Shown: positions 1 to 64,000 of the stretch, piece after piece | How the letters are laid out: every line of letters starts with the position of its first letter | How positions within the stretch are numbered: position 1 is the first letter of the stretch | Origin: an uncultured Candidatus Saccharibacteria bacterium | GTDB taxonomy: Bacteria; Patescibacteriota; Minisyncoccia; Phycocordibacterales; UBA1006 | DNA: 64,000 bases | Direction of reading: 5' to 3' | NCBI GenBank assembly: GCA_964350165.1 | Contig: CAYGJA010000001.1 | Location: forward strand, 4,947-68,946 | The notes under the pieces: model-generated | Database searches by the model: none | Told to the model about the DNA's origin: nothing | What the model saw: only the letters and a program-made list of their open reading frames with translations | Program-made: the position numbers and the translations under genes

Positions 1-627
1 CAACAAAAAAGGAGTTTTTTGATTTGTTTTGGCAAAATCTCCAGAAAGCACAAAATAGGCTTCGGGGTTAAAGGCGCGAATTTCTCGCTCGCGTTCCATT
101 AGAATGCGCAGAGCGGGTGACTGAACCCGTCCCGCCGAAAGACCGTAACGAACTTTTTTCCAAATCAATCCAGACAAATCATAACCAACCAATCGGTCAA
201 GAACACGCCTGGCTTCTTGGGCTTTTCGTAGATTGGTATCGACCTTGCGTGGATGTTTTAAGGCCTCCTGCACTGCAGATTCTGTAATTTCATTAAAAGT
301 AATTCTTTTGATGGGAGCTTTTACTTTGCTCGTCTTGAGCAATTCTTCTAGATGCCAAGCAATCGCTTCTCCTTCGCGGTCAGGGTCGGGAGCAAGTAGG
401 ATTTCATCAGCTTTTTGGGCCGCTTCTTGCAGTTCGGTAACAATTTTTTTCTTGCCGGCACTGATTTCATAATTAGGTACATAGCCCTTTTCGATATCAA
501 TAGCATTCTTGCTTGATTTTGGTAAATCACGAATATGCCCCACGCTCGCCTTTACGACATAGCCGGCTCCTAAATACTTTTTAATTGTTTTCGCTTTTGA
601 AGGCGACTCGACAATGACTAGTTTCAT
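1..627 (-). CDS. topA: DNA topoisomerase I, N-terminal (Toprim) part; the gene runs off the window start
   Basis: Reverse-strand translation from the ATG at 627 reads MKLVIVESPSKAKTIKKYLG...GHIRDLP...LAPDPDREGEAIAWHL, the canonical TopA Toprim N-terminus. The frame is open to position 1. The gene is missing from the ORF track because it is truncated. Confidence 0.85.
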   Translation of the reverse strand, partial: MKLVIVESPSKAKTIKKYLGAGYVVKASVGHIRDLPKSSKNAIDIEKGYVPNYEISAGKKKIVTELQEAAQKADEILLAPDPDREGEAIAWHLEELLKTSKVKAPIKRITFNEITESAVQEALKHPRKVDTNLRKAQEARRVLDRLVGYDLSGLIWKKVRYGLSAGRVQSPALRILMEREREIRAFNPEAYFVLSGDFAKTNQKTPFLL

Positions 628-693
628 ACAGCAAACGTTCTCATGACTACCCGATAATGTCAAAAAAAGCAAATGAAAACTTTTCCAAACCAA

Positions 694-1557
694 TTAACGA
701 AGGCGCCTAATCAGTCCCATCGACTCTTGAACTAAGCCTTTTATTTCCAAAAGAGAAATAGCGATATTTATTTCGGAAATAGAATTTGGCAACTGAGCCA
801 AGAGCTCTTGTTTGCCAGTTGGTTCTCGCAATAAATTCCAAATAGCTTGTTCTGTTTCTGATAAATCAAGTATCTCCTCGGTAACATCACCATCGCTTTC
901 GAGGATCTCCAATCCAAAATGCTCCACGATGTCTTTGGCGCTAGTTACCGGATATGCCCCTAATTTCATCAGCATGTGGGGGCCGGCGGCTTGTTCTCGA
1001 AAAATAGAACCAGGAACAGCAAAAACGTCTCGATTGTATTCAGTTGCCAGTCGAGAAGTTATCAATGTTCCTGATTTTTCTCCAGCCTCAATTACCAGTA
1101 CCGCATCAGATACTCCAGCCATTAGACGATTACGCTTGGGAAAAGTCCAAGGAGCGGCTTTTTGATTTTCTTCGAATTCACTACACAAAGCACCCCCGGT
1201 CGCCAAAATATCCATAGCCAAGCCATAATTTGTGGCCGGAGCTATTACTTTGTCATTCAATCCAGAACCAGGAAAAGCAATCGTAAGCAATCCCGCTCGC
1301 AAAGCAGCGCGATGAGCTATTTGGTCAATTCCTAGGGCTAACCCCGAAACAATCATAATTGGATATCCGGCCAAGTCAGCAATCAGCTGTTCGCAGACTG
1401 TTTTGCCATACTGACTATATCGTCTGCTTCCAACCACAGTTAAGATTTTGTATTTGTCCCAATCCGGAACAGTACCACGATAATATAATCGCTTGGGAGG
1501 GTCCGGAATCTGTTGCAATAAAAAGGGAAGTGGGCTTAGTTCTTTGGCTTCACTCAT
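694..1557 (-). CDS. dprA: DNA processing protein DprA/Smf
   Basis: 287 aa with a Rossmann-like DprA core (LTVVGSRRYSQYG...IVSGLALGIDQIAHRAAL...VIEAGEKSGTL). It keeps the conserved dprA-topA arrangement. Confidence 0.85.
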   Translation of the reverse strand: MSEAKELSPLPFLLQQIPDPPKRLYYRGTVPDWDKYKILTVVGSRRYSQYGKTVCEQLIADLAGYPIMIVSGLALGIDQIAHRAALRAGLLTIAFPGSGLNDKVIAPATNYGLAMDILATGGALCSEFEENQKAAPWTFPKRNRLMAGVSDAVLVIEAGEKSGTLITSRLATEYNRDVFAVPGSIFREQAAGPHMLMKLGAYPVTSAKDIVEHFGLEILESDGDVTEEILDLSETEQAIWNLLREPTGKQELLAQLPNSISEINIAISLLEIKGLVQESMGLIRRLR

Positions 1558-1613
1558 TGTTTGTAGTTTATCATTTGTGCTAGGATTACAGTGTTTAGTT
1601 CACATCTATCACT

Positions 1614-2882
1614 ATGCTTGACATCAAATTCATCCGTAGCAATCTCGACATCGTCAAAGCTGGCGCTGTTAAGAAAAATATAAATCTCGATTTTGACAAA
1701 CTTATCGAGCTAGATGATCAGCGCCTGACTTTGCTCCAGAGCACCGAAGAGCTTCGTTCTCAACAAAATACCGCTAGCAAAGAAATTGCTTCCACTACTG
1801 AACCAGCCGTTCGACAAAGCAAGATTGCCGCCATGCAGGAACTAAAAGAAGCGCTCAAAATCCAAGAACACAACCTAAAAGAAATCGAGAGCGCCTGGAA
1901 CGATCTCATGCTCCAGGTTCCCAACGTGCCTGACATGACGGTTCCTGACGGTAGCGACGACCAAGACAACGTAGAGATAAAAACCTGGGGAGATAAGCCT
2001 GTTTTTGATTTTGAAGCAAAAGACCATGTTGAGCTTATGCTGGACCTAGATATGGTTGATTTTGAACGAGGAGCAAAGGTGCACGGATTTCGTGGCTATT
2101 TCCTCAAGAATATGGGAGCCCGACTATCTTTGGCTATCTGGCAATACGCTATGGATTTTTTCCAGAAGAAAGATTTTCAGCCTTTTATTGCACCTATCAT
2201 TGTCCGCAATGAATACTTTTATGGTACGGGGCACCTGCCAGGCGATGCTAATGATCTGTATGCTACTCAAGACGGCGATAATCTGGCCGGCACGGCAGAA
2301 GTGCCAATGATGGCTTATCACAGTGACGAGATTCTCGAGCACACACAATTTCCAATCAAATACCTAGCTTTTTCACCCTGCTATCGCCGAGAAGCTGGTA
2401 GCTATAGCAAAGACACCAAAGGACTCATTCGTGTTCATGAGTTCTACAAAGTAGAGCAAGTCGTTCTTTGCGAAGCCAGTCATACCGAATCAGTAAAATG
2501 GCACGAAGAAATCAATCGTAACACCGAAGAATTCATCGAATCACTAGGCATTCCATACCACACCGTTCTTAACTGTGGCGGTGATCTTGGGCTTGGACAA
2601 GTAAAAAAGTACGATGTCGAACTCTGGGTTCCTGGTGAGCAAAAATATCGAGAAATCAGCTCTGCTTCTTATTTTCATGATTTCCAAACCAGAAGATTTA
2701 ATATCCGCTATCGTGATGCCGACGGTAAAATGCGCTATGCACACTCGCTTAACTGTACCGCCATCCCAACCCCTCGCATTCTTGTTTCACTGGTAGAGAA
2801 TTTCCAGAATGAAGATGGCTCTGTTTCTGTTCCCGAAGTGCTAGCTCCTTATCTAGGGGGAATAACTCGTATCACAAAATAA
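1614..2882 (+). CDS. serS: Seryl-tRNA synthetase
   Basis: 422 aa with an N-terminal coiled-coil arm and class II core motifs (FSPCYRREAGSYSKDTKGLIRVHEF..., GLGQVKKYDVELWVPGE). Divergent from dprA. Confidence 0.9.
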   Translation: MLDIKFIRSNLDIVKAGAVKKNINLDFDKLIELDDQRLTLLQSTEELRSQQNTASKEIASTTEPAVRQSKIAAMQELKEALKIQEHNLKEIESAWNDLMLQVPNVPDMTVPDGSDDQDNVEIKTWGDKPVFDFEAKDHVELMLDLDMVDFERGAKVHGFRGYFLKNMGARLSLAIWQYAMDFFQKKDFQPFIAPIIVRNEYFYGTGHLPGDANDLYATQDGDNLAGTAEVPMMAYHSDEILEHTQFPIKYLAFSPCYRREAGSYSKDTKGLIRVHEFYKVEQVVLCEASHTESVKWHEEINRNTEEFIESLGIPYHTVLNCGGDLGLGQVKKYDVELWVPGEQKYREISSASYFHDFQTRRFNIRYRDADGKMRYAHSLNCTAIPTPRILVSLVENFQNEDGSVSVPEVLAPYLGGITRITK

Positions 2883-2885
2883 ACA

Positions 2886-3722
2886 ATGAAGAAAAAACGT
2901 CGACCAACCCAACGACGAAATTTTCCGCTGAAGCTCGTTGTTTTGGGTCTCTTGCTGTTAGTTGGTTTGGGGTCTTGGCTCTATTGGCTCGCCCAAGACA
3001 GTCAATACGTAACAGAATTCAAAATCATAACCCCGGAACCAGAAAATACTGATCTAGTAGAACGCTATGTCGAACAATACCTGGACACTCCACTATGGTT
3101 TGGATTAACCAAGCGAAGACATCGGTCGTTGATTCGCATCGAAAAACTTGAGAAGGAGTTATTGAATCTTTTTCCGCTTTTTTATCAAGCAGACCTCATT
3201 GTTTTTGACCAACAACTTGTTGTAGAACTCCAAACCCGCAAAGCGTACGCGCTCTGGTGCCAAACAATGCCCCAGAACGAAGAACAATGCTGGTTCATTG
3301 ACGAAAATCGCATCATGTACCGCAAGGCGCCACGTTTTTCGGATGGAGTATACGTAAAATACAGCAGTGCTATTCACCAGACTCCCTCTATCGGCGAACA
3401 AATTCTAGACGAAACAGCCAGAGCCTATAGTCGCGACGTGCTTGATGTTTTTGTTAACCAAAACCTCGAACCAACGAGAATTATCTACGAAAGCAAAGAC
3501 CGCGTAGCCATATCGATAGACAAACTTTATGGTTTCAAGGTCCCCGGAGATGCAAAGATTTATGTAAGTACCGAACAATCACTCCAGACCATCGACGAAC
3601 GATTGCAGATACTCATGGCCACCCCGGAATTCAAGGCAGAGGTTACTGCTTCGCCTGGGTTATTTGAATATGCGGACTTGCGCTTCCGGGGGCGTCTGGT
3701 ATACAAACTAAATGATGCTTAA
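2886..3722 (+). CDS. Hypothetical membrane-anchored protein (N-terminal TM, extracytoplasmic domain)
   Basis: 278 aa with a basic N-terminus followed by one hydrophobic helix (LKLVVLGLLLLVGLGSWLYWL). No family recognised. Its 3' end overlaps the dus start by 11 nt. Confidence 0.5.
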   Translation: MKKKRRPTQRRNFPLKLVVLGLLLLVGLGSWLYWLAQDSQYVTEFKIITPEPENTDLVERYVEQYLDTPLWFGLTKRRHRSLIRIEKLEKELLNLFPLFYQADLIVFDQQLVVELQTRKAYALWCQTMPQNEEQCWFIDENRIMYRKAPRFSDGVYVKYSSAIHQTPSIGEQILDETARAYSRDVLDVFVNQNLEPTRIIYESKDRVAISIDKLYGFKVPGDAKIYVSTEQSLQTIDERLQILMATPEFKAEVTASPGLFEYADLRFRGRLVYKLNDA

Positions 3723-4836
3723 GACATTTTCTGAACCAAATCTGGGATTTTGGCGGGATCTTCCTCGTCCTTTTTTTGCATTGGCCCCAATGGCTGATGT
3801 TACCGACGTAGCCTTTCGAAGTATCGTGGCCAAATACAGCCGACACGGACAACCCGGCGGAGGACCGGATGTGTTTTGGACCGAATTCGTATCAGTCAAC
3901 GGATTACTTTCTTCGGCAAAAGATGTGCTCATCAGAGACCTAGAATACCGAACCAGCGAACAGCCTATTGTTGCTCAGATTTTTGGTGACCATCCAGAAA
4001 AATTTGCAAAAATTGCTGCTTATTGTGAGGAGATTGGTTTTGCCGGAATCGATATTAACGCCGGCTGTCCCGATCGCTCCATCTGCAAACAGGGGGCTGG
4101 TTCTGGGATGATGCACGATCTAGCAAACACGCAACAAATCATCGAAGCCTGCAAGCAAGCCGCTCCCAACACCCCTTTGTCCATCAAAACTCGCCTAGGT
4201 TGGAGCAAAGACGAAACCGATACTTGGATTACTGGTCTTTTGGAGGCAAAACCAGCCGTACTAACTGTACATGTTCGATCCAAAGCAGATATGTCCAAAA
4301 CCTGCCCAGAGTGGGGGAGACTTAAAAAAATAGTATCACTTCGCAATCAGATCTCTCCAACAACCCTCATTATGGCTAATGGCGGTATTCGAACCAAGAA
4401 TGCAGGCAGGAAAATAGCTTCATTTACAGGTTGTGACGGAATCATGATGGGCAAAGCTATTTTTGGTAATCCCTGGCTTTTTGACGATACCGTCAATCAT
4501 CGCAAAATCACCATTGCTCAAAAAATAAACGTCATGCTAGAACATGCCACCATTTTTCTACAAGAAATGGGTGATATTGGACCAGAAGCAAATAAAAAAA
4601 ATATAACTTTTGGCGCAAAAAAATATCCAATTTCTGTTTCGGTACATGGCAAAAATTTTGCCCTCATGAAAAAACACTTCAAAGCATATATCCATGGTTT
4701 TCCTGGAGCCAAAGAATTGCGCACCGCCCTAATGGAAGCTGATACTTATCAAGAAATCGCAACCATTGCCGATAGATTGCTCATCAGCAACCCTGAGCTT
4801 GCCCAAACAGCACCAAGCGAAGAATACGTTGCCTAA
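3712..4836 (+). CDS. tRNA-dihydrouridine synthase (Dus family)
   Basis: 374 aa TIM-barrel flavoprotein with the Dus signature FALAPMADVTDVAFR and the catalytic motif IDINAGCP. Confidence 0.8.
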   Translation: MMLKTFSEPNLGFWRDLPRPFFALAPMADVTDVAFRSIVAKYSRHGQPGGGPDVFWTEFVSVNGLLSSAKDVLIRDLEYRTSEQPIVAQIFGDHPEKFAKIAAYCEEIGFAGIDINAGCPDRSICKQGAGSGMMHDLANTQQIIEACKQAAPNTPLSIKTRLGWSKDETDTWITGLLEAKPAVLTVHVRSKADMSKTCPEWGRLKKIVSLRNQISPTTLIMANGGIRTKNAGRKIASFTGCDGIMMGKAIFGNPWLFDDTVNHRKITIAQKINVMLEHATIFLQEMGDIGPEANKKNITFGAKKYPISVSVHGKNFALMKKHFKAYIHGFPGAKELRTALMEADTYQEIATIADRLLISNPELAQTAPSEEYVA

Positions 4837-4859
4837 ATCAAATAAGGTATAATCCCTCC

Positions 4860-5909
4860 ATGAACTCGACCCAAACCAGTCTTTATCGCAAATATCGACC
4901 CGCTACTTTTGCCGATGTAATTGGCCAAGAGCACGTTGTTTCGGCTCTTGAGAGTGCCATCAAAAAAGAACAGCTAGGGCATGCTTACCTGCTTTACGGC
5001 ACCCGAGGAATCGGAAAAACAACCTTGGCTAGAATTTTTGCAAACGAGATTGGCACCAAACCAGAAGATCTGTATGAAATCGACGCTGCCTCGTATACTG
5101 GAGTAGACAATATTCGAGAATTGAATGCTTCGGTCAAGGCCTTGCCCTATCAATCAAAATACAAAGTCTATATCATCGACGAGGTGCACATGCTTTCTAA
5201 GAGCGCCTTTAACGCACTTCTCAAAACCATCGAGGAACCACCAAGTCACGTTATTTTTATTTTAGCCACCACAGAACTAGAGAAAGTAATTGATACGATT
5301 ATTTCTCGTTGCCAGGTTTTTACCTTGCGCACCCCAACTATAGAAACCTTGCGTACACTCATCGATCACGTAAGCACCGCCGAAGGTGTCACCCTTTCTC
5401 CAGAATCCAAAAACACCATTGCTTTGCTTGGAGATGGGTCTTTTCGTGACACGCTGGGAATTCTCCAAAAAATAATCACCGTCTCGGACGACAAAAAACT
5501 CAGTGATGATGAGGTTCAAAAAATAACCGGTGCTCCAACCGGACAATTATTGCGGAACATTATTAAATCCCTAGGGACAGGAGACACTAATGCCGCCCTT
5601 ACTGCAATCAACCAAGCCAGCACGCAGGGCGTTGAAGCCCGCACATTATCGCTACAAATTGTGCATTACCTACGCTCGCTACTCCTTATTCGTTTTGCTC
5701 CAGACTTGCACCAGAGCCTTACGGATGACCTCGGCAAAGACATGTTTGATTTTTTATATGGACTCCGAGGAAAAGAAGGCCTGCATGCTAATGCAAAATT
5801 CCTGGCCGAAATGCTTGAAGCAACATATGCCACCCAGCGTTCACATACGCCATATCTACCGCTAGAGCTTGCCGTTGTGGCCCACGGCGAATCTATTCAC
5901 AGCCAGTAG
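4860..5909 (+). CDS. dnaX: DNA polymerase III subunit gamma/tau (short form)
   Basis: 349 aa. Starts YRKYRPATFADVIGQEHV and carries Walker A GTRGIGKTT and the clamp-loader box. TATAAT lies 6 nt upstream of the ATG. Confidence 0.85.
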   Translation: MNSTQTSLYRKYRPATFADVIGQEHVVSALESAIKKEQLGHAYLLYGTRGIGKTTLARIFANEIGTKPEDLYEIDAASYTGVDNIRELNASVKALPYQSKYKVYIIDEVHMLSKSAFNALLKTIEEPPSHVIFILATTELEKVIDTIISRCQVFTLRTPTIETLRTLIDHVSTAEGVTLSPESKNTIALLGDGSFRDTLGILQKIITVSDDKKLSDDEVQKITGAPTGQLLRNIIKSLGTGDTNAALTAINQASTQGVEARTLSLQIVHYLRSLLLIRFAPDLHQSLTDDLGKDMFDFLYGLRGKEGLHANAKFLAEMLEATYATQRSHTPYLPLELAVVAHGESIHSQ

Positions 5910-5944
5910 GCTGTTTTGTGTTCCTTGGTTGGTATAATGAAAGC

Positions 5945-6265
5945 ATGAGTTCTTTTCTTCAAGCTGACATTTTCTTTTTTATTACTACGATAGCGGTTAT
6001 TATTTTTGGAGTTATTCTTGGATTTAGTGGATACTATCTCATCAAGATCCTCAAGAACCTACGAGAAATGACCGATACCGTACACGAGGAAGTTCGGCTA
6101 ATAAAACAAGACATCGATGATTTGCGTTCGGGAGTACGCGATCGATTGGAAGTTGCAGAACGATCACCCCTGACCAGTATCATTGGTTCGGTGATATCAC
6201 ATGTTCGAGGCAACAAGCCCAAGCGAAAGACCACCCGCAAACGCACAACATCCAAGAAAAAATAA
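5945..6265 (+). CDS. Small membrane protein with a coiled-coil segment and a Lys/Arg-rich C-terminus (DUF948-like)
   Basis: The track ORF 5918..6265 begins at a non-ATG codon. The first ATG is at 5945 (MSSFLQADIFFF...), 6 nt after a TATAAT. The protein has one TM helix, an amphipathic helix, and a basic tail. Confidence 0.45.
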   Translation: MSSFLQADIFFFITTIAVIIFGVILGFSGYYLIKILKNLREMTDTVHEEVRLIKQDIDDLRSGVRDRLEVAERSPLTSIIGSVISHVRGNKPKRKTTRKRTTSKKK

Positions 6266-6290
6266 GTTAACAGTTATCTTTTTACATATC

Positions 6291-6683
6291 ATGCCCGCAA
6301 AGAAACAAACAACCAAAAAATCAGTAGGAGCAACCGAGGGAATCCTCATTGGCGCTGGCGTAGCCGCGGCCGCTGCAGCTGGCTACTTCCTGTTCGGTCC
6401 CAAAGGAAAACAAAACCGCAAAAAAATTAGCGCCTGGACGATCAAAGCCAAAGGAGAAGTGCTCGAAAAAATAGAAGGCCTTGAGAGTCTTGCCGAGGAC
6501 AAATACCACGCTATCGTAGACCAGGTCACCGCCAAATATATGAAGAGCGCAGACATTGCCAACGAGGACGTCGAAAAGTTCACCAAAGAATTGAAAAAAT
6601 ACTGGAAACATATCGAAACAGACCTGGCTCCGAAAAAGAAAAAAGCTCCAGCCAAGAAAAAACCAGCCACAAAAAAGAAATAA
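6291..6683 (+). CDS. YtxH-like glycine-zipper membrane protein with a histone-H1-like lysine-rich tail
   Basis: Starts MPAKKQTTKK, followed by the glycine zipper GILIGAGVAAAAAAGYFLFGPKG and a C-terminal KKKKAPAKKKPATKKK. The track start at 6201 would overlap the upstream ORF, so the ATG at 6291 is preferred. Confidence 0.5.
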   Translation: MPAKKQTTKKSVGATEGILIGAGVAAAAAAGYFLFGPKGKQNRKKISAWTIKAKGEVLEKIEGLESLAEDKYHAIVDQVTAKYMKSADIANEDVEKFTKELKKYWKHIETDLAPKKKKAPAKKKPATKKK

Positions 6684-6693
6684 TTCAAAATAA

Positions 6694-6730
6694 CAACAAC
6701 AAACCCCTCTGCTCGAGGGGTTTGTTGTTG
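6694..6730 (+). terminator. Perfect 16-bp-stem hairpin just after the 6291..6683 stop; probable transcription terminator
   Basis: CAACAACAAACCCCTC tgctc GAGGGGTTTGTTGTTG. The arms are exact reverse complements and a T-rich tract follows. Confidence 0.55.
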
Positions 6731-6816
6731 TCACAATCTTTTCCTTTGTTTTTGTTGCATTGGGGCGGTGATTTGGCTATCATGCAAGGGCGGTTGATTG
6801 TTCCAATCAACTTTTC

Positions 6817-6887
6817 TGCCGGATCGTCTAATGGTAGGACGCCTGGTTTTGGTCCAGGTAATCTAGGTTCGAGCCCTAGTCCGGCAA
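6817..6887 (+). tRNA. tRNA-Gln (anticodon UUG)
   Basis: Hand-folded cloverleaf with acceptor UGCCGGA/UCCGGCA, including the U1-A72 pair typical of tRNA-Gln. Anticodon stem CCUGG/CCAGG with loop UUUUGGU. T-arm CUAGG-UUCGAGC-CCUAG. No encoded CCA. Confidence 0.85.
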
Positions 6888-6890
6888 CAA

Positions 6891-7385
6891 ATGAAATGGA
6901 TTGTAGTTATCTTTCTTATCATAATAATTCTCTTCTTTTTATATACCCAGAAAAAGAAAACTCTAATAGAACCTGAAGAAAAATTTCCCTACAAACTTCA
7001 TCTCAGATTTTTCACCAAAAGTGAGTACGCTTTCTACAAAGAGTTACAAAAACAGGTGGGTGATAAGTACGCTATTTTTTCAAAGGTTCGTCTAGCTGAC
7101 TTCATCGACGTAGATATTGATAAATATAAAAACAGGAGCGAATGGCAAATCTACTGGAACAAGATAAAGTCGAAGCATGTTGATTTTTTGCTTTGTGATC
7201 CGGAGACACTAAAGCCGATGGTTGCTGTTGAATTGAATGGGAAGAGTCATCAGACTGAGAAAGTGAAGGAGCGTGATGAGTTTGTTTCAAGAATGTACGA
7301 GAGCGTCAATCTAAGGTTCGTTACGAATCACGTGGGGGAAGATTTTACAACTACTATTGAGAAAATAATACCGCCTATATCATAG
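6891..7385 (+). CDS. DUF2726-family protein (restriction-endonuclease-like fold) with an N-terminal TM anchor
   Basis: 164 aa with a hydrophobic N-terminus. The core FSKVRLADFIDVD...HVDFLLCDPETLKPMVAVELNGKSH is paralogous to 55711..56217. It starts 4 nt after tRNA-Gln in a very AT-rich segment. Confidence 0.6.
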   Translation: MKWIVVIFLIIIILFFLYTQKKKTLIEPEEKFPYKLHLRFFTKSEYAFYKELQKQVGDKYAIFSKVRLADFIDVDIDKYKNRSEWQIYWNKIKSKHVDFLLCDPETLKPMVAVELNGKSHQTEKVKERDEFVSRMYESVNLRFVTNHVGEDFTTTIEKIIPPIS

Positions 7386-7404
7386 ATATCTAAAAATAAA
7401 ACAA

Positions 7405-7818
7405 GTGCTTGTGGATAAGTTTACAAGTATTTTTGCTAGAATTGTAGGCATGGGTAATATTAAAATTAAATTCTTAACCTTCAAAGATCTAAAAAAACTC
7501 ACTCGATATTTTATCAAATCAACAGAAGCAATAGTGCTCGTATCTGCTTTTCGAGTGATTAACATTTTTATTAAAAGAGGAAATTATGCCAACACAATAG
7601 AAACAGTTAGATTTGATGCGATCTTTTTAAATGTCTTTGTAGACATGGCACTATTAGTGGCCCTTATCTACATCTCTCTCGAGGGATACGAATTTGCCAC
7701 GACATTTACAAGTAAAAAATGGGCAGTACTCTTATTTTGTTTGCTGAGTTTACTATTTTTTGTAGCACTCTATATGTCTCTGACATATCTTGGCTTTATT
7801 GCCGAAATTTTTAAATGA
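7405..7818 (+). CDS. Hypothetical membrane protein
   Basis: 137 aa with two C-terminal hydrophobic helices. AT-rich island gene with no recognisable family. Confidence 0.35.
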   Translation: MLVDKFTSIFARIVGMGNIKIKFLTFKDLKKLTRYFIKSTEAIVLVSAFRVINIFIKRGNYANTIETVRFDAIFLNVFVDMALLVALIYISLEGYEFATTFTSKKWAVLLFCLLSLLFFVALYMSLTYLGFIAEIFK

Positions 7819-8665
7819 AAAATCACAACTTCACCCCAGAGAGCAAGGGCAAAATTTTATAGAAATGGAAGAAGATAAAATAAAAATTAAAGAGGAGAAA
7901 TTTTTAAGAGAGTTAAACTTTTTTAGAAATGAGACGGAAAGCCTGATTAGATATGTTTACAGTAGTGGTGCATTGAATGATGTGATTATAAATAATAAAT
8001 CAGTAAAAAAAGCTGTAAATAAGAATCCTGCATTTTGGAATTCTGTTTTATTTTCATTTACTGATTCAATGTTTATTGTTTTGGGAAGAATATTCGATAT
8101 AGATAATTCTAAGGGAGTAAAAAATACAATACATACACTTTTTAGACAAATAGATGAAAGTAAAGAAATTTTTTCCAAAGTATCATTTTCTAATAGATGG
8201 GCAGCCTCTCATACTCAGATGCTTGATTATAAGGATAAATACATGGAAGGTTTTTATGAAATGAGTAAGGAAGATTGGAAAAAATTTAAAAAAATAAAGT
8301 CTTCCTTAGCTAGGCAATATCAAGAATTTTACAGGCCAATAAGAGATCTTATAGCCCACAGGGTTTTAACTGATAATGGGCAAATTAAAATTGTCATGAA
8401 CAAGGTTCCCGTTAGAGACATGGAGAAATTTTGTACCAAATTAAGAAATCTACATGAAGGACTGTGGCAACTTTATCACAACGGGAGAGGTCCCATTGCT
8501 CCATTAGAAACAGGCAAATATTCAAGTAAAAGCTTCGTAAATACAAAGTACAAACCATATCATCCAGGATCAATTGCATATCAGTATTCACAAGACGCAA
8601 AGAATGCTTTGATTTTATTAGCCAAAGGAAATATGTCTGAAATTCAAAAACATTCAAAATATTAA
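7790..8665 (+). CDS. Hypothetical island protein with a possible HEPN-like Rx4H motif (RDLIAHR); alternative start at 7866
   Basis: 291 aa, low complexity and AT-rich. The only recognisable element is the RDLIAH motif in a predicted helical region. Overlaps the upstream ORF by 29 nt. Confidence 0.4.
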   Translation: MALLPKFLNEKSQLHPREQGQNFIEMEEDKIKIKEEKFLRELNFFRNETESLIRYVYSSGALNDVIINNKSVKKAVNKNPAFWNSVLFSFTDSMFIVLGRIFDIDNSKGVKNTIHTLFRQIDESKEIFSKVSFSNRWAASHTQMLDYKDKYMEGFYEMSKEDWKKFKKIKSSLARQYQEFYRPIRDLIAHRVLTDNGQIKIVMNKVPVRDMEKFCTKLRNLHEGLWQLYHNGRGPIAPLETGKYSSKSFVNTKYKPYHPGSIAYQYSQDAKNALILLAKGNMSEIQKHSKY

Positions 8666-8740
8666 GATGCAAGTATTGAGAATAACCTTGCTGAGTTTGA
8701 TAAAACACGACAATGACGCAAGTTTACCAACTTCACATCC

Positions 8741-8786
8741 TCAAAAAAGTTCCAACTTCGCCCCAGACGGCCAACAAATGCTTTTT
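8741..8786 (+). repeat. Cassette-boundary repeat copy 1 (34-bp core AAAAAGTTCCAACTTCGCCCCAGACGGCCAACAA plus ATGCTTTTT)
   Basis: Core identical to the copies at 9258 and 10241. The 3' extension CAACAAATGCTTTTT is shared with the degenerate copy at 11411 and resembles the tRNA-Gln 3' end and flank (GGCAACAAATG). Confidence 0.8.
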
Positions 8787-8816
8787 CTATTATGAAAAAT
8801 AAAAAAGTCTGTTTTT

Positions 8817-8825
8817 TGCTACAAT
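8817..8825 (+). promoter_or_regulatory. Extended -10 (TGcTACAAT) 7 nt upstream of the NUDIX ATG; leaderless start
   Basis: TGCTACAAT-agccctc-ATG(8833). Confidence 0.45.
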
Positions 8826-8832
8826 AGCCCTC

Positions 8833-9261
8833 ATGAACAAATCAGAACATTTCCCAGAAGCTTTTTATAGAGTAAGTGTGCGTGGCATCATGCGTGACGG
8901 TGACAAATTCCTACTCGGACGCCACGGCAACACCTGGGAGACTTTCGGGGGAGGGTTAGATTTTGGAGAAAATTTACATGAAGCCTTGCGAAGAGAAATT
9001 CTAGAAGAAACAGGCTGTCACCTGACATACATATCAGAACAACCGATACTTGCCCTACCACATATTGTTCATGGAAAAAGAGAAATGGACTGGTTTTATA
9101 ACTTCCCAATCTATTACGAAGTTAAATTTGATATTTCTGAATTTGACCTATCTTTACAATATTCAGAATATAGATGGTTCACGGTCAAAGAAATTCAAAA
9201 TCTAAACGTCTTCGAGGGAGAGGAGGGAATAAAAGATGGTTTTGAGTCTCTTTTAAATTAA
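8833..9261 (+). CDS. NUDIX hydrolase
   Basis: 142 aa with the Nudix box GGGLDFGENLHEALRREILEETG. Cassette 1 of the tRNA-Gln island. Confidence 0.75.
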   Translation: MNKSEHFPEAFYRVSVRGIMRDGDKFLLGRHGNTWETFGGGLDFGENLHEALRREILEETGCHLTYISEQPILALPHIVHGKREMDWFYNFPIYYEVKFDISEFDLSLQYSEYRWFTVKEIQNLNVFEGEEGIKDGFESLLN

Positions 9262-9293
9262 AAAGTTCCAACTTCGCCCCAGACGGCCAACAA
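9258..9293 (+). repeat. Cassette-boundary repeat copy 2 (34-bp core)
   Basis: Perfect copy of the core. It overlaps the NUDIX stop codon. Confidence 0.8.
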
Positions 9294-9358
9294 CACAAAA
9301 ATAACCCCTCAAACAGGGTGTTTTTCAGCAAAATCACGTTGTAAACAAACAACTTTTT

Positions 9359-9378
9359 TAGGTTCGAACCCGAGTAGC
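9359..9378 (+). repeat. Remnant of the tRNA-Gln T-arm and acceptor
   Basis: TAGGTTCGAACCCGAGTAGC matches tRNA-Gln 6864..6880 (TAGGTTCGAGCCCTAGT) at 15 of 17 positions. It is not a foldable tRNA. Confidence 0.5.
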
Positions 9379-9585
9379 TTTTGAGGCTTAGGGTTTGTGG
9401 TTTTTTTAGTGTTAAAAGTAGAAATCAGGTTGAATAATATGGGTGCTTTTTAGTTTCGATCCTTCAGCCGGCCTAAAGCCTGGTCATGACCTAAAAACAA
9501 AATGTTTTAGTAGGATAAGCACAAGAAAAAAAAGAGACATCCCATACCCGCAAAATACTAGTAGAGAAGTTTTGAGAAAATTTTG

Positions 9586-9611
9586 CAAAAAAAGAACCCC
9601 TACTGAGGGGT
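9586..9611 (-). terminator. Intrinsic terminator for the macro-domain gene (minus strand)
   Basis: Minus-strand hairpin ACCCCT/AGGGGT followed by a U-run (an A7 tract on the plus strand), just downstream of the 9647 stop. Confidence 0.5.
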
Positions 9612-9646
9612 CCAACATAATTGGGGAGAAATAAAGAGTCCTAACC

Positions 9647-10156
9647 TTAAGCCAGCTGGGTGTTAAGCATTCGCTGAAACTCGGCCACCATCGATGGGTC
9701 ATTGTAGACCACAAAGGTGATACTCTCTAAGCTGCTATGTCGCGATAGATGATCCTTAACTCCTTGGACTATCTCACGGAGAGCCTCCTCTCTTGTTTCT
9801 TCAACTGCGCCCAGCATTACACCAGTGCGAATCATGGGAAGGGAAACTGTTCCGGCACCTGCGGTGTTTGCCTGATCGAGGCCAGCCCTTATGACTGTTC
9901 TCAGAGGAGCTTCGAGATCGTCTACCACAAAAATCACATCCTCAAATCCACCATTGTGTGGAGCCGTTTGAGGAGCATACACTGTGGTGCCTTGGGATAA
10001 AGACTTCCCTCTGGCTTGATCATGGAACATAGATCCTGCATTTTGCTGGATAACACGGTCGATGCCTCCAAACCACATACCACTAGAATTGATAGCTGTG
10101 ATCAAGGCGTCGGATTGAATGCGACTAATGTCGCCAGGAATAACGCGTACGTTCAT
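9647..10156 (-). CDS. Macro-domain protein (ADP-ribose / O-acetyl-ADP-ribose processing)
   Basis: 169 aa with the motifs GDISRIQSDALITAINSSG and GGIDRVI. Cassette 2. Confidence 0.75.
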   Translation of the reverse strand: MNVRVIPGDISRIQSDALITAINSSGMWFGGIDRVIQQNAGSMFHDQARGKSLSQGTTVYAPQTAPHNGGFEDVIFVVDDLEAPLRTVIRAGLDQANTAGAGTVSLPMIRTGVMLGAVEETREEALREIVQGVKDHLSRHSSLESITFVVYNDPSMVAEFQRMLNTQLA

Positions 10157-10189
10157 TTGATTGTGGGATTAAAAAGTTCATATTAATTT

Positions 10190-10220
10190 TATTATACCAC
10201 TTCAAGGAACCTCTTGTCAA
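10190..10220 (-). promoter_or_regulatory. Sigma70-like promoter for the macro gene (TTGACA-N18-TATAAT on the minus strand)
   Basis: The reverse complement reads cattgacaagaggttccttgaagtggtataat, about 35 nt upstream of the 10156 start. Confidence 0.5.
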
Positions 10221-10240
10221 TGCTTTGCCCACTTAATTTA

Positions 10241-10279
10241 TCTCAAAAAAGTTCCAACTTCGCCCCAGACGGCCAACAA
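10241..10279 (+). repeat. Cassette-boundary repeat copy 3 (34-bp core)
   Basis: Perfect copy of the core. Confidence 0.8.
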
Positions 10280-10319
10280 GTAAGAACCCCTGGTCCATTA
10301 CTTATGATATGCTCCAAGC

Positions 10320-11378
10320 ATGATTCAAATTAGCTTTAATAAGGTTACCTGGTATTCAAAACTGCTAGCTATCGTTTTATTTGTGGGAACTTTCTTGCTA
10401 GCCTTTTATCTTGGAAACGAAACCGGAAAACTTAGCAACACTACTAACGATCGCGCATCTGAAGGGGTCAACTCAACTAACCCAACGCAAGAAATTTCTG
10501 TCTCAAAATCCTTGGGCACTCAAACCCAACACGAGCCGATTCCTGGCACAGATAAAAAGATTGCCACAGACATACTCACCAGGGAGGTGTACAATTATCT
10601 TTTTTCTCAGAAATGCTATCTCGAAGATTGTAGTCTGTTTTATTCCGCCATGAGTGATATCACAGAGACAGCAGTTAGCACTATAGACAAAGCACATCTT
10701 GTTGTGGGTGGTAAAAACTATGGATTACTTGTAGCTCCTCCGAATAAAAATGAGTACGAAGAGGACTCCACCAGCCCGGGTCCAGTCGGGCCAGTCAGAT
10801 TAACCTTCGTTGATTACACCAACTCGTCAGAACCTTTTGTGGCTCAAACTTTATACCTTGAAGGGCTTATGGCTTGGGCTAGAAATGATTATGAATATTA
10901 TGCGAGTATTTCTATAGACGGAAAATATCCAAACAACGGATTTCTTTCGGGAGATGCATTTTATTTTGGCAACGCTCCATATAATTGCGTCACGCTTTGT
11001 GGCAACAGAATGGATATCTGGTATAGAGTTCTTTTTGACAAGGGCCTACAAAAGTTTATTGCCCAAAAACCGAATTACACACAGCTTGAGTCTATTTTGA
11101 ATAAAAAAAACATCACCATTGATTGGAAAAAAGAACATGGTATATATCTGGGTGGTTTTGAAATCTTTACAACCACAGACCCTCTCACTTTTCTTGCCAT
11201 AAAATATGACGAAGAGACTTTAACCCCAGAATACATTGTTTCTTTCGAAATACTTGAGAAGAATGAATCAGATTATCGATATGAGTGGAACGGTTTAGAT
11301 TCTGATTTCATCCAAAATATCAAATTAATCTACAACATAGATTCAAGCTTAACGCTAGAGGATGTTGTCGGAAACTAA
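10320..11378 (+). CDS. Hypothetical secreted or membrane-anchored protein
   Basis: 352 aa with an N-terminal signal anchor (LLAIVLFVGTFLLAFYLG), an S/T-rich linker, and an aromatic-rich domain. Cassette 3. Confidence 0.5.
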   Translation: MIQISFNKVTWYSKLLAIVLFVGTFLLAFYLGNETGKLSNTTNDRASEGVNSTNPTQEISVSKSLGTQTQHEPIPGTDKKIATDILTREVYNYLFSQKCYLEDCSLFYSAMSDITETAVSTIDKAHLVVGGKNYGLLVAPPNKNEYEEDSTSPGPVGPVRLTFVDYTNSSEPFVAQTLYLEGLMAWARNDYEYYASISIDGKYPNNGFLSGDAFYFGNAPYNCVTLCGNRMDIWYRVLFDKGLQKFIAQKPNYTQLESILNKKNITIDWKKEHGIYLGGFEIFTTTDPLTFLAIKYDEETLTPEYIVSFEILEKNESDYRYEWNGLDSDFIQNIKLIYNIDSSLTLEDVVGN

Positions 11379-11410
11379 GCTAGAAATTTGATACATCCAA
11401 ATGCATCGAG

Positions 11411-11450
11411 AAAGTCCCAACATCGTCATGGGCGGCCAACAAATGCTTTT
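11411..11450 (+). repeat. Degenerate fourth copy of the cassette-boundary repeat
   Basis: GAAAGTCCCAACATCGTCATGGGCGGCCAACAAATGCTTTTT shares AAAGT.CCAAC and GGCCAACAAATGCTTTTT with copy 1. Confidence 0.6.
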
Positions 11451-11478
11451 TTGGTAGGTGTTTTTTGTAAAAGAAAAG

Positions 11479-11673
11479 CCCTCCACTAAAAAGAGAGGGC
11501 TTAAAAAAATGGGGCCCCATAGCAAGGCGTAACCCCATAAAACGTATAATTCTGCTTCCCATATCTAGCAGAATTTATTTTATGGGGGAGGGTGCGACCT
11601 AAAGTCGCACCACAGGCCTTTTCTGCGATCGCTGGCGATCGCAGAAGCTTTCGGCGCGTTACGTGCCGAAAGG
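11479..11673. other. Cluster of five consecutive stem-loops between convergent genes; structured RNA or stacked terminators
   Basis: Hairpins at 11479-11503 (GCCCTC/GAGGGC), 11534-11588 (a bipartite stem of about 19 bp, CCCCATAAAA...TTTTATGGGG), 11592-11612 (GGTGCGAC/GTCGCACC), 11623-11646 (TCTGCGATCGC/GCGATCGCAGA, holding two GCGATCGC octamers), and 11649-11673 (CTTTCGGC/GCCGAAAG). Confidence 0.4.
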
Positions 11674-11805
11674 CCACGGGGGGGCAGAAGCGAAAAAGAT
11701 ACTTCTTATGTTAAGTATAGCATATTTAGCATATTTGTCAAGTACTTCCATCAAAAAAGCGAAAGATTTCAAGGGTCTGAAATTTGCCAGAAAGGACAAG
11801 GCGTA

Positions 11806-12255
11806 TCAAGTCGTTGGAAGACCAGGAGATTCGTCCTTATATCTAAAAATTTGATATAAAGCCTTAAGAATAAGGCCTTCGATCTCGTCGTTGTCCAAAG
11901 TTCGGCCTTTTTCCTTCTCTTCTTCTTCTTTTTTCTCGAAAATCTTTTTGCGAAGATCTTTGATTTGTTCGTCAGTAAGAGGATTGCCTTGGTCTTCAAA
12001 TTTTTTCAACATCATCTGAAAATGATATTCAAGTAGTTCCTGTGTGTATTTTTCTAGTTCTTGGGGATTTATGGTGTTATCTTTTCCGGGTTTGGGTTGT
12101 GTGGGTGGAACCAGATCCTGAGCAGTGCTTTCTCCGCCGTACGTTGCCGCAGATATAAAAAAGGCTAAAGCAAGAGCTTTTCCCATTCTTAATATTCTTG
12201 TTTTAAAAGTATTCGGTTGCGGAAATTTTTCAAAGCTATTTTTCATAGTAGGCAA
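11806..12255 (-). CDS. Hypothetical secreted Lys/Glu-rich protein
   Basis: 149 aa with a signal peptide (ALALAFFISAATYGG) and a charged helical remainder. Confidence 0.45.
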   Translation of the reverse strand: MPTMKNSFEKFPQPNTFKTRILRMGKALALAFFISAATYGGESTAQDLVPPTQPKPGKDNTINPQELEKYTQELLEYHFQMMLKKFEDQGNPLTDEQIKDLRKKIFEKKEEEEKEKGRTLDNDEIEGLILKALYQIFRYKDESPGLPTT

Positions 12256-12408
12256 ACAAATGAAATGATTATTGTCTTTTTTATTATACCATTTCAGAAA
12301 ACCAAAATATCTCGGAGAAGAAATACCCCTAACCGGAAACGGGGGGGGAGACAGGCCCTGATTTTTGAGTGGCCTAAATTTGACAAGATAAATATTTTAT
12401 TGTTTTTG

Positions 12409-12417
12409 TGCTATACT
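12409..12417 (+). promoter_or_regulatory. Extended -10 (TGcTATACT) 6 nt upstream of a GTG start
   Basis: TGCTATACT-accatt-GTG(12424). Confidence 0.35.
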
Positions 12418-12423
12418 ACCATT

Positions 12424-13353
12424 GTGAATACAACAAAATCTTCTCTTGTCTTTTTTTTCTCTATCACTATCGTCCTGTCGCTTGGAACCTATTTTGTTTA
12501 TACAAAAAACAACACTGACCCGCTAATCAATAATTCAGCACCTCTCGAAGAAACTGTGGTTGAATACAAAAATACTGATTATGGTTTTACTTTTTCTTTG
12601 CCTGACAATTGGCTGGGATACTCTGTGGAGACCGATACCTGGACAGGGAATCCTCTGGGAAGTAGCGCCACATCAGAAATGGGACCGAAATTTTTAATAC
12701 GTAACCCAAAGTGGACCCACGACACTCCCTACCAAGACATACCAATTCTTGTTTTTACTTTGACCCAATGGGGCGCCTATCAGAATGAAAATTTTGCTGT
12801 GTCTGCAGCCCCTATCCCTGCCACCGAACTAGCTCGGAACAATGTGTACGTTTTTGCTTTGCCACCAAGATGGGATTTTGATTACAAACAGGATTACAAA
12901 GAAGCTCAGGATATTGTTCGAAGCAACCCACTACAAGCATTCGAAATCTCGAGCGCAATGATCCTAGAAGAAGGGCAGTATTGCTATGTTTATCATCACG
13001 AAGGAACCAAAGAAGAACCCTACACCGTAGACGAGCTGGTTGGTATTTATGTGCAAGGAGGAATCGTCGACGGAATGAAAACAGGAACCCAAAGTGGTCC
13101 AGACATGACGAACGGCTACTCGGGAACACTGGCGGGAACTATCCAAAAAAACATGATTGATGTTGTCTTTGCATACACCATCGAAGGTTCTAGCAGTAAA
13201 GAAAAAGAGATATATCGAGTAAAGGACGATCTCAGTGGAATTGAAAAATTACGTTACCCACTAGAAGAAAAAAACGGAGTGCTCGTGCCCGACAGAACCA
13301 AAGAATTTGAAGCTCTTTTTTATGCTCAAATTAGTTGCGAAACTTCAGACTAA
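12424..13353 (+). CDS. Hypothetical secreted protein (probable GTG start)
   Basis: The track ORF 12217..13353 has no ATG before its hydrophobic segment. The in-frame GTG at 12424 gives a signal anchor (SLVFFFSITIVLSLGTYFVY). No recognisable family. Confidence 0.45.
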   Translation: MNTTKSSLVFFFSITIVLSLGTYFVYTKNNTDPLINNSAPLEETVVEYKNTDYGFTFSLPDNWLGYSVETDTWTGNPLGSSATSEMGPKFLIRNPKWTHDTPYQDIPILVFTLTQWGAYQNENFAVSAAPIPATELARNNVYVFALPPRWDFDYKQDYKEAQDIVRSNPLQAFEISSAMILEEGQYCYVYHHEGTKEEPYTVDELVGIYVQGGIVDGMKTGTQSGPDMTNGYSGTLAGTIQKNMIDVVFAYTIEGSSSKEKEIYRVKDDLSGIEKLRYPLEEKNGVLVPDRTKEFEALFYAQISCETSD

Positions 13354-13429
13354 TCAATAAAAAAGAGAGTGGAAGGTATTTACACCAGTTACACCTTGTA
13401 TTTTTGACATTAGAAAAAAGGGGTGTAAA

Positions 13430-14113
13430 ATGACTTTCATGAATACCGTATTAACACCCAAACAAAAAGAAGTTCTCGACCTGATTGTTAATTTTTCTAG
13501 AAAAAATAATGCGACTACGCCTACTTTGGATTGGTTACGTCAAGAAATTGGTTGCAAATCAATCAACAGCGTTGTTAAACATCTAAAAGCCCTGGAAACA
13601 AAAGGCGTCATTGCTCGTCGCAAACACGCCAAAGAAAACAACATTGTCATCTTGGAACAAAAAAGCATAAGGGGCCCTCAGATGATATCGGTGCCAGTTA
13701 TTGCTTCGGTTGGTTGTGATAATATGAGCGTCTTTGCCCAAGAAAACACTGACGAATATCTAACAGTAGACGCTAGCCTGATCGGCAAAAAACGCCTCGT
13801 GGCCATTCGAGCCGAGGGCGACAGCATGAATGATGCTGGCGTAGAAAACGGAGATTATGCCCTGGTAGAGATTCTCGAGAATGGCGAACCAATCAAAAAT
13901 GGCGAAATCGTAACGGCCATCATTGACGGTATGGCAGTACTCAAAAGATACGAAAAAAAAGACGGTGTAGTTATCTTGTACCCACAATCCCGAAACCCTC
14001 AACACAAACCTATCGTTGTTAATCAATCCTTCCGAATTATAGGTCGACTATGGCAAATGATCCCAGGGTTTGCCGAGGATGATTTTACCTTTGTCCCCGA
14101 GCCTAGTTTTTAA
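13430..14113 (+). CDS. lexA: LexA repressor (wHTH + S24 peptidase)
   Basis: 227 aa. The N-terminal wHTH is TPKQKEVLDLI...LKALETKGVIAR. The C-terminus has a Ser-Lys dyad (AEGDSMNDAG; MAVLKRYEKKDG). Confidence 0.85.
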   Translation: MTFMNTVLTPKQKEVLDLIVNFSRKNNATTPTLDWLRQEIGCKSINSVVKHLKALETKGVIARRKHAKENNIVILEQKSIRGPQMISVPVIASVGCDNMSVFAQENTDEYLTVDASLIGKKRLVAIRAEGDSMNDAGVENGDYALVEILENGEPIKNGEIVTAIIDGMAVLKRYEKKDGVVILYPQSRNPQHKPIVVNQSFRIIGRLWQMIPGFAEDDFTFVPEPSF

Positions 14114-14124
14114 GAAAAATTCAA

Positions 14125-14457
14125 ATGAGCATCTCGAATGAATTTATTGATTATGTTACAGAACTCCTAGAACCGGTCGGCCCAGTATCTGTTTCCCGAA
14201 TGTTCGGCGGTGCCTTGATCAAAGTAAGAAATATTCAGCTTGGTATCATTATTGATGACCGTCTTTTTTTCAAAATTACCGACAAATTAATCCAGGGAAA
14301 ATACCAAACCCAGGGCTCAGAGCAGTTCTCTTATCTAAGAAAAGACAAAAAAGAACCAATTATTATCAAAAATTGGTGGTCCGTACCCACAGCTGCGCTT
14401 GATGACAGTGACCTATTGGTAGAACTAGCCGAAGAAGCACTCAACCAAGAGAGCTAA
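14125..14457 (+). CDS. TfoX/Sxy N-terminal-domain protein
   Basis: 110 aa carrying VSRMFGGALIKVRNIQLGIIIDDRLFFK, which is TfoX_N-like. Sits 12 nt downstream of lexA. Confidence 0.55.
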   Translation: MSISNEFIDYVTELLEPVGPVSVSRMFGGALIKVRNIQLGIIIDDRLFFKITDKLIQGKYQTQGSEQFSYLRKDKKEPIIIKNWWSVPTAALDDSDLLVELAEEALNQES

Positions 14458-14504
14458 TCTTTGCTTTACATTGACCGGTGGCGCCCATACAATAAATATA
14501 TTAT

Positions 14505-15053
14505 TTGGTAGCAAAGTTATTTTCTATGATGAATTCTTCAAAAACACTACTTATTATTTTGGCAGTTATTATTCTCGGCGTTGGAATTTGGTTTGGCATC
14601 AGCAAACAAGAATCGCCAATGGGAGAAATAATGTCTGATGAAGAAATCACAACCGGAGAGATGGAGATGCCCACCCAAGATGCCGACCCTGCAATAAAAG
14701 AAACCGAAGTAATAATGGAGGATTCGGGCCAAATGATGGAAACAGCCGGAACCTACGAAGAATATTCTGCCGAAAAAATAGCCCTGGCGGGCGAAGGTAA
14801 AGTGGTTATTTTCTTTCACGCAACCTGGTGCCCAACTTGCCGAGCGGCAGACAAGAACATCACAGAAAACATTACATCAATCCCGGCCGGAGTTCATATC
14901 CTCAAAGCAAACTACGATAACGAAACTGCTCTCAGACAAAAATATGGCGTAACCACTCAACACACCTTTGTCCAAGTGGACGCAGATGGGGAAATGATTA
15001 CCAAATTCAGCGGGCAACGAAAATTGAGCGACATTCTAAGTAGCGTGCAATAA
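14505..15053 (+). CDS. Membrane-anchored thioredoxin-like thiol:disulfide oxidoreductase
   Basis: 182 aa with an N-terminal TM helix and a WCPTC active site. Confidence 0.7.
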   Translation: MVAKLFSMMNSSKTLLIILAVIILGVGIWFGISKQESPMGEIMSDEEITTGEMEMPTQDADPAIKETEVIMEDSGQMMETAGTYEEYSAEKIALAGEGKVVIFFHATWCPTCRAADKNITENITSIPAGVHILKANYDNETALRQKYGVTTQHTFVQVDADGEMITKFSGQRKLSDILSSVQ

Positions 15054-15058
15054 GCCCT

Positions 15059-15787
15059 ATGACACTTTTCATTATCTCTTTCTTGGCGGGGGTGCTGACT
15101 GTGCTTGCCCCGTGCATATTGCCCTTGTTGCCAGTCGTGGTGGGCTCCACCGCAGCCAAACGGCACAAATCGACCCCCTATGTGGTCGTGGGATCACTGG
15201 GTCTCTCTATCATTCTCTTTACCTATCTCCTCAAGGCCTCGACGGCTTTTATCACGATTCCGCCAGAGATTTGGACCTATTTGTCAGGAGGAATCCTTGT
15301 CTTCTTTGGTCTGACTCTGGTCTTTCCTGGTCTTTGGGAAAAAATCCCTGGCTTGGCAAAACTTTCGACCAAGTCAAACAAGCTCGTGGGTACGGGTTAT
15401 CAGAAAAAAAATTTTTGGGGTGACGTATTGATCGGGGCAGCCCTTGGGCCAGTATTCTCGACCTGTTCACCAACTTATTTTGTCATCCTGGCTTCGGTAT
15501 TACCGGTATCGTTTGCGCTGGGTACCATCTATTTGCTGGCTTATGTGGCTGGACTTTCATTGGTTCTCTTGCTCATTGCTATTCTGGGGCAACGCTTTGC
15601 CGATCGTTTGTCCAAATTTGCAGCTTCTCGAGGAAAAACAAAGCGAATTATTGGCGTCGTTTTTGTACTGCTTGGAATACTCATTGCCACGGGGTATATC
15701 AAACAAATCGAAACCTCAATCCTTGATAGCGGTTACTTTGATATCACGAAAGTAGAGCAAAAACTTCTTGAGCGAGTCGATTTCTAA
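15059..15787 (+). CDS. ccdA: CcdA/DsbD-family thiol-disulfide transporter (6 TM)
   Basis: 242 aa with LAGVLTVLAPCILPLLPVVVG and a second Cys-containing helix. Operonic with the thioredoxin gene. Confidence 0.7.
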   Translation: MTLFIISFLAGVLTVLAPCILPLLPVVVGSTAAKRHKSTPYVVVGSLGLSIILFTYLLKASTAFITIPPEIWTYLSGGILVFFGLTLVFPGLWEKIPGLAKLSTKSNKLVGTGYQKKNFWGDVLIGAALGPVFSTCSPTYFVILASVLPVSFALGTIYLLAYVAGLSLVLLLIAILGQRFADRLSKFAASRGKTKRIIGVVFVLLGILIATGYIKQIETSILDSGYFDITKVEQKLLERVDF

Positions 15788-15807
15788 TTCTACAAATTAA
15801 ATAACAT

Positions 15808-15816
15808 TGCTATTAT
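15808..15816 (+). promoter_or_regulatory. Extended -10 (TGcTATTAT) 6 nt upstream of the GIY-YIG ATG
   Basis: TGCTATTAT-cacagg-ATG(15823). Confidence 0.45.
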
Positions 15817-15822
15817 CACAGG

Positions 15823-16092
15823 ATGAGCAATGACAGCACCGAAACCAAATACAGTGTGTATATCTTACGTTGCGCAGACGGCACCCTCTATACCGGTTCG
15901 ACTAACGACCTGACCAAGCGCCTCCACGCACACAATCACACTAAACAAGGAGCAAAATACACCCGAGGCAGAAGGCCGGTCCAATTGCTCTATTCTAAAT
16001 CTTTCTCAGACATTGGGTTAGCTCTAAGAAGAGAGGCGGAAATCAAAAAAATGAGCCGGAAAGAAAAACTCAATCTCATTAATTCACGATAA
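15823..16092 (+). CDS. GIY-YIG domain protein (UPF0213/YhbQ-like)
   Basis: 89 aa starting YSVYILRCADGTLYTGSTNDLTKRLHAHN. Confidence 0.7.
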   Translation: MSNDSTETKYSVYILRCADGTLYTGSTNDLTKRLHAHNHTKQGAKYTRGRRPVQLLYSKSFSDIGLALRREAEIKKMSRKEKLNLINSR

Positions 16093-16162
16093 TTAGTTGT
16101 GTATTAGGCTCTTTTCCAGTATCTTGGGCCCAGCGGGTGTCCGTTTGCCCCAAACCTATTTC

Positions 16163-17641
16163 ATGTCGCAAAAAGATAAAGTAGTAATCCGTTTTGACGA
16201 AGTGTTCTTTGAGCACAGCACCAACGCACCAGTTCTAAATGAGGCGAGTTTTACTGTGAGAGAAGGATCAAAAATAACTCTCATGGGGCAAAACGGGGCG
16301 GGTAAAAGTACTTTGTTTGGACTTATTACCGGCAAACTCAAGCCAGAGCTCGGAGAAATTCATGTCGACCAAGGGCTCTCGATTGCAATATCAAAGCAAG
16401 TCATTCCTCGCGATCAACTAGAGCTTTCCGTTCGGGAATTTTTCGAAAAAAGCTTTACCGAAAAAGTATACGCCATTGATCCAAAAATCGACGAAGTACT
16501 CGAAGCCGTTAACCTCAAAGCTGACAAAGAAAAACAAATCAAAGATTTTTCTGGTGGTCAGCAGGCAAGACTACTCCTTGCTTCGGCTCTGATTCAAAAA
16601 CCAGACATCCTGCTCCTGGATGAACCCACCAACAATCTAGACAAGGCAGGCATTGATCATCTCAAAAAATTTCTTCAAGATTTCAAAAACACAGTAATTG
16701 TTATTTCCCATGATGCAGATTTTCTAAACTCATTCACCGAAGGTGTTTTGTATCTGAATGTCTACACAAAAAAAATCGAACAATATGTAGGCAACTACAT
16801 CAAGGTAGTCCGAGATATCACTGCTCAAATAGAAAAAGAAAAGCGAAAAAATGCCCAGTATGAAAAGCATATTCAAGAAAAGAAAGACAAGGCTAATTTT
16901 TTCGCCAACAAGGGTGGTCGCATGCGTGTCCTGGCCCGTCGTATGCGCGAAAGTGCCGAAGAGGCCGAAGAAGCAAAGGTTGACGTTCGCCGCGATGACA
17001 AAACCATCCGTGAATTCGAAATAGGAATAAAAGAAAATCACATTGGCGACATACTCCGCATCGAATCGCTTTCTATTATGGGCAAAAATGGCCCCGTAGA
17101 TAGAATGGCGAATGTTTCTCTTCGCAAAGATCAACACTTGCTTCTCACTGGGCCCAACGGTATTGGCAAAAGCACCCTTCTAGAGAGCCTAGCTCAGGGG
17201 ACCAACCCCGGTGCGATTATTAGCCCTGGTGTTCGAGTTGGTTATTACCGTCAGGATTTTTCTACACTCAATTTTGAATCAACGGTTTACCAAACCCTTC
17301 GCGAAGCCCTTAACAAAGACGACGAGCATGTTTTGCGTAGCGTAGCGGCAGGATTCCTTCTTACCAAAGAAGTCATTGGTTCAAAAATCGGCACCTTGTC
17401 TGAAGGACAAAAAGGTCTGGTGGCTTTTGCCCAGCTGACCCTATTACAACCAACCCTGCTCATTCTTGACGAACCCACCAACCACATTAATTTTCGTCAT
17501 CTACCAGTCATTGCCAAAGCGCTAGATAATTACAAGGGAGCCATGGTTCTGGTTTCTCACGTACCAGAATTTGTAAGCCAAATCAGAATAGACGAAACCC
17601 TAGACCTAGAAAAACTAAAGCCAGTTCCCAAAAACAAGTAG
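16163..17641 (+). CDS. ABC-F family ATPase (tandem ABC domains, no TM)
   Basis: Two Walker A motifs (GQNGAGKST and GPNGIGKST), two signature motifs (LSGGQQAR and LSEGQKG), and an interdomain linker. The start is reset to the ATG at 16163 (MSQKDK). Confidence 0.85.
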   Translation: MSQKDKVVIRFDEVFFEHSTNAPVLNEASFTVREGSKITLMGQNGAGKSTLFGLITGKLKPELGEIHVDQGLSIAISKQVIPRDQLELSVREFFEKSFTEKVYAIDPKIDEVLEAVNLKADKEKQIKDFSGGQQARLLLASALIQKPDILLLDEPTNNLDKAGIDHLKKFLQDFKNTVIVISHDADFLNSFTEGVLYLNVYTKKIEQYVGNYIKVVRDITAQIEKEKRKNAQYEKHIQEKKDKANFFANKGGRMRVLARRMRESAEEAEEAKVDVRRDDKTIREFEIGIKENHIGDILRIESLSIMGKNGPVDRMANVSLRKDQHLLLTGPNGIGKSTLLESLAQGTNPGAIISPGVRVGYYRQDFSTLNFESTVYQTLREALNKDDEHVLRSVAAGFLLTKEVIGSKIGTLSEGQKGLVAFAQLTLLQPTLLILDEPTNHINFRHLPVIAKALDNYKGAMVLVSHVPEFVSQIRIDETLDLEKLKPVPKNK

Positions 17642-17707
17642 CCTGGTTGCTATTTGACAAATAAAGAACTATATTGTGAATCTTAATTAACTACACAAGT
17701 ATTATAT

Positions 17708-18232
17708 ATGGGCGATTTTAAACGAGGCGGTTTTGGAGGAGGAAATGGTGGTGGACGAAGACCCCAAGGAGGGGGTGGCTACCGAGGTGGTGGAGATAGG
17801 GGAGGCAACCGAGGGGGCGGAAGCTTTGGTGGTGGTAGGAGCGGAGGTGGAGACCGAGAAATGCACAAAGCCACTTGTTCTGGCTGTGGAGATTCTTGTG
17901 AGGTTCCATTCCGACCCAATGGCAAGAAGCCGATTTTTTGTAATAACTGCTTTGGAGATCAGAAAAACGACGGACCACGACGACCAGAACGACGTGATTT
18001 CGACTCAAAACCATCCTACGGTCGCAGAGACGACCGACCAGCACCCAAAACACCTGGTAGCAACGAGCTACTGGATATCAAGCGCAAGATGGACAGCATT
18101 GGCAAAAAGCTAGACACCATGGTGGACTTGCTTGGCAAAATTGCCCAAACCCAAGGACTCAAGATTCAAAAACACGAATTATCTGAGACAGTCAAAAAAC
18201 TATATCCCGAAGGAGCTATCCACGAAGAATAG
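17708..18232 (+). CDS. RGG/Gly-Arg-rich protein with a CxxC...CxxC zinc ribbon
   Basis: 174 aa. The N-terminal 45 residues are GG/RGG repeats, followed by CSGCGDSC-x14-CNNC and a basic region. Confidence 0.5.
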   Translation: MGDFKRGGFGGGNGGGRRPQGGGGYRGGGDRGGNRGGGSFGGGRSGGGDREMHKATCSGCGDSCEVPFRPNGKKPIFCNNCFGDQKNDGPRRPERRDFDSKPSYGRRDDRPAPKTPGSNELLDIKRKMDSIGKKLDTMVDLLGKIAQTQGLKIQKHELSETVKKLYPEGAIHEE

Positions 18233-18240
18233 CCCTGTAA

Positions 18241-18266
18241 GAACCACTTTTAAAAAAGTGGTTCTT
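18241..18266 (+). terminator. Palindromic hairpin after the 17708..18232 gene
   Basis: GAACCACTTTT-aaaa-AAGTGGTTC. The T-run after it is weak. Confidence 0.4.
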
Positions 18267-18304
18267 ACATTGCACGAGGAACCTTCTGGTATACTGCCAG
18301 GACC

Positions 18305-19978
18305 ATGACACAAGCAGAAGCCCTCCAAATCCTGAAAATGGGCCACAACGTATTCCTGACCGGACAACCGGGAGCAGGAAAAACCTATCTCCTCAATCAA
18401 TACATCGATATTCTCAAAAAACACAAAATCGAAGTAGCCGTGACCGCTTCGACTGGTATTGCCGCTACCCACATCGGTGGTACCACTATCCACTCCTGGT
18501 CTGGAATCGGCATCAAACAAAACCTGAATGCCAGACAGCTCGATGATTTGCTGGATCGGGAATATCTAGTTAAAAGAATCAGCAAAACCGAAGTGCTCAT
18601 CATCGATGAGGTTTCCATGCTGGATGCTGTCATGCTCGACGACATTAACAGCATTTGCAAAATCATGCGTCGAAGTGAAGAACCCTTTGGCGGACTTCAG
18701 GTGGTACTGGTTGGAGATTTTTTTCAGTTGCCACCCGTAAACAGAACCGGGGAGCCGATACCACCAGCCTATGCCTCGAGGGCTTGGCAAGAAGCACGTA
18801 TGGCTATTTGTTATCTATCAGAACAGTATCGACAAAAAGACGGGGTGCTCAATACCATCCTCAAGCAAATCCGTGAAAACAATGTCGAACAAGATATGTA
18901 TGACGAATTACTACGGACCACCAGTCGCACTTTTGATGATGGAATCGAGCCAGTACGGCTGTTCACCCATAATGCCGACGTAGACCAACTGAACAATAGC
19001 CGGCTAGCCGAACTCGATACCGAAATCAAGACTTTTGGTATGAGTAGCAAAGGAAAAGATAATCATGTGGAACGACTTATCAAATCCTGCCTGTCGCCAG
19101 AACATCTCCAACTAAGAGAAGGTGCCGTTGTAATGTGCACCAAAAATAACTTTGAACTGGGCTACGTCAATGGAACCATGGGCAAAATAATCGCCTTTGA
19201 TTCCAAAACAAAATTCCCAATTATCGAAACCACCGAAGAAAAAAGATTCACCATTACACCCGCCGAATGGGCAATAGAAGACAACGGCAAATTAATTGCT
19301 TCGATTGAGCAAATCCCGCTTCGTCTCGCCTGGGCAATTACCGTCCACAAAAGCCAGGGCATGAGCATCGACCGCGCCGAAATAGACTTGTCTCAAACTT
19401 TTGAATACGGCCAGGGGTATGTAGCCCTATCTCGACTGCGCGACATCAACGGGTTACGTCTTTTGGGGCTCAACGACGTAGCACTCCAGGTCAACCCCGA
19501 AATCATGGCCGCCGACAAAAAATTCTTGAAATTATCAGACGCGGCCAGGAGTAGGCTGAGTGAATTTAGCGATCAAGACCTCGAAACCAAGCACCATAGT
19601 AATATCATCGAACGTGGCGGGGTAATCAAGCCAAGCAAAAAAGAAGCAGTAGGGGAGCAGAAACCAAAAAAAACAGCGTCTCGAGAAAAAACCATGAACT
19701 TTATTTTGCAAACAAAAACTATTCCTCAGATTGCAAAAGAGAGGAGTCTAACCGAAGCAACAGTGATGAGCCATATCGAGGATCTCCTCTTAGACAACCG
19801 ACTGACCCAAAATGACATCGCATATCTGCAACCAAAGAACAAACAATTTACCAAAGGGCTTGAAAAAGTTCGCCAAGCTTTTGAGCAGACAGATAGCAAA
19901 AACCTAGGACCGGTAAAGGCTATCCTAGGTGATGCGTATGATTTCGATGAAATCAGGTTTTTTCGATTGTTTCTCTAA
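18305..19978 (+). CDS. PIF1/RecD-like ATP-dependent DNA helicase with a C-terminal HTH
   Basis: 557 aa with Walker A GQPGAGKTYLL, the PIF1-type motifs (VTASTGIAATHIGGTTIHSW; IDEVSML; VLVGDFFQLPPV), and a C-terminal helix-turn-helix. Confidence 0.75.
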   Translation: MTQAEALQILKMGHNVFLTGQPGAGKTYLLNQYIDILKKHKIEVAVTASTGIAATHIGGTTIHSWSGIGIKQNLNARQLDDLLDREYLVKRISKTEVLIIDEVSMLDAVMLDDINSICKIMRRSEEPFGGLQVVLVGDFFQLPPVNRTGEPIPPAYASRAWQEARMAICYLSEQYRQKDGVLNTILKQIRENNVEQDMYDELLRTTSRTFDDGIEPVRLFTHNADVDQLNNSRLAELDTEIKTFGMSSKGKDNHVERLIKSCLSPEHLQLREGAVVMCTKNNFELGYVNGTMGKIIAFDSKTKFPIIETTEEKRFTITPAEWAIEDNGKLIASIEQIPLRLAWAITVHKSQGMSIDRAEIDLSQTFEYGQGYVALSRLRDINGLRLLGLNDVALQVNPEIMAADKKFLKLSDAARSRLSEFSDQDLETKHHSNIIERGGVIKPSKKEAVGEQKPKKTASREKTMNFILQTKTIPQIAKERSLTEATVMSHIEDLLLDNRLTQNDIAYLQPKNKQFTKGLEKVRQAFEQTDSKNLGPVKAILGDAYDFDEIRFFRLFL

Positions 19979-19981
19979 AGA

Positions 19982-21295
19982 TTATCGGCCAGCGATAAAA
20001 GTCAGAGCCTTACCGCGCTTGTCGCTACGACCCGTACGACCAATTCGGTGTACGTAATCTTCAAAGGTGTTCGGTAGATCGTAGTTGATTACATGAGAGA
20101 CATCGTCGACATGAATACCGCGAGCAGCAACGTCGGTTGCAACCAACACACGTGCTTGTCCAGATTTGAACGAACGCAAGGCACGTTGTCGTTGTGGGTG
20201 ACTCTTGTTTCCATGAATAGATTCTGATGGAATACCAGACCGAGACAATTCATTAGAAAGTTTTTCAACGCTGTGTTTCATTGAACCAAAGATAATAACT
20301 CGAGCAAAATCTTTGTCTTGCAAAAGTTCGTTCAGAGTTTCAAATTTGTCATGATGTCCATGAACAACAACATCCTGTTCGATGCTGTTGGTAACATCTT
20401 TTTTCTTGACGGAAACCATAACCGGATTTTTCAAGAATTCATCAGCCATTTTTTTAGCTGCTGGGGTCATGGTCGCAGAGAAGAATAGAGTCTCTCGAGA
20501 ATTTGGGGTCTCAAGAATAATCTTGCGCATATCATGAATGAATCCCATGTCGAGCATGCGGTCAGCTTCGTCTAATACAACGGTGGTGATATTTTTAGGC
20601 TTAAAGTAGCCTCGATCCTGAAGGTCCATAACGCGACCCGGAGTACCAATAACAAAATGATTAGTACGTTGCAGATTTTTAATCTGTGGATGGATATTCA
20701 TACCACCAACACAAACCGTAGAAAAAATTTGCATACCAATGGTCAACTTGCGCAATTCATCGTTAATCTGAATAGCTAGTTCGCGGGTTGGAGCCAGGAT
20801 AAGCGTCTGCCGCTTGCGATCGGCTAGGGTTTTTTCGATAACTGGAATCAAAAAAGCAGCTGTTTTACCAGTACCAGTCTGAGCTAGACCAATAACGTCT
20901 TTTCCGGCATTAATTTCCGGAATGATTTGGTCCTGAATAGGACTAGGCACCGTAAAGCCCATCTGATGAATTCGGTCTACGAGCTCCTGAGAAAGATCAA
21001 AAGTTTCAAAAGTGTTTTCTGCTTCGTATACTTCTTCTTTTAGTTCAACTGGATTTTTGTTTATAAATTGGGATGGATCAAAGGTGCTTCGCTTGGCACC
21101 GCCGCGACTACGGCCACGACTGTTGCCGCCATAGCTTCCGCCACGACGATTACCGCCAGAACTGCTTCGTGAACCGCCATAGCCACCACCCGATGAAGGG
21201 CGACGAGAACGGAACGAACTGCCGTTTGACGAAGGCGAATAAGACCGCTGACGCGTAGTAGTACTACGCCCACGGTTAGTGGATGGTGATTGCAT
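19982..21295 (-). CDS. DEAD-box ATP-dependent RNA helicase with an N-terminal RGG/RS-rich extension
   Basis: 437 aa with the Q-motif, AQTGTGKTAAF, DEAD (VLDEADRMLDMGF), SAT, and HRIGRTGR. The first 70 residues are an RGG/SR repeat region. Confidence 0.85.
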   Translation of the reverse strand: MQSPSTNRGRSTTTRQRSYSPSSNGSSFRSRRPSSGGGYGGSRSSSGGNRRGGSYGGNSRGRSRGGAKRSTFDPSQFINKNPVELKEEVYEAENTFETFDLSQELVDRIHQMGFTVPSPIQDQIIPEINAGKDVIGLAQTGTGKTAAFLIPVIEKTLADRKRQTLILAPTRELAIQINDELRKLTIGMQIFSTVCVGGMNIHPQIKNLQRTNHFVIGTPGRVMDLQDRGYFKPKNITTVVLDEADRMLDMGFIHDMRKIILETPNSRETLFFSATMTPAAKKMADEFLKNPVMVSVKKKDVTNSIEQDVVVHGHHDKFETLNELLQDKDFARVIIFGSMKHSVEKLSNELSRSGIPSESIHGNKSHPQRQRALRSFKSGQARVLVATDVAARGIHVDDVSHVINYDLPNTFEDYVHRIGRTGRSDKRGKALTFIAGR

Positions 21296-21480
21296 ATAAA
21301 TATGTATTTTGTAGTTAGAAACGGATACCGTTTCGGGCTGTGCAGGTAGTAGTAATAGCAGACAAAGGTTTGAAATAATTGACTGCAGCTCAAGAGCCCT
21401 ACACGAGTATCAAAAGCTTCTTATATAATAACATAATTGTCTTTTCAAGTCAATGTAACTCGGAAAGGCCAGAAAAAGCA

Positions 21481-21489
21481 TGCTAAAAT
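21481..21489 (+). promoter_or_regulatory. Extended -10 (TGcTAAAAT) 7 nt upstream of the ATG at 21497
   Basis: TGCTAAAAT-agccacc-ATG. Confidence 0.45.
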
Positions 21490-21496
21490 AGCCACC

Positions 21497-22135
21497 ATGA
21501 AAATCCTAGCTATTTCTGGGTCTCCCTCAGCGGGGCGCAATTCCGACAGCATGTTGACGCACTTTCTTGCTGGGGCAGGATCTGTACCCGGCATCGAAAC
21601 AGAACGTGTTTTTTTGCGTGATATTCATATTGATCATTTCCATTTTGATAACCGCTTAGGCCCAATGCCCCATGAGGGAGACTTTGCTAGGCTTTGCCAA
21701 ATTATTGAAAAAGAAGCCACGGGTATTGTGATTGCTACGCCTACGTATAATTTTGGAGTACCTGCCCATCTCAAAAATTTTATTGATCGCATGCGTTTTT
21801 TTGGTCTTGATTTCAGCAAACAAAACAAAATCGGCCAGCCAGTAGGGAAATTACAACACCTCAAGGCATATTTTCTAGTATCTGGTGGCACACCCAACTG
21901 GGCTCAAAAAATACTCTTCTTTGCTTTTCCTCCTTTTTGGCTACGGGGAATTTTCCTGTACCACGGGGCCCACGTAATGGGTGCTTATTACAGCGGCGAT
22001 TTACACACCATGGAAAACAAAAAAGTATTGGCGAAATGCCATAAAGAAGGAGTCACCTATGCCAAAAAGCTCCTGGCCGGCAAACGCCATGGAATCCTGG
22101 AGCGAATCTTTTGGAGACCACCACAATCGCAATAA
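21497..22135 (+). CDS. NADPH-dependent FMN reductase-like flavoprotein
   Basis: Starts MKILAISGSPSAGRNSDSM with a flavodoxin-like fold. The start is reset from the track's 21437. Confidence 0.55.
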   Translation: MKILAISGSPSAGRNSDSMLTHFLAGAGSVPGIETERVFLRDIHIDHFHFDNRLGPMPHEGDFARLCQIIEKEATGIVIATPTYNFGVPAHLKNFIDRMRFFGLDFSKQNKIGQPVGKLQHLKAYFLVSGGTPNWAQKILFFAFPPFWLRGIFLYHGAHVMGAYYSGDLHTMENKKVLAKCHKEGVTYAKKLLAGKRHGILERIFWRPPQSQ

Positions 22136-22192
22136 AATCAGTTGTGAACAGACGGTGACTGTTTGCCCTTGTTTTTGTGGCACCATGTAGAC

Positions 22193-23467
22193 ATGAGACT
22201 ACATCGAGCTTTTATATTTTTTATGGCTGGTTTTTTGGGAGGGATTATTGTTCTGGCTGGTTTTTTGCTTGCCATCCAAATGCAGAAAAAATACTCGGCC
22301 ATTGACGCCATCCAGGAACTGGCTTCTTCGGTTACTCAAGATTTTGTAATTAATCCTTATTCTGGATTGTTTAGTCAAAATTTCGAAACCATGACCTACG
22401 AAGACACTCCTTTTGCCGGCGGGTATCTGTCACTGTCACCAAGTGGTCGCTTTATTATTTTCAACACCAGTAATCTATCTGAACCGGGAACGTTCCTGGA
22501 GCGTTTCTACTTGGCTGATCTCATGACCGGAGAGCGTAAAGAAATATCAGGCACACCATTGCGTGACTGGGATGACGACAATGTCATTCTAACGACACTG
22601 GGTAACGAATTGCAGTTATTCGACACTATAAGCCCCGACAGCCCCCTCGAAAGCTGGCAATTCAGTAGCCCTATTTATTCTGCCAAACCTTCTCCCAAAG
22701 GCGATACACTGATAGTAAATACCCAGGACGGTGTCTATACCGCTGACCGTGCCAGTGGCACCAAAAGAAAAATAATAGACGGCGGACAACATGGTGCTTA
22801 CGCTTGGCTCCAAGACAACACTCGCCTGGTTGGCTTCCGGCAAATCCCAAACACACCGGGGAACAACATTCCTATTCACGAGCCAGTTATCTGGAATAGC
22901 CAGAACGGGGAATATGATATCTTGGTTGAAAACTTTCCAACTACCACCATCAACTACGTCGAATGGATTGTGCCTGATCAAATTGCACGCATAAACACTG
23001 GTTGGGATGATGGTTCTCGTGACTATGTCGTCAACGTGCAGTCACAAAGCTATCGCTATCTCGGAGAAACATCTGGTGATGGCAGCCTTAATCATCAAAA
23101 AAATATCAAGCGACTTGGCCTTAATGTTATCGAGGGCAATTTTGGTGATTTTTCCCAGGTAATCAAAAACACAACCTATTGGGGTAATGTGGAAAAGAAA
23201 GTAGCTTTTAGTGATTCATACCGAAGGTATCAATCCCAATTGCTCGACATGGATACCGCCATCTATTTACGTCAACAGATGACAAGTAGCTATGCCGAAA
23301 CAGAAGTAGTCAAGTTAGACCTGAATACTGGCAAAGAAACCGTACTCTACAAAGTAGATGGCTGGGTGCAAAACCTAGCGGTCAGCACTGACGGCCAGGA
23401 TACTTATTGGATTATCCCTGCTGGTGACAAATTAATCATTCGCTCGATCGAATCGGTTGATTTGTAG
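22193..23467 (+). CDS. Hypothetical membrane-anchored protein, probably beta-propeller (TolB-like)
   Basis: The track start at 22163 is TTG. The ATG at 22193 gives MRLHRAFIFFMAGFLGGIIVLAGF. The rest is rich in D/G/T/Y beta-strand repeats. The last 27 nt form a direct repeat with 26688..26714. Confidence 0.45.
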   Translation: MRLHRAFIFFMAGFLGGIIVLAGFLLAIQMQKKYSAIDAIQELASSVTQDFVINPYSGLFSQNFETMTYEDTPFAGGYLSLSPSGRFIIFNTSNLSEPGTFLERFYLADLMTGERKEISGTPLRDWDDDNVILTTLGNELQLFDTISPDSPLESWQFSSPIYSAKPSPKGDTLIVNTQDGVYTADRASGTKRKIIDGGQHGAYAWLQDNTRLVGFRQIPNTPGNNIPIHEPVIWNSQNGEYDILVENFPTTTINYVEWIVPDQIARINTGWDDGSRDYVVNVQSQSYRYLGETSGDGSLNHQKNIKRLGLNVIEGNFGDFSQVIKNTTYWGNVEKKVAFSDSYRRYQSQLLDMDTAIYLRQQMTSSYAETEVVKLDLNTGKETVLYKVDGWVQNLAVSTDGQDTYWIIPAGDKLIIRSIESVDL

Positions 23468-23471
23468 AAAG
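23445..23471 (+). repeat. 27-bp direct repeat, left copy (CTCGATCGAATCGGTTGATTTGTAGAA)
   Basis: Identical to 26688..26714. It contains the palindrome TCGATCGA and forms the 3' end of the 22193..23467 gene. Confidence 0.8.
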
Positions 23472-23547
23472 AGTGCCTATTTTTTTTGAGAGATACCCAA
23501 AAGTATTGACATACGTTAATTTTATATGTATTCATTTAAAAGACATA

Positions 23548-23570
23548 AAGGGGGAGAACCCCTTTTTTTA
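23548..23570 (+). terminator. Intrinsic terminator after the 22193..23467 gene
   Basis: AGGGG-gagaa-CCCCT followed by T7. Confidence 0.55.
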
Positions 23571-23609
23571 GTTCGTTCTTTCTAAAAAAATAAAAAAAAC
23601 CGAGGCGGC

Positions 23610-26585
23610 ATGCTTGTCGTCTCACAATCGCATTTTCAAATGAAAAAAAGTATTTTTTTTCTTATGGCCACGTTCTTCCTGCAGCAACTGGCTGTGGGTC
23701 AAGGCATCGGCGACAACACTTTTTTACCGACTGCTGGCGGCCCAGAGAGAATCCAGGTGATCTCTCTAGAAGATAACCCCTTCCTGGCAGAGCACCTGAC
23801 AGCAGGGGAGCAAATATCTTATGTGGCCCTAATTAGTCCCATGAGCATTGTTTACGGGCTAGGGGCCGTAAAAGATAGGCTCTGGGTACTCCAAGGACAT
23901 CAGCAGGAAATCGCAAACCTTCTCTCTACAGAAAATGATTTCAAAAGGAGAAAAGGAGTAGAAATCCTGCTGGAAGCCATCGCAAACCCCAACGCCGATC
24001 ACGGGGTAGAGCTGGTCTTTCACTGGAAAGACACTCTTCACCAGAGATTGGGTATACAGGGAAAGGTGTATAAAGCCGCGACCTGGGAAGAGAGTGCTGT
24101 TCCAGATCGATATTTTTTTGTGCCAGGAGAAGGGCACAGCATGCCGGCCGTGCCTTACCTAGCAGAAGAAAGGGACTCCCTAATGATGGGGGCAATTGCC
24201 ACCATTGAAAGAACCCTCGAAACGGAACAAATTTTCGTTCTGTTCGAGCAAGCTGCTGACATCAGCAGTATGGTACGCCAGAAGTTCACCACGCTGAACC
24301 TGGCGGACAACCAAGGGATTCTTTTGGCAGGTGACCCGAGAGTGGCTGCCATAATGGTAACTGAGGAAATTAGCAAAATGGCATTCCTCAGCCTGACAGC
24401 AACATACCTAAGCTGGCAGGCGCAACAGCAACAAAACCTGCTGTTTCGAGGTGGTCCGGGCCGAGAAATAGTGCTTCCAAAGCTAAAGTTTCCGCAACAA
24501 CCGGCAAAAACGCCGAGGATTCCAACTCCGGAACCCCCCAAGCCACCCTCACCCTCCCCAGAACAGGCTAAAAAACTGCAGGAATGGCTCCAAAGAGCTG
24601 CTAGTGCCATCAAGACCATAGCAAAAGTCTGGGGAGATTCGGTTGCCACAGCCTACGAAATTAGGCTAGAGAAAAAAGGTCCCGACGATGACGTTTTGGT
24701 CATATCGAGCCCTACCAACCCAAAAAACTATGTCCTGGTATACCCAAGCCCAGATCAAGAGGGCATACTCAGAATTGCGAACGGTAACATGCACGGTGAT
24801 TCTGTTCGTACCAGAACAGAGCACCGACCGATTGCATACTGGGATCTGGAAGGCGATGCTCCGAGCTTGCTTCCAAACAAGGTGCTTTTACCTATGGCAC
24901 CATACCTGGCACCAACAGACAAGGAGGCGCTGGTGGAATGGCTCATGCTTCCATTTACAGAACAATTTGGGTGGAGTCAAATCTGGTACTTGGTGCGAGT
25001 AGCAGAGGAAGGAACGACGTCTCCTCAATCGGCAAAAAAAGCCTACCCTGGATACAAGGTGGTACGCTACATATTACCAGCCTCTAACCAGGTTGACCCT
25101 CTCAACGAAGAAGAGAGTGGGCATATGAAGGTTTTTAGGACGAGAATCGGCTACCAAGCCGGGCTTTTGGAACAAGGGCTAAGGCTAGCCTTGGCTAAAG
25201 CTGAAGAAGGCGATACGGAAGCCGTAGCAACCTTCCTCGCAAGTGCGAGAGAATCAGCTCCAGGCGAGGTCTTGGATCTGCTCAGTAGATACAGTCCCGA
25301 CAGCAAAGAGAGAAGGTCTCTGCGTTATGCAGCCAAGAGACTAATCCTCATGAGGGAAGGGCTGGAGAAAATAACAATTTTTCTGGAGGGGGAGGGCTCG
25401 GATATACGAGTACTCTATGAAGAGCTCCAAAGACAAAGAGAAATCCTCTACAAAGAGGAACTCCGAACGCTAAAAGAAGAGCTGGATCAACTTAAGAACA
25501 GATCGCAAAAACTCCTGGATGGAATCCGCAGAATTCAGGAAAAGGCGAAGAGAGGCAGGGCTTCTCACGAAGACATCACCGAGGCTTATCGCAAGATGGA
25601 AAGGATACTAGCGATTAGCGAAGGCCTGGAAGATGCCAGAACTGCTTTGGTCGGATTTCAGATCTGGGCAGAGGACATGCGGGGAAAGATCTACTCGGAC
25701 GACGCCGACGATGGACACATCGCGAATGAAAAAAACGAGGTGTCGAGACTTGTCCAGAAAGACCTCCAGATTGCTTGGCTACTATTGGCAAAAGCTCCAG
25801 ATGGAGAGATTGCCAACAAGGTACAAATGGCGGAGGGGTATTTTCAAAACATGCTCCAGTTCTATCATCCCAGGGAAACGATAAGCCCCGAAACACAAAA
25901 AGAACTCCGACGGTCTGCTAGCGCCATAGCAACCCTTCACAGGGAGGTAGGAAAGATGGAAACGTACCTGAACAAGGTACAAGACAGGTACTATCGTCTT
26001 CGTGGAAAGAAGTGGCAAAGCATGGTGACTGCCTTTGTCGGGAGCTATCGGCTGCTCCGAAAGTTTTCAAGTGCTTATCGAGAAATCGAAAGAATAGAAA
26101 CGCTGATTACCGGCGACCTCACTGATGAACAACAAGGCCATTGGGTGCAGATTCTGCAAGAAATACGAACGCAGCGAATCCAGCTGCTGGTCGATGAAGA
26201 AATCTTCCGGATTTCTTCAGAAATGACAGACAGGGTCCCGGAAGTCTACAGAGGAGAGCTTAAAAAATCTATAGCTCAACTACTGCTAAAAGTTTCCAAG
26301 GGAGAAATAGAATCTCCTAATGGTTACGGAAAATCCCCTTTTCACTTTGTAGAAAGGGGTACAGTAGAGGAGTTATTAACAAAGCTTCCTCATTTGCGGA
26401 CGGAAGGCGCTACGCCTGATGCCTATAAGAGATTTACAGGACAGCTTCTTGCCTTGTTGGGCAAGCAGCACAGCCTGGACGGTCTGGATCAGGCTCACCT
26501 GATTGGGCTTTCCGTCGAAATATCGACAAGATTCGATATCCATGAAGGCGTGGCAGCCATAGCCAATCCGGCGGAAAAAAAATAG
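23610..26585 (+). CDS. Large secreted protein (991 aa): signal peptide, Pro-rich linker, C-terminal coiled-coil region
   Basis: The ATG at 23610 or the ATG at 23640 (MKKSIFFLMATFFLQQLAVGQG) gives a signal peptide. There is a PTPEPPKPPSPSPEQ linker and long heptad-like stretches (ELQRQREILYKEELRTLKEELDQLKNRSQKLL). No recognisable family. Confidence 0.55.
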   Translation: MLVVSQSHFQMKKSIFFLMATFFLQQLAVGQGIGDNTFLPTAGGPERIQVISLEDNPFLAEHLTAGEQISYVALISPMSIVYGLGAVKDRLWVLQGHQQEIANLLSTENDFKRRKGVEILLEAIANPNADHGVELVFHWKDTLHQRLGIQGKVYKAATWEESAVPDRYFFVPGEGHSMPAVPYLAEERDSLMMGAIATIERTLETEQIFVLFEQAADISSMVRQKFTTLNLADNQGILLAGDPRVAAIMVTEEISKMAFLSLTATYLSWQAQQQQNLLFRGGPGREIVLPKLKFPQQPAKTPRIPTPEPPKPPSPSPEQAKKLQEWLQRAASAIKTIAKVWGDSVATAYEIRLEKKGPDDDVLVISSPTNPKNYVLVYPSPDQEGILRIANGNMHGDSVRTRTEHRPIAYWDLEGDAPSLLPNKVLLPMAPYLAPTDKEALVEWLMLPFTEQFGWSQIWYLVRVAEEGTTSPQSAKKAYPGYKVVRYILPASNQVDPLNEEESGHMKVFRTRIGYQAGLLEQGLRLALAKAEEGDTEAVATFLASARESAPGEVLDLLSRYSPDSKERRSLRYAAKRLILMREGLEKITIFLEGEGSDIRVLYEELQRQREILYKEELRTLKEELDQLKNRSQKLLDGIRRIQEKAKRGRASHEDITEAYRKMERILAISEGLEDARTALVGFQIWAEDMRGKIYSDDADDGHIANEKNEVSRLVQKDLQIAWLLLAKAPDGEIANKVQMAEGYFQNMLQFYHPRETISPETQKELRRSASAIATLHREVGKMETYLNKVQDRYYRLRGKKWQSMVTAFVGSYRLLRKFSSAYREIERIETLITGDLTDEQQGHWVQILQEIRTQRIQLLVDEEIFRISSEMTDRVPEVYRGELKKSIAQLLLKVSKGEIESPNGYGKSPFHFVERGTVEELLTKLPHLRTEGATPDAYKRFTGQLLALLGKQHSLDGLDQAHLIGLSVEISTRFDIHEGVAAIANPAEKK

Positions 26586-26605
26586 CGGTTATCTTAGCCG
26601 CACAA

Positions 26606-26640
26606 GCCTCGCAATTAATTTTGCGAGGCTACTTTTTTTT
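26606..26640 (+). terminator. Intrinsic terminator after the 991-aa gene
   Basis: GCCTCGCAA-ttaatt-TTGCGAGGC followed by T8. The paralogous hairpin at 27838 differs by compensatory changes. Confidence 0.65.
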
Positions 26641-26657
26641 GGGATACAATTACCAGT

Positions 26658-26711
26658 ATGTTTTTCTGGAAACGAGCCAAGCATTTACTCGATCGAATCG
26701 GTTGATTTGTA
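26658..26711 (+). pseudogene. Duplicated 5' fragment of the DUF45 gene (MFFWKRAK...), fused to the 27-bp repeat
   Basis: 26596..26676 duplicates 27826..27907 (terminator plus the first 7 codons of the 27890 gene). The frame then runs into the 27-bp repeat and stops. Confidence 0.55.
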
Positions 26712-26714
26712 GAA
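26688..26714 (+). repeat. 27-bp direct repeat, right copy
   Basis: Identical to 23445..23471. Confidence 0.8.
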
Positions 26715-26718
26715 CTTC

Positions 26719-27279
26719 TTATTCAAAGATTGCAGACCAATAGTCAATCAATATTTGCCGTGCGCCTTGATTTTTTAATTCTGTTTTGCCAAGCCAGGCA
26801 ACACCTTTCTCGACATCGTATTCGTCTGGATCTAAATTGCGACTAATCAATTTTGCCTCTTCGGTAGAGGGTTCTACCACAAATACATAATGTAGATCAT
26901 GCCGACCATGATCATGTGGTGCCTCTGCGCGGTACGACCAGATAACCTCGCTGAGAGTCAGAAAAGCAAAGCGCTCTAGGGGAAACTCTAGGCTGGTTTC
27001 TCGATGAAAAGAGCGCTGAGCAGCCGTGACAGCTGGTTCTCCGGCTCGTCTTCGACCGCCAATCACCCACAAACCTTCGGCTGGTTTCCGTGTGCGCATA
27101 ACCAGGCCGATTTTCTTGCTCTCTCTATCAACCAGCACCACGTCGCTATTGACCACCACCAAAGCTGAAATAGCTGCCGCGTATTCTTCATCAGTAATAC
27201 GCACGGCAGGAATATGATGATTGTCTGGGTTGTAGAACGGTGGCAAGACTGGTTCATTCATGGCTACAAAATACCGCAA
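26719..27279 (-). CDS. NUDIX hydrolase
   Basis: 186 aa with the Nudix box GGRRRAGEPAVTAAQRSFHRETSLEF. Confidence 0.7.
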   Translation of the reverse strand: MRYFVAMNEPVLPPFYNPDNHHIPAVRITDEEYAAAISALVVVNSDVVLVDRESKKIGLVMRTRKPAEGLWVIGGRRRAGEPAVTAAQRSFHRETSLEFPLERFAFLTLSEVIWSYRAEAPHDHGRHDLHYVFVVEPSTEEAKLISRNLDPDEYDVEKGVAWLGKTELKNQGARQILIDYWSAIFE

Positions 27280-27345
27280 AACATAGTAGGGAAGTATTGA
27301 CTTAATAAATTTAATGTTGCATTTTGTAGTAAATCAACAATTACC

Positions 27346-27816
27346 ATGTATGATCAGTATGTATTAATTCTGGCGCACGACAGACTGCCTGGAATGAAAT
27401 CCAGAATTCTAAAAACTGTCGAGATTTTTGCGCTACCAGGTGCAAAAACGATGTTCTACTATTGCGGGGGAGGCAAATATGCCTCAAAAGATTACCTCGA
27501 TCTTGTCAGAGAAAATGTGGAGAACCATATTCTCAACACAGGGAAAGACACCTCTACCCAGATTGAATTATTTAGATTCGCAGAGGGCCACCCGGAAGGA
27601 TTTGTCTGTTCCCATAGAAAACATGCGCCTCAAATAGAGGCGATCTTGTCTCAACATCCAGAACTAAGCAAGCTTAAGCCTGTCTATGTTCAACACGATG
27701 ACTGGAAATTAATAGATACGGCTATCGCTTTTATGGCAAACATCTTAGTAAGAAGTGGTGCTGGGAAGGCAATCTCGCTTTTAAATAAATTTCGAGCACC
27801 AGAAACTACAGTATAA
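27346..27816 (+). CDS. Hypothetical protein
   Basis: 156 aa with no recognisable motif. Confidence 0.35.
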   Translation: MYDQYVLILAHDRLPGMKSRILKTVEIFALPGAKTMFYYCGGGKYASKDYLDLVRENVENHILNTGKDTSTQIELFRFAEGHPEGFVCSHRKHAPQIEAILSQHPELSKLKPVYVQHDDWKLIDTAIAFMANILVRSGAGKAISLLNKFRAPETTV

Positions 27817-27837
27817 GCCGACCGGTCAGAGGGCCAA

Positions 27838-27872
27838 GCCTTGCAATTAATTTTGCAAGGCCTCTTTTTTTT
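27838..27872 (+). terminator. Intrinsic terminator (paralogue of 26606)
   Basis: GCCTTGCAA-ttaatt-TTGCAAGGC followed by T9. Confidence 0.65.
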
Positions 27873-27889
27873 ACTATACAATTACTCAT

Positions 27890-28288
27890 ATGTTTTTCTG
27901 GAAGCGAGCGAAACCAAAACCCAAAAGGAAACCACCACGGATGACAAAAGCGCGGCGGCACTATCTGGCACACCGGGAAACAGCCCGCACTCTGATCCAT
28001 TCCAAAGTAGAACATTGGAACCAGTTTTATCATTACCCAATCGGTCAAATCCGAACCAAAGACGTCAAAACCAGATGGGGGAGCTGTTCTTCGCTCGGGA
28101 ATCTGAACTTTAATTACAAAATCCTCTTTCTACCCGAACATTTGCAGGACTATATTGTGGTCCACGAATTATGCCATTTGCGTCAGATGAACCACGGACC
28201 CAATTTCTGGAACCTTGTAGCGGAAACAATTCCTGAATATAAAAAATGCATTGCCGAGCTTGGACGCATGCATATAAAAATCACGTAA
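27890..28288 (+). CDS. DUF45/YgjP-like zinc metallohydrolase (HExxH)
   Basis: 132 aa with TRWGSCSS...YIVVHELCHLRQMNHGPNFW. Confidence 0.65.
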   Translation: MFFWKRAKPKPKRKPPRMTKARRHYLAHRETARTLIHSKVEHWNQFYHYPIGQIRTKDVKTRWGSCSSLGNLNFNYKILFLPEHLQDYIVVHELCHLRQMNHGPNFWNLVAETIPEYKKCIAELGRMHIKIT

Positions 28289-28338
28289 AAAATGTATCAA
28301 AAAATAAAATAAAGCGACTCTTGTGGTATTATTTTTAT

Positions 28339-29100
28339 ATGAATATGCAAAAGCTCATTATCCCAGCTTTACTCATCCTGGCGCTGACCGGTATTGTCTA
28401 TCGTGCAACCAGGCCCCATCTGGAACCAGAAAAATACGTAAAACAGGAAAAAGAAGAAGCTCCCAAGGAAACCATCAGCGGCATGTTGACTTATGGGGCC
28501 GAAGTGCGCAGTTTTGTGCCTTGTGGAGTTGCCGAAAGAGACGCTGGTTGGATGACCTTTGGTGACCCCAATGTTGCCAGTGATCTGCGGCAAGTATACG
28601 AAGAAGCCACTGCCGGCAGGCTACCGTACACACCTGTTTTTGCTACCATAGTAGCCGACATTGCTGATACTCCGGCCGAAGGCTTTGGCGCAGATTATGC
28701 CACCACCTACATCGTCGAAAAAATCCAAGAAATTGACGCCAATCGCACCTGCCAAAGCAATGATATCACTCTACACACGCCACTATCGGGAAGCTCGATT
28801 CAATCGCCCCTGATTATCACCGGGGAAGCTCGTGGAACCTGGTTCTTCGAAGGAAGCATGAGCGTCGTTCTGACTAATTGGGATGGGGAAATCATTGCCG
28901 AAGGAGTCCTCCAAGCTGACGGCGAATGGATGACCGAATCATTGGTGGCCTTTTATGGTGAATTAGAATACGAAACGCCAGCCTATGGTGAACGAGGACA
29001 CTTGATTATCCAAGCCGCCAATCCGTCTGGCTTGCCAGAGCATGACAAAGCCCTCGAAATCATTGTGCAATTTTCGGAACAACAAAATGAAAATGAGTAA
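28339..29100 (+). CDS. Hypothetical secreted protein, possibly with a Gmad2-like Ig domain
   Basis: The ATG at 28339 (MNMQKLIIPALLILALTG) gives a signal peptide. The C-terminal beta-rich domain reads LIITGEARGTWFFEGSMSVVL. The track start at 28246 overlaps the upstream gene. Confidence 0.4.
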   Translation: MNMQKLIIPALLILALTGIVYRATRPHLEPEKYVKQEKEEAPKETISGMLTYGAEVRSFVPCGVAERDAGWMTFGDPNVASDLRQVYEEATAGRLPYTPVFATIVADIADTPAEGFGADYATTYIVEKIQEIDANRTCQSNDITLHTPLSGSSIQSPLIITGEARGTWFFEGSMSVVLTNWDGEIIAEGVLQADGEWMTESLVAFYGELEYETPAYGERGHLIIQAANPSGLPEHDKALEIIVQFSEQQNENE

Positions 29101-29205
29101 AACCAATTACAAAAATTGTTGTCTCAACCATCGACTCTGCTGTCTGGGCTGTTAGTTTTTTAGTAATTTTACTCTCACTAATCACCCCCGACAGGGGTTT
29201 TTATT

Positions 29206-29952
29206 ATGGACATACAACCAGACATACTTGCCCAGCGATTTCTCTTTGTTTTTGCACACCCTGACGACGAATCCTTTTATTCCGGAGGGTTGATATCAAA
29301 AATAATTCAAAGTGGCGGTCAGGCAAAAATCATAGCACTGACTAATGGCAATCAAGGAACGATCCACGGAGTCACTAACCGGAAATATTCTATCGGGGAG
29401 ACCCGGATAAATGAATTTAAAAAAGCAACCGCAATTTTAGGAACAAAAGACATATTGGTTGGACCATTTCCTGATGGGCAAGTTGATCAAATCGACAAGG
29501 CAGAGCTACTCGATTTTATTCTTCATCAAAGCCTTCTTTTTCAGCCAGATATTATTGTAACTTTTGGAGATGAGCCTTTTTACAATCACCGAGATCATAT
29601 TGAAACTGAACAGATAGTTACCGAGGCCACGATAATAATGAATCTGCATCAAAAAAATAAAACTATTTTGTGGAAAAGAGGCTACGCGCCGAATCAATTA
29701 CCCTCACATTATTCTCTAAGAAATCTACACAGAAAACGTACCCCAACCTCAAGAAAAAAATATCACGAACTAGCAACCCACCAAAAAGGAACTTTCCAGG
29801 TCACCCTAGACCCTTTGCTTATCAAAAAAAGAAAACTCGCAATTCTATGTCATCAAACCCAAAAACCAGAAATATTCGCCCTTCATCTAGGTCTTCCAGA
29901 AAACACAATTGAATACTATCAACAAATTCAAGTAAATCAGGACACATTTTGA
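29206..29952 (+). CDS. PIG-L/LmbE-family N-acetylglucosaminyl deacetylase
   Basis: 248 aa with FLFVFAHPDDESFYSGG, NHRDH, and the C-terminal LAILCHQTQ. Confidence 0.7.
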   Translation: MDIQPDILAQRFLFVFAHPDDESFYSGGLISKIIQSGGQAKIIALTNGNQGTIHGVTNRKYSIGETRINEFKKATAILGTKDILVGPFPDGQVDQIDKAELLDFILHQSLLFQPDIIVTFGDEPFYNHRDHIETEQIVTEATIIMNLHQKNKTILWKRGYAPNQLPSHYSLRNLHRKRTPTSRKKYHELATHQKGTFQVTLDPLLIKKRKLAILCHQTQKPEIFALHLGLPENTIEYYQQIQVNQDTF

Positions 29953-30020
29953 GAATTGAGGCAAACAAAGGAGATAGGGTATAGTGAGAGAACTTACAGT
30001 AACAAACCACACACATTCAT

Positions 30021-30986
30021 ATGGTCAAATCTAACACCTTTATCACAATTATTCTCGTCGCTCTGATTGCTCTTGCTGCCGGCTGGTACATAGGACAAGA
30101 AGATCTGGTAAATCTAAACAAAACAAGCGAGGAAGCTATTGAAACAGAAGAAACTCCAATTATTGTAGAAATACCAGAAAAACCAGAAATCGTACTCCCT
30201 GAATTAAATGGTCTAGAAATTAATGTCCCAGATGAAGAGGTGACGGTACAAATTAATCAAGAGGCGACCGAATCCGGCAGTACTACTTCTCTTTTTATTG
30301 GAACAACAACAGATAATGAAAACCAGACTACAAACACCGTTACCTTGGTAGACAATCAACTCACGGCAATTAATGCAGACCATTTTGTTGTGCCTTTTTT
30401 GCTAAATACTGGCGGTACTGGAACTTTTTTATATCTTGGTCTTCTGGAAAACATAAACGGAATCGTCAACCACACTCAATCGGTGTTTTTGGGTGATCGC
30501 ATTGGGTTTGAATCTGTCTTGGTGAATAACGGAGTGATTAGCGTAAAAACACTAGAACGTTATGAGGGTCAGCCCTTTAGCGCTGAGCCAGAAATCTCGA
30601 TAGCACACAATTTTGTCTTGGAAAATAATGAACTAGTGTTAATGGAAAAGTATACAAACATAGAACCTTCTGAAGTATTCTTATCAGTATCTCTTACCAC
30701 CGAAACGCTATTTCCAATCGAATTAACCGGCTCGCTTCCTCAAAACTGGTTCTTTGAAGGAGATTTTCCAATCACAATTCTTGTAGATGGGGAAAAAGCT
30801 TTTTCAACTTTTGGAGTTCGCGACGAAACCAGCACCGAAAACGCGCAACAATCTTTTACGGCCACTCTATCTCCAGAAGAGTCTCTAGACTGGACAAACA
30901 AAGAAGTCACTCTGGTGCTCGAAAAAGACAATGTTTCCGAGAACCGCTCTCTTGATGCTAGTTACAGTAGAATAATTGCGCGCTAA
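30021..30986 (+). CDS. Hypothetical membrane-anchored extracellular protein
   Basis: 321 aa with an N-terminal TM helix, an acidic linker, and a T/N-rich beta domain. Confidence 0.4.
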   Translation: MVKSNTFITIILVALIALAAGWYIGQEDLVNLNKTSEEAIETEETPIIVEIPEKPEIVLPELNGLEINVPDEEVTVQINQEATESGSTTSLFIGTTTDNENQTTNTVTLVDNQLTAINADHFVVPFLLNTGGTGTFLYLGLLENINGIVNHTQSVFLGDRIGFESVLVNNGVISVKTLERYEGQPFSAEPEISIAHNFVLENNELVLMEKYTNIEPSEVFLSVSLTTETLFPIELTGSLPQNWFFEGDFPITILVDGEKAFSTFGVRDETSTENAQQSFTATLSPEESLDWTNKEVTLVLEKDNVSENRSLDASYSRIIAR

Positions 30987-31037
30987 ACAAAACACACCCA
31001 ACAAAAAAGAAATAACGCTGCGTGCTACCATATCAGT

Positions 31038-31829
31038 ATGGAACCACCTTTCTCATCTGGATTTTTAAGACTGACTGGATTAATTCTAGCTTCTGTTGCA
31101 GTCCTCATCGCTATTTTCTTTTTCACCAACATTGGCTCGTATTCACTAAGCGGAGAAGCAAAAACCGAAACCACCTCATTAGAAAATTTTGACCTTTTGT
31201 CTTTCTCTGGCTCTGGCACCATTGAACTAAAAACAGGACCCAACAGACAAATCGCCGTAACAACAGACGCTAGCCTTATCGACAAAGTACAGATAGATCA
31301 AAAAGACAAGGAAGTTGCGATTAGTCTAGAGACACTCGACTATATCCGCTCCCTAAAATTAGAGCCAGATTCAATTCGCTATGTCGTAACGTCACCCGAA
31401 TACACCCACATAAAAACGTCTGGCTCTTTTGCTCTTGTCAATAATCAAGAAATCAGCGGCGGAGAAATCAGCATAGAAACGAAAGGCAAAACAAACATCA
31501 ATCTTGATGTCTTGGCGAACAGTCTTGATCTTCGGTTTACTGGTCAAACGAGTGGTTCTTTTTCTGGTAATTCTTTTGGTACCAGCACCATTGTTGCTAA
31601 CGGAGACAGCGAACTAGATTTTGAATCTTTTCTGGGAAACCATATTCACTACACAGGAAATGGAAACCATCAAAGTAATTTTGGGAAACCTGCGGCACTC
31701 CAAGCAGAGCTAAATGGCGTTGGGATTTTAGAGTATCTAGAAACACCCAAAGAGCTTTCCATAAAAATCCAAGGAAGAGGAGTCGTTCAATCAAAAAAAC
31801 TTTCCGTAGAAACAGAACAAAGCAAGTAA
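31038..31829 (+). CDS. Hypothetical membrane-anchored protein with repetitive beta-strand units (DUF2807/GIN-like?)
   Basis: 263 aa with an N-terminal TM helix and repeated SGSG/TGQTSGSFSGNSFG motifs. Confidence 0.35.
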   Translation: MEPPFSSGFLRLTGLILASVAVLIAIFFFTNIGSYSLSGEAKTETTSLENFDLLSFSGSGTIELKTGPNRQIAVTTDASLIDKVQIDQKDKEVAISLETLDYIRSLKLEPDSIRYVVTSPEYTHIKTSGSFALVNNQEISGGEISIETKGKTNINLDVLANSLDLRFTGQTSGSFSGNSFGTSTIVANGDSELDFESFLGNHIHYTGNGNHQSNFGKPAALQAELNGVGILEYLETPKELSIKIQGRGVVQSKKLSVETEQSK

Positions 31830-31834
31830 TAACT

Positions 31835-33100
31835 ATGGCAAAAATAAAAAACCGTTCAGAAATAGCCACCACTAGAACACGCGAAGATTTGCTTGATTTT
31901 GTGGAAGCTGGTCTATCAGCAATAGATACCGAGGCCTGCATCAAAGAGTCCGTGTCCGTCAAAGACAATGTGCTCCACATCAAGGAGCACTCTTTTTCTT
32001 TGGCCGACAAAGACAGAGTTTTCATTATTGGCTTTGGCAAAGTCTCCTGCCAAGCAACCGAAACCCTGGAAAAGATCCTCAAAGAAAAACTTACCGGAGG
32101 AATAGCCCTCAGTAACGTTGCTAGCACTTGTGAAATAGTGACGACATACCAAGGAGAACATCCACGTGCCACACAAAAAAATGTACAGGCTTCTGGAAAA
32201 TTAGTGGAACTTGCTCAGCAGGTTGATTCTAGGGACTTGGTCATTGTCGTTGTGTCTGGAGGCGGTTCTGCGCTTTTGTGTTGGCCCGCAAGTGAATGTG
32301 ACCAGGGAAACAAGCTGTATGATAGTTTTCTAGCTGCTGGAGGAACTATTCAAGAGCTTAATACTGTACGCAAACACATTAGCAACTTAAAGGGGGGCGG
32401 ATTAGCAAAAATCCTTTACCCCGCCGAAGTCGTAAGCCTGGTATTTTCTGACATTCCAGGAGGCCAATACGAGAACATCGCCTCGGGTCCAACTTTTTTG
32501 GATCAGACAACAATATCGGATGCTCAAACAATCATTGACCAATATGGGCTCGGGACTTACGACTTAGTCGAAACCCCAAAAGACAACAAATGGTTCGAAC
32601 GTGTGACCAACATACCGATGCTTTCAAACACACACGCACTTGCGGCCATAAGCAAAAGAATCACAGAAAAAGGCTATGAGCCAATCCTCCTCGAAGACGA
32701 TCTTTTCTTGGAGCCAAAAGACCTCATTCCAAAACTCATCGCCAGAGCCAGACCTAATTCGGTTGTTATTGCTGCTGGAGAAACACGAATGCTCATTCCC
32801 AAAAATATCTCACCCGGAACAGGTGGCCGAAATACTCATACCGCTTTGGTAGCAATGGGATATGTGGCCCAAAATCAATGTTTCACCTCCATAGCCTCAG
32901 ATGGTATTGATAATTCACGGGCAGCTGGAGCAATTGCGGATAGCGAAACCAAACAACGCGGACTAGAAAACAAGATAGATATGCAAACAGCAACGAATCG
33001 TTTCGATAGTTATGAGTTTTTTAAAGAAACGGGGGATTTGATTCAAACAGGCCCAACAGAATCTAATGTTTCTGATTTTTATATTCTCATCACGAAATAA
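31835..33100 (+). CDS. Glycerate kinase (MOFRL family, glycerate 2-kinase type)
   Basis: 421 aa with an N-terminal DUF4147-like region, VVSGGGSALLCWPA, and a C-terminal MOFRL domain (GGLAKILYPAEVVSLVFSDIPGG). Confidence 0.7.
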   Translation: MAKIKNRSEIATTRTREDLLDFVEAGLSAIDTEACIKESVSVKDNVLHIKEHSFSLADKDRVFIIGFGKVSCQATETLEKILKEKLTGGIALSNVASTCEIVTTYQGEHPRATQKNVQASGKLVELAQQVDSRDLVIVVVSGGGSALLCWPASECDQGNKLYDSFLAAGGTIQELNTVRKHISNLKGGGLAKILYPAEVVSLVFSDIPGGQYENIASGPTFLDQTTISDAQTIIDQYGLGTYDLVETPKDNKWFERVTNIPMLSNTHALAAISKRITEKGYEPILLEDDLFLEPKDLIPKLIARARPNSVVIAAGETRMLIPKNISPGTGGRNTHTALVAMGYVAQNQCFTSIASDGIDNSRAAGAIADSETKQRGLENKIDMQTATNRFDSYEFFKETGDLIQTGPTESNVSDFYILITK

Positions 33101-33124
33101 GGTTTAAATTACACAAAACTAATT

Positions 33125-33133
33125 TGTTACAAT
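33125..33133 (+). promoter_or_regulatory. Extended -10 (TGtTACAAT) 6 nt upstream of the eno ATG
   Basis: TGTTACAAT-agatcc-ATG(33140). Confidence 0.45.
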
Positions 33134-33139
33134 AGATCC

Positions 33140-34387
33140 ATGCCCAATACCCTTAAAAAAATCAAAGCACGCGAGATACTTGATTCTCGAGGCAACCCAA
33201 CAGTAGAAGTCACCCTGGCAACGGATGAATATTCTGCAACCTGTTCTGTTCCTTCTGGAGCAAGCACAGGAAGCTACGAAGCCATTGAAATTCGAGATCA
33301 AGACCCGTACCGATACCATGGACTTGGTGTACAAAAAGCAATTGAGAATATACTTACCCTCATCAAGCCAGCCATTATGGGCGCAACCATTGGCGACCAG
33401 CAAGCCTTTGACCAAGTCCTGTGCGATCTTGATGGCACCAAAAACAAATCGCAATTAGGGGCAAATGCGATTTTGGCAGTAAGTATCGCGCATGCAAAAC
33501 TAGTCGCTGCAACAAAGAAAATACAACTACATGAATTTATTAGTGAGCGTTGCCACTGTGCCAGCCCGCACGATCCCAAAAACATAAGAATTTTTGCGAA
33601 CGTACTTAACGGAGGGGCTCATGTTACGGGCGGAGCCAGTGTTCAGGAATTTCAAATCATTCCCATGGAAGATAATTTGAAACAAAATCTTGAACTGATA
33701 CACGAATTTCAGTACCGACTCCAGAAACAACTTTCAGCCAATACCAGCTGTGCAATTGGTGTTGGCGATGAGGGCGGCTATGCGGCATCAAACCTAAGCA
33801 CCACGCAAATACTTGACCTGCTCCACAACATAAAAGCATCGATGCAGGTGGGAGGGAAGATAAGCTTTGGCTTAGATGTGGCCGCCAATGAACTATACGG
33901 AGATGCTCACTACAATTTGGACGGTCAAAAACTAAAACCGCACATTTACGCAGACATGTTGACAGATATGCTTGTTAACTACCAAATTTTTGCTATTGAA
34001 GATCCGTTTGCCGAATTTGAATTTGAAGCTTTTAAAAATCTTCGCAACAAACAACCGGGCACGATGATTATTGGCGACGATATTACCGTTACCAATCCTG
34101 AACGCTTACAAAAAGCATTACAGATGAAGAGCATTGACGGAATAATCATAAAACCAAACCAAATCGGCACCTTATCAGAAACCTTAGAAGTAATCTCTCT
34201 TGCTCACAAAAACAATATTCATTGCATCGCCAGTCATCGTAGTGGGGAAACTTGTGATGATTTTATCGTTGACATTGCTTGGGGCACACAATGTTTTGGA
34301 ATTAAACTAGGAGCAATGCAACGAGGAGAGCGCACCGCAAAATACAATCGATTACTCGCTCTAAACGACAAGTATGATGCAGATTAA
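33140..34387 (+). CDS. eno: Enolase
   Basis: 415 aa starting IKAREILDSRGNPTVEV, with SGASTGSYEA and the Mg ligands. Confidence 0.9.
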   Translation: MPNTLKKIKAREILDSRGNPTVEVTLATDEYSATCSVPSGASTGSYEAIEIRDQDPYRYHGLGVQKAIENILTLIKPAIMGATIGDQQAFDQVLCDLDGTKNKSQLGANAILAVSIAHAKLVAATKKIQLHEFISERCHCASPHDPKNIRIFANVLNGGAHVTGGASVQEFQIIPMEDNLKQNLELIHEFQYRLQKQLSANTSCAIGVGDEGGYAASNLSTTQILDLLHNIKASMQVGGKISFGLDVAANELYGDAHYNLDGQKLKPHIYADMLTDMLVNYQIFAIEDPFAEFEFEAFKNLRNKQPGTMIIGDDITVTNPERLQKALQMKSIDGIIIKPNQIGTLSETLEVISLAHKNNIHCIASHRSGETCDDFIVDIAWGTQCFGIKLGAMQRGERTAKYNRLLALNDKYDAD

Positions 34388-35171
34388 CAAAGGAGAAATT
34401 ATCGCCACCATCGGCCCAGCAAGCAAAGATACCGCTGTCATTGCTGACATCATCAAAGCTGGGACCACCATGCTAAGACTCAATATGTCACACGGCACTC
34501 ATCAGGAACACGGTGAGTTTATTGAAAAAATAAGAAAGATTGATGCTCAAACAAAAATTCTTATTGATTTGTCTGGTCCAAGAAAAAACAGTACAAACGG
34601 TCATGAGCACGACACCTCACAAAAAAATCTAACTCCAAAAGACCTTCATGATTTGGCATTTGCAGCCAAATACAAAGTTTCCCACGTAGCTCTTTCTTAT
34701 GTTCAGTCCGCAGAAAATATCATGGATCTAAAACAAGAACTTCGTCGACTCAATCTAACGGCAAAAATAATTGCAAAAATAGAGCACCAGACAGCTCTCG
34801 ACGCCATAGACGAAATCATTGCAGGAACTGACATCATAATGGTTGGAAGAGGCGATCTAGGCCTAGCTATTGGCGAAGAAAGAGTTCCTTTGGCGACCAT
34901 GCAAACAATTCTAAATTGCAGAAAAAAACAGACTCCTTGTTATGTGGCCACGCAAATACTAACCTCCATGAATACCGCGGCCAGCCCAACCAGAGCCGAA
35001 GCGACCGATGCCTGGCTTATTGGTTACAGTCAAGCATCTGGAGCAATGCTTTCGGATGAAACAGCCCTTGGTAAAAATCCCGCCCTAGCAGTACAATGGC
35101 TAAGCAAGCTTTATCATCAAGGCAAAAAAGACAGCCGAGAGTATCCTTTTGTTATTTCCCCCTCAATCTAA
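34374..35171 (+). CDS. pyk: Minimal pyruvate kinase (A-domain TIM barrel only; B lid and C-terminal regulatory domains absent)
   Basis: 265 aa with IATIGPAS, LRLNMSHGTH, KIEHQTA, MVGRGDLG, and SDETALG. It runs straight from the GP motif to the domain after the lid and ends right after the barrel. Overlaps the eno stop by 14 nt. Confidence 0.65.
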   Translation: MMQINKGEIIATIGPASKDTAVIADIIKAGTTMLRLNMSHGTHQEHGEFIEKIRKIDAQTKILIDLSGPRKNSTNGHEHDTSQKNLTPKDLHDLAFAAKYKVSHVALSYVQSAENIMDLKQELRRLNLTAKIIAKIEHQTALDAIDEIIAGTDIIMVGRGDLGLAIGEERVPLATMQTILNCRKKQTPCYVATQILTSMNTAASPTRAEATDAWLIGYSQASGAMLSDETALGKNPALAVQWLSKLYHQGKKDSREYPFVISPSI

Positions 35172-35176
35172 ACGTC

Positions 35177-35548
35177 ATGAAAAAAATCCTTATTATTGAA
35201 GACGAAGATCTTTTGGCCACCATCTTGACCAACAAACTCAGTGCACTTGGCTATCAGGTCGCACGAGCCAAAGATGGGGCTGAGGGCAAAGACATAGCCC
35301 TGAGCATCGAACCAGATTTAATTGTTACCGATATTCTTCTTCCTGTTTTGGATGGTGTGTCTATGGTTAGAGAAATACGAAAAGTTCTCATAGAAACCCC
35401 GATCATCATGCTCACTAATCTAGAAAAAATAGAAGAGACTAGTGATATCATGTTTTCTCCGCGCGACCTTATTCTCAAAAAAACCTACTACACCTTAGAA
35501 AAACTCATCACAATTATTTCCGATAAATTACCAATCACCAATCAGTAG
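35177..35548 (+). CDS. Response-regulator receiver domain protein (stand-alone, CheY-like)
   Basis: Starts MKKILIIEDEDLLATIL, then ...LIVTDILLPVLDG. No output domain. Confidence 0.65.
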   Translation: MKKILIIEDEDLLATILTNKLSALGYQVARAKDGAEGKDIALSIEPDLIVTDILLPVLDGVSMVREIRKVLIETPIIMLTNLEKIEETSDIMFSPRDLILKKTYYTLEKLITIISDKLPITNQ

Positions 35549-35549
35549 A

Positions 35550-35900
35550 ATGTTCATTTTTAAAATTTTTAAAATTAAAAACCACATAGAAACATTCAAT
35601 CAAGCAGCTGACAATCCGGAGTATTTTGCCAAAACAACCATTAAAAGCATGCTTACGGGCTACCTGGTCTCGTTCTTGCTAACAGTGTCTATTGTTTTGA
35701 TTGGTCTAGGTATTCTTGGCTACAGTTCTTTGGGGCAGGGCCCTTATGTTTTTGCTAGAATTTTATTCTGGATTTTCCTGATACCGACAACACTACTGCT
35801 GTTTGCAGCTTTTTCGTTTTATTCAATGATCAAAAAAAATCTACAAAAAACAAAACCTCGGACAAAACGAGATACGATTATTGATATAGACCCTGAATAA
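35550..35900 (+). CDS. Small membrane protein (2-3 TM)
   Basis: 116 aa with hydrophobic helices. Unknown family. Confidence 0.35.
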   Translation: MFIFKIFKIKNHIETFNQAADNPEYFAKTTIKSMLTGYLVSFLLTVSIVLIGLGILGYSSLGQGPYVFARILFWIFLIPTTLLLFAAFSFYSMIKKNLQKTKPRTKRDTIIDIDPE

Positions 35901-35929
35901 GCAATAAATAGAACGAATTCTTACAAAAA

Positions 35930-36472
35930 CTAATCGTTTTTTGTGTAGTTAAGATACAGACTACTGATCACAATAAGAAAAAAGAACATACATGCGGCCA
36001 TCAGAGGAATAGTCACAAAACCAAAAACCTCAATGTATGCCTCTGTACAAGAAGGACCAGAGGACGCACATTGTAGTGGAACACCTCCTCTTTGCTGGAA
36101 AGCAGGAACCATTTGAGCAAGATAATGATAGGTCGCCATAATTAAACCGGCAACGGAAAGAAAAAGTGTGTAGGGAATAATTTTCTTTGGCTCTTTTCGA
36201 TAAAGCGCTAACGCCAACAGCAGGGGGATGGGGTACATGACGATTCGCTGATACCAACAAAAACGACAAGGCTCCAGGAAGAGAATATCTGAGTACACCA
36301 ATGACCCCATTACCGCCAAAAAAGAAACCATTAGAAGAACGTGTGGTGTATTTTTGATAACAAAATTCCTAACAATTTCTTTTTTTCTGAAAACAAACAA
36401 AACCAACCCCAATAAAAATAATAGTAATCCGCCAATCCCTGCAAATGATGAGAAGTGTTCTAAAAAATCCAT
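35930..36472 (-). CDS. DsbB/BdbC-family disulfide bond formation protein
   Basis: 180 aa and 4 TM. EPCRFCWYQRIVMYP matches the BdbC-type CxxC loop. A second Cys pair is QCASSGPSC. Confidence 0.7.
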   Translation of the reverse strand: MDFLEHFSSFAGIGGLLLFLLGLVLFVFRKKEIVRNFVIKNTPHVLLMVSFLAVMGSLVYSDILFLEPCRFCWYQRIVMYPIPLLLALALYRKEPKKIIPYTLFLSVAGLIMATYHYLAQMVPAFQQRGGVPLQCASSGPSCTEAYIEVFGFVTIPLMAACMFFFLIVISSLYLNYTKND

Positions 36473-36551
36473 ATCCAGAATAATACCATTATCTTGAGTT
36501 TTCTATCCACCACAAAAAAAGAAAAGTAAGCACTCATGCTATTATTTTAGA

Positions 36552-37553
36552 ATGGAGATTCTCTATTTATATCGTGGCGAAGACGATTCCCACCTTTTTA
36601 AAAAAACTTTTGGCAACAAACATGCGATTCGTGCCATAGAAGGACCGTTACATAAAAAAATAAACACTCTGACCAACACAGAAAATATAAAAATACTTGT
36701 TGTTTTTGTTGATTCTTTGGTGACTAGAGAAATTTTAGAGAAATTTCCTAAACTTAAATTCATCGCTACTCGCTCCACGGGGATTGACCACATAGACGTT
36801 CAAGCCTGCACCGAAAAAGGAATCAAAATCGCCAATGTCCCTGGATACGGGAGTAGCAGTGTAGGGGAACTTGCAATCACTCTCTTGCTTGGGCTAGCCC
36901 GAGGAATAAAACAATCAATACTGCAAACCCATAAAGGCAATTTTGATTACCATCAAAATTTTGGTTTTGAATTGCGAGGCAAGACAATTGGAATCATGGG
37001 GACAGGTGTGATTGGTTCTTATGTGGCTGAATTGGCTCACGCCCTTCAAATGAAAGTAAAGCTTTTTGATCTGCACCCAGACCAACGATTGGCCAAGAGA
37101 GTAGACGGTGAGTACATGGACACCCTAGAAAAAATGCTCCCAGCCGTAGATGTTCTCTCTATTCACGTACCAATGAATCCTCACACCCGGCACCTCATCT
37201 CCTATGAAGAACTCGTGGCCATGAAGCGCGACTCCGTTATTATCAACACCTCGCGAGGAGGGGTTATCTACGCTCCAGCACTATTGGAAGCCATAGAAAA
37301 TGGCCATATTTTTGGAGCCGGTCTTGACGTTCTCGAGCTCGAACAATATTTATTTTCAACAAACGCTCGGCCCAAAACACCCGAACATCAATCCATCATC
37401 GTAGCAAACAGAAAACTCATGCATCATCCAAAAGTACTCCACACACTCCACCTAGGAGCCGAAACCATAGAGGCCCACACAAAAATTTACAACGAAACCC
37501 TTCAAAACATCACTTTTTTCCTTGATAAAGAGCCCCATAACCTCGTAAACTAA
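36552..37553 (+). CDS. D-isomer-specific 2-hydroxyacid dehydrogenase (NAD-dependent)
   Basis: 333 aa with GKTIGIMGTGVIGSYVA and a catalytic R/E/H pattern. TGcTATTAT lies 6 nt upstream of the ATG. Confidence 0.75.
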   Translation: MEILYLYRGEDDSHLFKKTFGNKHAIRAIEGPLHKKINTLTNTENIKILVVFVDSLVTREILEKFPKLKFIATRSTGIDHIDVQACTEKGIKIANVPGYGSSSVGELAITLLLGLARGIKQSILQTHKGNFDYHQNFGFELRGKTIGIMGTGVIGSYVAELAHALQMKVKLFDLHPDQRLAKRVDGEYMDTLEKMLPAVDVLSIHVPMNPHTRHLISYEELVAMKRDSVIINTSRGGVIYAPALLEAIENGHIFGAGLDVLELEQYLFSTNARPKTPEHQSIIVANRKLMHHPKVLHTLHLGAETIEAHTKIYNETLQNITFFLDKEPHNLVN

Positions 37554-37555
37554 TC

Positions 37556-39115
37556 ATGAACACCAAGCCAAATTTAAAAAAAATGCGACCCATTCTGTTT
37601 GGTATTAGCATCGTGGGAATAGCGGTGTTAATTTTTTCTATTTCATTCCATAAACGAACAAATGATTTTGTAGAAAAATATAATCCGGAACGTCAAGACC
37701 TAGTGGAGACATTGATTTTGACGGGACGTCTTTTGCCGCGAAATTCGCTAGAACTTAAATTTAATGAAGCTGGGGAAATAGAAAATATTTATAGAGAAGA
37801 GGGTCAAACCATACAAAAAGGACAGCTTTTTGCCGAGCTTTCGCACAAACTCTTAGACGCCGAACTAAACGAAACAAATGCCCAGATAGCAACCAGACAG
37901 GCGTCTTTGGAAATTCTTTTGTCAGGTTCAAGAGACGAAGACATTAGCGAACAAATCGCCGCCACCGAATTGGCTGAACTACAACGAGACCACGCTATCA
38001 CAAACCTCGAATCCACAGCTCGAGACGCAAAAAATCAAGCAGATAATGCAATCAGAAATGCCGTTGATGATTTTTTTGTCAATCCTCGCTCAAGCAATCC
38101 TCAACTAAGCTTTGCTCTTTCCAAAAACCAGAGTCTTCAGCTTGATCTCGAATTCAGAAGAAGAGGGATTGAAAAACTTCTAGACGAATGGCAATTAGAT
38201 TTTGCTTCAGCCATGACACTCGAAAACTACAAAGAAAGAACTGAACAAGTGCTCTCTAGGCTCGATATTGTTCGAGAGTTTTTGCGCATTGCAGCCTTGG
38301 CTGTAAACGGGGCAGAACCGACCTCAGATCTTACGGACACCACGATTCGAGCCTGGAAGACAAATCTAGCCAGTCAGCGCACTGTTATTGATGGTGCTAT
38401 CCAAGCAATACAGTCAGGACAGCAATCTATATCTGAAAAAACACTTACTTTGGCTCGTGCCAACTCTGTCTTGAGTCGCCTCCAAAACGGAAGCACTCCA
38501 CAGGAACTCTCTGCCAAAGAAGCAGAAATACAAGAAGTTGTTGCTCGCAAAAACACAATCTTTACCAAAATACAAAACAGAAAAATATACGCCCCGATAA
38601 GTGGCATCATAGCTGAAGTAAAAAAATCAAAAGGAGAAAATGTAACCACCCAAGACGTTATAGGTGTACTTATTTCTGAGAATAATTTTGAAGTAGAACT
38701 GGAAGTACCAGAACTAAATATCACTGCAATAGAAAAAGACGATGTCGTTCAAATATCTTTCGCGGCTCTTCCTGGCAAGGTATTTCGCGGAAAGATAAAT
38801 GAAATAGCCGAGACAGCTGAAACCGGAGCCAACCTTGTACCTTATTATAAAGTCACGGTTCTTCTAGAAGACCCCGATCCCACTCTTCGCTCTGGCCTTA
38901 TTGCTGATGTAATAGTAACAACTAACACCTATGAAAATGTGCTAGCTGTGCCGGCTCGCTTTATTCAAACAAACAAAGACGGTGAATATCTCTCTATTCT
39001 AGGAAATGATGAAAAAATAACCACACAAAAAATAACCACCGGACCAAAGAGTGGAGGTATGGTTATCATAGAGAGTCCAATTGAAACAGGTATAACCATC
39101 GTAATTGAAAAATAA
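37556..39115 (+). CDS. HlyD/MacA-like periplasmic adaptor (membrane fusion protein)
   Basis: 519 aa with an N-terminal TM, a long coiled-coil hairpin, and a beta-barrel domain (IYAPISGIIAEV...). Confidence 0.7.
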   Translation: MNTKPNLKKMRPILFGISIVGIAVLIFSISFHKRTNDFVEKYNPERQDLVETLILTGRLLPRNSLELKFNEAGEIENIYREEGQTIQKGQLFAELSHKLLDAELNETNAQIATRQASLEILLSGSRDEDISEQIAATELAELQRDHAITNLESTARDAKNQADNAIRNAVDDFFVNPRSSNPQLSFALSKNQSLQLDLEFRRRGIEKLLDEWQLDFASAMTLENYKERTEQVLSRLDIVREFLRIAALAVNGAEPTSDLTDTTIRAWKTNLASQRTVIDGAIQAIQSGQQSISEKTLTLARANSVLSRLQNGSTPQELSAKEAEIQEVVARKNTIFTKIQNRKIYAPISGIIAEVKKSKGENVTTQDVIGVLISENNFEVELEVPELNITAIEKDDVVQISFAALPGKVFRGKINEIAETAETGANLVPYYKVTVLLEDPDPTLRSGLIADVIVTTNTYENVLAVPARFIQTNKDGEYLSILGNDEKITTQKITTGPKSGGMVIIESPIETGITIVIEK

Positions 39116-39118
39116 ACC

Positions 39119-40369
39119 ATGCTAGCTAATCTTCGTGTCGCCTGGCTGTTGGCAAAAAGACAAATTCAAAACACAAGCCACTGGACAACGGCCTTGGTTA
39201 TTTTCATAATGACACTTACTTTTCTTAATCTTGTGGTTGTCAGCGGTATCTTGGTGGGCCTTATTGAGGGTGCGGTTCAAGCTAGCCGCGCCAAGAGCAC
39301 TGGTGATATTTTTATAACCACCCCCGAAGGAAAAAATGATCTTGCTTTTACTCACGACATCATCAAACAAATAGAATCACTCCCCAACATAAAAGGCTAT
39401 TCGGCTCGAATGCTGAGTGGGTCTACAATCGAAGCAAATTATCGCAAACAGCGCAGTGTCGATGAATTGCCAGACACCGTGGGCACCAACCTAACCGGCA
39501 TTGATCCGCAAGCAGAAGACTTTCTCACTAATCTCAGCGAAAGTATTGTTGAGGGTTCTTTTCTGGACGCAAACGAAACAGGACAAATCGTCTTGGGTGT
39601 TAATCTGCTAGAAAGCTATCTTGAGAATTTTGGAAATAGTGATTTCCAAGGAATAAAAGACATATCTGTTGGTGAAAAAGTAATTGTTACGGTGAACGGA
39701 AAAAGTCATGAATTCACAGTAAAGGGCCTTATCGATGACAAAGCCGGAGACATCGCCTTGCGCGCCTATGTGACAACAAGAGATTTCATTCAAATAACAG
39801 AACGTACAACCAGAAATGCAAATGAGATTATTATTTTTCTTACAACCAATAATGCCAATGAGGCAAAAAGACAACTACTCCAAGCAGGAATTAATACTGA
39901 CTACGCCGTAGTAGAAACCTGGGAAGAAGCTCAAGGTAAATTCTTGAACGATATCAAGGATACTTTTGGTCTTTTGGGAACAGTTATTGGGGGGGTTGCG
40001 CTTGTGGTGGCGTCTATCACCATCTTTATCATTATCTTTATTAACGCCATTAGTCGTAGAAAATTTATTGGTATTCTGAAGGGAATAGGTATCCAAGGGG
40101 CTGCAATTTCATATGCCTACGTCATTCAGTCGCTTTTTTATGCAATAACGGGTTCGCTACTTGGTCTCGTCATTACTTACGGTTTTCTTATTCCTTATTT
40201 TGCAAAGAATCCAATTGATTTTCCTTTTAGCGATGGGATTCTGGTTGCCCCCATAGGAGAAACGACGATCAGATTAGGAGTGCTGCTCTTTTTCACCATT
40301 CTGGCTGGCTTTATTCCAGCCAGAATTATTATCAAGAAAAACACTCTGGATTCTATTCTGGGCAGATAA
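39119..40369 (+). CDS. ABC transporter permease, FtsX/MacB-like
   Basis: 416 aa with a large periplasmic loop between TM1 and TM2, and an FtsX-type C-terminal 3-TM bundle. Confidence 0.7.
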   Translation: MLANLRVAWLLAKRQIQNTSHWTTALVIFIMTLTFLNLVVVSGILVGLIEGAVQASRAKSTGDIFITTPEGKNDLAFTHDIIKQIESLPNIKGYSARMLSGSTIEANYRKQRSVDELPDTVGTNLTGIDPQAEDFLTNLSESIVEGSFLDANETGQIVLGVNLLESYLENFGNSDFQGIKDISVGEKVIVTVNGKSHEFTVKGLIDDKAGDIALRAYVTTRDFIQITERTTRNANEIIIFLTTNNANEAKRQLLQAGINTDYAVVETWEEAQGKFLNDIKDTFGLLGTVIGGVALVVASITIFIIIFINAISRRKFIGILKGIGIQGAAISYAYVIQSLFYAITGSLLGLVITYGFLIPYFAKNPIDFPFSDGILVAPIGETTIRLGVLLFFTILAGFIPARIIIKKNTLDSILGR

Positions 40370-40376
40370 TAGTTCT

Positions 40377-41072
40377 ATGAAAAAAACCACAGAAAATAAA
40401 AATGTTATTGAAATAAAAAACCTCGTTCGCACTTTTACCAATGGAAAAGTTGTAAGCAAGGTACTAAGAGGGATTTCTTTGACCATAAAAGAAGGGGAGT
40501 TCGTATCGATCATGGGAAAATCAGGAGCAGGCAAGAGCACCCTCATGTACCAAATGAGCGCCCTCGATCATCCAACTTCAGGAAACCTAAGAGTGGCCGG
40601 AGCAAATCTAGAAACCTTATCCTCAAAAGAGCGCACTATTTTTCGACTTTACAACCTGGGGTATGTTTTTCAGGATTATGCACTTCTGCCAGAACTAAGT
40701 GCGGAAGAAAACATATCCCTGCCACTAATTATGCAAGGTAAAAGCAGAGAAGAAGCGAGCAAAATATCAATAGAAGCCCTGGAATCTGTCGGGCTTGGTG
40801 ACCGAGCAAAAAACAAACCTAGCCAACTTTCAGGAGGAGAGCAACAAAGAGTCAGTATTGCTCGCGCCATTGCCCACAAACCAAAAGTCCTTTTTGCAGA
40901 CGAACCAACCGCGAACCTAGACACCGCTTCCAGCAAACAAGTGCTCCGTGTTTTTCAAAAACTACACCAGGAAGGCCTAACCATCGTGATGGTTACTCAT
41001 GAAAAAGACTATGCCGATTATGCCGAGAGAATTATCTTTGTAAAAGACGGAGAAATTGTAAGTGCGCTATAA
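40377..41072 (+). CDS. ABC transporter ATP-binding protein (MacB/LolD-type)
   Basis: Has GKSGAGKST, LSGGEQQRVSIARA, and the D-loop. Confidence 0.85.
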   Translation: MKKTTENKNVIEIKNLVRTFTNGKVVSKVLRGISLTIKEGEFVSIMGKSGAGKSTLMYQMSALDHPTSGNLRVAGANLETLSSKERTIFRLYNLGYVFQDYALLPELSAEENISLPLIMQGKSREEASKISIEALESVGLGDRAKNKPSQLSGGEQQRVSIARAIAHKPKVLFADEPTANLDTASSKQVLRVFQKLHQEGLTIVMVTHEKDYADYAERIIFVKDGEIVSAL

Positions 41073-41081
41073 TATACAGTA

Positions 41082-41462
41082 ATGAATTGGCCGATTGCAT
41101 ACATCCGCTGGCACTATAGTACTGCCTATCGAGACATCACTCGTATTTGGTTCAATTACCTGTGGTTTTTGTTTCATTTTTTTTCAATAGCGCTTCTGCT
41201 CAAGACCTTTTTCCAGCCATTCCGAAGAATTCAGGAAGAAAAAACAAAGACTTTCAATCTCCAGGAAATTGGAGAAAATCTGGCCATAAACCTTATGATG
41301 CGCCTGGTTGGCATGCTTCTTCGCCTAGTGATTTTGTCTCTTGGGCTAGTCATTATATTTTTATTCTTTTTAGGAGGTCTTATTTTTTATGTTTTTTGGA
41401 CAGCTTTTCCCGTGGCTGCTTTGATACTGATATTGCTGAGCCTTAATGTACTAACGATATGA
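41082..41462 (+). CDS. Small membrane protein
   Basis: 126 aa and 3 TM. Overlaps the next gene by 4 nt. Confidence 0.35.
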   Translation: MNWPIAYIRWHYSTAYRDITRIWFNYLWFLFHFFSIALLLKTFFQPFRRIQEEKTKTFNLQEIGENLAINLMMRLVGMLLRLVILSLGLVIIFLFFLGGLIFYVFWTAFPVAALILILLSLNVLTI

Positions 41463-43927
41463 ATTACGACACACTAATTTCTCTTGCCAAATACTACTGG
41501 CCGGCCATCTCTTTGGAAGAGACTTTTTCTGAAAATAAAAGAAGTGTCATTAAAATTATCGGTGCTCTTTTTTTGGTGATTGGGTTAGCCGGAATAGGTC
41601 TAATATATCTACCTCTCCCAAATGCAGTTCTGGCAGAGCTTTCTTTAATTCAATCAACACTGGCTCGATACCAAACCATCATGCAGTTTATGTCAATGAT
41701 TGGTTTTTTGGGCTGGTTTAGCATGTTTCTGCTTGACAGCTTTTATCATTCATTTCTTTTTTCTGGAATGATTAGCGCACTTCCAGAACACAAGCAAGGA
41801 CCAGTAAAGCTCTATTTCGAAATTGCAGAAATATTAAAAAGTGACCCAGGCAATCCCACGAGAGCTCTCGCCGTTTCAACCGTTGGAAGAGAAATTCTCA
41901 TAAGAGCAGGTCTTGAGCCACGATTATTTGCAGAACTTCAGTCTTCTCTTGATCCGAACAGTTTTGTTTGGCCAGTGGATCAAACCTACACAATAGAACG
42001 CTTTGTCAGAATACTCATTGAACACGACGAAGCTTTTATGCGGTCTTTGTTTAAACAAGGAATCAGCAAAGATGACCTTATCGGTTCAGCAGAATGGGTG
42101 GCCACCAGAATCAATAATTACAAATTACACAAAAGAAAGTGGGGAAAGGAAAGCCTGGGGCGCATTCCGGGTCTTGCCAAAGACTGGTCCTATGGCTATG
42201 TCTACTATCTAGAAAAATATGCTCTTCCTATTGATAGTACCTCCGCCTATCAAGAAGTGTCCCTAGACACTCACCATCACGAAAAAGAAGCCCGCGAAAT
42301 CGAAGGTATTCTGGCCAGAGGACGTGAAGCCAATGTCTTGTTGGTAGGAAAAGAGGGCGTGGGAAAGCTAGAGATAATGGCCCGAGTAGCCAAAGAAATC
42401 AGTCGCGGAAACATTTTTCCCCAACTAGAGCACAAAAAAATCTACGTAGTAGATGGTCAAGCGATTATTTCATCAAATTCGGGAAAGAATACTTTCGAAG
42501 AAACACTTCGTTTGGTTTTTACCGAAGCGGCAAAAGCCGGCAATATCATTCTCGTTATTACTGACCTGCACGCGGTCATACAATCAGCCCAAGCAGTTGG
42601 GTCTGATCTAATTTCACTTCTGGACCCCTATCTAACATCCAACTCTCTTCAAATTGTAGGCATCACAAACGAACAAGCTTATTTTGGTCTCCTTGAACGG
42701 ATTCCAAAAATTATTCAGCGCTTTGACAAGGTCGATGTTGCCGAAGCAGACAGAAGCAACTCTCTTAGGGTGGTACTAGAAAAAGCAACAATGCTGGAAT
42801 ATCGATATCATTTCATTGCGACCTATCCAGCCATGGCCAAATTAGTAGATAATGCGAATCGATACATCACTTCCGGCGTCATGCCAGATAAAGCGTTAGA
42901 TATTTTGCTAGAATTTTCGACCCTGGCACAGCAGAACCATCAAAGCATCATCACCAAAAAAGCAATCGACGAGTTCTTTACCCAAAAAACAAACATTCCA
43001 GTTGGAGAAATAAAACAAGAAGAACGAGAAACTCTCATGCAATTAGAATCTCGACTTCACGCACGAGTAATTGGCCAAGAAGAAGCAGTCAAGGCGGTTG
43101 CCACGACCATGAGACGTTCTCGCGCTGGTGTACAAAACCCTGATCGCCCAATTGGTTCCTTCCTTTTCTTGGGCCCAACCGGTGTCGGAAAGACCGAAGT
43201 ATCCAAAGCACTGGCTCAGGCTTTTTTTGGCAGCGAAGAATCCATGATGCGTTTTGATATGTCAGAATACAAAACATACGATGCGCTAGACAAACTCATC
43301 GGATCTTTTCAGTCAGGACAATCGGGAACACTGGTTAAGGCTCTCAAGCAAAAGCCCTATGGACTTTTACTTCTTGATGAGTTTGAAAAAAGCACAGACC
43401 AAGTAAAAGACCTTTTCCTTCAGATATTAGATGAAGGTAAGTTTTCAGATATGAACGGAAACATGGTGAATGCTCAGAACACTATCATTATAGCCACATC
43501 AAACGCTGGTGCCGATACTATCTGGCAATTGTTTAAACAAGGAAAAAATCCAGCTAATTTTAAACAAGACCTCATAAATAAAATTATTAGTGAGGGCGTA
43601 TACAAACCAGAACTTCTCAACCGATTTGACGGAATTGTGGTTTTTCATCCTTTGGGAGAACCAGCGCTTCTTCAAATCGCAAACCTAATGCTTGCAAAAT
43701 TAAAAAAACGAATACTAAGCAACAAAGGCATCGAGGTCGATTTTGCACAAGAAGTTGTCGCTATTATTGCCACCAAGGGCTCAAACCCGCAATTTGGCGC
43801 TCGACCAATGAATAGATACATTCAGGAACACATCGAACAAATCATCGCCGACAAAATAATCACGGAAGGGGTTGGGGCCGGTTCACAATTGATCATTACC
43901 GGCCAAGATTTGTCGAGCTTTACCTAA
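41459..43927 (+). CDS. Clp/Hsp100-family AAA+ ATPase with an N-terminal membrane domain and a degenerate first Walker A
   Basis: 822 aa with about 3 N-terminal TM helices. The D1-like region is LLVGKEGVGKLE (GxxGxGK with L in place of T/S). D2 is canonical (LFLGPTGVGKTEVSKALA...LLLDEFEKS...ATSNAG). Confidence 0.6.
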   Translation: MNYDTLISLAKYYWPAISLEETFSENKRSVIKIIGALFLVIGLAGIGLIYLPLPNAVLAELSLIQSTLARYQTIMQFMSMIGFLGWFSMFLLDSFYHSFLFSGMISALPEHKQGPVKLYFEIAEILKSDPGNPTRALAVSTVGREILIRAGLEPRLFAELQSSLDPNSFVWPVDQTYTIERFVRILIEHDEAFMRSLFKQGISKDDLIGSAEWVATRINNYKLHKRKWGKESLGRIPGLAKDWSYGYVYYLEKYALPIDSTSAYQEVSLDTHHHEKEAREIEGILARGREANVLLVGKEGVGKLEIMARVAKEISRGNIFPQLEHKKIYVVDGQAIISSNSGKNTFEETLRLVFTEAAKAGNIILVITDLHAVIQSAQAVGSDLISLLDPYLTSNSLQIVGITNEQAYFGLLERIPKIIQRFDKVDVAEADRSNSLRVVLEKATMLEYRYHFIATYPAMAKLVDNANRYITSGVMPDKALDILLEFSTLAQQNHQSIITKKAIDEFFTQKTNIPVGEIKQEERETLMQLESRLHARVIGQEEAVKAVATTMRRSRAGVQNPDRPIGSFLFLGPTGVGKTEVSKALAQAFFGSEESMMRFDMSEYKTYDALDKLIGSFQSGQSGTLVKALKQKPYGLLLLDEFEKSTDQVKDLFLQILDEGKFSDMNGNMVNAQNTIIIATSNAGADTIWQLFKQGKNPANFKQDLINKIISEGVYKPELLNRFDGIVVFHPLGEPALLQIANLMLAKLKKRILSNKGIEVDFAQEVVAIIATKGSNPQFGARPMNRYIQEHIEQIIADKIITEGVGAGSQLIITGQDLSSFT

Positions 43928-43983
43928 CAGCAACATTCAAGCTATAATCGTCTGTATTGTTATCTAATTAACCCATTCTAACC

Positions 43984-44736
43984 ATGCCAAACACACACAA
44001 ATCTGGAAATGTCGCCCTTTGGGGAATTTTTCTCGTTATTGTTATCGGGGTACTTGTTGCCGCCGTGATGTACGGAAACAGCCAAGAGGCTCCAGGACAA
44101 ACCGACATAGCCATTGCTGATGAGCAAAAAAATGACATTCTCGCGGTGAGAGAGGACGACAACATCAAGGGTTCCGCTTCTGCACCAGTTGTCATCGTGG
44201 AATACAGCGACTTTCAATGTCCAGCCTGCAAAAATTTTGCCCCAGTTATCGAATCAGTCTTAGAAAATAACCCCGAAGGAGTTGCTTTTGTTTATCGCCA
44301 CTTACCACTTCGACAAATCCACCCAAATGCGGACCTTGCCGCTCGAGCTTCTCAAGCAGCCGCAAATCAAGGTAAATTCTTTGAAATGCACGACCTTCTT
44401 TTTGCCGAACAAGAAAACTGGTCAGCCGAACGGAACCCACGAAATCTATTTGTAGAATACGCAGATTCTCTTGAGCTAGACCTGGATCTGTTTGCAACAG
44501 ACTTGAACAGTCCTGAAATAGGAAACCGTGTCAACAGCGACTACCAAGACGCAGAACTTCTTCTTGGTGGACAAAGAGGGCTTTCGACTCCAACCATCTT
44601 TGTAAACGGTGAACAAATCCAAGGACAATCTTTGTCTCAACTAAACGCAATCGTTACGGCCCTAATAGAAGCAACCGAATCAGAAGCCAGCACAACCACA
44701 AGTGAACTGAACGAATTGCCAACGGTCACCAACTAG
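43984..44736 (+). CDS. DsbA/BdbD-like thiol:disulfide oxidoreductase, membrane-anchored
   Basis: 250 aa with an N-terminal TM and the active site FQCPACKNF. Confidence 0.7.
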   Translation: MPNTHKSGNVALWGIFLVIVIGVLVAAVMYGNSQEAPGQTDIAIADEQKNDILAVREDDNIKGSASAPVVIVEYSDFQCPACKNFAPVIESVLENNPEGVAFVYRHLPLRQIHPNADLAARASQAAANQGKFFEMHDLLFAEQENWSAERNPRNLFVEYADSLELDLDLFATDLNSPEIGNRVNSDYQDAELLLGGQRGLSTPTIFVNGEQIQGQSLSQLNAIVTALIEATESEASTTTSELNELPTVTN

Positions 44737-44741
44737 CAAGA

Positions 44742-45023
44742 ATGAACAACAAAAGAATCTGGATAAATGCGGCTGTAATTATTGCCTTTGTTTTATTCCC
44801 CTGGTACGTGGTCATCACCATGCTTGCACTAGGCAATGTTTTTGTCAGAAACTATTGGGAGTCTTTGCTGATTGCTGTTGGTATTGATTTTATGTTGACC
44901 GGAGGATTTACCGTCGGGTGGATAAGTATCCTAGGGAAAAGGGCTCCTATTATCTTACTAGGTATTTTACTCGTCTTCATTATCCGAAACACTATATTTA
45001 GGGAAAAACACTGGGACCAATAA
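44742..45023 (+). CDS. Small membrane protein
   Basis: 93 aa and 3 TM. Confidence 0.3.
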   Translation: MNNKRIWINAAVIIAFVLFPWYVVITMLALGNVFVRNYWESLLIAVGIDFMLTGGFTVGWISILGKRAPIILLGILLVFIIRNTIFREKHWDQ

Positions 45024-45038
45024 GCTATACTAAAAGAC

Positions 45039-46763
45039 ATGAGAGGAAAGAAACATCGTCATGCGGAAATCCTTCCAGATGAAATACTGCTTGATGGACA
45101 AAACAAGCCAGGATTTAACACTCACCAAATGGAGGGTGTTATTGAGATGCCTTTTTTGAGCACCACCCACTTAGTGGTAAAAATTATTTTCTTGGCTATC
45201 TTTTTAATTATTGCTGGAAAATTATTTTCTCTTCAGGTTGTGTCAGGGCAAGAAATGCTTGCCGTGAGCGAACGAAACCGTCTTCGCCAAGTACCCATCT
45301 TTAGTGAAAGGGGAATCATCTATGACCGGAACAATATTGAACTGGCCTGGAATAGTCGCACAAACGAAGATGTTCCTTTTTCTTTAAGAGAATACATAGA
45401 TCAGGGGGGATTTAGTCACGTTTTGGGTTATGTCGGTTATCCAACCAAAGACGACGCTGGTTTTTATTGGCGAAATGAAATTGTTGGAAGAGAGGGGGTT
45501 GAAGCTATTCTCGACAGCACTCTCAGTGGACAAAATGGTCAACAATTAGTAGAAACAGACGCACTGCTAAACATTACCGAATCAAACACTGTTCGACCAG
45601 CCGAAAACGGAAGCAATGCCCATCTCACCATAGACGCAAGACTCCAGGGGGCGATTTACCAATCCATTCGAGAGCATGCCGAAGAGTATGGCTACCAGGG
45701 AGGTGTCGGCGTTGTGCTGGATGTTGATTCTGGAGAAGTGCTCACCCTGACCAATTATCCAGAATATAGTTCATCTGTTATGTCAGATGGATCTGACAGA
45801 GAAACCATCGCTAGTTATTTTTCTTCTTCACAAAAACCTTTTCTTAACCGAGCTCTGGGGGGGCTGTATACACCAGGGTCAACCATAAAGCCCTTTATCG
45901 CTGCCGGAGCACTACACGAAGGAATTGTCACAGCAAAAACACAAATAAACAGCGTTGGTCAAATTGAAGTCCCTAACCGTTACAACCCAGATGATCCCGC
46001 CATCTTTAGAGATTGGAAAACAGGTGGGCACGGACTCACCGATGTCAAAAAAGCAATAGCAGATTCGGTGAATACTTTCTTCTATGCAGTTACCGGAGGC
46101 TACAAAAACATCCAAGGCATGGGAATCACTGGCATAGAAAAATATGTCCGTGCATTTGGATTGGGGAGTGAAACAGGTATTGATCTAGGCAAAGAAGCCA
46201 CCGGGATTGTTCCGACACCAGAATGGAAAAAAAGGGTTTTTAACGGAGACGATTGGCGACTAGGAGACACTTATATTACATCCATTGGGCAATTTGGTTT
46301 CCAGGTAACCCCATTGCAGATGGCGCGAGGTATTGCCGCTGTAGCAAACTCTGGAAAATTAGTAACCCCTCAAGTAATAGCAAAAACCCCAGAAGTATCC
46401 TACATCGAAGAACCCATTTCCACCCAACACTATCAGATTGTTCGAGATGGCATGCGCCAAACCGTCACCGAAGGAACTGCTCTGAGCTCATTGAATGTGC
46501 CCTATATTGAAATAGCAGCCAAAACAGGTACCGCCCAAGTTGGTGCTGACAATGAATTCATTAACTCTTGGGTGGTTGGTTTTTTTCCATATCAAGACCC
46601 TCGATATGCTTTTGCAATTGTTATGGAAAGAGGTCCAAACGAAGAAAGAACAAGGGGCGCTGCCTGGGTTTTCAGAAACACCATGAACAAACTCCAAGAA
46701 TCTGATCCGGAATTTTTTGATCAATTTGCGTCTCCAGAAGAATTTTTCGTTGACCAGCCATGA
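45039..46763 (+). CDS. Penicillin-binding protein 2 (class B transpeptidase)
   Basis: 574 aa with STIKPF (SxxK), SVNTFF (SxN), and KTGTAQ (KTG). Confidence 0.8.
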   Translation: MRGKKHRHAEILPDEILLDGQNKPGFNTHQMEGVIEMPFLSTTHLVVKIIFLAIFLIIAGKLFSLQVVSGQEMLAVSERNRLRQVPIFSERGIIYDRNNIELAWNSRTNEDVPFSLREYIDQGGFSHVLGYVGYPTKDDAGFYWRNEIVGREGVEAILDSTLSGQNGQQLVETDALLNITESNTVRPAENGSNAHLTIDARLQGAIYQSIREHAEEYGYQGGVGVVLDVDSGEVLTLTNYPEYSSSVMSDGSDRETIASYFSSSQKPFLNRALGGLYTPGSTIKPFIAAGALHEGIVTAKTQINSVGQIEVPNRYNPDDPAIFRDWKTGGHGLTDVKKAIADSVNTFFYAVTGGYKNIQGMGITGIEKYVRAFGLGSETGIDLGKEATGIVPTPEWKKRVFNGDDWRLGDTYITSIGQFGFQVTPLQMARGIAAVANSGKLVTPQVIAKTPEVSYIEEPISTQHYQIVRDGMRQTVTEGTALSSLNVPYIEIAAKTGTAQVGADNEFINSWVVGFFPYQDPRYAFAIVMERGPNEERTRGAAWVFRNTMNKLQESDPEFFDQFASPEEFFVDQP

Positions 46764-46772
46764 TTTAGCCGT

Positions 46773-46778
46773 TAGAAT
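46773..46778 (+). promoter_or_regulatory. -10-like TAGAAT 6 nt upstream of the greA ATG
   Basis: TAGAAT-tcaccc-ATG(46785). Confidence 0.35.
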
Positions 46779-46784
46779 TCACCC

Positions 46785-47258
46785 ATGTCTACAGAAGAAT
46801 CAATTTACATATCTCCAGAAAAAAAAACCGAACTTCAATTGGAACTAAAGGATCGAAAAGAAACCATCCGACCAGAAATTCTCCACAAGCTTCAATTTGC
46901 AAAATCTTTGGGTGATTTATCTGAAAATGCCGAATATCATGACGCCAGAGAAAGACAAGGTAAGAACGAATCAAGAATTCAGCAAATAGAACACATTCTA
47001 AAAAATGCAGTTTTGGTAGAAAAACAAACTGATGGAATCGTTGGCTTAGGGTCTGAAGTAATCATCAACAAAATCGAATCCCCCGAAGAAGAAAAAAAAT
47101 ACACCATCGTGGGTCCTGCTGAAGCAGATATGGCTATCGGTAAATTATCTAGCGAGTCACCACTAGGACAGGCTCTTTTGGGTGGCAAAGAAGGGGAGAC
47201 GGTGGCCTTTGAATCTCCAAGAGGAACCACCCATTACAACATAATCAAAGTTTCTTAG
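46785..47258 (+). CDS. greA: Transcription elongation factor GreA
   Basis: 157 aa with an N-terminal coiled coil carrying the acidic tip (DLSENAEYH), and a C-terminal FKBP-like domain. Confidence 0.85.
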   Translation: MSTEESIYISPEKKTELQLELKDRKETIRPEILHKLQFAKSLGDLSENAEYHDARERQGKNESRIQQIEHILKNAVLVEKQTDGIVGLGSEVIINKIESPEEEKKYTIVGPAEADMAIGKLSSESPLGQALLGGKEGETVAFESPRGTTHYNIIKVS

Positions 47259-47261
47259 AAC

Positions 47262-48743
47262 ATGGCATCACTAGAAGAAATTCGAGCCGCTCGGCTGGAA
47301 AAAATAAAAATCCTAGAAACAGCGGGAATGAACCCCTATGCATCAGAAGTACCGAGAACCATAACTCTAAGAGACCTGAAGCAAAACTATGAAAGGCTGG
47401 CTACAGAAGAAAAGCAACATTCAATCACAGGCAGAATAATGGCCATTAGAGGGCAAGGTGCTATCCAGTTTATTTTATTAAAAGAGGGCAATGAAGAATT
47501 TCAGGCAGTTATTAAAAAAGATGAAATTTCAGAAAAAATTTTTTCACTCTTCCAAGAAACCGTTGATATTGGCGATTTTATCAGCGTAACCGGATCTCTT
47601 TTTTCTACAAAACGAGGAGAGAACAGTCTTCTGGTAACCGATTGGATCATGGCCAGCAAAAGCCTCCGTCCTTTACCAGAAAAATGGCACGGCCTTACTG
47701 ACCAAGACACTCGTTATCGCCAGCGATATCTGGAAACAACAACCGACACATCTGTTTTTGAGCGTTTTGTCTTGCGGTCAAAAATAATCAGAGCTATCCG
47801 GTCGTACATGGAAGATCTTCAATTCATCGAAATAGAAACCCCTATTCTTCAGAATCAAACTGGTGGGGCCATGGCTGAAGTATTCCACACCCATCACAAT
47901 GCTCTTGATCAAGACATGGTGCTTCGAATTGCTTTAGAAATAGATCACAAACTTGTGGTTGCAGGAGGATATGAGCGAATCTTTGAAATTGGCAAGATTT
48001 TTAGAAACGAAGGAATGGATCCAACGCATCTCCAAGAATTCACCATGATCGAATGGTACGCAGCCTGGGCCACCCTCGAAGACAATCTTCGCTGGACAGA
48101 AGACATGATAAAACACATTGCTCACGAAATCATTGGCAAAGATATCTATACCGTTTGGGATAAAAATGGCAAAGAACATCAGATTGATCTAACCAAGCCC
48201 TGGGAAAAAGTAGCCTTCAGTGATTTGCTTATTCAAAATGCCAATCTTCATATGAATACCGCCTCTGACGAAGACGTGCGGTCAAAAGCCAAAGAATGGG
48301 GGCTAGACGAACAAGAATCCAAAACAATGGGGAGGGCAAATTTGCTAGACTTTATTTACAAAAAATCATCTCGAGCTAATATTATTGCTCCAACTTTTGT
48401 AACTGGCTATCCTTCCAGTTTGAAACCTCTAGCCCGGCCGAATACTGACGGTACAGCGGATGTAGCTCAGCTTGTAATTGCTGGCGCCGAAATCACAAAC
48501 CAATACGGTGAATTGGTAAACCCCTTGGCACAAAGACGCCTCCTAGAAGAGCAGGCTAATGCAAAAGCGGCTGGAGACAAAGAAGCAATGGATGTTGACG
48601 AGAGATTTCTGGTTGCAATGGAGCACGGTATGCCACCCATGACTGGTTTTGGTATGGGTATCGATAGACTAACCGCAATTCTCACCGAACAAAAAAACCT
48701 ACGTGATACTATTTTTTTTCCAATAGTAAAACCAATCGACTAG
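47262..48743 (+). CDS. lysS: Lysyl-tRNA synthetase (class II)
   Basis: 493 aa with an OB-fold N-terminus and class II motifs 1-3 (FRNEGMDPTHLQEFTMIE; GFGMGIDRL). Confidence 0.9.
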   Translation: MASLEEIRAARLEKIKILETAGMNPYASEVPRTITLRDLKQNYERLATEEKQHSITGRIMAIRGQGAIQFILLKEGNEEFQAVIKKDEISEKIFSLFQETVDIGDFISVTGSLFSTKRGENSLLVTDWIMASKSLRPLPEKWHGLTDQDTRYRQRYLETTTDTSVFERFVLRSKIIRAIRSYMEDLQFIEIETPILQNQTGGAMAEVFHTHHNALDQDMVLRIALEIDHKLVVAGGYERIFEIGKIFRNEGMDPTHLQEFTMIEWYAAWATLEDNLRWTEDMIKHIAHEIIGKDIYTVWDKNGKEHQIDLTKPWEKVAFSDLLIQNANLHMNTASDEDVRSKAKEWGLDEQESKTMGRANLLDFIYKKSSRANIIAPTFVTGYPSSLKPLARPNTDGTADVAQLVIAGAEITNQYGELVNPLAQRRLLEEQANAKAAGDKEAMDVDERFLVAMEHGMPPMTGFGMGIDRLTAILTEQKNLRDTIFFPIVKPID

Positions 48744-48766
48744 ATTAAACATCAAAAAAACCCTCT

Positions 48767-48797
48767 GAAACCAGCCCTTCAGGCTGGTTTTTTTGTC
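48767..48797 (+). terminator. Intrinsic terminator after lysS
   Basis: AAACCAGCC-cttc-AGGCTGGTTT followed by T7. Confidence 0.7.
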
Positions 48798-48882
48798 CAC
48801 ACGGTTGGCATTGTGGGAAGTGGTGGGATGACATACAATAGAAGTGGGATGATGTGGGAAATAACAGATAGATACAAGAATC

Positions 48883-49317
48883 ATGCTCGTCGGACAACAC
48901 AAGCACAAACTCGATAGCAAAAGCAGGCTGAGCTTGCCTGCCAAACTACGAAAAGAGCTTGGAGGCACAGTTATTGTGACGCACGGGCTAGATCAGTGTC
49001 TTTTTGTATATCCCGTCAAAGAATGGAAGAACTTTTCACACCAAATATCAGAGCTATCTATGGGACAAGCAGACACTCGAGCCTTTGCTCGTTTTATGCT
49101 GAGTAGTGCCGTAGAAGTCGATGTAGACAAAAGCGGTCGAATCCTGATTCCTGATCACCTACAAAGCTACGCAAAACTAGACGAGCAAGTGGTCATTGCG
49201 GGAGTTCATAATCGCTTAGAACTGTGGGGAGAAACAGCCTGGGAACAGTACATGAAAAATGTTACTTCTCGAGCAGATGTATTAGCAGAACGCCTTGGTG
49301 AGATAGGCATGCTGTAA
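48883..49317 (+). CDS. mraZ: Transcriptional regulator MraZ
   Basis: 144 aa with a duplicated SpoVT/AbrB-like fold (LDSKSRLSLPAKLRKEL). Confidence 0.85.
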   Translation: MLVGQHKHKLDSKSRLSLPAKLRKELGGTVIVTHGLDQCLFVYPVKEWKNFSHQISELSMGQADTRAFARFMLSSAVEVDVDKSGRILIPDHLQSYAKLDEQVVIAGVHNRLELWGETAWEQYMKNVTSRADVLAERLGEIGML

Positions 49318-49321
49318 TTAT

Positions 49322-50230
49322 ATGGAAACTCAACACATACCAGTACTACTCGAAGAAATCATGACAGGTCTTCAGCCCGAGTCAGATGACGTCGTTCTGG
49401 ATGGAACCCTGGGAGGAGGGGGGCACGCTCGGGCATTGTTAGAAAAACTGGGATCAAAAGGTGTCCTGATTGGTCTAGATCAAGACCAAGAGGCGCTACA
49501 TCGAAACCAGGACATGTTGCAGAATTACGAGGCTCAAGTCACACTAATCCACGAAAATTTTGCTCATGTGCTAGATGTATGGATGGCAAACCATCTTCCA
49601 TCTCCGAACAAAATTCTCCTGGATCTCGGTTGGAGCAGTGACCAATTCGCCGACGAAAGCAGGGGGTTTTCTTTTCGTCTCAATGGGCCTCTGGATATGA
49701 GGCTTGATGCCAGCAAAGAAGGGAAACTTACGGCTTCTGACCTGGTCAACTCACTAGACGTTCAACAGCTACACGACATCATCAAAAATTACGGCGAAGA
49801 GCGTTATGCCTATCGAATTGCCAGGGAAATCGTTTACCAAAGAACTGAACACGGCCCCATAGAAACAACCAGCCGTCTTGCCGAAATCATCCAGGAGGCC
49901 ACACCTGCTTCCTATGCAAAAACAAAAATCCACCCAGCAACTCGAACTTTCCAGGCCCTACGTATTGCAGTAAATGACGAGCTAGGCGTGCTGGAACGAG
50001 GACTGGAGGGCATGCTTTCGGTTCTCGCACCAGGAGGAACCATGGCAGTCATCAGCTTTCACAGCCTCGAAGACCGAATCGTAAAAAATTGCTTCCGAGA
50101 TTGGCACCAACAAAACCTCGGGAAAAACGTCACAAAAAAACCAATAACGGCCTCTGATAAAGAAATAAAAACAAACCCTCGGTCACGAAGCGCAAAATTA
50201 AGAATTTTTATTAAAGATACAACATCATGA
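49322..50230 (+). CDS. rsmH: 16S rRNA (cytosine1402-N4)-methyltransferase RsmH/MraW
   Basis: Starts HIPVLLEEI, then DGTLGGGGHARALL and DLGWSSDQ. Confidence 0.9.
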   Translation: METQHIPVLLEEIMTGLQPESDDVVLDGTLGGGGHARALLEKLGSKGVLIGLDQDQEALHRNQDMLQNYEAQVTLIHENFAHVLDVWMANHLPSPNKILLDLGWSSDQFADESRGFSFRLNGPLDMRLDASKEGKLTASDLVNSLDVQQLHDIIKNYGEERYAYRIAREIVYQRTEHGPIETTSRLAEIIQEATPASYAKTKIHPATRTFQALRIAVNDELGVLERGLEGMLSVLAPGGTMAVISFHSLEDRIVKNCFRDWHQQNLGKNVTKKPITASDKEIKTNPRSRSAKLRIFIKDTTS

Positions 50231-50565
50231 CAAGCAAAGAATTTTATACAAAAACGACCAGCACCCTAAGTCAAATTTCATATACTCAGGTTCGCTCTAG
50301 TTTGTTATTTTTATGTGGTGCTAGTTTTGTGCTTTACGTAATGCTGGTTATTTTTTCTACAGCAACTATTAGCCACTCAAAGGTTCTTGTTTCAGAAATC
50401 AGAGACCATCAAGGAGCTATTACCGAGCTCAATGGAGCTCTGGCAATTAAAAACCAAGACCTTGCCGTAACTCTCCAAGAAAACAACGAGTACGTTACCC
50501 CAAAAAGCATTGCTTACATAAACAAAGCAGATGTAATCAACCAACCTTTGGCCCTGGAGCGATAA
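50227..50565 (+). CDS. FtsL-like cell-division protein
   Basis: 112 aa with a single TM plus coiled coil, placed between rsmH and ftsI. ATGA overlap with rsmH. Confidence 0.55.
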   Translation: MTSKEFYTKTTSTLSQISYTQVRSSLLFLCGASFVLYVMLVIFSTATISHSKVLVSEIRDHQGAITELNGALAIKNQDLAVTLQENNEYVTPKSIAYINKADVINQPLALER

Positions 50566-50598
50566 TATTATTCACTAGCAGCACATTCGCCTAACACC

Positions 50599-52320
50599 AT
50601 GCGCAGCCCTCTTTATCTTTTTACAAAGCGCATACAATTAATTTTTGGCTTTTGCGTACTAGTTGGTTTTATTTTTGTATTACGACTCTATCAGCTCCAA
50701 ATAATACACGGCGAGAAATATCGAGACCAAGCAGACCGTCAATTTGTTGCCAGTTCAGGGAATAGTTTTGAACGAGGCTCTATTCTTTTTACCACCAGAG
50801 AGCTCTATCAGGTGCCCGCCGCCAGCACCAAGCACGGTGTAAAAGTTGCCATTACTCCAAACTCAATCACGGATAAAGAAAAACTTTACGAATCAATCAA
50901 TAGCGTTGTCCCTCTAGACAAAGAATCATTTTTAGCAAAAGCGAGCAAGTCAGACGACCCCTACGAAGAAATACTTTTTCAGCTTGACGAGGATCAAGCC
51001 AAAAATCTTCGATCGTTAGATCTGGACGACATACGCCTTCATCAAGAAAGCTGGCGTGTATATCCTCAAGAATTCATGACAGCAAAAACCATTGGCTTTG
51101 TCTCTTATGACGAAGACGAATTACGAGGCCAGTACGGATTAGAACGCACCTACGAAGACGTGCTCAAGCGAACAAACTCAGAACGAGGCAATCTCTTTGT
51201 AGACATTTTAACCAGCCTTTCTCGAACCCTCTCACCAAGCTGGTTTACCGAGGGCGATCTCGTCACCACCCTAGACTTATCGGCACAACGAGAATTATTC
51301 CGAACAGTATCCGATATCAATGACACCTGGAACTCAGAAATGACCGGTGGCATTATCATCAAGCCGAGCACGGGTGCCATTATCTCCCTAGAAAGTGTTC
51401 CTAGCTTTAATCCCAACGACAGATCGCAAGCTGATTCAAAATACTTTAGAAACCCTCTGGTCGAAGACGTGTACGAAATGGGATCAATCATGAAACCACT
51501 CATTGTTGCAGCCGGGCTTGATAGTCAATCAATCACTCCAGAGTTTAGCTACAACGACACCGGATCGGTAGTTGTTCGCAATCGAACAATTTATAATTAC
51601 GACAAAAGAGGTCGAGGACCAGACACCCAACTAAAAACCGTTCTCAGCGATTCGCTCAACACCGGAATGGTTCTTATAGAAAAAACAATGGGACACGAGA
51701 CAAGCAAGTCCTACCTGGAAAAATTAGGTCTCCGAGAGAAAACAAACATAGACCTCCCCAACGAGGCCACCGGACTCACAAACAATATGGACACGCTTAG
51801 CGATGTTGAATATGCAAACATCTCTTTTGGACAGGGAATTGCCGTTTCTCCTATTGCCATGACGCGAGCACTGGCGACACTGGCAAATAACGGGAAACTT
51901 CCGACTCCTTATATTGGTGACTTTGTTGCCTATCCAGAAGGCAGCCGCAAAGACCTGGCTCCAAATCCAGAGACAAACACTCGAGTGTTTCAACCACAAG
52001 CCGTACGCCAAGTATCAGACATTCTTGTCTATTCGGTGGATAACGTACTAGGGGATGGAAAATACAAAAATGACCATTACTCCATTGCCGCCAAGACCGG
52101 TACTGCTCAAATCCCTAACCCTCAGGCCGGCGGCTATTATGAAGACCGAAATCTTCATACTTTTTTTGGCTATTTCCCGGCTAGCAATCCTGAATTTCTG
52201 GTTTTCCTATATACACTACACCCCAAAGGTGTTCGTTTTTCTTCCCAGACTCTGGCCGCTCCGTTCTTCAAACTCACTGATTTTCTCATCAATTATTATC
52301 ACGTTCCGCCAGATCGATAA
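50599..52320 (+). CDS. ftsI: Peptidoglycan D,D-transpeptidase FtsI (PBP3-like)
   Basis: 573 aa with SIMKPL (SxxK), SLNTG (SxN), and KTGTAQ. Confidence 0.8.
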   Translation: MRSPLYLFTKRIQLIFGFCVLVGFIFVLRLYQLQIIHGEKYRDQADRQFVASSGNSFERGSILFTTRELYQVPAASTKHGVKVAITPNSITDKEKLYESINSVVPLDKESFLAKASKSDDPYEEILFQLDEDQAKNLRSLDLDDIRLHQESWRVYPQEFMTAKTIGFVSYDEDELRGQYGLERTYEDVLKRTNSERGNLFVDILTSLSRTLSPSWFTEGDLVTTLDLSAQRELFRTVSDINDTWNSEMTGGIIIKPSTGAIISLESVPSFNPNDRSQADSKYFRNPLVEDVYEMGSIMKPLIVAAGLDSQSITPEFSYNDTGSVVVRNRTIYNYDKRGRGPDTQLKTVLSDSLNTGMVLIEKTMGHETSKSYLEKLGLREKTNIDLPNEATGLTNNMDTLSDVEYANISFGQGIAVSPIAMTRALATLANNGKLPTPYIGDFVAYPEGSRKDLAPNPETNTRVFQPQAVRQVSDILVYSVDNVLGDGKYKNDHYSIAAKTGTAQIPNPQAGGYYEDRNLHTFFGYFPASNPEFLVFLYTLHPKGVRFSSQTLAAPFFKLTDFLINYYHVPPDR

Positions 52321-52351
52321 TATATAGTCAATAATTGGGAGTGGTACACTA

Positions 52352-53671
52352 ATGAACTCAAAAAACATGAAAAGCATCATAAAAAACATAATCGTATACA
52401 TCATCACCTGGCAAGCAAAAATGATTGTCAAAAAATACCATCCCCAAATCATTGCTATTGGCGGAGACGTGGGCAAAACCACGACCAAAGACGCTATTTA
52501 CGAAGTAGTCAAGCAGAAATTCACAACCAGAAAAAGCCAGAAGAGCTTTAATAGCGAGACCGGCTTGCCCCTCTCAATCATTGGTGCGGACAGTGGCTGG
52601 AACAGTCCACGTAAATGGCTGGGGGTTATTATGCGTGGTTTCGAGCTTTTGATAAAAAAACAAAAATACCCCGACTATCTTGTGCTCGAACTTGGAGACA
52701 GAAAGCCGGGCGACAGCAAGACCCTCACCGAATGGCTACAGCCAGACATTCTCGTGCTTACCAAAATAGACGAAATACCAACCCATGTGGAATTTTTTGA
52801 ATCAATCAAAGCTTCTCGATCAGAAAAAACAGATCTCGTGCGTGCCGTCAAAAAAGAAGGCATTGTCATTATTAATCACGATGACCCCCTGGCTCTCGAG
52901 GTAATAGAGAATTCTCGTCGGCAAGATATTAACGTTCTCCAATTTTCTGAAACAGAAAAAAATACTGATTTGTTTATCAAACAAATATCTATTATCAAAA
53001 AAGAAGATCTTCTCGGAACTCGTATTTCTTTGGTGCACCAAGACCAAGACGCTGTAATTTTTGTCGCTGGCCAACTGGGTGACGGTCTAGCCAAATCAGT
53101 GGCCACCGCCGCCTTGGTTGGGCTGGCTCTCGATATTTCATTAGAAACGTCCGCGTATGCTTTTGCAGAGGAGACAGATCTGGCCCGAGGTAGATTGCGA
53201 GCCATACCAGGAGTAAAAAGAACCGTCCTAATTGACGACACCTACAATGCAGGTTTTGCTTCTACAAAACTCGCCCTAGAGACACTATCTCAGACACCCA
53301 AGGCAAATCGGCGCATAGCCCTCTTGGCAGATATGCTAGAACTAGGAAAGCACAGCCAAGAAGCCCACGAAGCCATTGGCGCCCTCGCTCCCGAGCATTG
53401 CGACATCCTTATCACCGTCGGAGCACATTCTCGATCAATCGCCACAGCCGCAAAAAATGCCGGCATGAAAACAAAAGAAGTTTTCACTTTTTCAAATGCT
53501 GGCGAAGCAGGAAAATTTGCCGAGCAAATGATTTCTCCTGGTGACGTAGTCCTCATAAAAGGCTCCCAGGGCTTGCGTATGGAACGCGCTGTCCAAGAAA
53601 TGATGCTCCACCCCGAAGAAAGAGACAAGCTGCTTGTTCGCCAAGAAAGAGAATGGTTGTCAAAAAAATAG
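52352..53671 (+). CDS. murF: Mur ligase, most likely UDP-MurNAc-tripeptide D-Ala-D-Ala ligase
   Basis: 439 aa with GGDVGKTTTKDAI (the Mur ligase P-loop) and IDDTYNAGF (compare the MurF motif DDSYNANP). Its dcw position follows ftsI. MurE cannot be excluded. Confidence 0.55.
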   Translation: MNSKNMKSIIKNIIVYIITWQAKMIVKKYHPQIIAIGGDVGKTTTKDAIYEVVKQKFTTRKSQKSFNSETGLPLSIIGADSGWNSPRKWLGVIMRGFELLIKKQKYPDYLVLELGDRKPGDSKTLTEWLQPDILVLTKIDEIPTHVEFFESIKASRSEKTDLVRAVKKEGIVIINHDDPLALEVIENSRRQDINVLQFSETEKNTDLFIKQISIIKKEDLLGTRISLVHQDQDAVIFVAGQLGDGLAKSVATAALVGLALDISLETSAYAFAEETDLARGRLRAIPGVKRTVLIDDTYNAGFASTKLALETLSQTPKANRRIALLADMLELGKHSQEAHEAIGALAPEHCDILITVGAHSRSIATAAKNAGMKTKEVFTFSNAGEAGKFAEQMISPGDVVLIKGSQGLRMERAVQEMMLHPEERDKLLVRQEREWLSKK

Positions 53672-53743
53672 TACAATAGTTCTGTATTTCAGAGATTCTA
53701 AAACAAGCAATCAAAGATTTTTTAATCCATAATTTTAATAACA

Positions 53744-54337
53744 ATGTACGAAGGCGACTTTTTCAAAAAACCAAACAGCAAACCCAAACTCAAACAAATT
53801 GTAGAAAGAATACAATCCTTTGCTTCTCCCAAACTTTTTCTGACCCTTCTTACAATCGCAATGCTTAATTCCGAACTTCCAGCACAAGCAACCGGAATGT
53901 CTACGTCCATAGCAGACATAGGACTCACTAGCGGCCCCCCAATGATCGATATTCCCAACCCCACAGGAAAAGAGGGGACAGAATACACCGAAGCGAACGG
54001 GCCGCCGCCGATAGTGGATATCTTTACAGTATCTTCAGAAACAACTAATCAGCCACAAACAATTAACCAGCCTCCGGAAATGGTTACTATCGTCTCAGGG
54101 GATGACCGATTCCGAGGAACAGACAGAAAAATTGCTCAACGATTCTTCCAATTACACCCTAGTTTTGACATGGAAAACATATATGGTGTCTATGAAACAG
54201 AGTACCAAAGAGACAATGCCCTAGAGGCCGCAAAAAAATTCGATGATTCTTCACAATGGGACATCGAAACAATATCTGGAACTACAGACGGTGATCCCGG
54301 TGATGAAAAAAAATTCTTTATTGTATTCAAAAAATAA
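53744..54337 (+). CDS. Hypothetical secreted protein
   Basis: 197 aa with a signal peptide and a Pro/Thr-rich region. Confidence 0.4.
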   Translation: MYEGDFFKKPNSKPKLKQIVERIQSFASPKLFLTLLTIAMLNSELPAQATGMSTSIADIGLTSGPPMIDIPNPTGKEGTEYTEANGPPPIVDIFTVSSETTNQPQTINQPPEMVTIVSGDDRFRGTDRKIAQRFFQLHPSFDMENIYGVYETEYQRDNALEAAKKFDDSSQWDIETISGTTDGDPGDEKKFFIVFKK

Positions 54338-54398
54338 GTAGCAATATCAATACTAATTTGACTCAAGTCCTTGCTTTAGATATCCTGAGCAAACACAA

Positions 54399-54470
54399 GG
54401 CCCTATCGTCTAACGGTTAGGACGCCAGGTTCTCATCCTGGAAATCGGAGTTCGATTCTCCGTAGGGTCA
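54399..54470 (+). tRNA. tRNA-Glu (anticodon CUC)
   Basis: Acceptor GGCCCUA/UAGGGUC. Anticodon stem CCAGG/CCUGG with loop UUCUCAU. T-arm CGGAG-UUCGAUU-CUCCG. No encoded CCA. Confidence 0.85.
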
Positions 54471-54550
54471 CATCATCTAAAAGCCTTCTGCAACAACACT
54501 CTTTGAAGTGGGATTGTGGGGTATTCAGAACTGAATACTTGACATTTAAT
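54460..54550 (+). repeat. attB-like site: tRNA-Glu 3' end (CCGTAGGGTCAC) plus a downstream flank duplicated at 58314
   Basis: The 26 nt CCGTAGGGTCACATCATCTAAAAGCC are identical at 58314..58339. The next roughly 65 nt are about 75% identical. Confidence 0.75.
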
Positions 54551-54637
54551 CTAAAAAATGGTATTATACTTTTGATTAATTCTTTTTAAATTCACCCGTA
54601 CGAAAACGAAATCCCTGGTACGGGCAGGGTAAAAAAC

Positions 54638-55411
54638 ATGAAAATTACTAATCACAGCGGCGCATGGGCCGCAGAGATTGAGATTTTGGAAGGGCCCATG
54701 TCGGCCCTGTGTCTGGAGATTGGCATTTTTTGCCGCAACCGCCAGCGCGCACGTCGGACCTTCACCATCGGCCAAGCCTTGGCCTCTGGCAAGTACCCAG
54801 AAGGACTTGCCGAGGTTGAGACCTGGCTCGAGAAGACGGCCGGCTCAGCCGAGCTCAAGCACAAGGTGCTTGCAGCGGTCGCAGTGGCCATCTTGCGGAC
54901 GGAGGTATCCACCTATGACTGGTTCCTAATGGCAGAAATTGTTGGCCAAGAGAAACCTTTTGGAAAAGAGTTCGAGGAAGGATACCGAGTCGAGGTGCCA
55001 CAGCGTCTCCTCCCCTCAAGCTGGACTGGCGAAGCCAAGTTTGGCAATTTGGAGGCTGCCGTGGCCTACGCCAATGACCAGGCGGACAATTTGGAGGCCT
55101 TGGAAATTGTCCACGAGGACAAATGGGGGAACCGCACCCCGATCGCCCTTGTGAAGCCTGCAAGCATACTGTGCTTGCATGGCGAAGTTCACTACCTGGC
55201 CAAACGTCTGTCTTTCGATCTCGAAACGATCGAAAGGTGGGTGGTACGCCATTGGGGATTAAAAGAGGGGTTCGAAACCCACCTTGAGGACTTGGAAGAC
55301 CTAAAAGCTGAGATTTGGAGCTACTCCAGACTCACAGCCCATTGGGGCATGAGAGTGTGCCCAGCCCTAGGCTGGGATACAGACTGGCAACCGCAAGAAG
55401 AGGAGCTTTAG
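54638..55411 (+). CDS. Hypothetical protein encoded by a conspicuously GC-rich ORF
   Basis: 257 aa. Its codon usage is rich in GCC/CGC/GGC, unlike the neighbouring genes. No recognisable domain. It is the first cassette after tRNA-Glu. Confidence 0.5.
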   Translation: MKITNHSGAWAAEIEILEGPMSALCLEIGIFCRNRQRARRTFTIGQALASGKYPEGLAEVETWLEKTAGSAELKHKVLAAVAVAILRTEVSTYDWFLMAEIVGQEKPFGKEFEEGYRVEVPQRLLPSSWTGEAKFGNLEAAVAYANDQADNLEALEIVHEDKWGNRTPIALVKPASILCLHGEVHYLAKRLSFDLETIERWVVRHWGLKEGFETHLEDLEDLKAEIWSYSRLTAHWGMRVCPALGWDTDWQPQEEEL

Positions 55412-55528
55412 GCTCACTATCTAATAAGAAAAAGGGTCGGATGACATCAGTTGTCCGACCGCTTTTTATTTGGGGAATTTAGATGCTCGCCGCCAAATTT
55501 CTGGTGGCTTTTTTAATCTCACTCCGCA

Positions 55529-55690
55529 CCCCCAAAAGTTCTGAAAACCAAGCCGTAGGGTCACTAGAATTTAAAGTGTTGTAAATAAAGGGTTTTAGAG
55601 GGTGTCCTAGGGGGTGTTCCGAATTCTTGGTGAACATGTTTTCAAAAGATAGTTTTTGGTGGGTTATAATTGTTTTATACAAATTCACGT
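55529..55690 (+). repeat. Island repeat copy A (full): tRNA-like arm, core CCGTAGGGTCAC, and a roughly 130-bp conserved arm ending in TTATAATTGTTTTATACAAATTCACG
   Basis: About 95% identical to copy D (58908..59068). Core at 55553..55564. The arm ends about 20 nt before the DUF2726 ATG. Confidence 0.8.
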
Positions 55691-55710
55691 TATTTTTAAA
55701 GATTCTCTCA

Positions 55711-56217
55711 ATGACAAATCTCACCATTCTCATCATCGTCGGCGTTGGATTTGCCGCTATTGTTTACTTCTTTGGCAAGAAAGAACCCTCTGAGGGAAAA
55801 ACCAAGGAAGAATATCACTACCAACCAAAGAAGTTCTTTATGACGCGCGCCGAGCATGAATGCTTTGATGCTTTGGTCGAGGCAGTGGGGGATCAGTATC
55901 ATGTTCTAGCCCAAGTACATCTGAATTCAATTGTGGACCACAAAGTGACGGGTCAAAACTGGAAAGCAGCATTTCGGCACATCAGCCAAAAATCTGTCGA
56001 CTTTGTGCTCTGTGACAAGGATTACCTATCTCCAAAACTAGCGATAGAGCTTGATGACAAAACACACGAAAGACCTGATCGGATGTTGCGTGATGCTGAG
56101 GTGGAGAGAATCCTAAAAGATGCCAAGGTTCCTTTGCTCAGATTGGAAAACCATGGGAGCTTTGATGTGGGAGAGATAAAGGAAAAGATTCAAGGTTCTC
56201 TCGTAGTAATAGGGTAA
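55711..56217 (+). CDS. DUF2726-family protein with an N-terminal TM anchor (paralogue of 6891..7385)
   Basis: The ATG at 55711 gives MTNLTILIIVGVGFAAIVYFF. The core is SVDFVLCDKDYLSPKLAIELDDKTH. The track ORF 55627 starts inside the repeat. Confidence 0.6.
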   Translation: MTNLTILIIVGVGFAAIVYFFGKKEPSEGKTKEEYHYQPKKFFMTRAEHECFDALVEAVGDQYHVLAQVHLNSIVDHKVTGQNWKAAFRHISQKSVDFVLCDKDYLSPKLAIELDDKTHERPDRMLRDAEVERILKDAKVPLLRLENHGSFDVGEIKEKIQGSLVVIG

Positions 56218-56290
56218 TTATGGCTTTACTAAGCCCTTTTGGGGTGGTATTTTCTCAATGAGAAATAGAATACTTAACTTCTAATTACTA

Positions 56291-57190
56291 ATGAAACGTT
56301 GGAAAACAATTCCAAAAAATCGAAAGCTGGCTCTACTGGCTGTAGGGTTGCTTGTACTTGCCATGGTTGGTTGTGTTTCAAAGAGATCGATCAGCTCTAT
56401 TGCCACGAACAACACTGATGCGATGCCTGAAAACCCTCTTACCGGGTTGGATTATGTACCACCGTCTATTGATGGAGTTTCCTATGGCGACTATCTTGAT
56501 TCGATTCCTGATGGTTCCATGTATATTGGCTCAAGCCGGGGTCCGATTGGCATAGACGCTAGTTTTGTGGGTGGTGATACTGAAATTTTTCAACGAGATC
56601 GATTTTTGGCTCAAAACGAGACATATAATTATTATTCTCCTTATAATATTGGCACATCGTATCAAGGTGTGACTGGCCAGGGAGAATACACCGCCCATAC
56701 CGCTAAGATTAGATTGGAGTATAACGGAGTGGAGGTTTGGTCGGGAGAACGGTACAAGCTTTACGAATTATTCACAGATTCACCTAAAAAGGGGTTCTTG
56801 GTATCACTAGGATGGATATCTGAGTCCGAGATTCTCTTCAATGTAAAAAGTGATGGCTGGGGTCAGAGTTTAGAAATGTGGATACTTGATGTCTCTAACA
56901 TGGCTACTCGTAAGCTGAATTTGCCCGAAAACTATGTTTCGGTGCCATATTTGTCGCCTAATGGTAAATATGTAATGTTCGGCATCAAGACTTCACCTGA
57001 AGGTGATGCAGATTGGGTTGATGAATGGTTCTTGTATGAAATACAAACCAACAAGATTACTCCGTTACCACCAGGCTCATATGGGGCCTGGTATCTTCCT
57101 GTCGATACGTACAACAAAATCGAAGAAGCATTGCAAGCCTCGATGGGATCAGGGTTTTTACACCCAAAAGTTCGGAAAACCAAGCCGTAG
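56291..57190 (+). CDS. Hypothetical lipoprotein, beta-propeller-like
   Basis: 299 aa with a lipobox (LLVLAMVGC) and a Y/G/D-rich beta-rich domain. The last 9 codons and the stop are encoded by repeat copy B. Confidence 0.5.
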   Translation: MKRWKTIPKNRKLALLAVGLLVLAMVGCVSKRSISSIATNNTDAMPENPLTGLDYVPPSIDGVSYGDYLDSIPDGSMYIGSSRGPIGIDASFVGGDTEIFQRDRFLAQNETYNYYSPYNIGTSYQGVTGQGEYTAHTAKIRLEYNGVEVWSGERYKLYELFTDSPKKGFLVSLGWISESEILFNVKSDGWGQSLEMWILDVSNMATRKLNLPENYVSVPYLSPNGKYVMFGIKTSPEGDADWVDEWFLYEIQTNKITPLPPGSYGAWYLPVDTYNKIEEALQASMGSGFLHPKVRKTKP

Positions 57191-57270
57191 GGTCACTAGA
57201 ATTTAAAGTGTTGTAAATAAAGGGGTTTTTGGGGGTGTCCTAGGGGGTGTTCCGAATTATTTGTGAACGT
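57163..57270 (+). repeat. Island repeat copy B (arm truncated)
   Basis: Core at 57185..57196, followed by TAGAATTTAAAGTGTTGTAAATAAAGGGG...GTGTTCCGAATT, after which the similarity is lost. Confidence 0.75.
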
Positions 57271-57322
57271 GTGAAGATTGTGGAAGATATGTAAAACAGC
57301 CAGCAAACAAAGAGTCAGATTC

Positions 57323-58312
57323 TCAAATCTCTTTATTTCGCATTCTCACTAATTCAGTCTCTTGTATAGAATCGCCTTGGTCACCAAAAAATAAACTTTC
57401 AAGCACGGACCAGAGATAGAGCGAGGATGAGATAACAATTATCCAATGGGCTTGTAATATATAAGTTTCTACAGCAAAAACCCCAACTCCCACTAAGAGC
57501 GCAAGAAGAAGGTGAATAGTTTTTGCATCCTCTCTCACATACTCGATCCCTTTGCGTCCACGATTCTCGGTGTGAAGAAATGCCAAAGCCAAAATCTGCA
57601 AGGAAGATATGACAACGGGAACAATATAGGCACCCTCTCTTGTTTCATAAGCAATAACACCCGTACCAATAGCCGATGCGACGAGCGACAGATACACAAA
57701 CATTTTTATTGCGCTGAATTGGAAGGGGGTTGGTTTTTTTGAGGTAAAAGCAAAGAAAAGCCCGCACGCTAATCCAAAAAATACGAACGGGGGTAAGAGA
57801 TTAAAAAGTCCACCATCATTCCATATTTCTAAAATAAGACTCAAAACCTCTCCCCGTAAAGGTGTTAGCCCCAACAAGAGTATCCATATTAGTGAGAGTA
57901 AAAAAACGGTCGATTCAGTGATTTTGGGCAAAAATCCTAATTTCTTTGCAAGCCCTTGCATGTAAAAGTGACTGTTGTCCCCAATACGACGTGTTTTATT
58001 GGGATAGTAATGCATCCAAGGCGCAACGATTCCTAAAAGCAACCCACCAAAATAAACAGCAAAACGTACTCCAAGTCCAACCCCTAGCTCTTGCAATTGA
58101 GTTGCCATGTAATACATACCGAAACTCAAGGTAACCAAGATGGCCACACCAATACCGCGCTTAATACGCAACCCTTTCTGACGGTCTTTTCTCATGAATC
58201 TAGTATATCGCAACCAGTGAGACTCAAGAATACTTAAATGATGAACTCTTATTTTACCCAATTTTCTAACGTAACAATAAGGCTTTTGATACCCAAAAGT
58301 TCGGAAAACCAA
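57323..58312 (-). CDS. Hypothetical polytopic membrane protein (about 8 TM); true start probably internal
   Basis: 329 aa. The N-terminal 15 residues (MVFRTFG...) are just the reverse complement of repeat copy C with a TTG start. The likely real start is a downstream ATG. Confidence 0.45.
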   Translation of the reverse strand: MVFRTFGYQKPYCYVRKLGKIRVHHLSILESHWLRYTRFMRKDRQKGLRIKRGIGVAILVTLSFGMYYMATQLQELGVGLGVRFAVYFGGLLLGIVAPWMHYYPNKTRRIGDNSHFYMQGLAKKLGFLPKITESTVFLLSLIWILLLGLTPLRGEVLSLILEIWNDGGLFNLLPPFVFFGLACGLFFAFTSKKPTPFQFSAIKMFVYLSLVASAIGTGVIAYETREGAYIVPVVISSLQILALAFLHTENRGRKGIEYVREDAKTIHLLLALLVGVGVFAVETYILQAHWIIVISSSLYLWSVLESLFFGDQGDSIQETELVRMRNKEI

Positions 58313-58400
58313 GCCGTAGGGTCACATCATCTAAAAGCCCTGTATAGCAACACCTTGTGAAGTGGAGTTATGGGGTTTTCAGAACTACTTATATTGACTT
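58256..58400 (+). repeat. Island repeat copy C (hybrid): repeat-type left arm, core, then tRNA-Glu-type right flank
   Basis: ACCCAATTTTCTAACGTAACAATAAG...CCCAAAAGTTCGGAAAACCAAG + CCGTAGGGTCAC (58314..58325) + ATCATCTAAAAGCC... This is a P-O-B'-like junction. Confidence 0.75.
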
Positions 58401-58810
58401 ATCTTCTTATGTATGGTTTGTTATTGATGAATCCAAGAACCTTTACCATGAAAGTAAAAAGACGCAGCATAGCCGTGGCAAGCTTGCTGTTTATCCTCGC
58501 CATGGCAGCCCAGATTCTGGGCCACCATGATTTAGCCACCTTCGTTTTTGTTCTACTGCTGGCCCCAGTGGTGGTCGAGGTCACTCAAAAACACCCGCAA
58601 CACCGCTGGTGGATTGGGTACATCTTTGCCGCGATCATCATGTGGGTCGACCCAGGGGTCGTACCCACTTTCTGCGGCACGAATGAACTGCCCGATACCG
58701 GGTGGTGGCCATACCTTGCCCGGCCGCTCGAGTATTTCGTCTCACTACTGCTCGCCATCATTGCGCTGATGACGGTAGAGCCGGAGCTGCGAATCAAAAA
58801 TGAAGACTAG
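58370..58810 (+). CDS. Hypothetical membrane protein (4 TM)
   Basis: 146 aa. The 5' end lies within the duplicated tRNA-flank sequence. Confidence 0.4.
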   Translation: MGFSELLILTYLLMYGLLLMNPRTFTMKVKRRSIAVASLLFILAMAAQILGHHDLATFVFVLLLAPVVVEVTQKHPQHRWWIGYIFAAIIMWVDPGVVPTFCGTNELPDTGWWPYLARPLEYFVSLLLAIIALMTVEPELRIKNED

Positions 58811-58907
58811 ACTGACTGTCAAAGCCGCCCTTTAGGAAGGCGGCTTCTTTTTGCATACTTTCTCTAAAACACCAGATCGGATACTGCTTTTCTAATGTCA
58901 CCCCTCA

Positions 58908-59068
58908 ACCCCAAAAGTTCCGAAATTCAAGCTATTGGCTCACTAGAATTTAAAGTGTTGTAAATAAAGGGTTTTAGAGGGTGCCCTAGGGGGTGTTCCG
59001 AATTCTTAGCGAAGATGTTTTCAAAAGATAGTTTTTGGTGAGTTATAATTGTTTTATACAAATTCACG
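58908..59068 (+). repeat. Island repeat copy D (full arm, degenerate core CTATTGGCTCAC)
   Basis: The arm is about 95% identical to copy A. It ends 10 nt before the ATG at 59078. Confidence 0.75.
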
Positions 59069-59077
59069 TAAAATCTT

Positions 59078-59416
59078 ATGGAATCACTACCAAGCACAGA
59101 TAACAGCTATAAGGGACACATAGAAAGACTAAAAGCCGAATTGGCTCTTGCCACAAATCCAACAGATGTACTACGGATTATTGCAGAGGGTATCAGCATG
59201 GTTGATAAGATCGAAGACCTTTTGCTTTCTGTTGAATTACAAAAAGTTAAACCCGCGTACGAAACAGAAAACCTAACGACTCTAGACAAAGCTAGAACCA
59301 TGGCCATGTCTTTAGATTTGTTTCCAAAGATAGCGGGAGCAATGGCGCGCGTGATAATCTCTGACTTGAAAAAAAGATTTATTGGAGATATTCCGGAAGA
59401 AACTCTAGAAAAGTAA
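59078..59416 (+). CDS. Hypothetical helical protein
   Basis: 112 aa with no recognisable motif. It lies directly downstream of repeat arm D. Confidence 0.4.
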   Translation: MESLPSTDNSYKGHIERLKAELALATNPTDVLRIIAEGISMVDKIEDLLLSVELQKVKPAYETENLTTLDKARTMAMSLDLFPKIAGAMARVIISDLKKRFIGDIPEETLEK

Positions 59417-59478
59417 CTCGTCTTTATTCTGACTATCTACCAGAGAAATGAAATCTTTTCCTGTTATATTTTCATTCA

Positions 59479-59570
59479 ACCCAATTTTCTAACGTAACAA
59501 TAAGAATTTTGGTCCCGAAAAGTTCGGAAAACCTAGCCGTAGGGTCACTAGAATTTAAAGTGTTGTAAAA
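59479..59570 (+). repeat. Island repeat copy E (left arm plus core, right arm truncated)
   Basis: CCCAATTTTCTAACGTAACAATAAG...AAAAGTTCGGAAAACCTAG + CCGTAGGGTCAC (59536..59547) + TAGAATTTAAAGTGTTGTAAAAAACCC. Confidence 0.7.
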
Positions 59571-59628
59571 AACCCTCACTTGTTGACAAAACAAGACAGG
59601 CTCAGCTAAGGTGTCTTTAGAGTTTTCA

Positions 59629-59650
59629 AAAGCCCGTTCGGGCTTTTTGT
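59629..59650 (+). terminator. Hairpin plus T-run
   Basis: AGCCC-gttc-GGGCT followed by TTTTTG. Confidence 0.45.
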
Positions 59651-59696
59651 TTGCCGTTTTTTCACAATATTTTCACAATAAAATACAACAAGAATA

Positions 59697-60962
59697 ATGA
59701 AAAGACCAATCACGAGAAAAAAGGCGGCGATCACAATCATCGCCATCCTATTCCTTGCACTCGGCGCCAGGGGACAGGTTGCCATCGACACGGCGAAAAT
59801 AATAAAAATTATTAGAGTGTCGGACAGTCTCAACCGGGCCGACATGGTCGCGGTCGAACAATATCGCCTAAACCCTACCGCTGTTACGCGCCCAACAGAA
59901 GCATACCAGCGACTCGACCCCAAGACGGGGGGAGCATTAAGAAAAAAATGGTTTCTAGGGAGATACGGGGAAAACCTGAGCTGGGAACAGCTTCAAGGTT
60001 TTTTGCGAGAAAAAGCCCTGTTCTTTGGTTGCTCTAACATCATCAGTCTGGAGCATCATCCAAATCTTTTGATGTTTGATTTTTATCTTTTTGAAATCAA
60101 GCAAGAACAGGAGGTAAACCTTAATCGGTATCTACTGCCTGGTATGAAAAAATTTCCGGCCAAAAATAGAAAAGGCATCTTGTACGTGGTGCGGCCGATA
60201 CTACTGCCGTACCAAGTTAGGAAATTTGAATTAGGCGGGATAGCAATGGAAGGTCTATTGGGCCGAACAAGTGCTTTTGTTCTTGATGGGTCCACGCAAG
60301 CGGAGAACTCGACCTGTTCTTTTTTCTTTTTCCGATACCTCATCCAGAAAGGGTACAGGAAAACCAATTCATTTTTCCATGACTACGAACGTCTTCCAAA
60401 AAAAGACGGCTCTCTGTATTGGCTGGCGGATAGCCTGGGCCTAAAAAAAGAATGGGAAAGAATCAGAAAAATGGTTGCCAAGGGGAAGCTTGGAACCTAT
60501 ACCGCTAACGAGTTAGGGCATGTTATCGCTAGCAAAACACACCAAAATTCTAGCGAGCCTTCCCCCGAAAGGAGTCAGGCTGGCGAGGCTTTTTCTGATG
60601 GCACGAGCCTTACTTGGCTTCTCAAAAATAAGAACATCCCTGTTTTTGTGCTGGTATTGAACTCCTACATTAACAGGGTTCAGCAATCTGGAGCTCCAGA
60701 TTATGCGGAAACAGAGCGCATAACCAATCTCGTGATAAAAAAAATGGAGATCTCCATTCCCGCCCAATTGCGAGAAAAAAAGCGCTACGGCGACGCAAGA
60801 TTGATTGAATCACTCTTTGCTGATTCGCCCCCAAAAACAGCTCTGTTAAAAATATATATTTTGTTTTCAAGCAGAGATTATAAGCGATTAGTAATGAAGC
60901 CCTTTGTGAGAGGCTTCACTGAGGAGCTAAGAAGGGGAGACATTTTGGGGATATTTGAATAG
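59697..60962 (+). CDS. Hypothetical protein (421 aa)
   Basis: N-terminal hydrophobic segment. No recognisable catalytic motifs. It is not a tyrosine or serine recombinase by motif. Confidence 0.4.
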   Translation: MKRPITRKKAAITIIAILFLALGARGQVAIDTAKIIKIIRVSDSLNRADMVAVEQYRLNPTAVTRPTEAYQRLDPKTGGALRKKWFLGRYGENLSWEQLQGFLREKALFFGCSNIISLEHHPNLLMFDFYLFEIKQEQEVNLNRYLLPGMKKFPAKNRKGILYVVRPILLPYQVRKFELGGIAMEGLLGRTSAFVLDGSTQAENSTCSFFFFRYLIQKGYRKTNSFFHDYERLPKKDGSLYWLADSLGLKKEWERIRKMVAKGKLGTYTANELGHVIASKTHQNSSEPSPERSQAGEAFSDGTSLTWLLKNKNIPVFVLVLNSYINRVQQSGAPDYAETERITNLVIKKMEISIPAQLREKKRYGDARLIESLFADSPPKTALLKIYILFSSRDYKRLVMKPFVRGFTEELRRGDILGIFE

Positions 60963-61129
60963 CCCAGGACACCTATATAATAAATACCTCGATTTTAGAT
61001 AACTTAATCGAGGTATTTGTGTTTTAATTAACTACCGAAACAAAAAAACTGAACATCCGGAAGATAAAATATTCTAGTTCTGTTATGATAATCAAACATC
61101 ATTAATTATATTCTTAATTCAATTTTTCC

Positions 61130-61831
61130 ATGTCAGAACACCATCACCACGAAAACAATCATTCTTCAAAAGAAGAGCACAGGCATACTAGCAAAAAAAA
61201 TGCCGCCGCTTTTGATTTTTCAAAAATAATGCAACCCAAAATTCTTGCGCCCATAATTACCGCAACTGTTGTGGTGATTGTTTTTCTGTTGCTCCTTTCC
61301 AACGGCTGGATTGTGGCAGCAACCGTAAACGGTTCGGCCATTAGCCGACACGAAGTACGAAATTTAGTAGAAAAAGATTCTGGCGCAGATGCTTTGCGTG
61401 GACTCATCTCCCAAAAACTACTAGACCAAGAAATCAAAGACAAAAAAATATCAGTTACTGAGGCTCAGATTGATGAAGAAATAGCAACCATTAGTGACCT
61501 CTTGGAAAAACAAGGACTTACTTTTGCCGAAGCTATCGAAGGGCAGGGCCTAACCATGAATGAGGCCAGAAAGCAGGTCAAACGACAACTCGAACTAGAA
61601 GGATTATTTGCGGATAGCGTCATTGTGAGCGAAGAAGAAATCAATGCTTTTATCGAAAGCAACCAGGTGCCCCTACCAGAAGACGAGGGCGAAAAAGCAG
61701 AACTATTGTCCAGCGTGCGTGAGCAAATGGAACAAGAAAAACTCTACAATGAATATATTGCCAAAGAAGCCGAACTACGAGAACAAGCAAGCATCAAGTT
61801 TTTTGTAGACTACCTAGACAGCAAAGAATAG
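61130..61831 (+). CDS. Hypothetical membrane-anchored protein with a SurA-N-like helical domain
   Basis: 233 aa with a His-rich N-terminus, one TM, then LISQKLLDQEIKDKKISVTEAQIDEEI, which is chaperone-like. Confidence 0.35.
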   Translation: MSEHHHHENNHSSKEEHRHTSKKNAAAFDFSKIMQPKILAPIITATVVVIVFLLLLSNGWIVAATVNGSAISRHEVRNLVEKDSGADALRGLISQKLLDQEIKDKKISVTEAQIDEEIATISDLLEKQGLTFAEAIEGQGLTMNEARKQVKRQLELEGLFADSVIVSEEEINAFIESNQVPLPEDEGEKAELLSSVREQMEQEKLYNEYIAKEAELREQASIKFFVDYLDSKE

Positions 61832-61901
61832 CTCTTGAAAAAAGATACAAAGAAAACACACACCTCTCGTGTGTGTTTTCTTTTTTATAAATTTTGCCCT
61901 C

Positions 61902-61910
61902 TGCTATACT
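61902..61910 (+). promoter_or_regulatory. Extended -10 (TGcTATACT) 6 nt upstream of the ATG at 61917
   Basis: TGCTATACT-ttgacc-ATG. Confidence 0.45.
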
Positions 61911-61916
61911 TTGACC

Positions 61917-62291
61917 ATGGAAAAATCTCCAAAAAAAATATTGGTAATCGAAGCTGAGCGCCCTCTGGCCAGAGCCTTCGAACTTAAACTTGAGCACAAT
62001 GGCTACGAAGTAACCATGGTTAACACGGGAAAAGAAGGCATTAGAAAATTAGGAAGCGAGAATTACCAAATCGTCATCACAGATCTAGCCATGCCAGAAA
62101 TGAATGGATTCGAAATTATCGAACATATCAGGAAACACAACCAAGATCTCCCGATTATCGTACTTGCCAATAGTAACCAAAAAATAGAAATTCAAAAAAT
62201 TCACAATCTTGGCATAGAGGACTGCTTTATAAAATCAAGCGCCCCCATCGCCAACATCATAAAACACATTGATAATCAACTCAAAAAATAA
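61917..62291 (+). CDS. Response-regulator receiver domain protein (stand-alone)
   Basis: Starts KKILVIEAERPLA, then ...IVITDLAMPEMNGFEII...KIHNLG. No output domain. Confidence 0.65.
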   Translation: MEKSPKKILVIEAERPLARAFELKLEHNGYEVTMVNTGKEGIRKLGSENYQIVITDLAMPEMNGFEIIEHIRKHNQDLPIIVLANSNQKIEIQKIHNLGIEDCFIKSSAPIANIIKHIDNQLKK

Positions 62292-62460
62292 AGTCACAGC
62301 AAGATTTTTTTTGAATAAAAAGATTTGTCACCCAATTAGTAACGAAAAGATGCTCTTTGTTTGCAATATTGGTATCATACACAAGTGGGTTACCTCTTGT
62401 TAGCAAACCAAGCCCATCTTAATTCTCAACAAACATCTAGCCTAGGAATTTTAAATTTTT

Positions 62461-62937
62461 ATGAAATCAAACAACACAAAAGGTTTTACTTTATTAGAAA
62501 TAATTCTGGTTGTTGCTGCACTCGCTATCCTGGCCGGAATTGTTATCGTTGCCATCAATCCGTCAAAAGAACTGGCAGACACAAGAAACTCTCAGCGCCG
62601 TTCTGATGTTACCAGCCTTCTCAACGGAATCTGGCAATATTCAATTGATAATGACGGTGCTTTTCCTTTGGCAATAGACAGCACAACCTCTACCTCTCAA
62701 GTTCTAGGCACAGCAACCAGTGGTTGCGATTCTTCTTGTGGCGCAGTTGCAACAGAAGCTGCCTGTGCAGATGTCTCGGTAGACCTAGTGCCTGATTTCT
62801 TGGCAGAGCTTCCAGCCGATCCTCAAACCGGAACAGCTAGTAATACGGACTACTATGTAAACGTAGACGAAAACGGCGCTCTTGTTGTCGGGTCTTGTGA
62901 CATGGAACAATCAGACAACTTCTCTGTATCTAGATAA
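62461..62937 (+). CDS. Type IV pilin / pseudopilin
   Basis: Starts MKSNNTKG|FTLLEIILVVAALAILAGIVIVAI, which is a class III signal with the conserved E5. Confidence 0.8.
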   Translation: MKSNNTKGFTLLEIILVVAALAILAGIVIVAINPSKELADTRNSQRRSDVTSLLNGIWQYSIDNDGAFPLAIDSTTSTSQVLGTATSGCDSSCGAVATEAACADVSVDLVPDFLAELPADPQTGTASNTDYYVNVDENGALVVGSCDMEQSDNFSVSR

Positions 62938-62970
62938 TATAAAATAAATTCATTTCTGCTGCTGGCATTC

Positions 62971-64000
62971 ATGAGCAACAACACATTGCACCAAACTGGC
63001 ATCCTATTCGGTGGTCGCGCCATGCTTGCTCTCAGCACACTGCTTATTGATTTTTTTGGTGTGGTGTATTTTTTCCAAGCCTTTCATCAAAACATTTTTC
63101 TAGCAGTACTTCCTTTTTTAATTACCTACGCACTTTATGCCTTCGGTGTTTTTGCCGTCGCTCGAAGATTTTATGTAAAAGGAAGAGACAAGCGAAGGTT
63201 GTTCTTATTTGGCGTAATACTCCTGATTCTTTCTTATCTTGTGCTGGGTATCGTCGGAGTATCAGTTGCCTCCATAATTATTTTTGGGCTACTCCAGGCG
63301 GGGTTCCGATCGTTCTTTTGGCTTCCGTATCAAGTAAACGTGGCCAAAGCCATGCCAGATGGTCACCGAGGACAAATCAGCGGACGTTGGTCTTCGTTGC
63401 GAATAATTACCACGACCCTAGCGCCAGTAATATCAGCGGTCATTATCGAAGAATTTGGTTTTTCGGCACTCTACTTAGCCGCCGCCATTACTGCTGGTTT
63501 TGCGGTACTGCTCTTTTATCAAGCAGAAAATTCCAGCAAGGGATCCTTTGTTCTACCTACCCAAAAAATATTTAGCACCTTTCGCAAGAACCTCGATCTA
63601 TTGTGGGCCCACTTTTCCCTTGGAATGGAACATGGTGCTCATTTGCTGTTCTGGCCCTTGGCTCTCTGGTTTGTTACCGATGGAGAAATAGTAACGATGG
63701 GTATTATCACGACACTAGCCATGGTCATAGCCCTCTTGTTGGGGTTGGCAGTGGGTGAGCTGCTCGACCGGGAGCGATACGCCCAGAGAATAACCCCAAT
63801 CATACTTTCTCTACAATCCGTAGCCTGGCTGGGGCGATTTATTGCTAGTACCAGCGGTCAGGCTTTTGTGGCTGACGCTTTTTTCCGACCAGTTACACAA
63901 ATGAAAGACTCCGTATTTGAAAAACACGTATATGACCATACCGATAACAGTGTCGACCTAGCTGATGAATACATTGTCCTAAAAACAATCAGCCTGAATA
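62971..64000 (+). CDS. Polytopic membrane transporter-like protein (MFS-like), truncated at the window end
   Basis: An open frame of at least 343 codons from the ATG at 62971 to the window end, with about 9 hydrophobic helices. It is absent from the ORF track because it has no stop. Confidence 0.5.
   Translation, partial: MSNNTLHQTGILFGGRAMLALSTLLIDFFGVVYFFQAFHQNIFLAVLPFLITYALYAFGVFAVARRFYVKGRDKRRLFLFGVILLILSYLVLGIVGVSVASIIIFGLLQAGFRSFFWLPYQVNVAKAMPDGHRGQISGRWSSLRIITTTLAPVISAVIIEEFGFSALYLAAAITAGFAVLLFYQAENSSKGSFVLPTQKIFSTFRKNLDLLWAHFSLGMEHGAHLLFWPLALWFVTDGEIVTMGIITTLAMVIALLLGLAVGELLDRERYAQRITPIILSLQSVAWLGRFIASTSGQAFVADAFFRPVTQMKDSVFEKHVYDHTDNSVDLADEYIVLKTISLN

Follow-up and report, generated by a model that had tools for sequence, protein, structure and literature searches.

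We favor the reading, with a probability of about 55%, that the repeat-bounded module between geneA and a YgjP-like gene is a non-functional scar, formed when a strain-variable spot between these two genes took up, by recombination, DNA of a related lineage. The window, meaning the whole 64-kb stretch of DNA that was analyzed, contains the following features at this locus.

22193-23467, + strand: geneA, 424 aa, N-terminal membrane or signal segment; the 27-bp repeat derives from its 3′ end.
23443-23469, + strand: copy 1 of the 27-bp repeat (the "A-end"); geneA of L001 ends with 25 of its 27 nt (ending TAACC).
23470-23609, + strand: spacer between geneA and the 991-aa gene, with a weak terminator-like hairpin at 23547-23566 (z-score −1.0, not significant).
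23610-26585, + strand: 991-aa orphan gene (cargo 1), absent from the loci of all relatives.
26603-26682, + strand: upstream duplicated copy of terminator, promoter-like site, and first 25 nt of YgjP (ATG at 26658).
26683-26714, + strand: head-to-tail junction, ATTTA plus copy 2 of the 27-mer; a 15-codon fragment ORF stops within it.
26719-27261, − strand: divergent NUDIX hydrolase (cargo 2a), 180 aa, with its stop codon 4 nt from the A-end repeat.
27346-27816, + strand: hyp156, a 156-aa orphan gene (cargo 2b) of no family.
27835-27912, + strand: downstream, functional copy of hairpin, promoter-like site, and YgjP start (ATG at 27890).
27890-28288, + strand: YgjP-like (DUF45) short metallopeptidase-domain gene, 132 aa, at which ancestry block II begins.
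28289-28338, no strand: empty site; every relative has a 447-464-aa lipoprotein gene here, on the minus strand.
29284-29300, no strand: sharp right-hand ancestry breakpoint inside a PIG-L gene, where identity to L001 falls from ~92% to ~55-65%.

The arrangement in related genomes is what identifies the additions. GeneA is followed directly by the YgjP-like gene in L001 and L010 (geneA 92% identical) and in L008 (51%), and a single 85-aa ORF lies between the two in L002-L007 (geneA 54% identical). None of the three cargo genes was found by tblastn in the relatives' loci. Because the relatives all carry geneA and then the YgjP-like gene, gene order shows that this adjacency is ancestral and that the 991-aa, NUDIX, and 156-aa genes are all insertions. 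The initial annotation had proposed that either the 991-aa gene or the NUDIX pair was inserted; insertion is borne out, but the either/or is not. In its ancestral state, the site would have consisted of the geneA stop codon, a spacer of ~54 nt with terminator and promoter, and then YgjP, and the downstream 78-nt copy in the window is homologous to the geneA-YgjP spacer of L001. Further strain arrangements were sought in JGI metagenome contigs with a 23-mer from the geneA 3′ end, which gave 0 matches. Genomes with a single cargo (geneA-991-YgjP or geneA-NUDIX-hyp156-YgjP) were not found, and the two parental haplotypes discussed below are therefore hypothetical.

Two pairs of repeats make up the module. 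Within the 64-kb window, the 27-mer CTCGATCGAATCGGTTGATTTGTAGAA matches the + strand at 23443-23469 and again at 26688-26714, each time with 0 mismatches, and nowhere else; two matches were seen in 0 of 100 dinucleotide-preserving shuffles, even when up to 3 mismatches were allowed. Copy 1 consists of the last 25 nt of geneA, including the TAG stop, and 2 nt (AA) downstream, so the perfect 27-bp repeat reported earlier is real, but it reaches slightly past the gene and is not strictly its last 27 nt, as had been stated. To the left, the copies remain imperfectly similar for another 9 nt (33/36 identical, 23434-23469 versus 26679-26714). The second pair, 26603-26680 and 27835-27912, aligns over 78 nt without gaps (66/78 identical, 85%) and covers the terminator, the promoter-like site, and the beginning of the YgjP/DUF45 gene. 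Both of its copies carry ATGTTTTTCTGGAA, and the longest exact run within the pair is ~16 nt. The 12 differences cluster in spacers; the stems (except one compensated pair), loop, T-run, −10 hexamer, and first four codons are free of them. Both repeats are far beyond chance. The 78-nt pair does not differ significantly in identity from the extended A-end pair (66/78 versus 33/36, Fisher p = 0.38), and the comparison with the 27-mer alone (27/27) gives p = 0.034. The 15% divergence of the 78-nt copies would correspond to the level between lineages, and the YgjP 5′ part of the upstream copy is closer to GAGCCAAGC of L001 than the window's own intact YgjP is.

The order of these elements is A-end, 991-aa gene, terminator-YgjP 5′ end, A-end, NUDIX-hyp156, terminator-YgjP, that is, the pattern a-C1-y-a-C2-y. 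The head-to-tail junction, at which the YgjP 5′ end runs into the geneA 3′ end, is the signature of an illegitimate join in which two copies, or two haplotypes, of one site were linked. At this junction (26682-26688), a 5-nt filler, ATTTA, precedes copy 2 of the 27-mer. Microhomology at 26682/26683 amounts to 3 of 4 nt (AAGC versus AATC) with 2 adjoining mismatches, and the preceding 17 nt show patchy similarity (9/17, manual count). A possible degenerate third remnant of the ancestral geneA-YgjP spacer may lie at 23470-23506, in an alignment that is marginal and not statistically secure (~3% of shuffles score equally). The initial annotation was right to regard the repeats as recombination scars around inserted genes; it missed the head-to-tail order, the ancestry-block boundary, and the loss of the lipoprotein gene downstream.

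Each 78-nt copy contains a hairpin with a T-run: GCCTCGCAA-TTAATT-TTGCGAGGC at 26606-26629 in the upstream copy (predicted −20.4 kcal/mol) and GCCTTGCAA-TTAATT-TTGCAAGGC at 27838-27861 in the downstream copy (predicted −19.6 kcal/mol). An equally good fold was obtained in 0 of 200 shuffles. Both are predicted intrinsic terminators, with a GC-containing stem-loop, a direct U-tract, and a position downstream of a stop codon, and the upstream hairpin probably serves as the terminator of the 991-aa gene. They resemble known intrinsic (Rho-independent) terminators in the 9-10-bp GC-containing stem, the 6-nt loop, and the 8-T run right after the stop codon, and they differ from them in that the right stem arm may double as a −35-like hexamer for the downstream gene. 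No Rfam family matched positions 23300-28400 at E ≤1. A promoter-like TTGCRA-18-TACAAT is present in both copies (upstream −35 at 26621-26626 and −10 at 26645-26650; downstream −10 at 27877-27882). The upstream copy is a dead YgjP 5′ fragment, and its ORF (26658-26705; MFFWKRAKHLLDRIG, then stop) ends at a TGA inside the 27-mer, in a frame that differs from that of geneA.

The flanks of the module differ in their relationship to the sister genome. Identity at fourfold-degenerate sites is 0.59 upstream (16112-23469), 0.79 from YgjP to 29,292, and 0.37 beyond, and every pairwise Fisher test between these blocks gives p ≤ 4e-7. From 29.3 to 53.6 kb, nucleotide identity stays mostly at a baseline of 70-78%. 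Given these steps in synonymous identity, the module sits exactly on the boundary between ancestry blocks I and II. The absence of the lipoprotein gene inside block II fits arrival of block II as one allele; no trace of this 450-aa gene was found by tblastn anywhere in the window. With so few mismatches, the left edge of block II could be neither tied to the end of the duplicated segment nor located within the non-coding spacer, and the NUDIX-hyp156 pair may therefore have arrived with block II or apart from it.

The genes themselves are an uneven set. GeneA has no Pfam family, and distant homologues occur in Saccharibacteria and Paceibacteria metagenome-assembled genomes without conserved synteny. 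The 991-aa gene, whose true start is likely M11 at 23640, encodes a protein with a hydrophobic, signal-like N-terminal segment, a linker (residues 286-325) of 30% proline, and, in its C-terminal half, an abundance of L, E, R, and K. That the protein has no recognizable family, as first described, is confirmed: a word-indexed search of 5.8 billion clustered proteins and a full HMMER scan of 1.84 billion representatives each returned only the protein itself, and nothing was found in Pfam, NCBIfam, PHROGs, PDB, or a phage tblastn search. The ~500 aa of coiled coil proposed for it reduce to a C-terminal half predicted to be helix-rich; coiled coil is not established by the single-sequence AlphaFold2 model, which has a pLDDT of 40. 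Alternative-frame ORFs inside the gene belong to no family. A diverged or relocated copy of the missing lipoprotein gene was considered and rejected (BLASTP E = 0.74). The gene has a GC content of 0.49 (z +1.4, slightly high) and a codon-usage fit of z −2.0, the third lowest of 59 ORFs.

The NUDIX gene scores 31.9 bits against Pfam NUDIX (PF00293; cut-off 21.1), but its NUDIX box, GRRRAGEPAVTAAQRSFHRETSL, lacks the canonical REUXEE glutamates (expected GX5EX7REUXEEXGU; manual translation). Its best PDB similarity, to GDP-mannose mannosyl hydrolase, is weak (E = 0.002). Neither the second NUDIX gene of the window nor that of L008 is related to it, and close relatives were absent from JGI metagenome contigs, IMG/VR viral contigs, and phage records. 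The 156-aa protein has no homologue among 5.8 billion proteins. The YgjP-like protein matches PF01863 at 117 bits (cut-off 26) over profile positions 104-204 only, the short form; it has the HEXXH motif as HELCH, and it is 94.5% identical to L001 at the nucleotide level and 96% at the amino acid level.

How might this arrangement have formed? Two cargoes now lie between the same landmarks, TAGAA and the terminator hairpin, namely the 991-aa gene and the NUDIX plus 156-aa pair, and the two units are joined head to tail through the first 25 nt of YgjP, 5 nt, and the last 27-34 nt of geneA. The simplest route would be one illegitimate join at patchy microhomology and one homologous crossover, either by homology-facilitated illegitimate recombination of imported DNA or by unequal exchange of co-resident haplotypes. 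In the version that we favor, the incoming DNA would have carried the A-end, NUDIX, hyp156, terminator, YgjP, Gmad2, and the 5′ end of PIG-L, without the lipoprotein gene. Its right end would have crossed over homologously inside PIG-L at ~29,292, and its left end would have been ligated illegitimately into the recipient YgjP at +25, downstream of a resident 991-aa gene. The upstream hairpin would now terminate the 991-aa gene, the duplicated promoter would drive nothing but the dead 15-codon ORF and, possibly, transcripts antisense to the NUDIX gene, and the 27-bp repeat would be without a function of its own. Transformation as the route, like the chronology and the donor-recipient direction, is our inference. 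The window encodes DprA (694-1557), LexA, and a pilin-like N_methyl protein (62461-62937). Non-transformable bacteria commonly have DprA as well, and its presence together with a pilin-like protein does not prove competence. In favor of recombination between lineages we count the atypical codon usage and slightly high GC of the 991-aa gene, the lack of any integrase or transposase in the scanned ORFs, and the probable origin of both haplotypes in one sequencing series. Against it, the microhomology at the join is weak and flanked by mismatches, a perfect 27/27 match is somewhat unexpected for A-ends that stem from diverged alleles, and a third spacer remnant at 23470-23506 would require an extra step.

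A purely local origin is the most serious competitor, and we consider it possible at perhaps one chance in five. The geneA-3′/spacer/YgjP-5′ segment would have undergone a ~110-bp tandem duplication, by slippage or unequal sister exchange, and each copy would then have received its cargo in a separate insertion. In another form of this scenario, a larger unit with all cargo would have been duplicated, each copy losing a different part. A head-to-tail junction is exactly what tandem duplication makes, the still perfect A-end pair suggests a recent event within one genome, and the 85-aa ORF of L002-L007 shows that the same spacer took an insertion in another lineage. However, at least three events at equivalent positions are required, and the coincidence of the module with the ancestry-block boundary goes unexplained, as does, unless constraints differ, the fact that the 78-nt copies are 15% diverged while the neighboring 27-mer has not diverged at all.

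Rather less probable is that the duplication was kept for regulation, the view taken in the initial annotation. Terminator and promoter would have been retained so that the 991-aa gene has its own terminator, the second promoter would drive a small peptide or an antisense RNA against NUDIX, and purifying selection acting on the two hairpins would account for the compensatory stem change. The paired substitutions do exist (a C/T and a G/A difference between the two stems), both hairpins fold strongly relative to the shuffles, and the differences between copies, apart from that pair, spare the hairpin and its T-run, the −10 hexamer, and the first four codons. Yet this is a single compensatory pair, made up of two CpG transitions in a perfect palindrome. 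The paired changes are explained equally well by templated correction in a quasi-palindrome or by two diverged inherited alleles, and the claim that both hairpins are functional and diverging under selection is not established. The small ORF, moreover, was seen in one strain only, is not in the frame of geneA, and terminates within the repeat. Regulatory retention concerns why the copies were kept, not how they arose, and it is compatible with recombination between lineages.

Site-specific integration of a small circular cassette is improbable. A 3.2-kb element (23470-26714) with the 991-aa gene would have the 27-bp repeats as its attL and attR, the terminator and YgjP 5′ end would stem from an earlier imprecise excision, and the recombinase would be encoded elsewhere. 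Perfect direct repeats do flank the 991-aa gene, one of them rebuilding the target gene 3′ end as in integrative islands, and the codon usage of the gene is atypical. The window also holds two other arrays with repeated junction sequences, namely a 38-nt repeat that occurs four times among NUDIX, Macro, and uncharacterized genes (8.7-11.4 kb) and about five partial tRNA-Glu 3′ ends (54.4-59.6 kb), which may have arisen by the same process. Against this, Pfam found no integrase, transposase, or other recombinase in the scanned window ORFs; several ORFs have no Pfam match at all, so a very divergent one is possible. For most of the unscanned genes of 36-53 kb, the sister-genome orthologues belong to housekeeping Pfam families only, without any recombinase. 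With no homologue anywhere, the element shows no hint of being mobile, the three repeat systems have no sequence in common, and the NUDIX-hyp156 insertion and the ancestry blocks are unaccounted for. More doubtful still is the broader proposal that the geneA-3′/terminator/YgjP-5′ junction is a reusable attachment site for integrase-less cassettes, the other two arrays being products of the same in-trans cassette-stacking mechanism, so far undescribed in the lineage, that also delivers orphan secreted proteins such as the 991-aa one.

Assembly error, which the initial annotation had named as what would overturn it, is unlikely and largely set aside, because the junctions are reproduced at 100% in contigs from a separate run. 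Logan contigs of run ERR3535002 (a separate per-run assembly by another pipeline) cover window positions 20480-23699 (L018) and 24556-30758 (L009); they are 100% identical to the window and span every repeat copy and both junctions. Moreover, the repeats are too short or too diverged (27 bp perfect; ~16 nt exact) to confuse a de Bruijn assembler at k ≥ 31. Stitching in series of two strain variants of one hotspot has very little probability left: both haplotypes do come from runs with neighboring accession numbers, which suggests one sequencing series, and the ERR3535002 contigs do break inside the 991-aa gene, at 23699 and 24556, but the separate pipeline agrees across both junctions and all repeat copies, the junction holds a unique 5-nt filler present in neither parent, and, measured against the usual final k-mer sizes, the repeats are either shorter or too diverged.

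Recombination between related lineages is our preferred account, and no new mechanism is required; the process is a known one, with duplicated junction pieces as its ordinary by-product. The locus provides a base-resolved example of lineage-specific genes entering a small uncultured genome, probably of the Patescibacteria (Candidate Phyla Radiation, CPR), at a recurrent intergenic hotspot on the edge of DNA tracts exchanged between related genomes, with duplicated terminator, promoter, and gene-end fragments left behind. A large secreted protein without detectable relative sets this strain apart from its sister, and a role as a surface or host-interaction factor is plausible. The value of the case lies in its documentation and in the caution that such repeats are scars, not functional sites.

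Several known systems share features with the module. An integron gene cassette was rejected, as there is no integrase in the scanned ORFs and the hairpin is a perfect 9-bp palindromic stem with a T-run and without a GTTRRRY core. An IS element or transposon was rejected too, as no inverted repeat brackets either cargo, the repeats are of 27 and 78 nt in swapped order, and no transposase was found in the scanned ORFs. Genomic islands at gene or tRNA 3′ ends, with their att repeats and tandem arrays, come closer: the perfect direct repeat duplicates the target 3′ end in the manner of attL/attR and flanks a foreign-looking gene, and the window also has a tRNA-Glu array with repeated 3′-end copies. 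Unlike such islands, however, the module has no tyrosine or serine recombinase gene in or beside it among the scanned ORFs and no sign of mobility, and its second repeat pair lies head to tail with the first, which is not a product of simple att-site integration. Tandem-duplication junctions and regions of genome plasticity are likewise similar in the new head-to-tail junction, in the accessory and orphan genes between conserved flanks, and in the repeated use of one intergenic spot in different lineages. Here, in contrast, the two units have entirely different cargo and flanks that are 15% diverged, and a simple recent duplication is therefore insufficient.

The closest parallel is homology-facilitated illegitimate recombination in the natural transformation of Acinetobacter baylyi, Streptococcus pneumoniae, and Pseudomonas stutzeri. 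Joins of 3-10 bp are documented for it in transformable bacteria (PMC6382021, which cites de Vries & Wackernagel 2002, PMC122324). Unlike in those systems, the event here is read from comparative sequence alone, with a microhomology of 3/4 nt and hypothetical donor and recipient haplotypes. The likenesses are that one end of the import is anchored by homology, here at the PIG-L breakpoint (~29,292) where fourfold-site identity drops from 0.79 to 0.37, that the other end would be joined at a microhomology of a few bases, that foreign genes are carried in, and that short duplicated or truncated flanks are left behind, in a window that also encodes DprA.

The interval between geneA, a 424-aa gene, and the YgjP-like (DUF45) gene downstream bears the scar of recombination at a hotspot that has repeatedly taken insertions, within a tract exchanged between lineages. 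The scar holds three strain-specific genes, two of which are orphans.

Genes of the locus, with families from the Pfam scan
19982–21295, minus strand: DEAD-box helicase
21437–22135, plus strand: FMN reductase
22193–23467, plus strand: geneA, 424 aa, without family
23610–26585, plus strand: 991-aa ORF, without family
26719–27261, minus strand: divergent NUDIX protein
27346–27816, plus strand: 156-aa ORF, without family
27890–28288, plus strand: short YgjP-like metallopeptidase-domain protein
28339–29100, plus strand: Gmad2-domain protein
29206–29952, plus strand: PIG-L

Homologues of geneA are few, and their context was recovered in three lineages, with geneA 92% identical in the sister genome L001 and in L010 (Logan assemblies, runs ERR3534989 and ERR3534978), 54% identical in L002–L007, and 51% identical in L008. 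The YgjP-like gene lies directly 3′ of geneA in L001/L010 and L008, with 54 nt from the geneA stop codon to the YgjP ATG in L001. In L002–L007, one 85-aa membrane-like ORF (L002 11315–11572) separates the two genes, indicating that this spot took insertions independently. The same lineage has an rve-family integrase/IS gene 4–5 kb upstream. The 991-aa, NUDIX, and 156-aa genes were not found in the loci of the three lineages; given this absence and the geneA–YgjP adjacency there, all three were inserted where geneA and YgjP ancestrally adjoined. The initial annotation had proposed that either the 991-aa gene or the NUDIX pair was inserted, whereas the locus comparison shows that both were. Past YgjP, all three lineages carry a 447–464-aa lipoprotein gene on the minus strand (11769–13127 in L001), then Gmad2 and PIG-L, except that L008 is without Gmad2. 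These lipoprotein genes are mutually homologous and fast-evolving. The window has in their place a 50-nt empty spacer (28289–28338), a clean absence, and has lost the gene. More distant geneA homologues occur in Saccharibacteria and Paceibacteria MAGs, where synteny is not shared; by these matches, the bacterium probably belongs to the Patescibacteria.

For the 991-aa protein, a strict orphan, the sole match was the protein itself, both among 5.8 billion clustered proteins and when HMMER was run in full against 1.84 billion representatives. The PDB, phage records, NCBIfam, and PHROGs gave nothing significant, in agreement with the earlier view that it has no recognizable family. Of the architecture first assigned to it, the hydrophobic N-terminal segment (residues 14–30) and the proline-rich linker (residues 286–325, 30% proline) stand, but the coiled coil amounts to a helical prediction: the C-terminal half is enriched in L, E, R, and K and is helical in an AlphaFold2 model that is unreliable (pLDDT 40). 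Among 59 ORFs, the gene ranks third for atypical codon usage (z −2.0), which fits a foreign origin. Logan contigs of run ERR3535002 stop at 23699 and resume at 24556, both within this gene; low coverage or strain microdiversity could explain the gap. No homologue of the 156-aa protein was found, and searches of JGI metagenome contigs, viral contigs, and phage records turned up nothing closely related to the NUDIX protein.

Two direct repeats mark the scar. Exactly two copies of the 27-mer CTCGATCGAATCGGTTGATTTGTAGAA are present, at 23443–23469 and 26688–26714, a recurrence seen in 0 of 100 shuffles even when up to three mismatches were allowed. Its first copy comprises the final 25 nt of geneA, including the TAG stop, and 2 nt downstream, rather than the last 27 nt of the gene as first described. 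The second repeat pairs 26603–26680 with 27835–27912 (78 nt, ungapped, 66/78 identical), a real duplication that had been placed at 26596–26676 and 27826–27907. Each copy contains a terminator-like hairpin (26606–26629, −20.4 kcal/mol; 27838–27861, −19.6 kcal/mol; equalled in 0 of 200 shuffles) followed by eight T, a promoter-like motif (TTGCRA-18-TACAAT), and the start of the YgjP-like gene. From the upstream copy runs a 15-codon ORF (26658–26705, MFFWKRAKHLLDRIG*), which stops within the second 27-mer in a frame different from that of geneA, bearing out the dead YgjP-start fragment that had been reported. Small coordinate corrections aside, the initial annotation described the feature accurately.

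With the 3′ end of geneA written as a, and the terminator and promoter together with the 5′ end of YgjP as y, the relatives read a-y and the window reads a-[991]-y′-a′-[NUDIX(−), 156-aa]-y-YgjP. At the y′/a′ joint (26682 to 26688) the two segments meet head to tail, which simple insertion cannot produce; the joint calls either for an intermediate that was tandem or circular or for two copies of the locus joined illegitimately. The upstream fragment tracks YgjP through GAGCCAAGC, closer to L001 than is the window's own intact YgjP, after which come ATTTA and the 27-mer. At the crossover, the parental sequences have in common just AAGC/AATC and patchy similarity. Each cargo is bounded by TAGAA on one side and the hairpin on the other, so that the two share a slot, and the spacer before the intact YgjP is homologous to that of L001. 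A third, degenerate spacer remnant right after geneA (23470–23506) is possible but not statistically secure.

A gene-by-gene comparison with the sister genome L001 separates the window into three identity classes, with all pairwise differences at fourfold sites significant (Fisher p ≤ 4e-7).

Identity of the window to L001 by block
16112–23469: block I, ABC transporter to geneA; ~85% nt, fourfold sites 559/952 = 0.59
~27,880–29,292: block II, YgjP, Gmad2, and first 28 PIG-L codons; 92–95% nt, fourfold sites 127/160 = 0.79
29,300 onwards: block III; 55–72% nt, fourfold sites 214/580 = 0.37

The PIG-L breakpoint (29284–29300) is abrupt: identity falls from ~92% to ~55–65% within ~15 nt around 29,292. 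A further 17 kb of the sister contig, aligned with window 35–53.6 kb, is mostly 70–78% identical, which makes the diverged state the baseline and marks blocks I and II as tracts of later exchange, each from a different time. The rearrangement module lies precisely between these two blocks, and the loss of the lipoprotein gene falls within the second. Gene content differs at the left edge of block I as well: a 1187-aa PG_binding/fn3 gene lies between DsbD and the ABC gene in L001 (188–3867, minus strand) and is missing from the window (15788–16096), so that a block boundary again coincides with the gain or loss of a large secreted-protein gene. Within block I, identity dips to 0.69–0.72 in the 3′ part of the PIF1 helicase gene (19387–19886), which may be a further small mosaic patch.

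The whole structure most likely reflects one homologous crossover and one illegitimate join. Imported DNA could have entered by homology-facilitated illegitimate recombination, or two co-resident haplotypes could have undergone an unequal exchange to the same effect. We favor import into a recipient with a resident 991-aa gene. The imported piece would have lacked the lipoprotein gene and comprised a′, NUDIX, the 156-aa gene, y, YgjP, Gmad2, and the 5′ end of PIG-L. Homology in PIG-L would have anchored its right end, with its left end joined illegitimately at position +25 of the recipient YgjP, downstream of the 991-aa gene. A single such event would account for the junction, the ancestry boundary, the PIG-L breakpoint, the missing lipoprotein gene, and the 15% divergence of the y copies. 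The two geneA 3′ ends (33/36 identical) are statistically compatible with that divergence (p = 0.38), although the perfect 27/27 core by itself is borderline (p = 0.034). Parental haplotypes with a single cargo were not found, and we therefore infer the order and direction of events. The window also encodes DprA (694–1557, minus strand), a DNA-processing protein used in transformation, LexA (13430–14113), and a type IV pilin-like protein (62461–62937), all of which bear on the capacity for DNA uptake and recombination.

An origin in local tandem duplication, with insertions or deletions occurring separately afterwards, is unlikely, as it needs more events and leaves the ancestry boundary unaccounted for. 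Retention of a duplicated regulatory module by selection is less probable still and concerns retention, not origin. The difference noted between the stems is real, a single compensated pair with C-G in one and T-A in the other, but this one pair is the whole basis for regarding both hairpins as functional and diverging under selection, and it amounts to two CpG transitions in a palindrome. We think it very unlikely that the 27-mer served as the att site of a site-specific cassette, since there is no sign of mobility and no integrase or transposase was found in the scanned window ORFs; most genes at 36–53 kb were judged through sister-genome orthologues where present, which belong to housekeeping families and include no recombinase. 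An assembly error, raised in the initial annotation, is extremely improbable: two ERR3535002 contigs (L018, window 20480–23699; L009, window 24556–30758) are 100% identical to the window and jointly span every repeat and junction, the junction carries a unique 5-nt filler, and the repeats are too short or diverged to mislead assemblers at k of at least 31.

The window has other repeat-delimited arrays. The 3′ end of tRNA-Glu (54399–54471), CCGTAGGGTCAC..., recurs at ~55553, 57184, 58314, and 59537 within longer repeats (184 nt at 91%, 94 nt, and 53 nt). The small genes between the copies (54399–59600) have atypical GC and codon usage and include DUF2726 and several without family. The region resembles small islands stacked in tandem at the tRNA gene, and Pfam identified no integrase in it. 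A 38-nt repeat, CTCAAAAAAGTTCCAACTTCGCCCCAGACGGCCAACAA, occurs four times within 8740–11442 and sets apart single genes.

Genes of the 38-nt-repeat array
8833–9261: NUDIX
9647–10156, minus strand: Macro
10320–11378: 352-aa, no assigned family

This array, which is cassette-like or defence-island-like, adjoins a DUF2726 gene next to tRNA-Gln and very low-GC genes (7405–8665, GC 0.30–0.32), one of which encodes an AbiU2-type HEPN protein. That a trans-acting cassette-stacking mechanism is common to the scar and these arrays seems highly doubtful. Homology-facilitated illegitimate recombination with joins of 3–10 bp is established in transformable bacteria, as stated in the part of PMC6382021 that cites de Vries and Wackernagel 2002 (PMC122324). 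Overall, the scar adds one more example to a known kind of event rather than revealing a new system, and its meaning is ordinary.

Follow-up and report, generated by a model that had tools for sequence, protein, structure and literature searches.

Small gene cassettes bounded by repeats of the tRNA-Glu 3′ end in an uncultured Candidatus Saccharibacteria genome

Analysis of a 64-kb window (the whole stretch of contig CAYGJA010000001.1 considered here, 64,000 nt from an uncultured Candidatus Saccharibacteria bacterium) reveals an intact tRNA-Glu gene followed by an array of five one- or two-gene modules, 0.6–1.6 kb in size, with short repeated sequences that contain the 3′ end of the tRNA. The genes are as follows.

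54399–54471 (+): intact tRNA-Glu(CTC), predicted by ARAGORN; Rfam tRNA, 61.8 bits, with the Rfam end at 54470
54590–54637 (+): leader of ORF1; 45 nt are identical in the related locus L017 though the proteins are just 59% identical
54638–55411 (+): cassette 1, ORF1, 257 aa, GC 0.556, without known family
55711–56217 (+): cassette 2, membrane-anchored DUF2726 protein (Pfam E = 1.5e-29)
56291–57190 (+): cassette 2, lipoprotein-like ORF3, weak homologues only
57323–58195 (−): cassette 3, ORF4, membrane protein, inverted relative to the repeats
58370–58810 (+): cassette 4, ORF5, membrane protein, GC 0.549, starting at 58370 or 58445
59078–59416 (+): cassette 5, ORF6, 112 aa, without family

The Pfam match confirms the DUF2726 assignment made by an earlier first-pass annotation from the sequence alone, and no Pfam family was found for the other ORFs of the array. 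That annotation had also listed a GC-rich ORF among the cargo; both ORF1 and ORF5 are GC-rich when compared with the window (0.43). The leader of ORF1 includes a hairpin, CCCGUAC/GUACGGG, with z = −0.45.

The repeats share a 12-nt core, CCGTAGGGTCAC, which corresponds to the last 12 nt of tRNA-Glu (54460–54471). Exact copies start at 54460, 55553, 57185, 58314 and 59537, so that four lie downstream of the tRNA, together with one variant copy; all are in direct orientation and are restricted to this 5 kb within the window; about 0.008 exact copies would be expected by chance. The recurrence of the tRNA 3′ end is thus genuine as first described, with the last copy starting at 59537 and not, as previously given, one position earlier at 59536. 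The variant core, CTATTGGCTCAC, lies at 58932–58943 and differs from copy A at four of its 12 positions; it had been taken for a degenerate copy near 58933, but random decay does not account for it, as the same variant is kept in the related locus L015. No dyad symmetry of the kind expected of a recombinase core is obvious by eye. Integrases that target tRNA genes leave a regenerated gene and displaced fragments (PMC4383910), and an intact tRNA gene with its 3′ fragment displaced as a direct repeat, the combination used in the Islander definition, is present here, the downstream copies sitting inside pseudo-tRNA arms. Logan assemblies made independently for this organism are interrupted at precisely the array repeats; the individual segments are therefore confirmed, and the order of the cassettes depends on the original assembly.

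Each repeat consists of a left P arm that is a decayed pseudo-tRNA-Glu, the core, and a right R arm that is a conserved trailer. The arms and cores (sites A to E) are located as follows.

54472–54570 (+): R2a arm, with a promoter-like TTGACA-17-TATTAT at 54539–54567
55435–55552 (+): left arm of type La and P arm of site A, after two terminator-like hairpins
55553–55564 (+): core copy A, exact
55565–55700 (+): full-length R1 arm after core A, with a promoter-like TTCAAA-18-TATAAT at 55641–55670
57160–57196 (+): P arm (P-long type) and core copy B, exact
57197–57272 (+): R1 arm of site B, cut to about 75 nt and without the promoter part
58251–58325 (+): P-long arm and core copy C, exact; 91% identical to site E over 70 nt
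58326–58400 (+): R2b arm
58836–58943 (+): site D, left arm La, P arm and variant core
58944–59077 (+): full-length R1 arm after site D, with a promoter-like site at 59020–59049
59474–59548 (+): P-long arm and core copy E, exact
59549–59569 (+): R1 arm of site E, cut to 21 nt

There are several features of these arms that bear on their origin. First, they are far more frequent than chance would allow: the P arm sequence AAAGTTCGGAAAACCAAG is present in five copies with at most three mismatches (0.2 expected), the start of R1, TAGAATTTAAAGTGTTGTAAA, in four exact copies (0.01 expected) and GGGTGTCCTAGGGGGTGTTCCGAATT in three (0 expected), all on the + strand and confined to 55.5–59.6 kb of the 64-kb window. 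Second, the P arm, whose likeness to the T-arm of tRNA-Glu had been pointed out, is indeed tRNA-derived, but it corresponds to a decayed near-full-length copy of tRNA-Glu and not to the T-arm only. The P arms also have derived features in common that differ from the genuine tRNA, and they therefore propagate as a site and are not the result of independent decay. Third, the right arms form a single family with two subtypes, R2 and R1, which the first-pass annotation had designated B′ and P′; these are homologous in register, with matches at 32–36 of 62 positions (16 ± 3.6 at random). The three types of site that it distinguished are all present, with sites A and D sharing 184 nt at 91% identity, and with the core and B′ at 58314 having 84% identity to the tRNA flank over 73 nt. 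However, B′ is not the arm of a chromosomal attB, as it is homologous to P′ and moves with cassettes (80–91% nucleotide identity in L015 and L017), and the labels attB, attP, attL and attR therefore fail as originally applied. Finally, the full-length R arms have a predicted promoter of sigma-70-like type, and yet it is not the case that every inserted unit brings a promoter for its cargo, given the truncation of R1 to 75 nt at site B and to 21 nt at site E, and the inverted orientation of ORF4. Beyond the R1 remnant at site E is unique sequence with a promoter-like and a terminator-like element, followed by an ORF at 59697–60962.

The junctions between cassettes are informative. In all six cases the arm types pair by cassette, R2 with La (cassettes 1 and 4, and the cassette in L015) and R1 with P-long (cassettes 2, 3 and 5), for which the probability under random assortment is 1 in 20; each junction is thus of hybrid make-up, with the changeover at the core. 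For example, sites A and D are 74% identical in their left arms, differ in the core, and are 95% identical over 75 nt in their R1 arms, while sites C and E have closely similar left arms (91%) and right arms of different subtypes. As proposed, the sites thus behave as products of recombination confined to the core, the left and right arms having different histories at every junction. The two pairings also differ in cargo, with GC-rich genes in the R2 and La cassettes (type 2) and AT-rich genes in the R1 and P-long cassettes (type 1); the GC content of type-2 cargo, 0.55–0.62, is like that of the L015 genome (about 0.50–0.53), and that of the host is 0.43.

The arms recur beside tRNA-Glu in relatives at 86–91% nucleotide identity, when core genes are 66–71% identical, the latter figure referring to PBP and MurF DNA in the comparison with L015. 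In L015, an R2 arm follows the tRNA-Glu (89.6% identity over 54399–54532 including the tRNA, with 50 of 62 arm positions matching), the arms flank other cargo (a 59-aa ORF and an IS30-like insertion), the core with R2 is 90.9% identical to core and R2b here (58314–58390), and positions 5487–5593, including the variant core, are 86% identical to the left part of site D, the right part being unrelated. In L017, R2 lies upstream of an ORF1 homologue with the same leader kept, and in another relative (L005/L013) R1 lies directly after tRNA-Glu. Among strains with an identical MurF, L008 has other genes immediately after tRNA-Glu than L009/L010. The arms are portable across lineages, and the cargo that they enclose varies. 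L018 has a copy of the DUF2726 gene, 98% identical at the nucleotide level, in other surroundings, the breakpoints of this move lying away from the core, and L018 contains deletion scars that include a 3′ fragment of DUF2726; other recombination processes therefore act on these loci as well.

The absence of a local integrase or recombinase, noted at the outset, holds for the window scan and for every related locus examined. No Pfam recombinase domain was found in the island ORFs or in 30 ORFs of at least 180 aa at 1–41 kb, six of which have no Pfam match at all; none is present in the precomputed annotations of flanking Logan contigs, and no integrase was found in the 10 kb on either side or in any related locus. 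No copies of the arms were found in viral contigs or in phage and plasmid records, and no element related to the array units was found in these or in the related loci. Circular junctions were not seen, nor was excision polymorphism at the core. These negative results weigh against the accretion model proposed below.

We consider it somewhat probable that the array grew as small cassettes without an integrase accreted site-specifically at the 3′ end of tRNA-Glu. Repeated recombination at the last 12 bp of the gene would build the island from units composed of an R arm (with a promoter-like site in full-length copies), one or two ORFs, usually a terminator, and a P arm. A putative circular form of the cassette would carry a P-core-R att site of about 55–190 bp, which would recombine with the core of the tRNA itself, or with that of a junction already formed, to give a head-to-tail insertion; this would regenerate the tRNA 3′ end and leave a hybrid junction, in which the core joins the upstream cassette's P arm to the downstream cassette's R arm. 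Two families would coexist, type 2 (R2, La, GC-rich cargo) and type 1 (R1, P-long, AT-rich cargo), with later deletions and homologous exchange truncating arms and shuffling genes. Given that no recombinase was detected in the window, the enzyme would have to act in trans, encoded by a gene or a helper element at some other location. An analogous array in the same window lends further support to accretion:

6817–12267 (+): array headed by tRNA-Gln (6817–6888)

Here a 38-nt pseudo-tRNA-Gln-3′-end repeat at 8740, 9256, 10242 and 11405, with a degenerate copy at 12246, separates single-gene modules (NUDIX, Macro, a 352-aa ORF and others), although these repeats do not match the resident tRNA 3′ end exactly, which counts against the accretion reading.

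An unlikely alternative is that the units are fossils of full-size elements (prophages or ICE/IME-like elements) that had their own integrases and were deleted to immobile, CIME-like, att-flanked stubs. Elements that are flanked by att sites but lack an integrase typically originate in this way (PMC5704250; for tycheposon remnants, 10.1101/2020.12.28.424599), and such an origin would equally predict the pairing of arms by cassette and account for the scars of deletion, such as R1 arms cut to 75, 36 and 21 nt, the DUF2726 fragment in L018, and ORF3, whose reading frame crosses the P arm to a TAG stop inside core B. However, the three type-2 cassettes (two in the window and one in L015) have one compact layout with different cargo, so that three independent decays to the same architecture (R2 with promoter, one ORF, terminator, La arm) would be needed; moreover, there are no integrase or phage gene fragments between the arms, and no related full-size element was found in viral, phage or plasmid collections. 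It is also rather improbable that no site-specific recombinase was involved and that a duplicated tRNA-Glu and its trailer provided homology anchors, with cassettes exchanged, once DNA had been taken up, through homologous or homology-facilitated illegitimate recombination. Such a process, which resembles the minimal mobile elements of naturally competent bacteria, could draw on the DprA and type IV pilin-like protein encoded in the window and on arms offering 55–190 bp at 85–95% homology; it fits the DUF2726 exchange away from the core, and one tRNA-plus-trailer locus would be expected to yield R1 and R2 in register with the tRNA end. It leaves unexplained why the core is identical to the functional tRNA beside a pseudo-tRNA diverged beyond recognition, why the arm subtypes switch at the core edge in every junction, and why the copies are all direct, at tRNA-linked loci only, with a second array on a different tRNA 3′ end.

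That the repeats are instead a cis-regulatory or RNA element (a promoter/UTR, processing signal or small RNA) seems very improbable. The promoter-like sites in full-length R arms are good ones, 10–70 nt upstream of start codons, and one of the conserved blocks in R is a palindrome, TTCNGAA, to which a regulator could bind. Nonetheless, the arms have no Rfam match (in 54000–60000 only the tRNA is above its gathering threshold, two other hits with E ≤ 1, elsewhere, falling far below theirs), their folding is no better than shuffled (z between −1.3 and +0.3), truncated R1 arms that lack the promoter part persist in L018 as well as at sites B and E, ORF4 is inverted, and there is no obvious regulatory reason to join a pseudo-tRNA to an exact tRNA 3′ end. 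The first-pass annotation had itself named a lineage-wide promoter/UTR family as the competing explanation, which is not borne out: the repeats are found only in tRNA-Glu-headed islands or flanking homologues of cassette genes, the cargo differs among relatives, and the other 58 kb of the window has none.

Patescibacteria genomes are tiny, and to our knowledge little is known of their mobile elements and gene acquisition. A more far-reaching version of the accretion model, which we regard as less likely than not, is that a clade of Patescibacteria has an integron-like capture platform anchored at tRNA 3′ ends, those of tRNA-Glu and tRNA-Gln at least, in which single-gene cassettes with a promoter-bearing R arm and a pseudo-tRNA P arm circulate between lineages and are inserted and excised at the 12-bp core by a chromosomal or helper recombinase that acts in trans and may still be active. 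If so, ultra-small genomes would have a dedicated flexible-gene locus. The modules, if they are indeed cassettes that move in trans, would be smaller than any self-contained tRNA-targeting integrative unit described so far and functionally analogous to integrons, though derived from the tRNA-integrase lineage, and their conserved arms would ease the recovery of variable genes from metagenomes. On a conservative reading, the locus still shows the organisation of a tRNA-anchored flexible island in this phylum, and the repeat array accounts for the breaks seen at tRNA-Glu in assemblies of these organisms.

The suggestion that a system of this kind is undescribed goes too far: CIMEs (PMC5704250) and tycheposon islands (10.1101/2020.12.28.424599) are documented cases in which att-flanked elements without an integrase accumulate in tandem at a target gene's 3′ end. 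Like CIME arrays (the ICESt1/ICESt3 family and many IMEs), the array has head-to-tail units, direct att-type repeats containing the target 3′ end, and chimeric att junctions, and its five units, bounded by P-core-R sites, lack an integrase, with no recombination genes found. It differs in the small size and gene content of its units, several with their own promoter-like and terminator-like signals, in an att site that includes a decayed near-full-length tRNA copy, in having no known parent ICE or IME, and in its Patescibacteria-type host genome. Prochlorococcus tycheposon islands are likewise tRNA-anchored and hypervariable within a streamlined genome, in which a partial tRNA copy is all that separates neighbouring elements and more partial tRNAs are scattered across the island. 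However, tycheposons span several kb and carry a tyrosine or serine recombinase and replication genes, and only their tRNA-repeat signature is present here; nor was the tyrosine integrase of a tRNA island in the Islander sense found among the island ORFs or the scanned window ORFs.

Integrons and CALINs also have mostly single-gene cassettes in one orientation with a conserved bounding site, and the recombinase may be locally absent. Here, in contrast, the anchor is a tRNA 3′ end instead of attI, there is no IntI and there are no attC hairpins, and several cassettes have their own promoter-like site, whereas integron cassettes are mostly promoterless, with Pc at attI. Single-stranded folds of the sites on both strands gave z from −1.3 to +0.3 relative to shuffles; the sites are not hairpins and the array is therefore not an integron. 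Xer-dependent IMEX/pdif modules (28-bp sites with a 6-bp spacer and inverted ends) do not match sites that are all direct and in which no dif-like dyad is seen by eye, and IS elements or MITEs do not match direct-only repeats for which an inverted-repeat search shows no matching termini. A parallel may also be drawn with SCC and psi-SCC elements at rlmH (orfX) in staphylococci, which are arranged in tandem, in some cases without a recombinase, are marked by direct repeats of the target gene end, and have a recombinase that can act in trans, as proposed here; these, however, have a protein-coding target, are tens of kb in size, and use serine (Ccr) recombinases that are known and nearby. We regard the tRNA-Glu array as a probable integrase-less, miniature variant of the known accretion islands, CIME-like elements and tycheposon islands.

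The tRNA-Glu gene stands at the head of an array of direct repeats, each made up of a left arm (the P arm), a 12-nt core corresponding to the tRNA 3′ end, and a right arm (the R arm, with subtypes R1 and R2). The tRNA itself is referred to as site 0 and the downstream sites as A to E, and they delimit five cassettes of 1081, 1620, 1117, 606 and 593 bp.

Features of the tRNA-Glu array
54399–54471, tRNA-Glu(CTC) (ARAGORN; Rfam, 61.8 bits), whose last 12 nt are the core, CCGTAGGGTCAC
55553, 57185, 58314 and 59537, exact recurrences of the core (sites A, B, C and E)
58932–58943, variant copy of the core, CTATTGGCTCAC (site D)
54539–54567, promoter-like TTGACA-17-TATTAT in a full-length R arm
55641–55670 and 59020–59049, promoter-like TTCAAA-18-TATAAT in full-length R arms
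Cassette 1, ORF1, GC 0.556
Cassette 2, a DUF2726 protein and the lipoprotein-like ORF3, whose TAG stop lies within core B
Cassette 3, ORF4, in the orientation opposite to the arms
Cassette 4, ORF5, GC 0.549
Cassette 5, ORF6

The repeat array downstream of tRNA-Glu, reported in the first-pass annotation, is confirmed, with four exact recurrences of the core and one variant; three of the core positions reported there (55553, 57185 and 58314) are correct and the fourth, 59536, is off by one. The repeat families described there are also borne out by repeat comparison within the window. Sites A and D are 91% identical over 184 nt, the core and flank of the tRNA and of site C are 84% identical, and the left arms of C and E are 82% identical over 94 nt. 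In the 64-kb window the P arm motif is present in five copies when permitting up to three mismatches (0.2 expected by chance), the R1 start motif in four (0.01 expected) and a 26-nt R1 motif in three (0 expected); every copy has the orientation of the tRNA, and the remainder of the window has none. Contig ends coincide exactly with the repeats in Logan assemblies made independently from the same organism: contig L001 terminates in the tRNA 3′ end, L002 begins at core E, and L003 covers cassette 2. These contigs confirm segments of the array; with their breaks at the repeats, they are uninformative on polymorphism and on the order of the cassettes, which rests on the source assembly. ORF1 and ORF3 both terminate with TAG inside core-like sequence (AGCTTTAGGCTCACTA at 55404–55419 and AGCCGTAGGGTCACTA at 57183–57198), and in ORF1 this may be due to chance or may mark an additional degenerate site.

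There are two types of right arm. R2, starting ATCATCTAAAAGCC, follows the tRNA and site C. R1, starting TAGAATTTAAAG, occupies the same position at A, B, D and E, truncated at B (about 75 nt left) and at E (21 nt left). The two match at 32–36 of 62 positions without gaps, in register from the tRNA end, against 16.0 ± 3.6 for random window pairs (maximum 31 in 20,000 trials), and so represent variants of a single arm, not chromosomal and element sequence respectively. The attB/attP/attL/attR labels of the first-pass annotation, in which R2 was B′ and R1 was P′, thus cannot be retained. All left arms share CCCAAAAGTTCNGAAANNCAAGC, upstream of which there are again two types. The P-long type (sites C and E, plus B by similarity) can be aligned to tRNA-Glu from position 2 onwards (e.g. 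ACCCAATTTTCTAACG versus GCCCTATCGTCTAACG in the tRNA) and is a decayed near-full-length pseudo-tRNA. The La type (sites A and D) starts at a terminator T-run. The pseudo-tRNAs are only 53–66% identical to the real tRNA, whereas those of C and E are 91% identical; they are closer to each other than to the tRNA and hence propagate as a family of sites.

Several smaller elements recur in the arms. A TTCNGAA palindrome is present in P arms (e.g. 57163–57180), where it is preceded by a run of 3–4 C, and in R arms (e.g. 55610–55624), where it is preceded by a G4 run; R arms also contain tandem GGGGT(G/T)T motifs, and both elements are candidate protein-binding sites. Beyond the R1 stub of site E (59570–59660), a promoter-like site of the TTGACA type precedes a terminator-like hairpin, AAAGCCCGTTCGGGCTTT; no ORF separates the two, which may mark a small RNA or a cassette that has been emptied.

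The arms are paired by cassette. Type-2 cassettes (1 and 4) have R2 at the left, La at the right and GC-rich cargo, and type-1 cassettes (2, 3 and 5) have R1 at the left, P-long at the right and AT-rich cargo. Each junction therefore consists of the P arm of one cassette and the R arm of the next, two halves with different histories. Junctions A and D are 74% identical on the left and 95% on the right, with differences at 4 of 12 core positions, and junctions C and E are 91% identical on the left with right arms of different R subtypes. A switch of arms at the core in every junction is what head-to-tail insertion of discrete units via a fixed core would predict, and the earlier proposal of recombination at a fixed core is upheld to this extent.

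ORF3, considered for truncation by the P arm, best matches the first 265 aa of a 1511-aa protein (33% identity). The sole ORF1 homologue found, in the related locus L017, is 59% identical in amino acid sequence; R2 and a 45-nt leader identical to that of ORF1 lie upstream of it. This leader, TTCACCCGTACGAAAACGAAATCCCTGGTACGGGCAGGGTAAAA (54590–54637; L017 113–160), is identical though the proteins are only 59% identical; it can form a hairpin CCCGUAC/GUACGGG or an alternative overlapping pairing CCCUG/CAGGG, has no Rfam match, and may be a cis-regulatory RNA. A defense island was ruled out, as PADLOC matched none of the cassette proteins.

Loci of relatives show the same arms around other genes. 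L015 (JGI 3300036198; MurF 49% identical) has, in order, tRNA-Glu, R2 with TTGACA-17-TATTAT, an IS30-like insertion, a GC-rich 59-aa ORF, a terminator, La-P, a variant core CCATTGGCTCAC and unrelated sequence, and so is one type-2 cassette whose cargo differs. The L015 arms share 86–91% identity with those of the window, compared with 66–71% for PBP and MurF DNA, and the genome GC of L015 (0.50–0.53) agrees with that of the GC-rich cargo in type-2 cassettes of the window; together these points suggest transfer of whole cassettes between lineages, and the idea of portable cassettes stands, the arms being conserved across lineages around different cargo. The IS30-like element (L015 4255–5245) encodes a 303-aa HTH_38/HTH_32 protein and has 17-nt inverted repeats; its gene was ruled out as the recombinase, since the element is a normal IS, bounded by inverted repeats of its own, that has landed between the promoter of R2 and the 59-aa ORF. 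In L005/L013 (MurF 59%) R1 immediately follows tRNA-Glu. L018 is another array, starting at a variant tRNA-Glu 3′ end; it carries a DUF2726 gene (98% nucleotide identity) among different neighboring genes. L018 also has a deletion scar at 2918–3105, in which the initial 36 nt of R1 and a 3′ piece of the DUF2726 gene come after a pseudo-tRNA-like site, GGGTTCGAGCACGAGAAGGCTCAC; the motif CGAGAAGGNTC, present five times in this 4-kb contig, suggests another core variant. L008 and L009/L010 have identical MurF and differ in gene content from 101 nt past tRNA-Glu (shared 101 nt, L008 1700–1800 and L009 1719–1820), the divergence lying just past a T-arm-like hairpin, AGAGTTCGACTCTCT. The more distant L011 and L023 have variable small-gene islands after tRNA-Glu without these arms. 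Just upstream of the intact tRNA-Glu, L005 (1434–1575), L006 (11283–11448) and L021 (9867–10150) have a tRNA-Glu 5′ fragment (about 24–53 nt) with 130–230 nt of partly conserved sequence, which may be the scar of events 5′ of the tRNA; the counterpart position in the window is occupied by a 197-aa ORF (53744–54337).

A second array (6817–12267) shows that the architecture is not unique to tRNA-Glu.

Features of the tRNA-Gln array
6817–6888, tRNA-Gln, start of the array
8740, 9256, 10242 and 11405, 38-nt repeat CTCAAAAAAGTTCCAACTTCGCCCCAGACGGCCAACAA downstream of tRNA-Gln
12246, degenerate tRNA-Gln end with flank

The 3′ part of the repeat resembles the tRNA-Gln 3′ end at 14 of 18 positions (manual count), and AAAAGTTC in its 5′ part also occurs in the Glu P arm. 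Single-gene modules (NUDIX, Macro, a 352-aa ORF and others) lie between the repeats, and a DUF2726 paralogue and an AbiU2 protein adjoin tRNA-Gln. T-arm-like tRNA fragments, TAGGTTCGAACCCGAGT (9359–9375) and TTAGTTTCGATCCTTCAGCCGG (9452–9475), lie in non-coding DNA of this array. Six ORFs of 278–991 aa in the window have no Pfam match (E ≤ 0.001): 2886–3722, 10320–11378, 12217–13353, 22163–23467, 23610–26585 and 30021–30986.

With moderate confidence, and as the best-supported reading, we propose that the cassettes insert as circles by a tyrosine-integrase-type reaction at the 12-bp core, with the enzyme in trans. The P-core-R site of a circular cassette would recombine with the tRNA or an existing junction, each insertion adding a cassette head-to-tail and regenerating the tRNA, with the enzyme provided in trans. 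The full site of about 190 bp (A and D), with its GGGGT(G/T)T tandems and TTCNGAA palindromes, would be in keeping with a complex att site that includes arm-type binding sites. None of the related loci L005/L013, L008–L011, L015, L017, L018 and L023 yielded a recombinase. It is unlikely that the cassettes are stubs of decayed full-size elements, and slightly less likely again that they arose by homologous-recombination exchange with the arms as anchors. The DUF2726 breakpoints, which lie off the core, and the truncated arms show that the island is also remodeled by deletion and homologous exchange, whatever built it.

A purely regulatory or RNA element is very improbable. As single-stranded DNA the sites fold no better than shuffled sequence (z −1.3 to +0.3), which rules out integron attC, and tRNA alone exceeds the Rfam gathering threshold, so the sites can be classed neither as attC hairpins nor as a known RNA. 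Likewise, tRNA-like punctuation or structured RNA was ruled out, there being no Rfam match and, by inspection, no T-stem in the P arm. The repeats are direct, not inverted, which excludes IS/MITE ends and pdif-type module boundaries alike. The R1 start bears a superficial resemblance to the Bacillus dif site; dif/Xer was dropped, as R2 has no such resemblance and all sites are direct. Searches of the genome contig collection gave no matches to the P-core pattern and no confirmed relative by MurF. The viral contig collection had no matches in DNA scans with core-R1, the P arm, core-R2 and the Gln site, and no DUF2726; distant blastn of phage records with two sites and blastn of plasmid records with site A only likewise returned nothing.

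Elements of this arrangement have precedents. Islander recognizes an integration event by a regenerated tRNA and displaced fragments (PMC4383910), tandem accretion involving integrase-less att-flanked elements is known for CIMEs (PMC5704250), and in tycheposon islands neighboring elements are parted only by a partial tRNA, with further partial tRNAs scattered (10.1101/2020.12.28.424599). The novelty claimed in the first-pass annotation therefore fails, tandem integrase-less accretion having been described in the latter two. In full-text searches of the Patescibacteria/CPR literature on tRNA, integrases and islands, none of the titles and abstracts returned describes such arrays. In contrast to all three, the unit here has the size of a cassette and holds one or two genes, several units also having promoter-like and terminator-like signals; the arms form two families, paired cassette-wise, and are kept across lineages around different cargo. 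The P arm is moreover a near-full-length pseudo-tRNA, the host phylum is unusual, and there is a second array at another tRNA.

Follow-up and report, generated by a model that had tools for sequence, protein, structure and literature searches.

Accretion of elements at tRNA genes has been described (Pavlovic et al. 2004, as cited in PMC5704250), and site-specific integration is expected to leave partial repeats of the tRNA (PMC9897764). The documented model of such arrays has each newcomer integrating at the intact tRNA, so that older elements are displaced inward (10.1101/2020.12.28.424599). Cis-mobilizable elements (CIMEs) are, by definition, decayed ICEs or IMEs, flanked by att sites and lacking integration and transfer genes (PMC5704250). 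The tandem ssrA islands of Dehalococcoides show a conserved motif upstream of each repeat and cargo of odd codon bias, and some of their units have no integration module (PMC3146451). The array described here is a miniature version of this well-known theme, islands piling up at a tRNA gene, and is not evidence of transfer from outside the CPR.

The array lies within a 64,000 nt stretch of a Patescibacteria (CPR) genome (the window), downstream of a tRNA-Glu(CUC) gene. The GC-rich ORF considered here was found exactly as the first-pass annotation had described it (54638–55411, plus strand, ATG start, 257 aa), and is probably the cargo of a small, non-autonomous, att-flanked cassette (S1), the tRNA-proximal member of five tandem units. 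The ORF had been placed in the first cassette slot directly downstream of the tRNA; it is indeed in the first of five units that copies of the tRNA 3′ end delimit, close to the tRNA but not abutting it, the ATG lying 166 nt downstream.

The tRNA-Glu gene is identical at 70–73 of 73 positions across five related CPR contigs. Its terminal 12-mer, CCGTAGGGTCAC, occurs as five exact, same-strand copies in the window, including that of the tRNA itself (0.05 expected). The copies past the tRNA start at 55553, 57185, 58314 and 59537, with a conserved variant, AAGCTATTGGCTCAC, at 58932, so that four of the five junctions outside the tRNA carry the perfect 12-mer, while the adjacent arm sequence varies. 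An exact core of just 12 bp is short for a tRNA att identity block. Each core is preceded by the same motif of about 18 nt and followed by one of two conserved arms (A or B). The right-arm motif AAAGTTCGGAAAACCAAG (up to 3 mismatches allowed) has five occurrences, all immediately 5′ of a core, where 0.2 are expected. Inverted repeats of 13 nt (10–12 of 13 matched) are present at both ends of every unit at a fixed distance of 48–49 nt from the core, IR-L starting 48 nt past the core in each case. All units are built alike: the 12 bp core comes first, then a conserved arm of about 60 nt that ends in the 13 nt inverted repeat; a promoter, one or two cargo genes and a terminator follow, and the right arm, bearing the complementary repeat, leads to the next core (Table 1). 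The right arms were also considered as decayed full-length tRNA copies and rejected as such: those at J3 and J4 gave marginal scores (z of about 2, p of about 0.03), and those at J1, J2 and J3b gave nothing. No repeat of the 3′ end of the tRNA-Gln gene at 6817–6888 was found, and this gene was rejected as the head of a similar repeat-bounded array.

Table 1. Coordinates of the tRNA-Glu gene, the repeat-bounded units and their parts in the window.
Feature	Position	Strand	Remarks
tRNA-Glu(CUC), attB-like anchor of the array	54399–54471	+	ARAGORN; Rfam tRNA 61.8 bits
Core J0, CCGTAGGGTCAC	54460–54471	+	last 3 nt of the T-stem, 3′ acceptor strand, discriminator base and 1 further nt
A-type left arm of S1, AT-rich	54472–54532	+	ends in inverted repeat IR-L, GGTATTCAGAACT (54520–54532)
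Predicted promoter of S1, TTGACA-17-TATTAT with TG extension	54539–54567	+	11/12 consensus match
Leader hairpin, CCCGTAC...GTACGGG	54595–54624	+	immediately before the purine-rich ribosome-binding region
GC-rich orphan ORF	54638–55411	+	ATG start, 257 aa; N-domain about aa 1–90, variable acidic C-domain
Intrinsic terminator of S1	55435–55470	+	11 bp stem and T-run
Right arm of S1	55507–55552	+	inverted repeat IR-R, AGTTCTGAAAACC (55537–55549), then AAG
Core J1, right boundary of S1	55553–55564	+	exact copy of CCGTAGGGTCAC
Unit S2	55565–57196	+	B-type arm with promoter (55641–55670), two genes; ends in IR-R and core J2
Unit S3	57197–58325	+	B-type arm; ends in IR-R and core J3
Unit S4a	58326–58943	+	A-type arm, terminator, right arm ending in core variant AAGCTATTGGCTCAC
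Unit S4b	58944–59548	+	B-type arm with promoter, 112-aa ORF (59078–59416); ends in IR-R and core J4
Truncated B-arm stub, distal end of the array	59549–59569	+	exact 21 nt match, diverging afterwards
SurA-like gene, conserved right-hand anchor of the variable region	61130–61831	+	42% identity (E = 6e-53) with the SurA-like gene of L013

S1 (54472–55564, 1093 bp, GC 0.511) begins straight after the intact tRNA and is a self-contained expression cassette, consisting of the A arm, promoter, leader hairpin, ORF, terminator and right arm. Its A arm is identical at 49 of 61 positions to the arm following core J3, and at 50 of 61 to the arm that follows tRNA-Glu in L015, a CPR genome of about 50% GC. 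All four A arms keep the −35 and −10 positions. The sole close homolog of the ORF protein (L002, 59% amino acid identity) lies in the same cassette frame, and the stretch at 54590–54619 is 100% identical between the two despite the divergence of the proteins. The L002 terminator is at the same place, with compensatory changes in its stem (GGTCGGA/TCCGACC against GACCAGA/TCTGGTC). IR-R of S1 is complementary to the unit's own IR-L at 12 of 13 positions. A known riboswitch or other RNA in the leader was rejected, there being no Rfam matches and an ordinary fold stability (z = −0.5).

The remaining units carry unrelated genes. S2 encodes a DUF2726 protein with a restriction-endonuclease fold (55711–56217) and a 299-aa lipoprotein-like ORF (56291–57190), both of host-like composition (GC3 0.47 and 0.41). 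The cargo of S3 is a multi-pass membrane ORF on the minus strand (57323–58195), making this the sole inverted unit noted. S4a carries a GC-rich 120-aa membrane ORF (58448–58810), and its right arm matches that of the L015 unit at 86 of 100 positions, including the same core variant. S4b and S2 share 91% identity over 184 nt spanning the right arm, core, arm and promoter (repeat family D1).

Like the ssrA islands of Dehalococcoides (PMC3146451), these units are arranged in tandem downstream of a small stable-RNA gene and bounded by short repeats of its 3′ end, with a conserved motif before each repeat that does not align with the RNA gene itself. Cargo with a codon bias maladapted to the host, high variability between strains, and units without an integration module are also common to both. 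The anchor differs, being tRNA-Glu rather than tmRNA, as do the length of the repeat (12 bp here, 20 bp there) and the size of the units, which are 0.6–1.6 kb with one or two genes in this array and multi-kb in Dehalococcoides; the host is a CPR bacterium, each unit starts with a promoter-bearing arm, and no serine-recombinase module is in view in the units. CIMEs are likewise att-flanked, devoid of integration and transfer genes, found in tandem at tRNA 3′ ends, and thought to need help in trans or in cis for movement. S1 matches this description, with cores at both ends (attL/attR-like) and the orphan ORF as its sole gene. Unlike CIMEs, the units of the array have no remnants of ICE or IME genes, have no helper or autonomous element in view, and look purpose-built and modular (arm, promoter, cargo, terminator, arm), with conservation across genomes. 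The tycheposon islands of Prochlorococcus (10.1101/2020.12.28.424599) resemble the array in being cargo-centred and tRNA-adjacent in a streamlined genome without classical mobile elements, and in having scattered partial tRNA copies, left by successive integrations that push older elements inward. Tycheposons, in contrast, are kilobases long with characteristic tyrosine recombinases and replication modules, none of which were found in the array; no sequence relationship to them was detected, and the array genes include no replication or packaging modules.

The slot downstream of tRNA-Glu was compared with that in related genomes. L015 carries a complete A-type unit directly after its tRNA-Glu gene, bounded by the core and ending exactly at the core variant that the window has at J3b. 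In L008 and L009, MurF, the tRNA and the arm are identical and the cargo is different, the divergence beginning after the arm and not at the core; this fits exchange at the arm end, or homologous recombination, at least as well as a crossover at the core. In three relatives the contig stops within the tRNA 3′ end or precisely at it, one of these contigs (39.9 kb) at the last base of the tRNA core. A more distant relative, L013, has tRNA-Glu without arms or repeats; a SurA-like gene is found downstream there also, and the entire tRNA-to-SurA stretch differs from that of the window. Between genomes, the arms are 82–92% identical, while the third-codon positions of MurF and PBP are just 38–41% identical, and this conservation of the arms could reflect selection on promoter or regulatory function instead of recent mobility. 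For S1, neither an empty site nor a circular junction was seen in the same species, and no cargo gene was found to recur unchanged in a second genomic context. The ends of a 1.1 kb Logan unitig (L001) were considered as signs of population heterogeneity or an empty site and rejected: the right end lies in genome-repeated sequence, and the left end, at the tRNA anticodon, is attributed to a graph branch caused by a putative second tRNA-Glu species in the sample.

The likeliest mechanism would be that a recombinase encoded elsewhere acts site-specifically on the core; units would enter at the 3′ end of the tRNA, or else at a secondary core, and build up by accretion, by analogy with cis-mobilizable elements and the Dehalococcoides ssrA islands. 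Excision of S1 would be expected to leave the true tRNA body followed directly by TAGAATTTAAAG, with a scar in which GATTCTCCGTAGGGTCAC is joined to TAGAATTTAAAGTG. The circle junction specific to S1 would read AGTTCTGAAAACCAAGCCGTAGGGTCACATCATCTAAAAGCCTTCTGC, i.e., AGTTCTGAAAACCAAGCCGTAGGGTCAC joined to ATCATCTAAAAGCCTTCTGC, a sequence absent from the chromosome. No integrase, transposase or resolvase (Phage_integrase, Recombinase, Resolvase, rve) was detected in about 50 scanned ORFs of the window, a set that includes all array genes and omits a few short ORFs and the housekeeping block at 43.9–50.6 kb. With distinct terminal repeats of its own (AAACCCGAAC) and a lower GC content, an HTH_38 protein encoded in L015 looks like an independent IS insertion and was rejected as the cassette recombinase.

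The lack of recombinases among the scanned window ORFs also fits an exchange of the variable region by natural transformation and homologous recombination, as for the ‘minimal mobile elements’ of Neisseria, in which the core-plus-arm modules would be conserved intergenic promoter or terminator platforms acting as homology anchors and no site-specific recombinase would take part. The competence protein DprA is encoded at 694–1557, L008 and L009 share an arm with cargo differing right after it, and the 184 nt shared by S2 and S4b at 91% identity are long enough for recombination homology. This explanation is nevertheless considered unlikely. The most invariant element is exactly the 3′-terminal 12-mer of the tRNA, next to arm sequence that varies, and the last base of the core coincides with the unit boundaries and with the points where assemblies break. 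Partial tRNA repeats are expected from site-specific integration (PMC9897764), and a platform of homology anchors leaves a tRNA acceptor-stem fragment between genes unexplained.

The composition of the ORF sets it apart from most of its neighbours. Its GC content is 0.556 (GC1 0.605, GC2 0.419, GC3 0.643), compared to window means of 0.429 (sd 0.042) for GC and 0.406 (sd 0.066) for GC3, the reference set being 63 non-overlapping ORFs of at least 100 aa. It has the highest GC of the 63 and a GC3 at z = +3.8 relative to the other window ORFs, whereas GC1 and GC2 are inside the window range, so the excess is mainly at third codon positions. The fit of its synonymous codons to the rest of the window is second worst of the 63 (z = −2.4): the GAG:GAA ratio, 26:74 in the genome, is 20:12 in the ORF, GCC makes up 17 of 28 Ala codons (34% in the reference) and GGC 11 of 18 Gly codons (26%). 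The first-pass annotation had noted an ORF more GC-rich than its surroundings, with runs such as GCCGCAACCGCCAGCGCGCACGTCGGACC (beginning at 54732), among neighbours favouring AAA, GAA and ATT. These observations are borne out, the three codons making up 79%, 74% and 45% of their respective codon families in the neighbours, and the GC3 and codon usage of the ORF both lie outside the window distribution, where values inside the genome's own range had been named as refuting the reading. The GC excess is restricted to the coding sequence of S1 (5′ flank of the unit 35% GC, 3′ flank 44%), and the same is true of L002, the flanks of both homologs having 33–44% GC.

The ORF is not unique in this respect, as the cargo gene of S4a has a GC3 of 0.667. 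The GC3 of A-arm cargo is 0.64–0.72 in each of four genes, which come from at least three genomes, while B-arm cargo is host-like (0.36–0.47). Within the array, host-atypical composition is found in the A-arm units (GC3 0.64 and 0.667, against 0.41) and not in the B-arm units. A-arm cassettes are characterised by GC-rich cargo between AT-rich arms, and the reading of the ORF as part of a foreign cassette is supported. The codon usage of A-arm cargo fits the 50% GC contig L015 better than it fits the window, while control genes fit their own genomes. Since L015 also carries the same arm, a GC-richer member of the clade is a sufficient source, and the simplest place for the GC-richer gene pool behind the cargo is this CPR clade, in which genomes of about 50% GC carry the same cassette type, and not a source outside the CPR.

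Recent direct acquisition from a high-GC, non-CPR organism into the tRNA-adjacent slot, close to what had first been proposed, is improbable. The GC3 value and poor codon fit speak for it, as do the orphan status of the protein, which has no CPR-annotated homologs, and a distant relative of its N-domain (P0004) encoded on a contig (54% GC) whose small, overlapping genes give it the look of a phage or mobile element; a non-CPR mobile pool is thus a possible but unproven source. Against it, the GC-richness ends at the start and stop codons, and the AT-rich promoter, leader, arms and terminator are those of a CPR tRNA-Glu cassette. Synonymous divergence from L002, in the same frame, amounts to 0.59 over the N-terminal part and has reached saturation over the C-terminal part, but a high GC3 is retained in both copies (0.64 in the ORF, 0.72 in L002). 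The composition thus represents a long-maintained trait of the cassette family and not a fresh, un-ameliorated import, so the recency that had been claimed is not supported, and neither is the high-GC donor, as a CPR genome of about 50% GC with the same A arm at tRNA-Glu suffices as source. The best hits had been expected to fall outside the CPR, but no match could be confidently placed there, and tblastn against GenBank phages and PLSDB plasmids gave no matches for the ORF protein. Its description as the newest cassette is plausible for a first slot under the accretion model; it is an inference from that model, and secondary cores could also be integration sites.

A native gene made GC-rich by selection on the protein or the mRNA would account for purifying selection (below), for the GC1 and GC2 values and for the well-formed promoter and terminator, but is highly improbable given that the excess is mainly at third positions, that the gene sits in a region wholly different between relatives and is missing from nearly all sequenced genomes, and that unrelated cargo of the same cassette type has the same GC3 bias. 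An integron-like system, with an attI-like site next to the tRNA and folded attC-like sites between cassettes, shares with the array the ordered, mostly single-gene tandem units beside a fixed platform, with position-dependent order, and the conserved separators of about 100 nt with inverted-repeat ends that are seen in integrons and CALINs, but is largely refuted: four junctions, folded as single-stranded DNA for either strand, do not exceed shuffled sequences in stability (z −1.4 to +1.2) and show no attC-type hairpin, the junctions by eye have no RYYYAAC/GTTRRRY core sites (IR-R reads GTTCGGA), the units have a tRNA-derived core and their own promoters and terminators, S3 is inverted, and no adjacent IntI-type recombinase was found. 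A transposon or MITE with terminal inverted repeats was rejected, as every unit is flanked by one and the same direct repeat, the tRNA-derived 12-mer, and not by a variable duplication, and no transposase was found among the scanned ORFs; the IS-like gene in L015 has terminal inverted repeats of its own, different from the 13 nt repeats of the array.

CPR (Patescibacteria) genomes are tiny, and little is known of how they gain accessory genes. If the interpretation of S1 and its neighbours as att-flanked cassettes is correct, miniature cassettes stacked at a tRNA, each with a promoter and none with a recombinase, would give these bacteria a compact route of gene flux, and would matter especially if the cassettes are common to lineages differing by 7–10 GC points. 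It would also explain the assembly breaks at the tRNA-Glu 3′ end in three relatives, and the most variable genes would then be systematically lost from MAGs. A bolder and doubtful proposal is that this CPR clade has a dedicated gene-capture platform of integron-like logic but different construction, with the tRNA-Glu 3′ end as primary attachment site, at which an unlinked recombinase would insert and stack standardised single-gene cassettes and exchange them across lineages that differ in GC content. In that case the A-arm cassettes would be a circulating, GC-rich accessory pool that includes a new two-domain family (cS23-like N-domain, swappable C-domain), and the leader hairpin could mediate autoregulation.

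Exact sequence scans for the arms and junctions gave few matches. The right arm plus core was absent from genome representatives and viral contigs, the leader from viral contigs and JGI metagenomes, and the B arm and the core-plus-A-arm and core-plus-B-arm junctions from viral contigs; the sole match was a JGI contig carrying the core-plus-B-arm junction. A MurF-based scan of GTDB representatives returned no close relatives.

The pay-off from the ORF itself is modest, as a candidate conflict-system protein. No recognisable motifs had been seen in it, in agreement with the lack of matches in Pfam, PHROGs, PADLOC, NCBIfam and PDB sequences. Only three relatives were found among about 15 billion proteins, and the four proteins form an orphan family; a profile search with the N-domain added no further members. 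Comparison with L002 gives a dN/dS of 0.19, showing that the reading frame is real and under purifying selection. The protein is a real, expressed-looking orphan consisting of a conserved N-domain and a swappable acidic C-domain. A hypervariable C-domain of the DGR type was rejected, as there is no template/variable repeat pair and none of the scanned ORFs encodes a reverse transcriptase. The AF2 model of the full-length protein was poor (pLDDT 57.5), but the N-domain alone was confidently modelled and usable. Its predicted fold, four strands and two helices, is alpha+beta and similar to cS23/PSRP-3 (Ycf65) at 9% identity, and is simple enough also to match WNK CCT-like domains, eL28 and de novo designed proteins. 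Membership of the cS23/PSRP-3 family was rejected given that low identity and the absence of a Pfam match to any family, PSRP-3 included; the likeness in the model is a fold resemblance and not proof of membership or of ribosome binding. A Foldseek search of viral structures had no match with E below 0.005. The likeliest role is perhaps in host, phage or mobile-element conflict, a tentative guess made because the neighbours are a DUF2726 nuclease-fold gene and membrane proteins, and based on this context and the fold-level match at 9% identity. Two distant members of the family are preceded by an analogous leader hairpin, ending in GGGC-A-SD.

The ORF that begins 166 nt 3′ of tRNA-Glu(CUC), placed exactly as in the first-pass annotation (the GC-rich run quoted there begins at 54732), differs strongly in composition from the rest of the window. 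Among 63 non-overlapping window ORFs, each of at least 100 aa, it has the highest GC (0.556; mean 0.429, sd 0.042), and its GC3 of 0.643 (mean 0.406, sd 0.066) corresponds to z = +3.8 against the other ORFs. Codon fit, a likelihood score of synonymous choices under the usage of all other window ORFs, is the second worst of the 63 (z = -2.4); GAG, GCC, GGC and AAG are favoured, while the genome favours GAA, GCT/GCA, GGA/GGT and AAA. Measured against the window ORFs, its GC and codon usage fall outside the genome's own distribution, and its description as compositionally foreign holds. The GC excess is restricted to the coding sequence, the flanks of the surrounding unit being 35% and 44% GC. 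A second ORF, 3 kb further downstream, exceeds it in GC3 (0.667).

A public unitig of 1139 bp is identical to window positions 54434-55572. It starts within the tRNA and stops just past a second copy of the last 12 bases of tRNA-Glu, so the region was searched for repeats. There are five copies of the 12-mer CCGTAGGGTCAC, here called the core, on the + strand, one in tRNA-Glu and four downstream (0.05 expected by chance), and a variant core, CTATTGGCTCAC, is a sixth copy. The motif AAAGTTCGGAAAACCAAG stands before every copy outside the tRNA (five matches, 0.2 expected), and a conserved arm of ~60 nt, of one of two types, follows every core: the A arm (ATCATCTAAAAGCC...) after tRNA-Glu and J3, and the B arm (TAGAATTTAAAGTGTTGTAAA...) after J1, J2, J3b and J4. 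At its end, 48-49 nt past the core, each arm carries a 13-nt stretch of which 10-12 positions are complementary to the right-end motif of the same unit. Because of these repeated cores, arms and inverted repeats, the region was divided into five tandem units (see table). The ORF is the cargo of S1, the unit adjoining the tRNA, which agrees with its earlier placement in the first cassette slot. S1 is a complete transcription unit, with a promoter (TTGACA-17-TGgTATTAT, 11/12 consensus match), a leader hairpin, the ORF and a terminator with an 11-bp stem.

Coordinates of the features of the window discussed in the text
Feature	Position	Strand	Description
DprA gene	694-1557	-	
tRNA-Gln	6817-6888		
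DUF2726 gene	6891-7385		REase fold
HEPN gene	7790-8665		AbiU2-type
LexA gene	13430-14113		
Helicase gene	18305-19978		PIF1/RecD-like
Large ORF	23610-26585		991 aa
ORF between MurF and tRNA-Glu	53744-54337		197 aa
tRNA-Glu(CUC)	54399-54471		ARAGORN and Rfam agree
Unit S1	54472-55564		cargo: focal ORF
Arm hairpin	54522-54539		GTATTCAG-AA-CTGAATAC
Focal ORF	54638-55411	+	257 aa
Core J1	55553 (start)	+	exact
Unit S2	55565-57196		cargo: DUF2726 REase-fold gene and lipoprotein-like ORF
Core J2	57185 (start)	+	exact
Unit S3	57197-58325		cargo: membrane protein, minus strand
Core J3	58314 (start)	+	exact
Unit S4a	58326-58943		cargo: GC-rich 120-aa membrane protein
Second high-GC3 ORF	58448-58810		
Core J3b	58932 (start)		variant
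Unit S4b	58944-59548		cargo: 112-aa ORF
Core J4	59537 (start)	+	exact
ORF after last core	59697-60962		421 aa

Several smaller features of the units were noted. The arm hairpin of S1, a perfect 8-bp stem, overlaps the left inverted repeat and directly adjoins the -35 box; the other A arms do not conserve it. Mechanical ORF listing produced two limits that run into repeats: the 299-aa ORF of S2 stops at 57190, within the right arm and J2, its last roughly 12 residues being repeat-encoded, and the minus-strand ORF of S3 has a TTG start at 58312, in the right arm just 5′ of J3, with its first ATG at 58195 (290 aa). A short hairpin lies upstream of all four genes of the focal family (54590-54637 in the window, and 113-159, about 630-656 and about 320-346 in contigs L002, L011 and L012). 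Stem length and sequence differ, and each hairpin closes its 3′ strand with GGGC, after which come A and a Shine-Dalgarno region rich in purines. The folding energy of the S1 leader hairpin is ordinary (z = -0.5); the hairpin may act as an operator for translation or may stabilise the mRNA.

Judged by MurF homologs, whose named members are Patescibacteria, Parcubacteria, Paceibacteria and Kaiserbacteria, the host belongs to Patescibacteria; the same homologs led to the tRNA-Glu locus in eight related contigs. Three relatives' contigs stop inside or exactly at the tRNA-Glu 3′ end; one of them, 39.9 kb long, breaks off at the core's last base. Two contigs (L008 and L009) share the same MurF, tRNA and a third arm type, and carry entirely different cargo. 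The more distant L013 has the same tRNA-Glu without arms or repeats; a SurA-like gene is the orthologous right-hand anchor (42% identity to the window), and the whole stretch between tRNA-Glu and this gene differs between L013 and the window. The B arm directly follows tRNA-Glu in L003 and L005 (56/61 identical), and the A arm does so in L015 (50-55/61). The right arms of S4a and of the L015 unit are identical at 86 of 100 positions and share the core variant, at which the L015 unit stops exactly, with unrelated DNA beyond. Third-codon positions of MurF and PBP are only 38-41% identical for the same genome pairs, and arm conservation is far above this genomic background.

The borders of the locus also vary. 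Between MurF and tRNA-Glu the window has an ORF with no family match, and relatives have either nothing or an M23 peptidase gene (L013, L015, L016), so the left side is not fully syntenic. The ORF between the last core and the SurA-like gene has a signal-peptide-like N-terminus, matches no family, lacks a counterpart in L013, and may be an older, boundary-eroded piece of the variable region. Just upstream of the intact tRNA-Glu, L003 (1435-1576), L005 (3643-3785) and L004 (11289-11448) carry a partial tRNA-Glu 5′ copy (GGCCCTATCGTCTAACGG..TAGGA) after which come 120-160 nt of conserved non-tRNA sequence with a CGCCAGGT(T/C)CCTGGCG hairpin. This could be a rearrangement remnant, or else an overlooked tRNA, either split or interrupted by an intron; tRNA genes with group I introns have been described in Patescibacteria (PMC13011429). 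In L015, an IS-like insertion (4270-5232) bounded by its own inverted repeats AAACCCGAAC lies within the A-type cassette, between the promoter and the 59-aa cargo gene. Its minus strand encodes an HTH_38/HTH_32 protein of 303 aa, and the GC of the insertion (0.43) is below that of its host.

The architecture is att-like, with a tRNA anchor, exact 3′-end repeats, an element-side motif beside each repeat and sharp core boundaries; cargo varies at strain level and the cassette design is conserved across genomes. Units would insert at the core by site-specific recombination and pile up by accretion. No recombinase was found among the roughly 50 window ORFs scanned, so the units would be non-autonomous and rely on an enzyme whose gene lies elsewhere. 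In the main rival account, cassettes are exchanged via natural transformation and homologous recombination, with the repeated modules serving as homology. The DprA gene of the window is consistent with this, as is the divergence of L008 and L009, which sets in beyond the arm instead of at the core, but exchange of this kind leaves unexplained why the last 12 bases of the tRNA should be the best-conserved intergenic element. Other recombination or competence genes of the window, which likewise bear on the homologous-recombination rival, encode LexA and a PIF1/RecD-like helicase. A mechanism of the integron type is disfavoured, since single-stranded junction DNA folds no better than shuffles, the cassettes bring promoters of their own and one cassette is inverted.

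High GC is a property of the cargo of A-arm cassettes: GC3 is 0.64 in S1, 0.667 in S4a, 0.717 in L002 and 0.667 in the 59-aa ORF of L015 (n = 4), compared with 0.36-0.47 for B-arm cargo, and the arms of these four cassettes are 33-44% GC. L015 and L016 represent a CPR genome of about 50% GC (housekeeping GC3 0.52-0.58). Its codon usage fits all four A-arm cargo genes better than does that of the window, a result that bears on the sufficiency of such a donor, not its identity, because any GC-richer reference would fit better; B-arm cargo and MurF controls fit their own genomes. A GC-richer genome within the clade is a plausible source. The donor outside CPR proposed at first is unsupported, as the cassette frame is tied to a CPR tRNA-Glu and a GC-richer CPR genome has the same cassette type. 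L002 shares with S1 the A arm, promoter, a 100%-identical leader stretch (54590-54619) and terminator, with compensatory differences in the terminator stem, so the whole cassette, and not the ORF alone, is the conserved entity.

The focal protein matches nothing in Pfam, PHROGs, PADLOC, NCBIfam or PDB sequences, consistent with the first-pass view that it lacks recognisable motifs. A word-indexed search of 5.8 billion cluster representatives returned only the protein itself and P0002, which is of equal length and 59% identical. Scanning 1.84 billion representatives exhaustively with phmmer yielded two further weak matches, P0003 (104 aa) and P0004 (154 aa), confined to residues 1-85, and an N-domain profile search gave no additional members. 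P0004 lies on a 54%-GC, phage- or mobile-element-like contig of overlapping small genes, and a wider mobile pool beyond CPR is possible. The focal and P0002 genes give a dN/dS of 0.19 and have no alternative frame open in both, so the frame is coding and purifying selection acts on it. Identity to P0002 is 84% over residues 1-88 (dS about 0.6); thereafter it drops to 50%, synonymous sites are saturated (pS 0.82) and there are several indels. Such divergence between two homologous cassettes, both of high GC3, speaks against the recent acquisition first suggested. Judged from the alignment, the simplest reading would be a conserved N-domain fused to C-domains of far older divergence, suggesting domain swapping in a larger unsampled family. 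AlphaFold confidently predicts four strands and two helices for the N-domain alone (pLDDT 82.8, pTM 0.73). The fold is simple, WNK CCT-like domains, eL28 and designed proteins matching it too, and this is treated as a fold label, not as an assignment of function. With a pI of 4.7 the C-domain is acidic, and it is rich in Trp. The best guess from context, a doubtful one, is that the protein might be a component of a conflict system, given the neighbouring DUF2726 gene; DUF2726 is a REase-fold DNase met in defence contexts (PMC3710099).

The ORF is best understood as a cargo gene that circulates horizontally and resides at a tRNA hotspot of integration, a familiar category, in a locus more structured than the first-pass annotation described. 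Among known systems, the tandem ssrA islands of Dehalococcoides (PMC3146451) come closest; they likewise have 3′-end direct repeats, maladapted cargo codon bias, a conserved motif just upstream of the repeats that does not align to the RNA gene, and some units without an integration module, proposed there to be cis-mobilizable elements. The CIME concept (PMC5704250) and the tycheposon-shaped islands of Prochlorococcus (10.1101/2020.12.28.424599) concern phenomena of the same kind, and integrating elements in general leave partial tRNA copies behind (PMC9897764). The array is set apart from these systems by its small units (0.6-1.6 kb, one or two genes), standardised promoter-bearing arms of two or three types, the absence of integration-gene remnants and its CPR host.

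Two further places in the window have unusual codon usage. The large 991-aa ORF, which has raised GC (0.49; GC3 0.50) and no Pfam domain, shows the third-worst codon fit (z = -2.2) and may be another acquired gene, distant from any tRNA. The worst fit (z = -3.2) belongs to a second DUF2726 REase-fold gene, located 3 nt beyond tRNA-Gln, the window's other tRNA; the two DUF2726 proteins of the window are 29% identical. No 3′-end repeat of tRNA-Gln was found when looked for. The DUF2726 gene is followed by a 137-aa orphan, the HEPN gene, a NUDIX gene and a minus-strand Macro-domain gene, and the first three genes after the tRNA are markedly AT-rich (GC 0.30-0.36). This region (6817-10156) looks like a defence islet.
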